A stretch of 54,351 bases of DNA, filler included, from Heptranchias perlo (lineage: Eukaryota): NCBI RefSeq assembly GCF_035084215.1. It is 2 parts of 2 records of this genome, joined end to end, with 100 filler letters (N's around TTAATTAATTAA, not from the genome) between each part and the next. Parts side by side here need not be neighbours in the genome. Positions count along the whole stretch, not along the records: positions 26,174 to 54,351 come from NC_090333.1; 1 more part is not named here. One strand, written 5' to 3'. Each line of letters opens with the position of its first letter. Positions within the stretch are counted from its first letter, which is position 1. Shown piece by piece: positions 1 through 54,351 of this stretch. Position numbers and translations under genes: made by a program. The notes beneath the pieces are model-generated. The model made no database searches. It was given only the letters and a program-made list of their open reading frames with translations, and was not told where the DNA came from.

Positions 1-12387: not shown

Positions 12388-12813
12388 TTGCATTTTTATA
12401 GCACCTTTCACAATGTCCTAAAGCACTTTACAGCCAATTAAATACTTTTGAAGTATTGTAAATTAGGAATTGCAGCCACACAGCAAGGTCCCACAAACAG
12501 CAATGTGATCGTGACCAGATAACGTCAGGTTTTGGTTGAGGGATAAATAACGGCCAGGTCATCGGGGAGAACTCCCCTGCTCTTCTTCCAATAGCGGCCG
12601 TGGGATCTTTTACGTCCACCCGAGAGGGGCAGACGAGGCCTCGGTTTAACGTCTCATCCGAAGGGCGGCATTCTCCGACAGTGCGGCGTTCCCTCAGTGC
12701 TGGCACTGGGAGCGTCAGCGTGGATTACGTGCTCAAGTCTCTGGAGCAGGACTCAAACCCACAAACTTCTGACTCGGAGGCGAGAGAGAGAGACAGAGCG
12801 CTACCCACTCAGC
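12388..12813 (-). mobile_element. SINE copy, same family
   Basis: Same core and head (CTCAAACCCAC...CCCACTCAGCCA). Confidence 0.78.
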
Positions 12814-13045
12814 CAAGCTGCCACAAGTGAAACATGCCCGGCTGGTGAGCTTATCACTTAGACTTTGTTGGCGCAATTGAAAGATTGTTCCAGCTCTTTT
12901 CTGAGAACCGAGCAGAGCCTTAATTAGTTGCACGGCCGGCAAGATTCAAACCACTGCAGGGAAACCATTTCGAATTTCAAAGATAACGACTTAAAACTCT
13001 CAGCTGCGGGTGGAGAAAGTTTTCACTCGATTAGCTTTAGGGGAT

Positions 13046-13760
13046 ATAAGACCATAAGAGATAGGAGCAGGAGTAGGCCATTCGGCCCCTCGAGCCTGCT
13101 CCGCCATTTAACGAGATCATGGCTGATCCGATTTTTACCTCAACTCCACTTTCCCGCCCTTTCCCCATATCCTTTGACTCCCTCGCAGATCAAAAATTTA
13201 TCTAACTCAGCCTTGAATGTATTCGATGACTCAGCCTCCACAGCTTTTTGGGGTAAAGAATTCCAAAGATTCACGACCCTCTGGGAGAAGAAATTCCTCC
13301 TCATTTCCGTCTTAAACGGGCGACCCATTATTCTGAGACTATACCCCCTAGTTTTAGATTCCCCCATGAGGGGTAACATCCTCTCAGCATCTACCCTATC
13401 GAGTCCCCTCAGAATCTTGTATGTTTCAATAAGATCTCCTCTCATTCTTCTAAACTCCAATGAATATAGACCCAACCTGTTCAATCTTTCCTCATAAGAC
13501 AACCCTTCCATACCCGGAATCGACCTAGTGAACCTTCTCTGAACTGCCTCCAATGCAAGTATGCCCTTCCTTAAATAAGGGCACCAGAACTGTACGCAGT
13601 ACTGCAGGTGTGGTCTCACCAGCACCCTGTACAGTTGTAGCATGACTTCCCCGCTTTTATACTCCATCCCCCGAGAAATAAAGGCCAATATTCCGTTTGC
13701 CTTCCGGATTACCTGCCGCACCTGTATGTTGACTTTTTGTGCTTCACGTACGAGGACAAA
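13046..13760 (-). mobile_element. CR1-clade LINE 3' fragment with an open ORF2 C-terminus (~200 aa)
   Basis: LYRVLVRPHLQYCVQFWCPY...LEAVQRRFTR...RGDLIETYKIL...RRNFFSQRVVNLWNSLP is the CR1 ORF2 C-terminus; 3' UTR tail present. Confidence 0.93.
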
Positions 13761-16700
13761 TCGGGGGCACCTCCAGTTTGTTAGGCGGTGGTCGCATCCT
13801 CGGGTCAGGGAGTGCTGCGGTAGCCCACGGGGTACTGTCAATGGCCCACCCCCATTCAAATTTTCCCATGTTGTGACGTGCGATTGGTGCAAGTGACAAA
13901 AGGAGAGGTTGGATAGGGTCGTGTGGTGGTTACGTTACTGGACTAATAATAGAGAACGTTAGTTCAAAACCCACCATGGCAGTTTTGAGAATTTGAATTG
14001 GAAATAAAAAGCTGGTATCAGTAAAAACGCCCATGAGGCTGTCGGATCGTAGAAACCCAACTGGTTCACTAATGTCCTTCAGAATCGTACAGCACAGAAG
14101 GAGGCCCTTTGGCCCTTCTCTTTGAAGGAGCTATCCAATTAGTACCACTGCCCCTGCCCTTTCCCCACAGCCTCAAACATTTTTCCCCTTCAAGTCGTTC
14201 CCTTTTGAAAGTTGCTATTGAATCTGCTTCCACCGCCCTTTCAGGCAGCGTATTCCAGATCAGAACTCGCTGCTTAAAAAAAATCTCATCTCCGCCTCTG
14301 GTACTTTTGCCAATGACCTTAAATCGGTGTCCTCTGGTTACCGGCCCTCCTTGTCACTTTAGTGGGAGCAAACCTGCCCTCCTTACCTGACTCCAAGGGC
14401 CTATATGCGATTCCAGTCTCGCATCAATACGGTTCTCTCTCACCCGCCCTCTGAAACGGTCCCGCGAACCAGTTCTGTTGTATTAGAGGTGGGCAATAAA
14501 CCTCCGGCTTTGCACCCAGAGAATGAATTTTAAAAAAAGAGAACAGCAGAGCTGAGGAAATATCAAGAGGCACGTGGATCCAAGTCTGCAGCAACTGCAA
14601 ATATTTATTATGTCAGCTTTGTACAGAGGCGCTCAATGCAGCTACAACACCGACGTGGCACAGCTGGAAGAGACGGCGTGAGGTTCGTCTTCCAGCGGCT
14701 TGAGTCTTTTGCGACATCGGCACATCTGAGAAGGGAGAGTGGGATGTCGTGACGTACCAGAGGCGGGCGGAGGAAGACGCCTCACTCGGGGGAGCTGACG
14801 CGAGCAGAGGTCGATCCCCAGCGAATGGGGCGGTGCTCGGCTGTGTCAGGCTAATTCGTCAGCTGTTCTGTTGTTAGTTCAGCTCCGGTCGTAATTAGAC
14901 ACGAGTAGAAAAAAGGTGCGTAGCCCAGTGGTGCAGAGCTTTGTGGTATTAAAGCACGGGGTTGCGGACTAGTAGGATAATAGGCCTGGCGTCCATGATT
15001 TACCAACCCCCTCCCCATCAAATCTCTCCCCATCTTTTCTGAAGGTAGGGTGCCAAGTGTGTGAGCCTCGATGCTCAGTGCCAGCGGACTATTGAACCAC
15101 GCAGAGCATCGCAGCTGAGGCCCCCCCAGGGCTGTCCTCGCCCAATGGCACACCTGTGCGCTTTCCAGCAGGGGGTGTCACTGAACAGCAATCAGGAGCA
15201 GGAGCTCTGGCTCATTGTCCCCTTTCCTTATGCCCAGGGGGACTGAGGATAACAACCCTATCATTGCCATGCTCACTCCTACAGGTAATCTGGCACCTCA
15301 GTGCAGACTGGGCATCGAACCTGGCACCTCCTGGTCTGTATGGTTGACTACCACAATGCGGGGGGGGGAGCAGTTACCCCCTTAGTGTTTGGAAGAGCTT
15401 ACTGCATAGACCCAAATTGGTAGGATCTCAATATCCAGCACCTCTACCTCTCCCCTTCACTCACGCTGCCTGCATTCACAAGGATGTGGGGCAACTGGGC
15501 TACTGCACAGCTGACCACTTTTTTGCACAGAATTACTGCTCCATGCCGGTGTTTATGCTCCACACGAGCCTCCTCCCACCTTACTTTATCTCACCCTATC
15601 AGTATAACCTTCTATTCCCTTCGCCCGGATGCGTTTATCTAGCATCTACACTAATCATCACAACCACTCCATATGGTAACAAGTTCCACATTCTCACCAT
15701 GCTCTTGAGCAAAGAAGTTTCTCTTGGCCTCTGGGATTCTCAACAGTAATAAATTTAGATTTATAACGAGCAGGGGGGAGTCCTATAACCAAGTCTCTTT
15801 TTGACAGCATCTCCCAACCCCAGCGAGAGGGAGAAAAACACCATCGCCTCCAGGTTCACCTCCCGTGTCACACGCCACCCTGACCGGGAGATCGAGCGGC
15901 CGCTCTTTCGTCGTCGCTGGGTCAAAACCCCGGAGTTCCCCTCCCATCGTCGTGGGTCCACCTTCTCGTGGGCAACAGATGTGGCCCTGCCAGCCTTACC
16001 CACACTGCCAACATAATGACCTTCACCCTTACTTATGAGAAAATGTCGCAAGTGTCCCCACTGACCCACCCGGGACGAACGGGAGGTGGGCAAACCACAG
16101 CCGTTGACCCCCCCATCTCATGTTGCCACAGAGACTCCTCCAGGTTGATGAGATACAGAAGGGTACATTTTTCACTTGCCCCTCAATAGCAACTTGATCA
16201 GGAATCTGTCAGACCTGCTATTTGCCATTCATTATGGCAGTATGGCTGTTCCTATTAAATCCCCCTCCTTCCCCCCCAAACAAAAATCCCTCTCCTCCTT
16301 CACAAATTGAAGTAGCAATAACTAGGGCTAGGTTACAGGCAATTCTCATCCATGTTTTCAAATCCCTCAATGGCCTCGCCCCTCCCTTTCTCTGTAACCT
16401 CCTCCAGCCCTACAACCTTCTGCACTCCTCCAATTCTGGCCTCTTGCGCATCCCCCGATTTTAATCGCCCCCACCATTGGCGGCCGTGCCTTCAGCTGCC
16501 TCGGCAATAAGCTCTGGAATTCCCTCCCTAAACCTCCCTCTCCTCCTTTAAGACGCTCCTTAAAACCTACCTCTTTGACCAAGCTATCGGTCACCTGTCC
16601 TAACATCTCCTTTTGCGGATCGGTGTCATCTTTTGTCTGATCATCGCTCCTGCGAGGCGCCTCGGGACGTTTTACTACATTAAAGGCACTGTATAAATGC

Positions 16701-18878
16701 AGGTCGTTGTTGTGAGAACAATGACCCATCAATTCAAGTCTTGATCACTGGAGTGAAATAACATTTCAGGTCGACGACCGTTTGGCAGAACTCCCAGTTT
16801 TTGTCTCACCCGGACAGGTGTCACCGGACAACGACCAGGCCAGCCACCGACAGAAGAGTGTTTGAAGCCAAAGGACATCATTGGTTCCGAAAGTGCCTGC
16901 AGGAGTTTCCCGATTGCCCCTGCCCTTGGAGATGCAAAAAAAAAAACACGGGAGGAAAGCCGTTTTTTTTATCCATTAGCTCAGGAGGTGGTAGAGAGAG
17001 CCACCCTGCATTAGAAAATCTTTTCATCCCTTCTGTTACCATGGCAATTAAGACGCAATTCTCATTATAGAATCATCCCTGTCTATCACCTTCTCTTACC
17101 CGTCTCACCTACTCAACCCACCTTATTGCACATCCATTTATCCAGCTCACCTGGCTATTTCCAACCTGCCCCAACCCAAGGACAGGTAAACCCACCTTGA
17201 GCGGAACAACAAGCCACAAGCATTTTTCCTAATTAACTTCTTAAAATATTTTTTCCCTACACAGCCAACTGTAAAGTTCATTTACCCCCCCACCCAACTT
17301 CTCTTACTCTCCTAAAGTACGGATCCACAAGCACCTTGCCCAAATGAGCCTGGGCTGCGAGTGTGCCGGCAAGCTATTCAACCACAAGAGGCACACCAGC
17401 CAGCTCCGTCCTCGCCCGAGGTCCGCACCTGCACTTTCCCGCAGGAGTCACTGGACCGTTTCTCCCCACCCCCCCCCCCCCCCCCACCTTTAGCTAAGGG
17501 ACATTGAGGCAAATGGCAGTGTCCCGCCCTGGGGACCAGTTTACATTATCATAGAGCAGGGATGGATCCTGGGATCCTTTGGTCGATATAGCTCAGGTGT
17601 CGCAGTGTTATCTAGTGGGCAACTGGGGGGAATGTTTCTGGATCTATGCAGAAGATCTCAGATCACCAGGGCTGCCTCCCAAAAGTTCGGGGAAACCTCC
17701 CAATTGGACTGTCCCAATACTCAAGTCCAGATCACCACCGTCATTAGTATAAAAAGGGATGGGCACCTGCAACACTTCATAGCTCCATTGGGAGGGGGAG
17801 TGGGGGGGAAAAGAGAGAGAGAGAGAGAAAGGGGACAGTTTCAACTGAAGAAATCAAAATAATAATAATAATGAAAAAAAGGCACTCTCTTTGTAGTCCT
17901 AACGGCAATCGATTGCTCCGGGAGAAGCACATTCCCCCCTCCCAATGGAATTTCGGAACTTAGGGAGGGCAGAGTTCCGGCAGAAACAGCTCCCGCCCCC
18001 TATTCCGGTTCCTTCACCCCCCCGCCCCGCACCCCTCCCCAAACTTGTATCTTCATTTCATCCTCCCAGGCCCAGGGATTTCAGGGTCCAGGATTCAGTA
18101 TAGACAATTGGGAATTCTTATGTTCGTCCTGCAGAAAGTATCTCAAGAACCTTAAAAACAAAAAGGAGAGAGAGGGAGCCTCGTCCTTCAAAAGGAACAA
18201 AGAATGGAAATGAAAGAAACAGCTAATAATACAATGCCCGATAAGAGTTGTTAAAAGATTAAAGCTTTGGATTGCTCAACAAATCTTCAACCTCAAACTC
18301 CATCCATCAACAGTCACAATCTCCGCTCCCTCCTCCTCCTCCTCCTCCCCATTACAGACTTCACACAGATCAGCTGAGATTATGAATCACCCTCTCCCCC
18401 CAACCCCCCTGCCATACCCCAAACCCCCTCCAGTCCCCAACAGCAAAGGGATCCAAAACGTCAAAGAATATACGAAGAAGCAAAGCTTAAATACTGTTTT
18501 CCAGGCTTGACATACTGGGAGGNNNNNNNNNNNNNNNNNNNNNNNNNNNNNNNNNNNNNNNNNNNNNNNNNNNNNNNNNNNNNNNNNNNNNNNNNNNNNN
18601 NNNNNNNNNNNNNNNNNNNNNNNNNNNNNNNNNNNNNNNNNNNNNNNNNNNNNNNNNNNNNNNNNNNNNNNNNNNNNNNNNNNNNNNNNNNNNNNNNNNN
18701 NNNNNNNNNNNNNNNNNNNNNNNNNNNNNNNNNNNNNNNNNNNNNNNNNNNNNNNNNNNNNNNNNNNNNNNNNNNNNNNNNNNNNNNNNNNNNNNNNNNN
18801 NNNNNNNNNNNNNNNNNNNNNNNNNNNNNNNNNNNNNNNNNNNNNNNNNNNNNNNNNNNNNNNNNNNNNNNNNNNNNN

Positions 18879-19086
18879 GCGAGCGAGAACGAGAGCGAGC
18901 GAGAACGAGAGCGAGCGAGAACGAGAGCGAGCGAGAACGAGAGCGAGCGCGAGCGAGAACGAGAGCGAGCGAGCGAGAACGAGAGCGAGCGAGCGAGAAC
19001 GAGAGCGAGCGAGAACGAGAGCGAGCGAGCGAGAACGAGAGCGAGCGAGAACGAGAGCGAGCGAGCGAGAACGAGAGCGAGCGAGC
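18879..19086. repeat. (GAGC)n/GAGAAC compound microsatellite next to an N gap (18523-18878)
   Basis: Direct inspection; lies ~215 bp 3' of the RAB13 stop codon. Confidence 0.9.
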
Positions 19087-19301
19087 AGCCTGGGTTAGAA
19101 CCTTCTGCTGGGGAGTGCCAGGGCGCGGTGGGAGTGGGGGGGGTTTCTAGTGAGGGTAACGCTGAATTAAACCGCGAGTGAAGCTGGAATGGTTCAATGT
19201 TCCACTCCCAGACAGACAGGTCCAGTGGTCGATCTCAATGAGTTATCCACAGTGGCTCTGCGGGGGAGCTTACAGGAGCTGTAGTAGGTGGGTGTTGACT
19301 T

Positions 19302-19379
19302 TTAGACTAAGGAACACTTGGAGGAACTGCTCTTCTGCGGGCTGTCCAACGAAGTCTTGTTGCTTGAGGAGCCAATGCC
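19302..19379 (-). CDS. RAB13: RAB13 last coding exon (GIGSSSNKTSLDSPQKSSSSKCSLV*)
   Basis: Pyrimidine tract plus cctag| acceptor; phase 0; ends KCSLV-TAA, a CaaX-type prenylation tail like human RAB13 KCSLG. Confidence 0.88.
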   Translation of the reverse strand, partial: GIGSSSNKTSLDSPQKSSSSKCSLV

Positions 19380-20015
19380 CTAGGATTAGACAATAGAAAT
19401 AGAAGAGTTAGACAAGAAGAAAAAAGACATCGTCAGGAATCTCTGATTTGCAAGGCCTCCGAATTGTTTTTGGGTGAGCCTCCCTCCCCCCTCCACCATC
19501 CCCACCTCCAATTTTCTTCCCGAATGTGCTTAAGGAAGAGATTTATGCTGGGGAACAGCACCGACCAATAGCCCTCTCCGGTTAGCTGGCCCGAGCAGCA
19601 ATTCTAGCCGAGGCAGCGAGCGTCAGCAGGGGTAACGAAAGCTTCGGGAGGCGTCACAGGGAGAAAATCAGCCGGGGACTCCTCCTCTCCCTGATCCAAG
19701 TCCAGCGGAAAGTGCGAGTGCACGCATGTCGGAGGTGGCCCCCCCCCCCCTTGCCCTTGGTCCAATAAGCTGGTGACACTCGCTGTCTAGGCTCAAGACA
19801 TGAAGACCGATCACTTGGGCAATGTCCTGGGGAGCAGACAGCACCTTTAAGAGGGGAGAGGCGAAAAGAGTAGGAAATCAATGCCTGCGCCCCGATAAAC
19901 CCATAATCAGGCTCCCACATAGAGCAAGGAACAGGCGAGTGGGAAAGACTCTTTGGGGCTTGGGAGCCAGTCTACTGACAACAGTGCAAGGAAATCAGTC
20001 CTGCAGTAAACTTAC

Positions 20016-20066
20016 CGATTTCTTGCTTGTCTTTATCAATATGTCGTGGGCCAGGGATTGAAATGC
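20016..20066 (-). CDS. RAB13: RAB13 penultimate exon (AFQSLAHDILIKTSKKS)
   Basis: taacag| acceptor and TCG|gtaag donor; 51 bp; matches the AFxxLAxDIL helix of the Rab8/10/13 family. Confidence 0.9.
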
Positions 20067-20229
20067 CTGTTAGTGATCAGACAGGGAGTTACGTTCAGTA
20101 CGTACAGGATAACAGACAGGCTGGAGTGCACTTAAAAAGAAAAACTTTCAATTCTATCATCCTCACCGCATTGAAAAGCATTTCACGCAATGAATTATTT
20201 TTGAAGCTGGCTTACTGTAATGTAAAAAG

Positions 20230-20800
20230 ATTTGCATTTATATAGCGCCTTTCACAGCCTCAGGACATCAGCCTGTGAAGTACTTTTTTTTCTTTAAAAA
20301 GTGTGGTCGCTGTTGCAATGTGGGAAACGCGGCAGCCAATTTGCGCACAGCAAGATCCCACAAACAGCGATGAAATAAATGACCAGCACGTCTGATTTAG
20401 GCGTTGACTGAAGGATAAATATTTGCCCAGGACACCGGAGAGAACTCCTCCTGCTTGTCTTCGAAATAGTGGCCGTGGGATCTTTTACACCCACCCGAGA
20501 GGGGCAGACGGGGCCTGGGCTTAACGTCTCATCCGAAAGACGGTTTTTCTCAAACAGAGCAGCCTGGTTGGCGCTCGACGCCTTCCCTCGAGTTTGATAG
20601 ACCTGCCTGCTGGGTACCGAGCTGTGGGGTTTAAATGGAGGCCAGGGTTCAATCCGTGTCGTCCGTAAGACGGCACCTCCGACAGTGCAGCACTCCCCTC
20701 AGCACTGCACTGGAGTGGTCGGCCTGGGTTGTGTCTTGAACCCTGGAGTGGGGACATGAACCCACAATCATCTGACCCAGAGGTAAGAGTGCTACCAACT
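20230..20800 (-). mobile_element. SINE copy interrupted by a ~120-bp insert
   Basis: The SINE breaks at CCGAAAGACGG (~20543) and resumes at CCGTAAGACGGCACCTCC (~20663). Confidence 0.75.
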
Positions 20801-21499
20801 GATTATAAGGGTGCAAGATGCTGCTGATTTAAGAAGTTATTAAAGTCCGCTAAAGTTTTATGTCTATAGTTTACTAGTGTTGTGCCAACATTGGTCTATT
20901 TTCGCCTAACAATTCCCAAGTCCGTCTAGTCCGACGGATCGTCTGGCCATTATCACATCGCTGTTTGTGGGAGCTTGCTGTGCTGCAAAACGGCTGCCGC
21001 GTTCAAAAGTACTTCATTGGCTGTAATGCGCTTTGGGAAGCCCTGCGGTCGTGAAAGGCACTGTGTAAACGCAAGTTCGCTCTTTCCCTTCCTCTCACGA
21101 TCCGCAATGTTCGATCGTTGCTCCGATCTCGGGTGCGGCAGCAGTGGGTCAACTACAGGTGGCCTCACTGCCCCTAGGATGGGGTTTGGGGTGGGGGGGA
21201 GTGGGGGGTGAGTAAGGTAGTAAGTCAGCCAGGTTTCCCGCTCGTGATCGCTGTTCAGTCAGTCCTGGTGCAGGTCACAAGTGCGCGCAGGATCGGGCTT
21301 GGCTGTGAAGCCCCTGCAGCTGAATTGCCTGCTGGCACTTAAGATTTCACACCCAAAGAATGAGGACTAGGCTAAGGTACTGGAGGGCAGCTCCTCCCCC
21401 TGGACCTTCCCCCCCCCCCTCCCCAATGTATGTTGGCACCTTGAGGAGTGGGGGATAAAGAAACCAGAAAATCGACAGAAGAATAATTAGTTTCAACTA

Positions 21500-21980
21500 C
21501 AATTTGTGTTTATAAAGCAGCTTTGATGTTGTAAAACGTCCCAAGGTGCTTCACAGGAGCGATAATCAAACAAAATCTGATAATCCGAGCCACATAAGGA
21601 GATATTAGGGCAGGTGACCAAAAGCTTGGTCAAAGAGGGAGGTTTTAAGGAGCGTCTTAAAGGAGGAGAGAGAGGCGGAGAGGTTTAGGGAGGGAATTCC
21701 AGAGCTTAGGGCCCAGGCGGCTGAAGGCACGGCCGCCAATGGTGGAGCGATGGAAATCGGGGGATGCGCAAGAGGCCGGAATTGGAGGACGTAGAGATCA
21801 CGGAAGGGTTGTAGGGGCTGGAGGAGGTTACAGAGAGGGGGAGGGAGGGGCGAGGCCATGGAGGGATTTGAAAACAAGGATGAGAATTTTATAATCGAGG
21901 CGTTGCCGGACCGGGAGCCAATGTAGGTCAGCGAGCACGGGGGGGTGATGGGTGATCGGGACTCGGTGCGAGTTAGGATA
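21500..21980 (-). mobile_element. L2-like LINE 3' fragment
   Basis: TRTESRSPITP...SSFKTLLKTSLFDQAF remnants; related pieces at ~6290-6510, ~11655-11905 and ~16345-16710. Confidence 0.78.
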
Positions 21981-22384
21981 GTTACCAGAGTCAAACAGTA
22001 AAATAAAGAAAGAGGGAGGGGCTGGCTTCGCTCGGGCATGTTAGTGACTCGACAGGAAGTAAACTCCCTAACCTAACGTGAGGCTCAGTTTCCCAGGGAA
22101 AATCCCAGCTATTTTAAGCCAACACCCTTGTTATCTTCACTGAACAAGAAGGGAGAGTCTCGCAGCTTTACCCAAAATTGCGTACTTGAATGCAGAGTCT
22201 CAAATTACACCTGCCATTTAAAACGTACGAGACAAAAATACAGAATCCAGGAAAACGTACACCTGAAAGTGCCCTCAGGCCGACCTTAGTCACGGATTTC
22301 AATTAAAACTTCATCTGGTTTAATTAAAAACATGGGAGTGCTCCATCCACCTCCCCCAGGGTTTGAATCTGCTGCTCCCTCTCA

Positions 22385-22890
22385 GGAGTGTGCTGTAGGA
22401 CGGGGAAAATGACCAGTGCAGCGCTGAGGGAGTGCTCCACTGTCGGAGGTGACGTCTTTCGGATCCCGTGTAAAAGATCCCACGGCACTATTTCGAAGAA
22501 GAGCAGCAGGGGAGTTCTCCCCTCCCCGGCCTCCTGTGGTCACTGTTGTAATGTGGGAAACGCAGCAGCCAATTTGCGCACAGCAAGATCCCACAAACAG
22601 CAATGTGATAAATGACCAGATCATCTGTTTTTTTTTTCCCCAGTGATGTTGGTTGAGGGATGAATATCCCCAGGACACCGGGGAGACCCCCCCTGCTCTT
22701 CTTCGAAATGGCGGCCGCGGGATCTTTTACGTCCACCCGAGAGGTTTAACGTCTCGTCCGAAAGACGGCACCTCCGATGGTGCGGCGCTCCCCTCAGCAC
22801 TGCAGTGGGAGAGTCCGCCTGGATTATGGAGTGGGGACTCGAACCCACAACCTCCTGACTCAGAGGCTACCCACTGAGCCACAAATGACA
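22385..22890. mobile_element. Two SINE pieces in opposite orientation
   Basis: + strand fragment at ~22410-22522 followed by a minus-strand copy at ~22535-22890. Confidence 0.7.
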
Positions 22891-23130
22891 CTCGTAAATA
22901 GGGCGAGTAATCGGTTATCGCTCAGCGACCCTCTCTCCGGGGCCCCGTAAAGCACAATCGCAGATGCGGGCAGCCAGTCGCGCCACGTGTAGCAAGTTCA
23001 CGAGCCCATCACTAGCTCTGCCCCTAGACCAACGTACGAGTGACACGGAGGGGAGCCGATAAGAAAATTTAAACTCGGACATTTCTTTTCCCAAACCTTT
23101 CCTGGTTAAAATGAGAGGAACTCGTCTTAC

Positions 23131-23196
23131 CTCTTCCACGTTCAAGCTAGATTTGGCACTTGTTTCGAAGAATCGGATCCCGTGATCCTTTGCCAG
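23131..23196 (-). CDS. RAB13: RAB13 exon (LAKDHGIRFFETSAKSSLNVEE)
   Basis: gcag| acceptor and GAG|gtaaga donor; 66 bp; G5 box ETSAK. Confidence 0.93.
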
Positions 23197-23841
23197 CTGC
23201 AGCCAAGAGAAGAACAGACACAAAATTCAAGTTTATTATTACGGGATGCCCGGGTCTGGGTGTCGTGGCGACTGAAGGCCCGCTTGCACATTCCTTGGCT
23301 TTCAAAGAGCAGAATCAGGCAGAAAGACACTGGCGTTAACCGTAATTCTCTGTAAAGTCTTTTCCCCTTTCACCTCCAGGGGAGGAGAGGAGAGGAGAGA
23401 ACTGCCTGACGATTCCTAACTGGCGTACGGTTCCAGGGGAGCTGGCCAACGTTTCTAAACCGCTATCGGGAGGGAAAACTCAGGCTTCAGGACACGGGCA
23501 CTGCCCTTCCAAGCAGTGCAGTGCTGGATTCCTGCCCTCATTACCGAGGATTGATCCTTCAACTGCCTCTGTGTCCCACTCTCCTTGTACAGTGCAAGAT
23601 AAATCATATTTAACCAGGTGTTTCCACTTGTGGAGGGAGTCCAAAACTAAAGGAATATAATTATAAGATAGCTGCCAATAAATCCAAGATTTATCCATCT
23701 CCCGGGTATGCAAATACTACCATTTATAGAACTATACTGCAATCCATTAGCAGTGACTATGACACAATGTGTGTTATTTTAAATGTTTAACTAATGCTTG
23801 CTTATTGCAAATGAATTGCTATCATTATACGATCAGGAAAC

Positions 23842-24262
23842 ACTGAACAGGCTGGGGCTCTTTTCTCCAGAAAAGAGAAGGCTGAGGGGGTGACCTGATC
23901 GAGGTCTTTAAAATTATGAAAGGGTCTCGATAGGGTAGACGTAGAGAAGATGTTTCCACTTGTGGGGGGAGACCAGAACTTGGGGTCATAAATATAAGAG
24001 AGTCACTAATAAATCCAATAGGGAATTCAGGAGAAACCTCTTTACCCAGAGAGTGGTGAGAATGTGGAACTCGCTCCCACATGGAGTGGTTGAGGCGAAT
24101 AACATGGATGCATTTATGGGGAAGTACATGAAGGAGAAAGGAATAGAAGGATATGCTGATCGGGTTAGATGAAGTAGGGAAGGAGGAGGCTCGTGTGGAG
24201 CATAAACGCCGGCATGGACCAGTTGGGCCGAATGGCCTGTTTCTGTGCTATAAAATTCGATG
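23842..24262 (+). mobile_element. CR1-clade LINE 3' fragment, decayed
   Basis: RRNLFTQRVVRMWNSLP remnant and GGGCCGAATGGCCTGTTTCTGTGC tail; a second tail lies at ~24470-24640. Confidence 0.82.
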
Positions 24263-24966
24263 CATGTAAAGAGAAGAGGTGAGAAGATTGGGGAATCACA
24301 TTTCGCATTTTAAGCCACCGTTTATAAGATCCCCGACCTAATTGTAAATATTACTGTTTATAAAATTCCTGATCCAATTGTAAATATTCTGCCCGGCTCA
24401 CTATTGCGGTTATGCAGTGTGCATTCAAGAGAGTGTAATCTGCTCTGCCAAGAGGATCTGCAGCTGAGGGGAATAACATAGATGGATTTAAGGGGAAGCT
24501 GGATAAACACATGTGGGAGAAAGGGACTAGAAGGATATGCTGATAGGGTGAGATGAAGAGGGGTGGCAGGAGGCACGTTTGAAGCATAAACACCAGCATA
24601 GACCAGTTGGGCCGAATGGCCTGTTTCTGTGCAGTAAATTCGCTGTAATTCTGGGTGATGCTTCCTTCACCTCCAGCCTCACTATTTCCATCACAATCTT
24701 TCTTGCTCCATAATTAAAATCAGCACAATTACGCTCAGCGCTTCTCTGAAATTTTCCTCTCTCGTACCTCCTAATTCCCTCGGCCTACCACACACACTCT
24801 TCCTACCTCCCTGCATCCTCGCTGCGTTGAAACCGAGACGTACCTCACCGTCTCCTACTCTTAACTCATTCTTTCCCCAGCGCCTCAAGCTTCCACAGCC
24901 CGATCTACAAGCCTCCACAGCCCAAACACTACACAAGCACATGGGAGTCGGGATTGTCCAACTCAC

Positions 24967-25056
24967 CTTCTCTGCCTTGTCCTTGGCCACCTTCCTTTTA
25001 CTTTCCATGTCACACTTGTTTCCCAGTAACATTCGCTCGACCGTTGCCGAGGCGTT
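24967..25056 (-). CDS. RAB13: Ras-related protein Rab-13, internal exon ([30 protein letters not shown])
   Basis: gcag| acceptor and AAG|gtgagt donor; 90 bp; G4 box GNKCD; matches recalled human RAB13 [23 protein letters not shown] better than RAB8/RAB10. Confidence 0.92.
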
Positions 25057-25142
25057 CTGCGTGAAGGAAAGCATCAGCCATTAAACCCTCGAAGATTAGC
25101 GTTTACAAGTCACAAAATAAATATTGCATAGAGAGGACGGAA

Positions 25143-25621
25143 GACTTGCATTTCTAATCGGGCCTTTCACGACCTCAGGGCGTCCCCAAAGCGCTTTACA
25201 GCCAACGGAGCACTTTTTTGAAGCGTAGTCACCGTTGTAACGTAGGGAAACGCGGCAGCCAATTTGGGCACAGCAAGATCCCACAAAACAGCAATTTGTT
25301 AGAGGCCAGGTAATCTGTCTTAATGATGTCGGTTGAGGGATAAATATCGGCCCCAGGACACCGGGGAGAATCCCCCCCTCCGCCCCGCGCTCTTCTTCGA
25401 AATAGTGGCCGTGGGATCTTTTACGTCCGCCCGAGAGGGGCCTCGGGTTTAACGTCTCATCCGAAAGACGGCGCCCTCCGACAGTGCGGCACTCCCTCAG
25501 TACTGGCACTGGGAGTGTCGGCCTGGATTGTGTGCTCAGGTCTCTGGAGTGGGGGCTCGAACCCACGACCTTCTGACTCGGAGGCGAGAGAGAGAGCTAC
25601 CCACTGAGCCACGGCTGACAC
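25143..25621 (-). mobile_element. SINE copy, near full length
   Basis: Tail CTTGCATTT, core, and head CTCGAACCCACGACC...CCCACTGAGCCACGGCTGACA. Confidence 0.82.
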
Positions 25622-26073
25622 AACGCATGTAAATTAAATGCTAAAAGGAAGCTCCTGGGGAACGAGATAGTGCAATGGATTCTTTCCCCCTCATGCCTCC
25701 GCAAAGCGTAGTCACCGTCGTAATGTAGGAAACGCGGGACACTTCTCTAAGTCAATGGCGCATTATAAATGTTGTTCACTGTCTTTTCACTTCTAGCACC
25801 TGCGTTAAAATTTTTTCCAGACTTACGGGATAAAAGTTCCTGCTCTCTGGTGGCTGTAAGAGCCCTACATGAAATGAGTTAGTCAGTCTCAACATAGACC
25901 TTAGGAGTTATGGACCTGCAGCCCAAAACTGCCTCTAATTCAGCTGCATCTTTGCACAAATTTGGCAATCTCGCTCACAGAAGCTGTGGGGCGGGCAGGC
26001 ATTGGGTGGGACCGCTGGGTGGGCGGTGGGGCCCCGCCACAGGTGTGTTCTGGCCGGTATGTGGGAGTTGGTC

Positions 26074-26173
26074 NNNNNNNNNNNNNNNNNNNNNNNNNNN
26101 NNNNNNNNNNNNNNNNNTTAATTAATTAANNNNNNNNNNNNNNNNNNNNNNNNNNNNNNNNNNNNNNNNNNNN
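26074..26173. other. Artificial junction spacer N44-TTAATTAATTAA-N44
   Basis: Exactly 100 bp and symmetric, with a palindromic core giving stop codons in all six frames; typical of contig-concatenation linkers. Confidence 0.9.
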
Positions 26174-26189
26174 GTGAAGGAAATGGTGC

Positions 26190-26270
26190 TGACGTGTCTT
26201 TCGATGGTGATCACATTTCCATAGTGAGGGGCGGGCAGTGAGACTCTCACAAGCTGCAGGTTTATAAAGC
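26190..26270 (+). promoter_or_regulatory. Ig light-chain V promoter (variant octamer, GC box, TATA)
   Basis: ATTTCCAT at 26215-26222 (one mismatch to octamer ATTTGCAT), GGGGCGGG at ~26228-26235, and TTTATAAA at 26261-26268, about 55 bp before the leader ATG. Confidence 0.6.
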
Positions 26271-26322
26271 AGAGCCCAGTAAAGGGACAGTTTATCAGTA
26301 ACCAGGCACAGGAGCAGACACC

Positions 26323-26371
26323 ATGCCTTCAACCATCCAACTGATCTGGGCTCTGGCATTCTGCATCGCAG
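26323..26371 (+). CDS. Ig kappa-type light chain leader exon (MPSTIQLIWALAFCIAG)
   Basis: ACCATG start, hydrophobic signal peptide, and a phase-1 donor G|gtacga matching the V exon acceptor. Confidence 0.92.
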
Positions 26372-26561
26372 GTACGAATCTCTCTCCTTCCACGTTTAAT
26401 ATTTTCCTGCTGTTGATTTCTGTCCAATTCTACAGACTTGTGATTGAGGGGAAAATACTGGAACAGGACGACCGGTCACTGTCTGTGGAACAATATCTCT
26501 CATTTTACAGCGTGTTTCTGTGACAGTTCTTAATTCACTTTGTTTCTCTCTTTCCCCTCAG

Positions 26562-26859
26562 GTATCAGTGGGGATATCATCATGACCCAGTCCCCTCCGG
26601 TGGTCTCAGTGAGCCCGGGACAGACCGCAACCATCTCCTGTACGGCCAGCGCATCCGTTAGCAGCTATGTTGCTTGGTACCAGCAGAAAACCGGACAGAA
26701 ACCCACTCTCCTGATCTATGGAGCAACAACTCGATTCACAGGAACATCCGACCGTTTCAGCGGTCGTCAAGAGTCCACGAAGTTCTACCTGACCATCAGC
26801 AATGTGCAGAACGAGGAATTCGCAGACTATTACTGTCAGCAGTATCAGAGCTACCCCCG
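26562..26859 (+). CDS. Ig light chain V segment, shark kappa (type III/NS4-like), germline unrearranged
   Basis: cctcag| acceptor; (G)[26 protein letters not shown]...WYQQ...LLIY...[11 protein letters not shown] with canonical Cys, Trp and YYC; followed directly by a 12-RSS. Confidence 0.95.
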
Positions 26860-26887
26860 CACTGTGAGACAGAGCCGTACAAAAACC
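26860..26887 (+). other. V recombination signal sequence, 12-bp spacer
   Basis: CACTGTG (26860-26866) + AGACAGAGCCGT (12 bp) + perfect nonamer ACAAAAACC (26879-26887). V-12/J-23 is the kappa configuration. Confidence 0.95.
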
Positions 26888-26900
26888 TCAATATACAGAT

Positions 26901-29900
26901 TCCCACCCCCTGTACTGACACATCCCACAGTGATATATAATATATAATAATGGGCACACAGTCCCACCCCCTGTACTGACACATCCCACAGTTATATATA
27001 ATATATAATAATGGACACACAGTCCCACCCCCTGTACTGACACATCCCACAGTTATATATAATATATAATAATGGACACACAGTCCCACCTCCTGTACTG
27101 ACACATCCCACAGTTATAGATAATATATAATAATGGACACACAGTCCCACCCCCTGTACTGACACATCCCACAGTTATATATAATATATAATAATGGACA
27201 CACAGTCCCACCTCCTGTACTGACACATCCCACAGTTATATATAATATATAATAATGGACACACAGTCCCACCTCCTGTACTGACACATCCCACAGTTAT
27301 ATATAATATATAATAATGGACACACAGTCCCACCTCCTGTACTGACACATCCCACAGTTATATATAATATATAATAATGGGCACACAGTCCCACCCCCTG
27401 TACTGACACATCCCACAGTTATATATAATATATAATAATGGACACACAGTCCCACCTCCTGTACTGACACATCCCACAGTTATATATAATATATAATAAT
27501 GGGCACACAGTCCCACCCCCTGTACTGACACATCCCACAGTTATATATAATATATAATAATGGACACACAGTCCCACCTCCTGTACTGACACATCCCACA
27601 GTTATATATAATATATAATAATGGACACACAGTCCCACCTCCTGTACTGACACATCCCACAGTTATATATAATATATAATAATGGACACACAGTCCCACC
27701 TCCTGTACTGACACATCCCACAGTTATATATAATATATAATAATGGACACACAGTCCCACCTCCTGTACTGACACATCCCACAGTTATATATAATATATA
27801 ATAATGGACACACAGTCCCACCTCCTGTACTGACACATCCCACAGTTATATATAATATATAATAATGGACACACAGTCCCACCCCCTGTACTGACACATC
27901 CCACAGTTATATATAATATATAATAATGGACACACAGTCCCACCTCCTGTACTGACACATCCCACAGTTATATATAATATATAATAATGGACACACAGTC
28001 CCACCCCCTGTACTGACACATCCCACAGTTATATATAATATATAATAATGGACACACAGTCCCACCTCCTGTACTGACACATCCCACAGTTATATATAAT
28101 ATATAATAATGGACACACAGTCCCACCTCCTGTACTGACACATCCCACAGTTATATATAATATATAATAATGGACACACAGTCCCACCTCCTGTACTGAC
28201 ACATCCCACAGTTATATATAATATATAATAATGGACACACAGTCCCACCTCCTGTACTGACACATCCCACAGTTATATATAATATATAATAATGGACACA
28301 CAGTCCCACCCCCTGTACTGACACATCCCACAGTTATATATAATATATAATAATGGACACACAGTCCCACCCCCTGTACTGACACATCCCACAGTTATAT
28401 ATAATATATAATAATGGACACACAGTCCCACCTCCTGTACTGACACATCCCACAGTTATATATAATATATAATAATGGACACACAGTCCCACCCCCTGTA
28501 CTGACACATCCCACAGTTATATATAATATATAATAATGGACACACAGTCCCACCCCCTGTACTGACACATCCCACAGTTATATATAATATATAATAATGG
28601 GCACACAGTCCCACCCCCTGTACTGACACATCCCACAGTTATATATAATATATAATAATGGACACACAGTCCCACCCCCTGTACTGACACATCCCACAGT
28701 TATATATAATATATAATAATGGACACACAGTCCCACCCCCTGTACTGACACATCCCACTGTTATATATAATATATAATAATGGACACACAGTCCCACCTC
28801 CTGTACTGACACACCCCACAGTTATATATAATATATAATAATGGGCACACAGTCCCACCCCCTGTACTGACACATCCCACAGTTATATATAATATATAAT
28901 AATGGGCACACAGTCCCACCCCCTGTACTGACACATCCCACAGTTATATATAATATATAATAATGGACACACAGTCCCACCCCCTGTACTGACACATCCC
29001 ACAGTTATATATAATATATAATAATGGACACACAGTCCCACCTCCTGTACTGACACATCCCACAGTTATATATAATATATAATAATGGACACACAGTCCC
29101 ACCCCCTGTACTGACACATCCCACAGTTATATATAATATATAATAATGGACACACAGTCCCACCTCCTGTACTGACACATCCCACAGTTATATATAATAT
29201 ATAATAATGGACACACAGTCCCACCTCCTGTACTGACACATCCCACAGTTATATATAATATATAATAATGGACACACAGTCCCACCTCCTGTACTGACAC
29301 ACCCCACAGTTATATATAATATATAATAATGGACACACAGTCCCACCCCCTGTACTGACACATCCCACAGTTATATATAATATATAATAATGGACACACA
29401 GTCCCACCTCCTGTACTGACACATCCCACAGTTATATATAATATATAATAATGGACACACAGTCCCACCCCCTGTACTGACACATCCCACAGTTATATAT
29501 AATATATAATAATGGACACACAGTCCCACCCCCTGTACTGACACATCCCACAGTTATATATAATATATAATAATGGACACACAGTCCCACCCCCTGTACT
29601 GACACATCCCACAGTTATATATAATATATAATAATGGACACACAGTCCCACCCCCTGTACTGACACATCCCACAGTTATATATAATATATAATAATGGAC
29701 ACACAGTCCCACCCCCTGTACTGACACATCCCACAGTTATATATAATATATAATAATGGACACACAGTCCCACCCCCTGTACTGGCACATCCCACAGTTA
29801 TATATAATATATAATAATGGACACACAGTCCCACCCCCTGTACTGACACATCCCACTGTTATATATAATATATAATAATGGACACACAGTCCCACCTCCT

Positions 29901-32900
29901 GTACTGACACACCCCACAGTTATATATAATATATAATAATGGACACACAGTCCCACCTCCTGTACTGACACATCCCACAGTTATATATAATATATAATAA
30001 TGGACACACAGTCCCACCCCCTGTACTGACACATCCCACAGTTATATATAATATATAATAATGGACACACAGTCCCACCCCCTGTACTGACACATCCCAC
30101 AGTTATATATAATATATAATAATGGACACACAGTCCCACCTCCTGTACTGACACATCCCACAGTTATATATAATATATAATAATGGACACACAGTCCCAC
30201 CTCCTGTACTGACACATCCCACAGTTATATATAATATATAATAATGGACACACAGTCCCACCCCCTGTACTGACACATCCCACAGTTATATATAATATAT
30301 AATAATGGGCACACAGTCCCACCCCCTGTACTGACACATCCCACAGTTATATATAATATATAATAATGGACACACAGTCCCACCTCCTGTACTGACACAT
30401 CCCACAGTTATATATAATATATAATAATGGACACACAGTCCCACCCCCTGTACTGACACATCCCACAGTTATATATAATATATAATAATGGACACACAGT
30501 CCCACCTCCTGTACTGACACATCCCACAGTTATATATAATATATAATAATGGACACACAGTCCCACCTCCTGTACTGACACATCCCACAGTTATATATAA
30601 TATATAATAATGGACACACAGTCCCACCCCCTGTACTGACACATCCCACAGTTATATATAATATATAATAATGGACACACAGTCCCACCCCCTGTACTGA
30701 CACATCCCACAGTTATATATAATATATAATAATGGGCACACAGTCCCACCCCCTGTACTGACACATCCCACAGTTATATATAATATATAATAATGGACAC
30801 ACAGTCCCACCCCCTGTACTGACACATCCCACAGTTATATATAATATATAATAATGGACACACAGTCCCACCCCCTGTACTGACACATCCCACTGTTATA
30901 TATAATATATAATAATGGACACACAGTCCCACCTCCTGTACTGACACACCCCACAGTTATATATAATATATAATAATGGGCACACAGTCCCACCCCCTGT
31001 ACTGACACATCCCACAGTTATATATAATATATAATAATGGGCACACAGTCCCACCCCCTGTACTGACACATCCCACAGTTATATATAATATATAATAATG
31101 GACACACAGTCCCACCCCCTGTACTGACACATCCCACAGTTATATATAATATATAATAATGGACACACAGTCCCACCTCCTGTACTGACACATCCCACAG
31201 TTATATATAATATATAATAATGGACACACAGTCCCACCCCCTGTACTGACACATCCCACAGTTATATATAATATATAATAATGGACACACAGTCCCACCT
31301 CCTGTACTGACACATCCCACAGTTATATATAATATATAATAATGGACACACAGTCCCACCTCCTGTACTGACACATCCCACAGTTATATATAATATATAA
31401 TAATGGACACACAGTCCCACCTCCTGTACTGACACACCCCACAGTTATATATAATATATAATAATGGACACACAGTCCCACCCCCTGTACTGACACATCC
31501 CACAGTTATATATAATATATAATAATGGACACACAGTCCCACCTCCTGTACTGACACATCCCACAGTTATATATAATATATAATAATGGACACACAGTCC
31601 CACCCCCTGTACTGACACATCCCACAGTTATATATAATATATAATAATGGACACACAGTCCCACCCCCTGTACTGACACATCCCACAGTTATATATAATA
31701 TATAATAATGGACACACAGTCCCACCCCCTGTACTGACACATCCCACAGTTATATATAATATATAATAATGGACACACAGTCCCACCCCCTGTACTGACA
31801 CATCCCACAGTTATATATAATATATAATAATGGACACACAGTCCCACCCCCTGTACTGACACATCCCACAGTTATATATAATATATAATAATGGACACAC
31901 AGTCCCACCCCCTGTACTGGCACATCCCACAGTTATATATAATATATAATAATGGACACACAGTCCCACCCCCTGTACTGACACATCCCACTGTTATATA
32001 TAATATATAATAATGGACACACAGTCCCACCTCCTGTACTGACACACCCCACAGTTATATATAATATATAATAATGGACACACAGTCCCACCTCCTGTAC
32101 TGACACATCCCACAGTTATATATAATATATAATAATGGACACACAGTCCCACCCCCTGTACTGACACATCCCACAGTTATATATAATATATAATAATGGA
32201 CACACAGTCCCACCCCCTGTACTGACACATCCCACAGTTATATATAATATATAATAATGGGCACACAGTCCCACCCCCTGTACTAACACATCCCACAGTT
32301 ATATATAATATATAATAATGGACACACAGTCCCACCCCCTGTACTGACACATCCCACAGTTATATATAATATATAATAATGGGCACACAGTCCCACCTCC
32401 TGTACTGACACACCCCACAGTTATATATAATATATAATAATGGACACACAGTCCCACCTCCTGTACTGACACATCCCACAGTTATATATAATATATAATA
32501 ATGGACACACAGTCCCACCTCCTGTACTGACACATCCCACAGTTATATATAATATATAATAATGGACACACAGTCCCACCCCCTGTACTGACACATCCCA
32601 CAGTTATATATAATATATAATAATGGACACACAGTCCCACCTCCTGTACTGACACATCCCACAGTTATATATAATATATAATAATGGACACACAGTCCCA
32701 CCCCCTGTACTGACACATCCCACAGTTATATATAATATATAATAATGGACACACAGTCCCACCCCCTGTACTGACACATCCCACAGTTATATATAATATA
32801 TAATAATGGACACACAGTCCCACCCCCTGTACTGACACATCCCACAGTTATATATAATATATAATAATGGACACACAGTCCCACCTCCTGTACTGACACA

Positions 32901-34903
32901 TCCCACAGTTATATATAATATATAATAATGGACACACAGTCCCACCTCCTGTACTGACACATCCCACAGTTATATATAATATATAATAATGGACACACAG
33001 TCCCACCCCCTGTACTGACACATCCCACAGTTATATATAATATATAATAATGGGCACACAGTCCCACCCCCTGTACTGACACATCCCACAGTTATATATA
33101 ATATATAATAATGGACACACAGTCCCACCTCCTGTACTGACACATCCCACAGTTATATATAATATATAATAATGGACACACAGTCCCACCCCCTGTACTG
33201 ACACATCCCACAGTTATATATAATATATAATAATGGGCACACAGTCCCACCCCCTGTACTGACACATCCCACAGTTATATATAATATATAATAATGGACA
33301 CACAGTCCCACCCCCTGTACTGACACATCCCACAGTTATATATAATATATAATAATGGACACACAGTCCCACCCCCTGTACTGACACATCCCACAGTTAT
33401 ATATAATATATAATAATGGACACACAGTCCCACCTCCTGTACTGACACATCCCACAGTTATATATAATATATAATAATGGACACACAGTCCCACCCCCTG
33501 TACTGACACATCCCACAGTTATATATAATATATAATAATGGACACACAGTCCCACCTCCTGTACTGACACATCCCACAGTTATATATAATATATAATAAT
33601 GGGCACACAGTCCCACCTCCTGTACTGACACATCCCACAGTTATATATAATATATAATAATGGACACACAGTCCCACCTCCTGTACTGACACATCCCACA
33701 GTTATATATAATATATAATAATGGACACACAGTCCCACCTCCTGTACTGACACATCCCACAGTTATATATAATATATAATAATGGGCACACAGTCCCACC
33801 CCCTGTACTGACACACCCCACAGTGATATATAATATATAATAATGGACACACAGTCCCACCCCCTGTACTGACACATCCCACAGTTATATATAATATATA
33901 ATAATGGGCACACAGTCCCACCCCCTGTACTGACACACCCCACAGTTATATATAATATATAATAATGGACACACAGTCCCACCCCCTGTACTGACACATC
34001 CCACAGTTATATATAATATATAATAATGGACACACAGTCCCACCTCCTGTACTGACACACCCCACAGTTATATATAACATATAATAATGTACACACAGTC
34101 CCACCTCCTGTACTGACACATCCCACAGTTATATATAATATATAATAATGTACACACAGTCCCACCTCCTGTACTGACACACCCCACAGTTATATATAAT
34201 ATATAATAATGGACACACAGTCCCACCTCCTGTACTGACACATCCCACAGTTATATATAATATATAATAATGGACACACAGTCCCACCTCCTGTACTGAC
34301 ACATCCCACAGTTATATATAATATATAATAATGGGCACACAGTCCCACCCCCTGTACTGACACATCCCACAGTTATATATAATATATAATAATGGACACA
34401 CAGTCCCACCTCCTGTACTGACACATCCCACAGTTATATATAACATATAATAATGGGCACACAGTCCCACCCCCTGTACTGACACATCCCACAGTTATAT
34501 ATAATATATAATAATGGACACACAGTCCCACCTCCTGTACTGACACATCCCACAGTTATATATAATATATAATAATGTACACACAGTCCCACCTCCTGTA
34601 CTGGCACATCCCACAGTTATATATAATATATAATAATGGACACACAGTCCCACCTCCTGTACTGGCACATCCCACAGTTATATATAATATATAATAATGG
34701 ACACACAGTCCCACCTCCTGTACTGACATATCCCACAGTTATATATAATATATAATAATGGACACACAGTCCCACCTCCTGTACTGGCACATCCCACAGT
34801 TATTTATAATAGATAATAATGGACACACAGTCCCACCCCCTGTACTGACACATCCCACAGTTATATATAATATATAATAATGGACACACAGTCCCACCTC
34901 CTG
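26901..34903. repeat. 61-bp minisatellite, ~131 copies, filling the V-J interval
   Basis: Unit GGACACACAGTCCCACC(T/C)CCTGTACTGACACATCCCACAGTTATATATAATATATAATAAT; the register shifts by 1 per 60-nt line; highly homogeneous. Confidence 0.98.
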
Positions 34904-35129
34904 GAGGGAGAGAGGGTAAGGAACGGGGAGAGGGAGAGAGGGTGAGGGAGGGAGGGAGAAGGTGAGGGAGGGAGGGGGAGAGGGAGAGAGGGTGAGGGAC
35001 GGGGAGTGGGAGAGGGAGAGAGGGTGAGGGTGAGGGAGGGAGGGGGAGAGAGGGAGAGAGAGGGAGAGGGTGAGGGAGGGGGAGAGGGAGAGAGGGAGAG
35101 AGGGTGAGGGAGGGGGAGAGGGGGAGAGG
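34903..35129. repeat. Polypurine (GA/GGA-rich) low-complexity tract
   Basis: About 225 bp, almost entirely G/A on the + strand (GAGGGAGAGAGGGTGAGG-like units). Confidence 0.9.
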
Positions 35130-35146
35130 CTCACGCAGGGGGCAGA

Positions 35147-35185
35147 GGATATTGTACAGCTCCTGCACTGTCAGCTCTCAGTGTG
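35147..35185 (-). other. J recombination signal sequence, 23-bp spacer, non-consensus nonamer
   Basis: + strand GGATATTGT (35147-35155) + 23 bp + CAGTGTG (35179-35185) abutting J; reads CACACTG-23-ACAATATCC on the minus strand. Confidence 0.88.
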
Positions 35186-35220
35186 GGTTACGTTCGGTAA
35201 AGGAACCAAGCTCAGACTCA
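35186..35220 (+). CDS. Ig light chain J segment (VTFGKGTKLRL)
   Basis: FGxGT motif; phase-1 donor A|gtgagt compatible with the C exon. Confidence 0.95.
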
Positions 35221-36417
35221 GTGAGTAAATTTACTAACCATTATTAACCCGTTAAATGCTGAACCTTTCTCACACACCAATGCTGAATACTCGAAGGTGT
35301 TGGTGAGGAGCTGCGGTGAATGAAATGGTTCATTGAAGAGTACTTTGTATGACAGGGTCCCAGGCTGTACTTTCTTTAGTTCCACTCCCCCCTTCGACCA
35401 GCAAAGTATAAGTAACAAACTTTTACCGAGAGTGTGGAGGAGATCTGGGCGTTTGCAGACTGCAGTCACATTCCTGCACCATTGAGTGGAATAACTCACT
35501 GGAATCCTGGCAGTCTCAGTGCCAACAGACACGGGCAGAGTGTGGGGTGAGCCCTGGGCACTCTGTGCCCTGTAGGACTCTCTGATGTAACTGAGCACAG
35601 CATCAGCACAGTGAGACAAGCACAGAGGTCCCACCTCGAAACACACAACTCTCCTCCAGCTTTAACTGGGAGATCTGTCCAGTCCCCCGTTACCTGGTGT
35701 CCAAGTTCTGCTCACAAACGGGTACAGCAGGGCTCTCAATCGATTGGATTCATGTTCAAGGGGTTTGGGGAGACTCTCAGTTGCTTTGTCTTTGGGTCGA
35801 ATCCAGGTCGATATTTACCCCAAAAACCAACATCGCTAAAAATGGCCATTTATCTCATTGCTGTTTGTGGGATCTTGCTGTGCACAAATTGGCTGCCACA
35901 TTTCCCACATTACAACAGTGACTACACTTCAGAAAAAGTACTTCATTGGCTGTAAAGCACTTTGGGCGGTCCTGGGATTGTGAAAGGTGCCATAAAAATA
36001 CAAGTTCCTCCCATTCTTTTGATGAACTGGGGTCTCAGACAATTCCCCTGTTTAAATCTGACCCGGCAGAAAATCCCCCCAGAAAACTGATTAATATTGG
36101 CCTGATTTGTCTGCGTGTTTATTAGACGTGACAGACCAGACAGGGAGAGTTTCACCAGCAACAAAGGACGTTCCATTAGTGCCCGTCCCACTTTCCCGAT
36201 CGACTTACGACATTCTTACAGGTAAACAATCTCTGCCCACTGCCATCGACCGGTTCCATATCACCCCTCTAGACTATGGGCATACCCGTGATCTGCTCCC
36301 CTCCTCTCTCCTGAAGGCACTGCCTCTGGCTGGGGTAAAGCTCCACCTTCCCCAAGTGGGGTCGTTCCTCCAAGTCTGAGCCCGGAGGGTGAGCGCGGCA
36401 GGCTATTCGACCATGAG

Positions 36418-36952
36418 GTGTCAGCCATGGCTCAGTGGGTCAGAAGGTCGTGGGTTCAAGACCCACTCCAGAGACTTGAGCCCATAATCCAGGCTGACAC
36501 CCACAGTGCAGTTCTGAGGGAGTGCTGCACTGTCGGAGGGCCAGTACTGATGGAGTGCTGCACTGTCGGAGGGCCAGTACTGAGGGAGTGCTGCACTGTC
36601 GGAGGGCCAGTACTGAGGGAGTGCTGCACTGTCGGAGGGCCAGTACTGAGGGAGTGCTGCACTGTCGGAGGGCCAGTACTGAGGGAGTTCTGCACTGTCG
36701 GAGGGCCAGTACTGAGGGAGTGCTGCACTGTCGGAGGTGCCGCCTTTCGGGTGAGACATTAAACCGAGGCCCCGTCTGCCCTCTCAGGTGGATGTAAAAG
36801 ATCCCACAGCACGATTTGAAGAAGAGCAGTGGAGTTCACCCCGGTGTTAAAACAGATGATCTGCTCATTATCACATTGCTGTTTGTGGGATCTTGCTGTG
36901 TGCAAATTGGCTGCTGTGTTTCTCACATAAAAACAGTGACTGCACTTCAGAA
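36418..36952 (+). mobile_element. tRNA-derived Deu-domain-like SINE with an internal 33-bp x ~7 expansion (36509-36738)
   Basis: tRNA-like head (TGGCTCAGTGG...GGTTCAAGACCC); body matches the other SINE copies in the window; repeated CAGTACTGAGGGAGTGCTGCACTGTCGGAGGGC. Confidence 0.85.
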
Positions 36953-36960
36953 GTGGGAGA

Positions 36961-37156
36961 ATCCTGATCCTGACCCTGACCCTCCCTGACCCTGATCCTG
37001 ACCCTGACTCTCCCTGACCTTGACCCCGATCCTGACCCTCCCTGACCCCGATTCTAACCCTGACCCTGATCCTGACCCTGACCCATTGTCCACACGCACC
37101 TTCCAGGGGGTCGTGGGATTATTAGGAGCGGTGACCCTCCCTGACCCTGACCCTGA
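36961..37156. repeat. Degenerate (CCCTGA)n hexamer repeat
   Basis: Runs of CCTGAC/CCTGAT in two patches. Confidence 0.85.
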
Positions 37157-37696
37157 GGTCAATTGTAGCCTGACCCCAGTGCTGGGAGGCAAGGTTTTCA
37201 ATTAAATCTGGAACCTTCTCCACCCAGACCCACGATGAAGCCTTTCTGAAGTGTGTTGATACAAGTCTGCTCCAGGGTCCAATGTTCTGGGGTAAAGTTC
37301 CCCCTGATCTGTGTGTGATCTGAGCTTTGTTAATGCTGAGCCTGTTTCCTCCAGATAGACTGATCTATAGTTCGAGCTTCCTGCCCGGTTAACAGCGTCT
37401 TAAAGGGACACCCAGTCTTTAAGTACTCTGACTATTAACCATTTCATCGCTGAATTTGTGGCAACCCTTCATTGCAGATGTTTATCGAACAGTCCAATCT
37501 GATTTATCCATCTTAACATCAAACCATCCGGTGTATTTATATTTAGATTAAATTTGAGAGGCAAAAAAAAGCAAATTAAGAATTAGCGATGCTCACCTGA
37601 AATGGTTAATCGTCCGCCGGGAGTTCATTGTCCCAGCAATCCGTTATCTGAGGTGAATTTTCCAAACACAGAAGCACCCACAGAGACACGCACCCA

Positions 37697-38428
37697 AATA
37701 TACACAACAGAACACACCAATATACACAACAGAACACACCAATATACACAACAGAACACACCAATATACACAACAGAACACACCAATATACACAACAGAA
37801 CGCACCAATATACACAACAGAACACACCAATATACACAACAGAACACACCAATATACACAACAGAACGCACCAATGTGCACAACAGAACACACCAATATA
37901 CACAACAGAACGCACCAATATACACAACAGAACGCACCAATATGCACAACAGAACGCACCAATATACACAACAGAACACACCAATGTGCACAACAGAACA
38001 CACCAATATGCACAACAGAACGCACCAATATACACAACAGAACACACCAATATGCACAACAGAACGCACAACAGAACACACCAATATGCACAACAGAACG
38101 CACCAATATGCACAACAGAACGCACCAATATACACAACAGAACGCACCAATATACACAACAGAACACACCAATATGCACAACAGAACGCACCAATATACA
38201 CAACAGAACACACCAATATGCACAACAGAACGCACCAATATACACAACAGAACACACCAATATGCACAACAGAACGCACAACAGAACACACCAATATGCA
38301 CAACAGAACACACCAATATACACAACAGAACGCACCAATATGCACAACAGAATGTACACAAATATACACAACAGAACACACCAATGTACACAACAGAATG
38401 TGCACAAATATACACAACAGAACACCCA
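37697..38428. repeat. 22-bp minisatellite, ~33 copies, in the J-C intron
   Basis: Unit AATAT(A/G)CACAACAGAAC(A/G)CACC; explains the stacked spurious ORFs at 37602-38522. Confidence 0.95.
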
Positions 38429-39989
38429 AGTACACACACACAGATGTGTCACATTAAGTTGTACGACTGACACTAACACCTTCCCCAGCCTGTCTGCTCA
38501 GGAGCAGGTTTCTGCACCGTGAACATGTGTCTCATTACATATTCATGACACCGGGTTCATTTGCATTTCTTTTCCCATTACTTGCCTTTCTCTTCAGCCT
38601 TTTAAAGTAAAGTCTGAGCCCATTTCCCCCCAGACTCTGGGCCTTTTCCATTTTGGGATGTTGGTTGTTTTAAGATGGTGTTTCGAGGGGCCATTCCCGA
38701 GGGTCTGTGACACAGGAAGTGCTGTTGTCTGACAGTTATTCCTTGTATTCACCACCCCAGCTCCGTGCAGCTCTCCCGGTCGATCTGCTCTGAATGGAGA
38801 CAGGACACTGGCTGCCTGCCGTAGTCACAAGACTGTGACCCGCCCAGCTCCCCAATGGCATGTGGGCACTGAGACACACACACCAGGAGGAGCCCAGCTT
38901 CATTCCCTGGTCCGTGCCGAGGAACAGGAGGAGGCCATTCAGCCCCTCCAGCCTGTTCCTCCATTGAATGAGATCATGACTGGTCTGTCCCTGATCTCCA
39001 TTTACCCTCCTTTGCTCCATATCCTCGATACCCTCCCCCAACAAAAATCGATCCATCTCAGTACTGAAAGCTCCTATTGACCCCCACCATCCACAGCCTT
39101 TTGGGGGAGGGGGTTCCAGATTTCCACTCCCCCTTGAGTGAAAAAGTGCTTCCTGATTTCACCCCTGAATGGCCAGGCTCGAATTACAGAGAATTACATC
39201 GAATTTACAGCACAGAAACAGGCCATTCGGCCCAACAGTAGTGTTAGGATTGTGTCCCCTTGTTCTGGGGGGGTTGCCGCTGAGGAGCAGCCGTTGGACT
39301 TGGTGCCCCCTCTAAATGAGGGAGGGGGATCCTGCTCCTGATTGCCATCCAGTGACACCCCCCTTCTCTCCCCCAACACCCCCCACTGTTGAAGGCAATG
39401 GTTTCAGGAGATGAGGGGAGAATGAACACAGAAACACAGTGAGGGCCAGTCCCTGTGTTATCTTGTCCCCCTCTTACCCTGTGTGGGGGGTTTCATAGAA
39501 TCACAGAATCATACAGCACAGAAGGAGGCCATTCGGCCCATCCTCCCTATGCTAGCTCTTTGAAAGAGCTATCCAATTAGTCTCACTCCCCTGCTCTTTC
39601 CCCATAGCCCCGACATTTTTTCCCTTTTCAAGTATTTATTCGGTTCCCTTTTGAAAGTTACTATTGAATCTTCCTCCCCCCACCCTTTCAGGCCGTGTGT
39701 TCCAGATCACAACAACTCACTGAGCAAAACAATTTCTCCATCTCTCCTCTCTGGTTCTTTACCAATTACCTCAAACCCGTTACCTCTGGTTACCGACCCT
39801 CCTGCCACTGGAAACAGTTCCTCCCGATTTGCTCCATTAAAACCCTTCATGATTTTGAGCACCTCTATTAAATCTCCCCTTGACCTTCTCTGCTCTCAGG
39901 GTCGTCTCAATAACACCACACAGTTTTGCTGGCCCGTTTTACTGGCTGTTCATTTTATGCTCTCCCCTCATGGGATCAGACTCTGTCGA

Positions 39990-40415
39990 TCTGCTGCCCG
40001 TATCCTAACTCGTACCAAGTCCCGTTCACCCATCACCCCAGTGCTCGCTGACCTACATCGGCTCCCAGTCCAGCAAAGTCCTCATCTTTGTGTTCAAATC
40101 CCTCCATGGCCTTGCCCTGCCCAATCTCTGTAACCTCCTCCAGCCCTTCAACCCTCCGAGATCTCTGCGCTCCTCCAATTCTGGTCTCTTGTTCATCCCC
40201 GATTTTCATCGCTCCACCATTGGCGGCCGTGCCTTCAGCTGCCTGGGCCCTAAGCTCTGGAATTCCCGCCCTAAACTTCTTTGCCCCTCCCCCTCTCTCT
40301 CCTCCTTTAAGATGCTCCTTCAAACCTACCTCTTTGACCAAGCTTTGAGTCACCAGTCCTAATATCTCCTCAAGAGTCAATTTCTGTCCGAGAAACTTCC
40401 TGTGAAGCGCCTTAG
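39990..40415 (+). mobile_element. L2-like LINE 3' fragment in the J-C intron
   Basis: SAARILTRTKSRSPITPVLADLHRLPV / FKSLHGLA...GGRAFSCLGPKLWNS...SFKMLLQTYLFDQA; CR1 tails nearby at ~38920-39180, ~39495-39895 and ~40428-40575. Confidence 0.8.
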
Positions 40416-40797
40416 GGACATGGGAAAAGGAGGAGGCCATTCAGCCCCTCGAGTATGTTCCGCCATTCAATTAGATCATGGCTGATGTGCATCGTAACTC
40501 TGTCCACCGGCCTTCATTTCCTGACCCTTAATAATCTTGTCTAACAAAAACCTATCGGTCTCAGTTTTGAATCCTTGGGATGTTTTACTATGTTAAAGGC
40601 ACTATATAAATGCAAGTTGTTGTTGTAGTGGAGTGCAGGTCAATAAGAGGTTGTCGTGGGTACGGTGTGGGCTCCTCAGACTGGCCCTGTGCTGCCAGCC
40701 GAGGCCTTGCCCACCGTCCTACTCTGGCCCTCGCGAGGAGGCCTCGGGGAGAGACTCCAAACTCCCATTAAAAGTCCTTGTCTTTCATCTCTTTCAG

Positions 40798-41126
40798 CCC
40801 GAGAGAAGGTTCAACCATCGCTGACCCTGATGCCCCCCTCCCCGGAGGAGGTCTCGGCCAAGGGCACTGCCACCCTGGTGTGCCTCGTCGATCACTTCTA
40901 CCCCGACGCTGTGGGGGTGGAGTGGAAGAAGGACGGGGCGGCCATTTCGGGCGGGGTTCAGACCAGTGACTACCTGCGAGCTTCGGACAACACCTACAGT
41001 GTCAGTAGCCTGCTGACCCTCTCCGGCTCCGACTGGAAGTCTGACGCCAGCTTCTCCTGCGCCATCACCCACGAGACCCTTCAGTCTCCCCTCAGCAAGA
41101 GCATCAGGAGAACAGAATGTTCATAG
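40798..41126 (+). CDS. Ig light chain constant exon, shark kappa type (REKVQPSLTLMPPSPEEVSAKGTATLVCLVDHFYP...FSCAITHETLQSPLSKSIRRTECS*)
   Basis: ctttcag| acceptor in phase 1; C1-set motifs ATLVCL-FYP-W-YSVSSLL-FSC-H; penultimate Cys for the H-L disulfide; TAG at 41124-41126. Confidence 0.96.
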
Positions 41127-41282
41127 AGCGTCAGAGACAGTCCACAGAGGAGACGGAACCTTAAATATAACAGGGGGCGAGTGGGGAGGGCAAAGGTCAT
41201 TGTCAGCACTGCATTTCCACTCTCTTCCTTATCGTGATTGGGTCTGAGACGCTTCTCAGGTTGGGGGTTAAGGCACATTATT

Positions 41283-42096
41283 GGGACAGTGTAGAGGGAG
41301 CTTTACTCTGTATCTAACCCGTGCTGTACCTGCCCTGGGAGTGTTTGATGGGACAGTGTAGAGGGAGCTTTACTCTGTATCTAACCCGTGCTGTACCTGC
41401 CCTGGGAGTGTTTGATGGGACAGTGTAGAGGGAGCTTTACTCTGTATCTAAACCGTGCTGTACCTACCCTGGGAGTGTTTGATGGGACAGTGTAGAGGGA
41501 GCTTTACTCTGTATCTAACCCGTGCTGTACCTGCCCTGGGAGTGTTTGATGGGACATTGTAGAGGGAGCTTTACTCTGTATCTAACCCGTGCTGTACCTG
41601 TCCTGGGAGTGTTTGATGGGACAGTGTAGAGGGAGCTTTACTCTGTATCTAAACCGTGCTGTACCTGCCCTGGGAGTGTTTGATGGGACAGTGTAGAGGG
41701 AGCTTTACTCTGTATCTAACCCGTGCTGTACCTGCCCTGGGAGTGTTTGATGGGACAGTGTAGAGGGAGCTTTACTCTGTATCTAACCCGTGCTGTACCT
41801 GCCCTGGGAGTGTTTGATGGGACAGTGTAGAGGGAACTTTACTCTGTATCTAACCCGTGCTGTACCTACCCTGGGAGTGTTTGATGGGACAGTGTAGAGG
41901 GAGCTTTACTCTGTATCTAACCCGTGCTGTACCTGCCCTGGGAGTGTTTGATGGGACAGTGTAGAGGGAGCTTTACTCTGTATCTAACCCGTGCTGTACC
42001 TGCCCTGGGAGTGTTTGATGGGACAGTGCAGAGGGAGCTTTACTCTGTATCTAACCCGTGCTGTACCTGCCCTGGGAGTGTTTGATGGGACAGTGT
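41283..42096. repeat. 67-bp tandem repeat, ~12 copies, in the putative Ig C 3' UTR
   Basis: Unit GGGACAGTGTAGAGGGAGCTTTACTCTGTATCTAACCCGTGCTGTACCTGCCCTGGGAGTGTTTGAT. Confidence 0.96.
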
Positions 42097-42111
42097 CGAC
42101 TTGTGATGCCA

Positions 42112-42117
42112 AATAAA
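42112..42117 (+). terminator. Candidate polyadenylation signal of the light-chain transcript
   Basis: First AATAAA I can find after the C stop codon. Confidence 0.6.
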
Positions 42118-42915
42118 ACCTCTCTCAGACCCTGAAGACTGTCAGCTGAGCAAAAATAATGTTAAACACGGAAGTCCCCGCTTCAGTAAGACCAGACCTC
42201 CTTCCTGCTCACCCTGCAGTTATAATTTAAGGTTTTGTCACCGTTTAAAGGGACAGGATTCTCCCATTATTGAGCAAATGCCCACAGCCGTTTTAATCAA
42301 TCTTCTCTCTCCCTGTGTATTTCTCCTACTCGTTGGGCTGTTTATTCAATTCTTTTTTCTGTAAATGTAAATGTGTAAAAGGTAATAAATGTTCAGAATA
42401 TTCAGTCTCCGTCTCGTGAGTGCTGTGGAAATGTCCCACCTCCCCCTCAGCTGGATTGGCTGCATTTCAGCAAGTGACTCCCCTGGTTGGGCTGTCAATC
42501 AATGCATCACCAGCTGATGATTTGATTAAAACCCAATTCTCAATCATTTCAACATTTTCAGTTTTCCCTCGAATCCAAAGACTATGTTTTCAGGATAAAG
42601 CACAAAGTGTACAAGTTATAAAACAGAAAATAAACTCCAAGCTGCTGGGATTAAATCATCAAAGGCCCAGAATTCACTCTTCACTCTGCACACTGGAGGT
42701 GTTGGTCCAGTCCAAGCTGGTGGGATCGCACTGTGCTCTGTGCTGACTGTCAGGGTCCAGTGTGAAATGGGCTCGGGGCAAAGTCAGGTCTGAAAGTCAC
42801 AGTCAGAACACCTCATTCTCTCTCCTTAATGTGTTGCTCGTGGTAACAGATCAAATCTATACCGAATCAGGTCTCCACTTCTCAGAGAGAGGAGGGGTCA
42901 GAGTATAACTGTGTA

Positions 42916-45900
42916 CATGCCCCTGAGTGTCAGTGTGACTGTTTCCCAGTACTGTCTGTAGGTGGATGTCCCTGACTGTCAGTGTGACTGTTACCCAGTA
43001 CTGTCGGTAGGTGCATGTCGCTGACTGTCAGTGTGACTGTTACCCAGTACTGTCTGTAGGTGGATGGCCCTGACTGTCAGTGTGACTGTTTCCCAGTACT
43101 GTCTGTAGGTGGATGTCCCTGACTGTCAGTGCGACTGTTACCCAGTACTGTCTGTAGGTGGATGGCCCTGACTGTCAGTGTGACTGTTTCCCAGTACTGT
43201 CTGTAGGTGGATGTCCCTGACTGTCAGTGCGACTGTTACCCAGTACTGTCTGTAGGTGCATGGCCACGACTGTCAGTGTGACTGTTACCCAGTACTGTCT
43301 GTAGGTGCATGTCCCTGACTGTCAGTGCGACTGTTTCCCAGTACTGTCTGTAGGTGCATGTCCCTGACTGTCGGTGTGACTGTTTCCCAGTACTGTCTGT
43401 AGGTGCATGTCCCTGACTGTCAGTGTGACTGTTACCCAGTACTGTCTGTAGGTGCATGTCCCTGAGTGTCAGTGTGACTGTTTCCCAGCACTGTCTGTAG
43501 GTGCATGGCCCTGACTGTCAGTGTGACTGTTACCCAGTACTGTCTGTAGGTGCATGTCCCTGAGTGTCAGTGTGACTGTTACCCAGTACTGACTGTAGGT
43601 GCATGGCCCTGAGTGTCAGTGTGACTGTTTCCCAGCACTGTCTGTAGGTGCATGGCCCTGACTGTCAGTGTGACTGTTACCCAGTACTGTCTGTAGGTGC
43701 ATGTCCCTGAGTGTCAGTGTGACTGTTACCCAGTACTGACTGTAGGTGCATGGCCCTGACTGTCGGTGTGACTGTTACCCAGTACTGTCTGTAGGTGCAT
43801 GGCCCTGACTGTCAGTGTGACTGTTACCCAGTACTGTCTGTTGGTGCATGGCCCTGACTGTCAGTGTGACTGTTACCCAGTACTGTCTGTAGGTGCATGG
43901 CCCTGACTGTCAGTGTGACTGTTACCCAGTACTGTCTGTAGGTGCATGGCCCTGACTGTCGGTGTGACTGTTACCCAGTACTGTCTGTAGGTGCATGGCC
44001 CTGACTGTCAGTGCGACTGTTACCCAGTACTGTCTGTTGGTGCATGGCCCTGACTGTCAGTGTGACTGTTACCCAGTACTGTCTGTAGGTGCATGTCCCA
44101 GACTGTCAGTGTGACTGTTTCCCAGTACTGTCTGTAGGTGCATGTCCCTGACTGTCAGTGTGACTGTTACCCAGTACTGTCTGTAGGTGGATGTCCTTGA
44201 CTGTCGGTGTGACTGTTACCCAGTACTGTCTGTAGGTGCATGTCCCTGACTGTCAGTGTGACTGTTACCCAGTACTCTCTGTAGGTGCATGTCCCTGCCT
44301 GTCGGTGTGACTGTTACCCAGTACTGTCTGTAGGTGGATGTCCTTGACTGTCGGTGTGACTGTTACCCAGTACTGTCTGTAGGTGGATGTCCTTGACTGT
44401 CGGTGTGACTGTTACCCAGTACTGTCTGTTGGTGGATGTCCCTGCCTGTCAGTGTGACTGTTACCCAGTACTGTCTGTAGGTGGATGTCCCTGACTGTCA
44501 ATGTGACTGTTTCCCAGTACTGTCTGTAGGTGCATGTCCCTGACTGTCAGTATGACTGTTACCCAGTACTGTCTGTAGGTGGAGGTCCCTGACTGTCGGT
44601 GCGACTGTTACCCAGTACTGTCTGTAGGTGCATGTCCCTGACTGTCAGTACGACTGTTTCTCAGTACTGTCTGTAGGTGGATGTCCCTGACTGTCGGTGC
44701 GACTGTTCCCCAGTACTGTCTGTAGGTGCATGTCCCTGACTGTCAGTATGACTGTTACCCAGTACTGTCTGTAGGTGCATGGCCCTGACTGTCGGTGCGA
44801 CTGTTACCCAGTACTGTCTGTAGGTGCATGTCCCTGTCAGTGTGACTGTTACCCAGTACTGTCTGTTGGTGGATGTCCCTGACTGTCGGTGCGACTGTGA
44901 CCCAGTACTGTCTGTTGGTGCATGTCCCTGACTGTCGGTGCGACTGTTTCCCAGTACTGTCTGTAGGTGCATGTCCCTGACTGTCGGTGCGACTGTTACC
45001 CAGTACTGTCTGTAGGTGCATGTCCCTGACTGTCGGTGCGACTGTTACCCAGTACTGTCTGTAGGTGCATGGCCCTGACTGTCGGTGCGACTGTTACCCA
45101 GTACTGTCTGTAGGTGGATGTCCCTGACTGTCGGTGCGACTGTTACCCAGTACTGTCTGTAGGTGCATGTCCCTGACTGTCAGTGCGACTGTTTCCCAGT
45201 ACTGTCTGTAGGTGCATGTCCCTGACTGTCAGTACGACTGTTACCCAGTACTGTCTGTTGGTGCATGTCCCTGACTGTCAGTACGACTGTTTCCCAGTAC
45301 TGTCTGTAGGTGCATGTCCCTGACTGTCGGTGCGACTGTTACCCAGTACTGTCTGTAGGTGCATGTCCCTGACTGTCAGTGTGACTGTTACCCAGTACTG
45401 TCTGTTGGTGCATGTCCCTGACTGTCAGTACCACTGTTACCCAGTACTGTCTGTAGGTGCATGTCCCTGACTGTCAGTACGACTGTTTCCCAGTACTGTC
45501 TGTAGGTGCATGGCCCTGACTGTCAGTGCGACTGTTACCCAGTACTGTCTGTAGGTGGATGTCCCTGACTGTCGGTGCGACTGTTACCCAGTACTGTCTG
45601 TAGGTGCATGGCCCTGACTGTCGGTGCGACTGTTACCCAGTACTGTCTGTAGGTGCATGGCCCTGACTGTCGGTGCGACTGTTACCCAGTACTGTCTGTA
45701 GGTGCATGGCCCTGACTGTCGGTGTGACTGTTACCCAGTACTGTCTGTAGGTGCATGTCCCTGACTGTCAGTGTGACTGTTACCCAGTACTGTCTGTTGG
45801 TGGATGTCCCTGACTGTCAGTGTGACTGTTACCCAGTATTGTCTGTGGGTGCATGTCCCTGACTGTCGGTGCGACTGTTTCCCAGTACTGTCTGTAGGTG

Positions 45901-48900
45901 CATGTCCCTGACTGTCGGTGCGACTGTTACCCAGTACTGTCTGTAGGTGGATGGCCCTGACTGTCGGTGCGACTGTCACCCAGTACTGTCTGTAGGTGCA
46001 TGGCCCTGACTGTCGGTGTGACTGTTACCCAGTACTGTCTGTAGGTGCATGTCCCTGACTGTCAGTGTGACTGTTACCCAGTACAGTCTGTAGGTGGATG
46101 TCCTTGACTGTCGGTGCGACTGTTACCCAGTACTGTCTGTAGGTGGATGTCCCTGAGTGTTGGTGCGACTGTTACCCAGCACTGTCTGTAGGTGCATGTC
46201 CCTGACTGTCAGTGTGACTGTTACCCAGTACTGTCTGTAGGTGGATGTCCTTGACTGTCGGTGCGACTGTTACCCAGTACTGTCTGTAGGTGGATGTCCC
46301 TGACTGTCAGTGTGACTGTTACCCAGTACTGTCTGTGGGTGCATGTCCCTGACTTTCGGTGCGACTGTTACCCAGTACTGTCTGTAGGTGGATGTCCCTG
46401 ACTGTCAGTGTGACTGTTACCCAGTACTGTCTGTAGGTGCATGTCCCTGAGTGTCAGTGTGACTGTTTCCCAGTACTGTCTGTAGGTGCATGTCCCTGAC
46501 TGTCAGTGTGACTGTTACCCAGTACTGTCTGTTGGTGGATGTCCTTGACTGTCAGTGTGACTGTTACCCAGTACTGTCTGTAGGTGGATGTCCTTGACTG
46601 TCGGTGTGACTGTTACCCAGTACTGTCTGTAGGTGGATGTCCCTGACTGTCAGTGCGACTGTTACCCAGTACTGTCTGTAGTTGGATGTCCTTGACTGTC
46701 GGTGTGACTGTTATCCAGTACTGTCTGTAGGTGGATGTCCCTGACTGTCAGTGCGACTGTTACCCAGTACTGTCTGTAGGTGGATGTCCTTGACTGTCGG
46801 TGCGACTGTTAACCAGTACTGTCTGTAGGTGCATGTCCCTGACTGTCAGTGTGACTGTTACCCAGTACTGTCTGTAGGTGGATGTCCCTGACTGTCAGTG
46901 CGACTGTTACCCAGTACTGTCTGTAGGTGGATGTCCTTGACTGTCGGTGTGACTGTTACCGAGTACTGTCTGTAGGTGGATGTCCCTGACTGTCAGTGCG
47001 ACTGTTACCCAGTACTGTCTGTAGGTGGATGTCCTTGACTGTCGGTGTGACTGTTACCCAGTACTGTCTGTAGGTGGATGTCCTTGACTGTCGGTGCGAC
47101 TGTTACCCAGTACTGTCTGTAGGTGGATGTCCCTGACTGTCAGTGTGACTGTTTCCCAGTACTGTCTGTAGGTGCATGTCCCTGGCTGTCAGTGCGACTG
47201 TTACCCAGTACTGTCTGTAGGTGGATGTCCTTGACTGTCGGTGCGACTGTTACCCAGTACTGTCTGTAGATGCATGTCCCTGACAGTCAGTGTGACTGTT
47301 ACCCAGTACTGTCTGTAGGTGGATGTCCCTGACTGTCAGTGTGACTGTTACTCAGTACTGTCTGTTGGTGGATGTCCCTGCCTGTCAGTGTGACTGTTAC
47401 CCAGTACTGTCTGTGGGTGCATGTCCTTGACTGTCGGTGCGACTGTTACCCAGTACTGTCTGTAGGTGGATGTCCTTGACTGTCGGTGCGACTGTTACCC
47501 AGTACTGTCTGTAGGTGCATGTCCCTGACTGTCAGTGTGACTGTTACCCAGTACTGTCTGTAGGTGCATGTCCCTGTCGGTGTGACTGTTACCCAGTACT
47601 GTCTGTAGGTGCATGTCCCTGACTGTCGGTGTGACTGTTACCCAGTACTGTCTGTAGGTGCATGTCCCTGACTGTCAGTGTGACTGTTACCCATTACTGT
47701 CTGTAGGTGGATGTCCCTGACTGTCAGTGTGACTGTTACCCAGTACTGTCTGTAGGTGCATGTCCCTGACTGTCAGTGTGACTGTTACCCAGTACTGTCT
47801 GTAGGTGCATGTCCCTGACTGTCAGTGCGACTGTTACCCAGTACTGTCTGTAGGTGGATGTCCCTGACTGTCGGTGCGACTGTTACCCAGTACTGTCTGT
47901 AGGTGCATGTCCCTGACTGTCAGTGTGACTGTTACCCAGTACTGTCTGTAGGTGCATGTCCCTGAATGTCAGTGTGACTGTTACCCAGTACTGTCTGTAG
48001 GTGCATGTCCCTGACTGTCAGTGTGACTGTTACCCAGTACTGTCTGTAGGTGCATGTCCCTGACTGTCAGTGTGACTGTTACCCAGTACTGTCTGTAGGT
48101 GCATGTCCCTGACTGTCAGTGCGACTGTTACCCAGTACTGTCTGTCGGTGCATGTCCCTGACTGTCAGTGTGACTGTTACCCAGTACTGTCTGTAGGTGG
48201 ATGTCCCTGACTGTCAGTGTGACTGTTACCCAGTACTGTCTGTAGGTGCATGTCCCTGACTGTCAGTGTGACTGTTACCCAGTACCGTCTGTAGGTGCAT
48301 GTCCCTGACTGTCAGTGTGACTGTTACCCAGTACTGTCTGTAGGTGGATGTCCCTGCCTGTCAGTGTGACTGTTACCCAGTACTGTCTGTGGGTGCATGT
48401 CCTTGACTGTCGGTGCGACTGTTACCCAGTACTGTCTGTAGGTGGATGTCCTTGACTGTCGGTGCGACTGTTACCCAGTACTGTCTGTAGGTGCATGTCC
48501 CTGACTGTCAGTGTGACTGTTACCCAGTACTGTCTGTAGGTGCATGTCCCTGTCGGTGTGACTGTTACCCAGTACTGTCTGTAGGTGCATGTAACTGACT
48601 GTCGGTGTGACTGTTACCCAGTACTGTCTGTAGGTGCATGTCCCTGACTGTCAGTGTGACTGTTACCCAGTACTGTCTGTAGGTGGATGTCCCTGACTGT
48701 CAGTGTGACTGTTACCCAGTACTGTCTGTCGGTGCATGTCCCTGACTGTCAGTGTGACTGTTACCCAGTACTGTCTGTAGGTGCATGTCCCTGACTGTCA
48801 GTGTGACTGTTACCCAGTACTGTCTGTAGGTGGATGTCCCTGACTGTCGGTGCGACTGTTACCCAGTACTGTCTGTAGGTGCATGTCCCTGACTGTCAGT

Positions 48901-51900
48901 GTGACTGTTACCCAGTACTGTCTGTAGGTGCATGTCCCTGACTGTCAGTGTGACTGTTACCCAGTACTGTCTGTAGGTGCATGTCCCTGACTGTCAGTGT
49001 GACTGTTACCCAGTACTGTCTGTAGGTGCATGTCCCTGACTGTCAGTGTGACTGTTACCCAGTACTGTCTGTAGGTGCATGTCCCTGACTGTCAGTGTGA
49101 CTGTTAACCAGTACTGTCTGTAGGTGCATGTCCCTGACTGTCGGTGCGACTGTTACCCAGTACTGTCTGTAGGTGGATGTCCCTGACTGTCAGTGTGACT
49201 GTTACCCAGTACTGACTGTAGGTGGATGTCCCTGACTGTCAGTGTGACTGTTTCCCAGTACTGTCTGTAGGTGCATGTCCCTGACTGTCGGTGCGACTGT
49301 TACCCAGTACTGTCTGTAGGTGGATGTCCCTGACTGTCAGTGTGACTGTTACCCAGTACTGTCTGTAGGTGCATGTCCCTGACTGTCGGTGCGACTGTTA
49401 CCCAGTACTGTCTGTAGGTGCATGTCCCTGACTGTCAGTGTGACTGTTACCCAGTACTGTCTGTAGGTGCATGTCCCTGACTGTCAGTGTGACTGTTTCC
49501 CAGTACTGTCTGTAGGTGCATGTCCCTGACTGTCGGTGCGACTGTTACCCAGTACTGTCTGTAGGTGGATGTCCCTGACTGTCGGTGTGACTGTTACCCA
49601 GTACTGTCTGTAGGTGCATGTCCCTGACTGTCAGTGTGACTGTTACCCATTACTGTCTGTAGGTGGATGTCCCTGACTGTCAGTGTGACTGTTACCCAGT
49701 ACTGTCTGTAGGTGCATGTCCCTGACTGTCAGTGTGACTGTTACCCAGTACTGTCTGTAGGTGCATGTCCCTGACTGTCAGTGCGACTGTTACCCAGTAC
49801 TGTCTGTAGGTGGATGTCCCTGACTGTCGGTGCGACTGTTACCCAGTACTGTCTGTCGGTGCATGTCCCTGACTGTCAGTGTGACTGTTACCCAGTACTG
49901 TCTGTAGGTGCATGTCCCTGAATGTCAGTGTGACTGTTACCCAGTACTGTCTGTAGGTGCATGTCCCTGACTGTCAGTGTGACTGTTACCCAGTACTGTC
50001 TGTAGGTGCATGTCCCTGACTGTCAGTGTGACTGTTACCCAGTACTGTCTGTCGGTGCATGTCCCTGACTGTCAGTGTGACTGTTACCCAGTACTGTCTG
50101 TAGGTGGATGTCCTTGACTGTCGGTGCGACTGTTACCCAGTACTGTCTGTAGATGCATGTCCCTGACTGTCAGTGTGACTGTTACCCAGTACTGTCTGTA
50201 GGTGCATGTCCCTGTCGGTGTGACTGTTACCCAGTACTGTCTGTAGGTGCATGTAACTGACTGTCGGTGTGAATGTTACCCAGTACTGTCTGTAGGTGCA
50301 TGTCCCTGACTGTCAGTGTGACTGTTACCCAGTACTGTCTGTAGGTGGATGTCCCTGACTGTCAGTGTGACTGTTACCCAGTACTGTCTGTCGGTGCATG
50401 TCCCTGACTGTCAGTGTGACTGTTACCCAGTACTGTCTATAGGTGCATGTCCCTGACTGTCAGTGTGACTGTTACCCAGTACTGTCTGTAGGTGGATGTC
50501 CCTGACTGTCGGTGCGACTGTTACCCAGTACTGTCTGTAGGTGCATGTCCCTGACTGTCAGTGTGACTGTTACCCAGTACTGTCTGTAGGTGCATGTCCC
50601 TGACTGTCAGTGTGACTGTTACCCAGTACTGTCTGTCGGTGCATGTCCCTGACTGTCAGTGTGACTGTTACCCAGTACTGTCTGTAGGTGCATGTCCCTG
50701 ACTGTCAGTGTGACTGTTACCCAGTACTGTCTGTAGGTGCATGTCCCTGACTGTCAGTGTGACTGTTTCCCAGTACTGTCTGTAGGTGCATGTCCCTGAC
50801 TGTCGGTGCGACTGTTACCCAGTACTGTCTGTAGGTGGATGTCCCTGACTGTCAGTGTGACTGTTACCCAGTACTGACTGTAGGTGGATGTCCCTGACTG
50901 TCAGTGTGACTGTTTCCCAGTACTGTCTGTAGGTGCATGTCCCTGACTGTCGGTGCGACTGTTACCCAGTACTGTCTGTTGGTGGATGTCCTTGACTGTC
51001 AGTGCGACTGTTACCCAGTACTGTCTGTAGGTGCATGTCCCTGCCTGTCAGTGTGACTGTTACCCAGTACTGTCTGTGGGTGCATGTCCTTGACTGTCGG
51101 TGCGACTGTTACCCAGTACTGTCTGTAGGTGGATGTCCTTGACTGTCGGTGCGACTGTTACCCAGTACTGTCTGTAGGTGCATGTCCCTGACTGTCAGTG
51201 TGACTGTTACCCAGTACTGTCTGTAGGTGCATGTCCCTGTCGGTGTGACTGTTACCCAGTACTGTCTGTAGGTGCATGTAACTGACTGTCGGTGTGACTG
51301 TTACCCAGTACTGTCTGTAGGTGCATGTCCCTGACTGTCAGTGTGACTGTTACCCAGTACTGTCTGTAGGTGGATGTCCCTGACTGTCAGTGTGACTGTT
51401 ACCCAGTACTGTCTGTCGGTGCATGTCCCTGACTGTCAGTGTGACTGTTACCCAGTACTGTCTGTAGGTGCATGTCCCTGACTGTCAGTGTGACTGTTAC
51501 CCAGTACTGTCTGTAGGTGGATGTCCCTGACTGTCGGTGCGACTGTTACCCAGTACTGTCTGTAGGTGCATGTCCCTGACTGTCAGTGTGACTGTTACCC
51601 AGTACTGTCTGCAGGTGCATGTCCCTGACTGTCAGTGTGACTGTTACCCAGTACTGTCTGTAGGTGCATGTCCCTGACTGTCAGTGTGACTGTTACCCAG
51701 TACTGTCTGTAGGTGCATGTCCCTGACTGTCAGTGTGACTGTTACCCAGTACTGTCTGTAGGTGCATGTCCCTGACTGTCAGTGTGACTGTTAACCAGTA
51801 CTGTCTGTAGGTGCATGTCCCTGACTGTCGGTGCGACTGTTACCCAGTACTGTCTGTAGGTGGATGTCCCTGACTGTCAGTGTGACTGTTACCCAGTACT

Positions 51901-54351
51901 GACTGTAGGTGGATGTCCCTGACTGTCAGTGTGACTGTTTCCCAGTACTGTCTGTAGGTGCATGTCCCTGACTGTCGGTGCGACTGTTACCCAGTACTGT
52001 CTGTAGGTGGATGTCCCTGACTGTCAGTGTGACTGTTACCCAGTACTGTCTGTAGGTGCATGTCCCTGACTGTCGGTGCGACTGTTACCCAGTACTGTCT
52101 GTAGGTGCATGTCCCTGACTGTCAGTGTGACTGTTACCCAGTACTGTCTGTAGGTGCATGTCCCTGACTGTCAGTGTGACTGTTTCCCAGTACTGTCTGT
52201 AGGTGCATGTCCCTGACTGTCGGTGCGACTGTTACCCAGTACTGTCTGTAGGTGGATGTCCCTGACTGTCGGTGTGACTGTTACCCAGTACTGTCTGTAG
52301 GTGCATGTCCCTGACTGTCAGTGTGACTGTTACCCATTACTGTCTGTAGGTGGATGTCCCTGACTGTCAGTGTGACTGTTACCCAGTACTGTCTGTAGGT
52401 GCATGTCCCTGACTGTCAGTGTGACTGTTACCCAGTACTGTCTGTAGGTGCATGTCCCTGACTGTCAGTGCGACTGTTACCCAGTACTGTCTGTAGGTGG
52501 ATGTCCCTGACTGTCGGTGCGACTGTTACCCAGTACTGTCTGTCGGTGCATGTCCCTGACTGTCAGTGTGACTGTTACCCAGTACTGTCTGTAGGTGCAT
52601 GTCCCTGAATGTCAGTGTGACTGTTACCCAGTACTGTCTGTAGGTGCATGTCCCTGACTGTCAGTGTGACTGTTACCCAGTACTGTCTGTAGGTGCATGT
52701 CCCTGACTGTCAGTGTGACTGTTACCCAGTACTGTCTGTAGGTGCATGTCCCTGACTGTCAGTGTGACTGTTACCCAGTACTGTCTGTCGGTGCATGTCC
52801 CTGACTGTCAGTGTGACTGTTACCCAGTACTGTCTGTAGGTGGATGTCCCTGACTGTCAGTGTGACTGTTACCCAGTACTGTCTGTAGGTGCATGTCCCT
52901 GACTGTCAGTGTGACTGTTACCCAGTACCGTCTGTAGGTGCATGTCCCTGACTGTCAGTGTGACTGTTACCCAGTACTGTCTGTAGGTGGATGTCCCTGC
53001 CTGTCAGTGTGACTGTTAACCAGTACTGTCTGTGGGTGCATGTCCTTGACTGTCGGTGCGACTGTTACCCAGTACTGTCTGTAGGTGGATGTCCTTGACT
53101 GTCGGTGCGACTGTTACCCAGTACTGTCTGTAGATGCATGTCCCTGACTGTCAGTGTGACTGTTACCCAGTACTGTCTGTAGGTGCATGTCCCTGTCGGT
53201 GTGACTGTTACCCAGTACTGTCTGTAGGTGCATGTAACTGACTGTCGGTGTGAATGTTACCCAGTACTGTCTGTAGGTGCATGTCCCTGACTGTCAGTGT
53301 GACTGTTACCCAGTACTGTCTGTAGGTGGATGTCCCTGACTGTCAGTGTGACTGTTACCCAGTACTGTCTGTCGGTGCATGTCCCTGACTGTCAGTGTGA
53401 CTGTTACCCAGTACTGTCTATAGGTGCATGTCCCTGACTGTCAGTGTGACTGTTACCCAGTACTGTCTGTAGGTGGATGTCCCTGACTGTCGGTGCGACT
53501 GTTACCCAGTACTGTCTGTAGGTGCATGTCCCTGACTGTCAGTGTGACTGTTACCCAGTACTGTCTGTAGGTGCATGTCCCTGACTGTCAGTGTGACTGT
53601 TACCCAGTACTGTCTGTCGGTGCATGTCCCTGACTGTCAGTGTGACTGTTACCCAGTACTGTCTGTAGGTGCATGTCCCTGACTGTCAGTGTGACTGTTA
53701 CCCAGTACTGTCTGTAGGTGCATGTCCCTGACTGTCAGTGTGACTGTTTCCCAGTACTGTCTGTAGGTGCATGTCCCTGACTGTCGGTGCGACTGTTACC
53801 CAGTACTGTCTGTAGGTGGATGTCCCTGACTGTCAGTGTGACTGTTACCCAGTACTGACTGTAGGTGGATGTCCCTGACTGTCAGTGTGACTGTTTCCCA
53901 GTACTGTCTGTAGGTGCATGTCCCTGACTGTCGGTGCGACTGTTACCCAGTACTGTCTGTTGGTGGATGTCCTTGACTGTCAGTGCGACTGTTACCCAGT
54001 ACTGTCTGTAGGTGCATGTCCTTGACTGTCAGTGTGACTGTTACCCAGTACTGTCTGTAGGTGCATGTCCCTGACTGTCAGTGTGACTGTTACCCAGTAC
54101 TGTCTGTAGGTGGATGTCCTTGACTGTCGGTGTGACTGTTACCCAGTACTGTCTGTAGGTGCATGTCCCTGACTGTCAGTGCGACTGTTACCCAGTACTG
54201 TCTGTAGGTGGATGTCCCTGACTGTCAGTGTGACTGTTACCCAGTACTGTCTGTAGGTGGATGTCCCTGACCGTCAGTGTGACTGTTACCCAGTACTGTC
54301 TGTAGGTGCATGTCCCTGACTGTCAGTGTGACTGTTACCCAGTACTGTCTG
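42916..54351. repeat. 49-bp satellite/minisatellite, ~233 copies, truncated by the window end
   Basis: Unit TGTCCCTGACTGTCAGTGTGACTGTTACCCAGTACTGTCTGTAGGTG(C/G)A with recurrent variants. Confidence 0.98.

What the first reader, a model, noticed from the sequence alone, without database searches (positions are those of the whole stretch)
26860..35185. V-J interval of ~8.3 kb made almost wholly of tandem repeat
Seen: apart from the two RSSs, only a few tens of bp of unique sequence lie between V and J. The rest is 8.0 kb of 61-mer and ~225 bp of polypurine. Deletional joining would excise an 8326-bp circle that is nearly pure satellite. Established: shark Ig genes occur as multiple V-(D)-J-C clusters whose rearranging segments are usually only hundreds of bp apart. 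Inference: VNTR copy number could set V-J distance per cluster or allele and so influence cluster usage. Such clusters would also be missed by PCR and short-read surveys.
Basis: partly seen in the sequence, partly recalled or inferred. Interest (0 to 1): 0.7.

Follow-up and report, generated by a model that had tools for sequence, protein, structure and literature searches.

The report
Working shark antibody gene, repeat-stretched
In one shark, the two pieces of an antibody light-chain gene that normally lie about 500 bases apart are separated by 8,300 bases of a young tandem repeat grown from the gene's own spacer, yet the gene still appears to be cut, joined and expressed, so short spacing is not required.

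Summary
Observation confirmed to the base: 26860-35185 is the 8326-bp V-J interval of an intact shark Ig kappa (NS4-type) cluster: RSS12, 13 bp, 131.2 x 61-bp units, a 226-bp purine tract, 17 bp, RSS23. Read data from the same animal (one sample, contigs only) add three things. (1) The cluster appears to work: RNA-type contigs carry this V with no mismatch, spliced to its leader and joined to J in four different in-frame junctions; the two DNA runs show no joined form. (2) The array is not over-expanded: unit depth is about twice what 131 copies predict (rough). (3) The repeat is home-grown: its first ~33 bases match the V-RSS flank in kappa gene models of sharks from four orders, and one unit instead of 131 gives a 396-bp interval, inside the published 250-500 bp. 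Best reading: tolerated minisatellite expansion in a satellite-rich region. A regulatory role for copy number is untested; no paralogous V at 85% or more was seen, so the test here is between alleles. New variant of a known kind; moderate interest as a natural distance experiment.

The parts
26215..26222 (+). octamer-like motif (one mismatch to the Ig octamer, recalled consensus), TATA-like run at ~26261
   Evidence: sequence; function not tested
26323..26371 (+). kappa leader exon (coding part)
   Evidence: splice to V seen in an RNA-type contig, 190-nt GT..AG skip, 0 mismatches
26562..26859 (+). V-kappa exon, open frame, both Cys and Trp kept
   Evidence: 67-77% to eight shark kappa-type proteins, 34% to the one lambda-labelled protein
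26860..26887 (+). 12-bp-spacer RSS of V
26888..26900 (+). 13-bp unique flank, conserved in other sharks' kappa flanks; 26900 reads G instead of T in run X1
26901..34903 (.). 61-bp minisatellite, 131 units + 12 bp; first ~33 bp of the unit match the ancestral V flank; exact 27-unit block duplicated at 28426 and 30561; most diverged units at the J end; no CpG
34904..35129 (+). G/A-only-like purine tract with G-runs (G4-pattern match); a purine-rich stretch also precedes the J RSS in a Stegostoma model
35147..35185 (-). 23-bp-spacer RSS of J
35186..35220 (+). J-kappa (FGKGT motif), splice donor at 35221
   Evidence: same letters at loose ends of RNA-type contigs
40798..41126 (+). C-kappa exon, in frame with J, ends in stop
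   Evidence: (85% to Heterodontus kappa, 50% to lambda-labelled)
41282..42096 (+). 67-bp x 12.2 array in the probable 3' UTR; first AATAAA at 42112

Best explanation
An intact, somatically rearranging shark Ig kappa minicluster whose V-J spacer has been lengthened in place by a young minisatellite. Steps: (1, inferred) the ancestral spacer was about 400 bp: RSS12, conserved flank, AT-rich stretch, purine tract, RSS23. (2, inferred) A 61-bp piece starting 13 bp behind the nonamer was duplicated by slippage or unequal exchange at short flanking repeats, then grew by further unequal exchange, including a 27-unit block duplication. (3, shown at contig level) RAG still joins V to J by deletion, with ordinary trimming and P/N addition, and the product is spliced and transcribed. 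(4, inferred) Because the array is deleted on joining and holds no usable RSS facing V, selection on its length is weak; it drifts as a VNTR, like the other arrays packed around this gene.
For: Four different junctions in two RNA-type runs, all in frame (CDR3 ends YPFTF, YPRPF, YPRTF, YPLTF; V loss 0-2, J loss 2-5, 0-2 added bases). V and leader in the main RNA contigs have 0 mismatches; DNA runs X1 and X2 show one V contig each and no loose end at the V end. X8 contig 25 is 818 nt, against 821 predicted for this V+J+C+3'UTR up to the 67-mer array. Six of 31 kappa/lambda hits read through the RSS in the window's frame and match 8, 7, 3, 10, 6 and 6 of the 11 residues encoded by the unit's start. 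A one-unit interval is 396 bp; published 250-500 bp (PMC5192425). 27-unit exact block vs at most 9 in 300 shuffles; J-end units 3-4 times more diverged. 77% of 26174-54351 is tandem repeat, in seven separate arrays.
Against: All read data come from one sample that may be the source of the assembly; contigs only, no read spans the array, RNA status is the tool's guess, and a filter drops some records. J letters are near-identical among shark kappa genes, so cis joining is inferred, not seen. Rearrangement rate was not measured, so 'tolerated' does not mean 'without effect'; in a yeast RAG system, intersignal length and content changed rates 4- to 10-fold (PMC12216023 passages). Conservation of the amplified flank across four orders could mean it has a function. 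The flank homology rests on automated gene models read as protein, not on DNA alignments.
Confidence: 0.65

Rival explanations
1. Regulatory dial: copy number of a conserved flank element sets V-J distance or the dose of a protein-binding site, and so tunes how often or how early each allele rearranges.
For: The amplified piece is conserved behind the V RSS in Heterodontus, Cetorhinus, Scyliorhinus and Stegostoma models. Signs of two different alleles: T/G at 26900, two unit variants in X1 absent from the assembly, depth about twice the assembled copy number. Distance affects RAG rates in a yeast system.
Against: No usage data by allele. The gene is well represented in both RNA-type runs laid. 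Neighbouring arrays with unrelated units sit in the intron, 3' UTR and downstream, which points to a regional tendency. 8 kb is short beside tetrapod V-J distances (established knowledge).
Confidence: 0.12
2. The transcripts come from an unseen identical V with a short interval, or from joining to another cluster's J; the long cluster itself rarely rearranges.
For: The lay-on filter omits records and no piece spans V to J. Nurse shark has about 60 kappa genes (PMC5192425). The X2 V contig stops at 26899.
Against: Uniform single-contig depth over V in both DNA runs; both versions seen at 26900 (window T, X1 G) continue into the 61-mer; no loose end between 26860 and 26900 in DNA. Contig length fits this C and 3' UTR within 3 nt. 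Inter-cluster joining is rare in nurse shark IgH, 1 possible case in 97 (PMC2435157).
Confidence: 0.1
3. Assembly over-expansion: the true array is much shorter than 8 kb.
For: An exact 27-unit (1647-bp) internal duplication could be an overlap error; no spanning read was available.
Against: The duplicated block has period 35 with unlike spacers, not a perfect tandem copy; units have no indels; X2 contigs of the commonest unit words have 213 and 224 times the V depth, where the assembled array predicts 108 and 105. Error, if any, is more likely under-estimation.
Confidence: 0.07
4. Decoy array: each unit's weak 23-spaced cryptic RSS draws RAG or allows inversional V-to-array joins that inactivate an allele.
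For: 131 cryptic 23-spaced sites on the + strand, 127 with at most 4 mismatches in total; 62 of 5000 shuffled units do as well.
Against: The nonamer-like part lacks the A-run that RAG1 needs (established knowledge); the test was post hoc; no such site faces V on the - strand (best 7 mismatches); no RNA contig showed V joined to array letters.
Confidence: 0.05

Closest known systems
Nurse shark split NS4 (Ig kappa, type III) clusters (Lee et al. 2000, PMC2193156; passages read)
   Same: Leader, ~190-nt intron (186 there), one V, one J, one C; split in the germline; somatic junctions.
   Different: Interval 8326 bp against 502-524 bp; 'repeat' and 'repetitive' do not occur in that paper's text; many copies there, one V at 85% or more seen here.
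Shark Ig miniclusters in general (PMC5192425, PMC2435157, PMC4279169, PMC12227049; passages read)
   Same: Joining within a cluster; cluster number varies from one to about 100 by species.
   Different: Stated spacing is 250-500 bp; this one is 16-30 times longer and still appears to join.
Minisatellites seeded by short flanking repeats (Haber and Louis model, as summarised in PMC6947457; passage read)
   Same: Unit amplified in place, interspersed variant units, block duplication, diverged edge.
   Different: Lies between paired RSSs, so it is cut out as a circle in B cells; the unit comes from a conserved Ig flank rather than a transposon.
Human IGH minisatellite upstream of JH (recalled; one search did not return the primary papers)
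   Same: A VNTR inside a rearranging interval, removed on joining, proposed to be regulatory.
   Different: There it is a small part of a very large locus; here it is 96% of the whole V-J distance. No sequence comparison was made.

Membership tests
Elasmobranch Ig kappa (NS4/type III) split cluster | V and C closest to kappa | tested here: met
   C 85% to Heterodontus kappa vs 50% to lambda-labelled; V 67-77% vs 34%. Labels are the sources' own; three Pristiophorus hits labelled lambda-1-like align with the kappa group.
Elasmobranch Ig kappa (NS4/type III) split cluster | One V, one J, one C in the same orientation | tested here: met
   tblastn with four light chains finds one V, one J region and one C in the window
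Elasmobranch Ig kappa (NS4/type III) split cluster | 12-RSS at V facing 23-RSS at J | tested here: met
   kappa-type spacing is recalled
Elasmobranch Ig kappa (NS4/type III) split cluster | Open frames, splice sites, somatic V-J joining | tested here: met
   one sample, contigs only
Elasmobranch Ig kappa (NS4/type III) split cluster | V-J interval about 500 bp (typical, not defining) | tested here: not met
   8326 bp; 396 bp with a single unit
Elasmobranch Ig kappa (NS4/type III) split cluster | Octamer promoter | tested here: inconclusive
   only a one-mismatch motif at 26215; sequence upstream of 26174 is N
Elasmobranch Ig kappa (NS4/type III) split cluster | Many similar clusters per genome | tested here: inconclusive
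   one V contig at 85% or more in each of X1 and X2, but records are filtered and no genome was held
Minisatellite VNTR | Head-to-tail 10-100 bp units with interspersed variants | tested here: met
Minisatellite VNTR | Allelic variation in copy number | tested here: inconclusive
   T/G at 26900, extra unit variants and about twofold depth excess fit a second allele, but also a second locus or a collapsed array
Minisatellite VNTR | Origin between short flanking repeats | tested here: inconclusive
   array starts and ends in the same 12-bp word, with C at its dimorphic site on the left edge and T on the right; suggestive only
Regulatory VNTR | Copy number changes expression or recombination | not testable with these tools
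   needs phased alleles and usage data

The most novel reading that the evidence does not exclude
This is the animal's main or only kappa cluster, so its kappa repertoire depends on joining across 8 to perhaps 25 kb of VNTR; the repeat is a conserved V-flank element multiplied more than a hundredfold, and allele length biases which allele rearranges first, giving sharks a heritable distance- or dose-based control of light-chain allelic choice.
Probability: 0.12. Interest if true: 0.75.

Novelty: new variant of a known kind. Interest (0 to 1): 0.42.

Why it matters
The shark model of Ig rearrangement leans on segments being ~400 bp apart and opened together without locus contraction (PMC2435157). 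A cluster that appears to join productively across more than 8 kb shows that this closeness is not required, and long and short alleles in one animal would test directly whether distance biases allelic choice. In practice, germline V-J PCR and short-read assemblies would break or miss such clusters, which bears on cluster counts. Each joining event would also release a circle of nearly pure satellite DNA.

Tried and rejected
No genome was held, so other clusters and haplotypes could not be tabulated. A region search for more read-through models found no candidate (weak). Four array units fold no better than shuffles (z -1.24). Rfam: 0 matches in 26174-43500. The unit occurs nowhere else in the window. 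Foreign satellite insertion: rejected, since the unit's start matches kappa flanks of other sharks. Germline-joined gene: rejected, split in window and DNA contigs. Pseudogene: rejected. Earlier-findings look-ups gave nothing relevant. Nine literature searches showed no report of a tandem array filling a shark V-J interval, but three key papers (Criscitiello and Flajnik 2007; two J Immunol papers from the Hsu laboratory) are not held, and I recall, without being able to check, that some nurse shark loci have longer segment distances; that would lower the novelty of the distance as such. No supplements were read.

Full report
Observation. A 12-spaced RSS begins at 26860 and a 23-spaced RSS ends at 35185 on the other strand. 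Between them lie 13 unique bases, 8003 bp of a 61-mer (131 full units plus 12 bp), a 226-bp purine tract and 17 unique bases. Every full unit is 61 bp; there are 19 variants and mean identity to consensus is 98.6%.

The gene. Leader 26323-26371, V 26562-26859, J 35186-35220 and C 40798-41126 have open frames and normal splice sites. The C domain is 85% identical to Heterodontus kappa and 50% to lambda-labelled chains among 31 hits; V is 67-77% to eight kappa-type proteins and 34% to one lambda-labelled protein. [quoted passage not shown] It is a shark kappa (NS4, type III) cluster; the species was not determined. Published spacing is 502-524 bp for nurse shark NS4 (PMC2193156, passages) and 250-500 bp for shark segments in general (PMC5192425, passages).

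Does it rearrange? I laid 4 of 8 listed runs, all from one sample that may be the assembly's source, on 26174-26961 at 85% likeness. In the two DNA-type runs V is covered by one contig each, with no difference in the exons and no loose end at the V end. In the two RNA-type runs (a guess by the tool, backed by the 190-nt GT..AG splice and exon-limited depth) the main contigs match leader and V without mismatch and leave V at 26857, 26858, 26860 and 26862 into letters identical to this J. These are four different junctions, all in frame, with 0-2 bases lost from V, 2-5 from J and 0-2 added; in the two untrimmed V ends the first added base fits a P nucleotide. One contig is 818 nt; this V, J, C and 3' UTR up to the first repeated 31-mer of the 67-bp array predict 821. 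So the cluster very probably rearranges somatically across the array. Cis joining is inferred: no piece spans V to J, J is conserved among clusters, and the tool filters records.

Is the length real? No spanning read was available. In X2, contigs of the commonest unit words have depths 1230 and 1293 against 5.78 for V, i.e. 213 and 224 times; the assembled array predicts 108 and 105. The tool warns that contig depth is no copy number, and V depth is low, so this is rough, but it points away from over-expansion. X1 reads G at 26900 where the window has T, X2's contig stops at 26899, and two unit variants seen in X1 are absent from the assembled array. A longer second allele, a collapsed array or a second locus would all fit.

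Where the repeat came from. Some automated kappa gene models of other sharks read through the V RSS and so expose its flank as protein. Six of the 31 hits do so in the window's frame (Heterodontus 1, Cetorhinus 2, Scyliorhinus 3); they match 8, 7, 3, 10, 6 and 6 of the 11 residues encoded by the first 33 bases of the unit, some models splicing away before the end. Three more read through in another frame; one (Stegostoma) matches six consecutive residues there and shows a purine-rich stretch before the J RSS, and two give no match. The other 22 give no information. So the unit is a native piece of the kappa spacer. With one unit the interval would be 396 bp. The array starts and ends in the same 12-bp word, holds an exact 27-unit block twice at period 35 (at most 9 in 300 shuffles), and its last 21 units carry 0.95 changes per unit against 0.23-0.36 elsewhere. 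This fits slippage or unequal exchange from short flanking repeats (model summarised in PMC6947457, passage).

Context. From 26174 on, 77% of the window is tandem repeat, with unrelated arrays in the J-C intron (33, 6 and 22 bp), the 3' UTR (67 bp) and downstream (49 bp, over 11 kb). Small shark chromosomes are known to be richer in GC and simple tandem repeats (PMC10620051, passages). The V-J array therefore looks like one of many local expansions. The left half of the window (2% tandem repeat) is separated by an N spacer and may not be contiguous.

Mechanism and rivals. Best (0.65): tolerated in-place expansion in a working cluster; the array is deleted on joining and offers no RSS-like site facing V (best minus-strand site has 7 mismatches). 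Rivals: a regulatory dial (0.12), for which the conserved unit, possible allele differences and distance effects in a yeast RAG system (PMC12216023, passages) speak, but no usage data; an unseen short-interval source of the transcripts (0.10), against which inter-cluster joining is rare in nurse shark (PMC2435157, passages); over-expansion (0.07); cryptic-RSS decoys (0.05; each unit has a weak plus-strand 23-spaced site, matched by 62 of 5000 shuffles, but without the nonamer A-run).

Novelty. Nine searches showed no tandem array filling a shark V-J interval; three key papers were not held, and longer distances at some nurse shark loci are recalled but unchecked. Cluster number from one to about 100 is known (PMC12227049, passages); joining within clusters is restated in PMC4279169 (passages). 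Verdict: a real new variant of a known system, mechanistically probably ordinary, valuable as a natural test of whether segment closeness matters in sharks. Interest 0.42.

Noticed in passing
window 26074-26173: 44 N, a 12-bp word with stops in all six frames, 44 N. Looks like a join spacer; DNA contigs run 42-47 letters upstream of 26174 and stop. The left half may be unrelated to the Ig contig.
   Followed up: partly
window 5723-11070 and 22915-25080, minus strand: Exon-like frames resembling APH1A and the 3' half of a RAB13/RAB8-type GTPase (names recalled, no family search); the GTPase's 5' motifs are absent from the window.
   Followed up: partly
window 26562-26859, runs X1 and X2: Only one V at 85% or more in each DNA run: this shark may have one or very few kappa clusters of this family, unlike about 60 in nurse shark.
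   Followed up: partly
window 26318-26860, runs X5 and X8: Low-depth contigs (2.5-5) with 1-6 differences, one with the leader's splice donor changed and the intron retained; may be somatic hypermutation or error.
   Followed up: no
window 26901-26961, runs X5 and X8: Trace contigs of the 61-mer (depth 3-5) in RNA-type runs: germline transcript or DNA carry-over.
   Followed up: no
window 41282-42096: The kappa mRNA probably carries a 67-bp x 12 array in its 3' UTR, ahead of the first AATAAA at 42112.
   Followed up: partly
window 42916-54351: 49-bp array of at least 234 copies running off the window's end.
   Followed up: no
proteins P0003, P0009, P0012: Gene models of other sharks link V, RSS flank and J RSS in frame into a long-CDR3 chain; probably prediction artefacts, possibly spliced germline transcripts.
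   Followed up: no
window V framework 3 (~26755-26830): Unusual residues where most shark kappa chains have the GSGSGT and EDVA motifs; expressed without mismatch, so germline-encoded.
   Followed up: no

What the first reader, a model, noticed from the sequence alone, without database searches (positions are those of the whole stretch)
26901..34903. Every unit of the V-J minisatellite reads as a degenerate 23-RSS: ~131 tandem pseudo-signals between V and J
Seen: within the 61-bp period, CACAGTT (6/7 to heptamer CACAGTG) is followed after exactly 23 bp by ACACAGTCC (6/9 to nonamer ACAAAAACC). The first unit has a perfect heptamer: CACAGTG 26926-26932, spacer 26933-26955, nonamer-like 26956-26964. 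A second perfect heptamer is at 33819-33825. All face the same way as the V 12-RSS, and the array starts 13 bp after its nonamer. Established: RAG pairs 12- with 23-spacer signals, needs the CAC, and same-orientation pairs recombine by inversion. Inference: the array may derive from an amplified RSS and could act as a RAG decoy or landing array that tunes or silences this cluster, or its expansion could be driven by RAG nicking. Caveat: the nonamer lacks the A-tract, and because one unit was amplified this is a single coincidence statistically, not 131.
Basis: partly seen in the sequence, partly recalled or inferred. Interest (0 to 1): 0.8.

Follow-up and report, generated by a model that had tools for sequence, protein, structure and literature searches.

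The report
Signal-like minisatellite in working antibody gene
An 8-kb run of 131 copies of a 61-base repeat fills the gap between the V and J pieces of a shark-type antibody light-chain gene; each copy resembles a weak cutting signal, likely by chance, and the gene still joins V to J and is expressed, so the repeat is likely an ordinary passenger.

Summary
The motif is real. All 131 units read heptamer+23+ACACAGTCC on the V-RSS strand (125 CACAGTT, 4 CACTGTT, 2 CACAGTG). 127 of 131 pass a published 'at most 4 mismatches' RSS filter; 1.3% of dinucleotide and 6.5% of trinucleotide shuffles do: one modest coincidence. By mammalian assay tables the heptamer is as usable as this gene's own V and J heptamers; the nonamer is outside the predicted top 1000, where J's ranks 7th. 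So the unit is a plausible weak cryptic 23-RSS. Silencing is refuted: RNA contigs join this V to this J and C at four in-frame junctions, with no inversion or array joint listed. No contig laid carries the G of the 'perfect' heptamers. The unit has no homology to the real RSSs, and tandem arrays fill 40.5% of the window. Best reading: a locus-specific minisatellite that stretched the V-J gap to 8.3 kb (nurse shark 0.5 kb) and is deleted in normal joining. Partial diversion of RAG is untested, not excluded. Side lead: an RS/kde-like signal behind C.

The parts
26323..26371 (+). Leader exon of an Ig light-chain gene (likely kappa / NS4 / type III)
   Evidence: ATG at 26323; RNA contig skips 190 letters GT..AG from here to the V exon
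26562..26859 (+). V exon, open, expressed; no paralog at 85% or more among contigs laid
   Evidence: Translation; antibody light-chain V hits in PDB; RNA contigs with 0 other letters and flat DNA depth 65.2
26860..26887 (+). Genuine V 12-RSS: CACTGTG, 12, ACAAAAACC (15/16)
   Evidence: RNA junctions end at 26857-26862
26901..34903 (+). 61-bp minisatellite, 131 full units; each holds a cryptic 23-RSS look-alike (heptamer at unit positions 26-32, A/T-run spacer, ACACAGTCC); 524 CAC on +, 2 on -; no CpG
   Evidence: V-to-array junction bridged by a DNA contig
28426..32207 (.). Higher-order duplication inside the array: 27 units at 28426-30072 identical to 30561-32207
   Evidence: real unequal exchange or assembly duplication, not resolved
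34904..35129 (.). GA-rich simple repeat between the array and the J RSS
   Evidence: J-side DNA contigs run on into it
35147..35185 (-). Genuine J 23-RSS: CACACTG, 23, ACAATATCC (13/16), convergent with the V RSS
   Evidence: 0 other letters in DNA contigs
35186..35220 (+). J segment (FGKG motif), spliced to C
   Evidence: RNA contigs match 35188-35220 and go on with the first letters of the C exon
40798..41126 (+). C exon, open
   Evidence: loose ends behind J equal its start

Best explanation
The array is likely an ordinary locus-specific minisatellite that grew inside the V-J gap of a working light-chain cluster, and its unit likely resembles a weak 23-RSS by chance. Shown: V is joined to J and spliced to C in RNA, at four in-frame junctions. 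Inferred: RAG pairs the V 12-RSS (perfect nonamer) with the J 23-RSS across 8.3 kb and deletes the whole array with the signal circle; the array grew by slippage and unequal exchange; its copies draw at most low-level off-target cuts (inversion with the V RSS, or deletion from the J RSS to a convergent CAC) with no selected role.
For: One 818-letter RNA contig runs V (274 letters, 0 differences), J (33 letters, 0 differences), then the C start. 4 of 4 loose-end rows behind the V end are J, 4 of 4 rows before J are this V, no strand-changing joint is listed; 4 of 4 junctions are in frame. V and J show one flat-depth DNA contig each, so no close paralog was seen that could be the source. The nonamer is not among the top 1000 of 262,144 predicted functional 23-RSS nonamers and fails the purine-A/T-purine motif at position 4, while the J nonamer is row 10 of that table. 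No homology of the unit to the real RSSs. The 'nonamer' overlaps the unit's second CACAGT, so the likeness rests on one spacing; 6.5% of trinucleotide shuffles pass. Tandem arrays make up 40.5% of the window, also in the J-C intron and behind the C stop. A 27-unit block duplication and more variants at the 3' end (0.95 versus 0.23-0.36 per unit) fit VNTR turnover.
Against: 127 of 131 units pass the filter that PMC11153149 used to remove very strong RSS-like sites; only 3 non-genuine sites do in the other 45.8 kb, and only 1.0-1.3% of mono- and dinucleotide shuffles. It is the only one of 5 long arrays in the window whose unit reaches 12/16 (others 6-9), and it is the one between V and J. Its heptamer+2 recombines in SARP-seq at 0.067%, against 0.099% and 0.034% for this gene's own V and J heptamers. 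At least four one-letter neighbours of the nonamer are in the top 1000 and its RIC term is estimated only about 4 units below J's. With 131 copies, 1% of J's strength per copy would divert over half of the events, and RNA contigs could not show that. All runs are from one sample.
Confidence: 0.7

Rival explanations
1. The array is an active RAG sink: 131 weak 23-RSSs next to the V 12-RSS capture a sizeable share of events, invert the V RSS away from V and kill the allele, so copy number tunes the output of this cluster (selected or not).
For: Passes the 4-mismatch filter in 127 of 131 units; heptamer in the range of the genuine ones; nonamer near functional ones; mouse gamma-satellite cryptic 23-RSSs were cut and recombined by RAG (PMC2193808); A/T-rich, CpG-free unit might be nucleosome-poor (inference from PMC12711392).
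Against: Gene is productively rearranged and expressed; no inversion joint or array-J joint among the listed loose ends and joints (weak, contigs drop rare forms). In mouse, cryptic sites are used at very low level and in convergent orientation, and inversional joining needed strong RSSs (PMC11153149 passages). Perfect heptamers not seen in contigs.
Confidence: 0.17
2. The unit descends from a real RSS (or a V end with its 23-RSS) that was moved into the gap and amplified, possibly with RAG nicks driving the expansion.
For: Exact 23 spacing, 1% chance under dinucleotide shuffles; array starts 13 letters after the V nonamer; germ-line RAG activity is reported in sharks (PMC2193156).
Against: Spacer is an A/T microsatellite-like run, 7 of 23 alike to the J spacer; no better alignment to V end or J region than 35% of random stretches; this cluster has no + strand 23-RSS to copy; variants fall in the heptamer too; RAG is not needed to explain block duplication.
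Confidence: 0.06
3. The array exists but its length and letters are partly an assembly product, so '131 copies, 8.3 kb, two perfect heptamers' overstates or misstates what the animal carries.
Against: V-to-array junction is bridged (38 letters into the array), head-to-tail joints of 61 are seen in 4 of 4 runs, and unit contigs are hundreds of times deeper than the flank; the J side matches with 0 differences. A long array is real; only its size is open.
Confidence: 0.07

Closest known systems
Cryptic 23-RSS in mouse gamma-satellite DNA (Cowell et al. 2003, PMC2193808; sections 15 and 19 read)
   Same: A tandem repeat whose unit holds a 23-RSS look-alike near the physiological score range; multiplied by repeat amplification, not by selection for joining.
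   Different: Gamma-satellite is pericentromeric and was shown to be cut by RAG; this array lies between a V and a J, 13 letters from a real RSS, and cutting is untested.
Nurse shark NS4 (kappa, type III) split V-J-C clusters (PMC2193156, PMC5192425, PMC2435157; passages read)
   Same: One V, one J, one C, same polarity, deletional joining, leader intron 190 versus 186 letters.
   Different: V-J gap 8326 letters versus 502-524; nearly all of it tandem repeat; no close paralog seen here versus about 60 genes in nurse shark.
RAG off-target (cryptic RSS) joining during scanning in mouse Igk/Igh (PMC11153149; passages read)
   Same: All 524 array CAC motifs on the + strand are convergent with the J RSS, the orientation in which low-level cryptic joins arise.
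VNTR minisatellites, including the human IGH D-JH minisatellite (recalled, from no call)
   Same: Locus-specific array with few variant positions, block duplication and end-biased variation, inside an antigen-receptor locus.
   Different: Unit here reads as a full heptamer-23-nonamer.
Mouse RS / human kappa-deleting element (PMC3014032 passage)
   Different: RS/kde is one signal 3' of C acting by deletion. The array is 5' of J and would act by inversion. A separate site at 42735 fits the RS/kde layout better.

Membership tests
Functional 23-RSS | Heptamer starting CAC, usable by RAG | tested here: met
   131 of 131 start CAC; CACAGTT+AT 0.067% of SARP-seq joints, 17-fold below CACAGTG+AT but between this gene's V and J values (12-RSS context, mammalian RAG)
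Functional 23-RSS | Spacer of 23 | tested here: met
   131 of 131, no indels
Functional 23-RSS | Nonamer that binds the RAG1 nonamer-binding domain (A-tract, or purine-A/T-purine at 4-6) | tested here: inconclusive
   6/9; C at position 4 fails the motif; absent from predicted top 1000; at least 4 one-letter neighbours present; RIC term about -45.0 by hand addition versus -41.1 for J
Functional 23-RSS | Full RIC score above threshold | not testable with these tools
   No RIC model on hand; heptamer and spacer terms could not be computed
Functional 23-RSS | Flanks a coding gene segment | tested here: not met
   Only 22 repeat letters lie between one nonamer and the next heptamer; no V/J homology in the unit
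Functional 23-RSS | Cleaved and joined by RAG in lymphocytes | not testable with these tools
   Only contigs were available; no such joint listed, which shows nothing about rare events
VNTR minisatellite | Head-to-tail units of tens of bases, highly alike, with few variant positions | tested here: met
   61 x 131, 98% matches, 13 variable positions
VNTR minisatellite | Locus-specific | tested here: inconclusive
   No other copy in the window; 3 of 68 X1 contigs fit only partly and one low-depth foreign flank is listed; no genome held
VNTR minisatellite | Copy number varies between alleles or individuals | not testable with these tools
   All runs from one sample, as contigs
Cartilaginous-fish kappa (NS4, type III) cluster | Single V-J-C, split, V 12-RSS and J 23-RSS, somatic joining | tested here: met
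   lambda genes are all germ-line joined and sigma has a longer CDR2 (PMC5192425 passage)
Cartilaginous-fish kappa (NS4, type III) cluster | Groups with named shark kappa chains in a tree | not tested
   One search returned only two mislabelled records (76-79% identity); no named shark sequences to build a tree

The most novel reading that the evidence does not exclude
A minisatellite has become a tandem battery of cryptic 23-RSSs inside the V-J gap of an apparently single-copy shark kappa gene; it captures a measurable share of RAG events as dead-end inversions or deletions, so that repeat copy number is a heritable dial on light-chain output and on isotype choice, next to an RS/kde-like deleting signal behind C.
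Probability: 0.1. Interest if true: 0.75.

Novelty: new member of a known kind. Interest (0 to 1): 0.3.

Why it matters
As it stands it is a minisatellite with a cryptic RSS, a known kind. What is worth keeping: shark miniloci are thought to rearrange over about 0.4-0.5 kb (PMC2435157, PMC2193156); here a cluster rearranges and is expressed across 8.3 kb and 131 look-alike signals. That is a ready natural test of how shark RAG finds its partner (distance, orientation, off-target use), with one V bait. If the array diverted many events, it would be a new way to regulate an antigen-receptor locus.

Tried and rejected
Whole-genome search for the unit: no genome held, so genome-wide abundance is untested. 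A 22-letter piece of the unit in metagenome contigs: 0 matches, uninformative for a vertebrate. Homolog search with C: 2 hits of 11 candidates, both labelled as bacterial and likely fish contamination, no use for isotype. Earlier findings: three look-ups, nothing shown. Run search listed no holder on record as RNA; four were guessed RNA, and the two laid show spliced joints. Copy number from contig depth: rejected, the tool says it is none, and unique depth differs 2.6 to 14.5 between like-sized runs. Germ-line-joined or short-gap paralog as the source of the RNA: not seen among contigs laid at 85% (V) and 80% (J), and the junctions vary. Unit as a 12-RSS for J: nonamer 3/9 at 12, 5/9 at 11, not in the top 1000. 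Unit as an exact dimer of a 30-mer: no rotation near 30 reached 24 of 61 matches; only the CACAGT core recurs. CpG silencing of the array: it holds no CpG. PMC12205992 (outline only), PMC2119260 (one reference line) and PMC7605257 (passages) gave nothing used. Paper searches (listings only) showed no report of an RSS-like minisatellite in a shark V-J gap; most subscription papers, including much shark Ig work, are not in the library.

Full report
Locus. The window holds one light-chain cluster on the + strand: leader 26323-26371, V 26562-26859, 12-RSS 26860-26887 (CACTGTG, 12, ACAAAAACC), J 23-RSS on the minus strand 35185-35147 (CACACTG, 23, ACAATATCC), J 35186-35220, C 40798-41126. No second V or C lies in the window. 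V matches antibody light-chain V domains in the PDB. Split V-J, 12/23 order, short CDR2 and a 190-letter leader intron point to cartilaginous-fish kappa (NS4, type III) (PMC2193156 passages; PMC5192425 passages); no tree was built, so the isotype is likely, not shown. The V-J gap is 8326 letters, of which 8003 are the 61-bp array and 226 a GA tract; nurse shark NS4 has 502-524.

Observation. All 131 full units are 61 long and read heptamer, 23, ACACAGTCC on the + strand: 125 CACAGTT, 4 CACTGTT, 2 CACAGTG (26926, 33819). The array holds 524 CAC on + and 2 on -. Contigs of two DNA and two RNA runs laid on 26174-26965 all read T at 26932 at the full depth listed, and the X1 contig that bridges V into unit 1 differs from the window at 4 letters. 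The two perfect heptamers are thus in the assembly but not in these contigs; contigs drop rare variants and 96 pieces were not shown.

Chance. With CAC intact, at most 4 mismatches, spacer 12 or 23, either strand (the filter PMC11153149 used to remove very strong sites; passage), 127 of 131 units pass. Outside the array 5 sites pass in 45.8 kb, 2 of them the real RSSs. Circular shuffles of the unit pass in 203, 256, 1290 and 2125 of 20000 for 1-, 2-, 3- and 4-letter words. The four other long arrays reach 6, 9, 8 and 9 of 16 (one copy each). So the likeness is a 1-in-80 to 1-in-10 event, counted once and noticed after the fact. It rests largely on the unit holding CACAGT twice, 31 letters apart: the 'nonamer' overlaps the second copy.

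How good a signal. In SARP-seq (PMC9723617, supplement rows; 12-RSS context, consensus nonamer) CACAGTT+AT makes 0.067% of joints, CACAGTG+AT 1.14%, this gene's V heptamer+2 0.099% and its J heptamer+2 0.034%. The array heptamer is therefore usable. In a 23-RSS nonamer screen (PMC12711392, abstract, Results parts 1-2 of 3, supplement rows) ACACAGTCC is absent from the predicted top 1000 of 262,144 and fails the purine-A/T-purine motif at position 4; the consensus is row 4 and the J nonamer row 10. Against a quick dismissal: at least four one-letter neighbours are listed (rows 28, 98, 362, 408). Adding single-letter RIC steps from that table by hand (-26.70, -0.65, -6.84, -10.80; the sum reproduces the listed -44.34 for one neighbour) gives about -45.0 for this nonamer, against -41.1 for J's, with a perfect heptamer and a mouse spacer. 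The full RIC could not be computed. The unit is a plausible weak cryptic 23-RSS.

Function. Two runs guessed as RNA show the leader spliced to V and J spliced to C, so they are RNA. In X8 one 818-letter contig carries V (274 letters, 0 differences), J (33 letters, 0 differences) and the start of C. Of the loose-end rows at the V end, 4 of 4 go on as J; of those before J, 4 of 4 are this V, one with substitutions. No strand-changing joint and no array-J joint is listed. The four junctions are all in frame. In DNA, V (85% cut-off) and J (80%) are each covered by one contig of flat depth, with RSSs in germ-line form, so no joined or short-gap paralog was seen. Silencing is refuted. Tuning is not: diverted alleles would give no productive RNA, and 131 copies at 1% of J's strength would already take over half of the events (arithmetic, not data). 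All runs come from one sample, which may be the source of the window.

Origin. The unit's 39-mer matches the J RSS at 18 of 39, spacer 7 of 23; local alignment to the V end or J region scores no better than 35% of 2000 random stretches. The spacer is mostly an A/T run. The array has 13 variable positions, a 27-unit block repeated 35 units later, and more variants in the last 21 units: the pattern of VNTR turnover (established knowledge, recalled), though the block may be an assembly duplicate. Tandem arrays cover 40.5% of the window, including the J-C intron, the region behind the C stop and 11.4 kb downstream. Short shark chromosomes are rich in simple tandem repeats (PMC10620051 passages). 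The unit looks locus-specific: no other copy in the window, and few foreign flanks among 68 X1 contigs, but no genome was held. Most minisatellites are locus-specific, so this does not argue for function.

Mechanism. Most likely (0.70): RAG pairs the two real RSSs and deletes the array; the copies are passengers with at most low-level off-target use. Shown: joining and expression. Inferred: origin by slippage and unequal exchange, low off-target rate. Rivals: active sink 0.17, amplified real RSS 0.06, length and letters partly assembly product 0.07.

Known kinds. A satellite whose unit is a RAG-usable cryptic 23-RSS is on record for mouse gamma-satellite (PMC2193808 sections 15 and 19), which also gives about 5 x 10^-4 passing cryptic sites per base, about 3% per 61 letters. 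Searches (listings only) showed no report of such an array in a shark V-J gap. Verdict: new member of a known kind, interest 0.3. The long working gap and the RS/kde-like site behind C are the parts worth following.

Noticed in passing
window 42735-42698 (-) and 35607-35613 (+): RS/kde-like layout: a perfect heptamer on the minus strand 1.6 kb behind the C stop with a 22 spacer and a 7/9 nonamer (14/16), in unique sequence, and a lone perfect + strand heptamer 387 letters into the J-C intron; joining them would delete C. Markov simulations of the 5.8-kb unique stretch gave such a minus-strand site in 11 of 1500, any such site in 37 of 1500 (after the fact; three + strand perfect heptamers lie in this intron). 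Kde/RS layout as in PMC3014032; one search listed no shark report. Not tested on reads.
   Followed up: partly
window 41126-42117: No poly(A) signal between the C stop and 42112, so the 3' UTR likely runs through the 67-bp array at 41282-42096; the length of the X8 contig fits an end at the start of that array (inference).
   Followed up: partly
window 26562-26859 and 35186-35220: V and J show no close paralog in the DNA contigs laid, unlike the roughly 60 kappa genes of nurse shark; framework 3 is unusual ([15 protein letters not shown]) yet confirmed in RNA with 0 differences.
   Followed up: partly
window 26074-26173: 100-letter gap with a 12-letter linker in its middle, 150 letters upstream of the ATG; a DNA contig runs 42 letters beyond 26174. 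Further N runs at 222-349 and 18523-18878.
   Followed up: no
window 26215-26222 and 38559-38566: Variant octamer ATTTCCAT in the promoter and a consensus octamer in the J-C intron, a possible enhancer site (consensus recalled).
   Followed up: no
window 42916-54351: A second very long array (49 bp x 234) starts 1.8 kb behind the C stop and runs off the window; 470 CAC on the minus strand, dominant unit only 9/16 as an RSS.
   Followed up: partly
window 1-26073: Many copies of a dispersed 300-450 bp repeat and a 264-codon frame at 13140-13934 (-) that looks like a retroelement remnant (recalled likeness, not searched); no other Ig segment.
   Followed up: no
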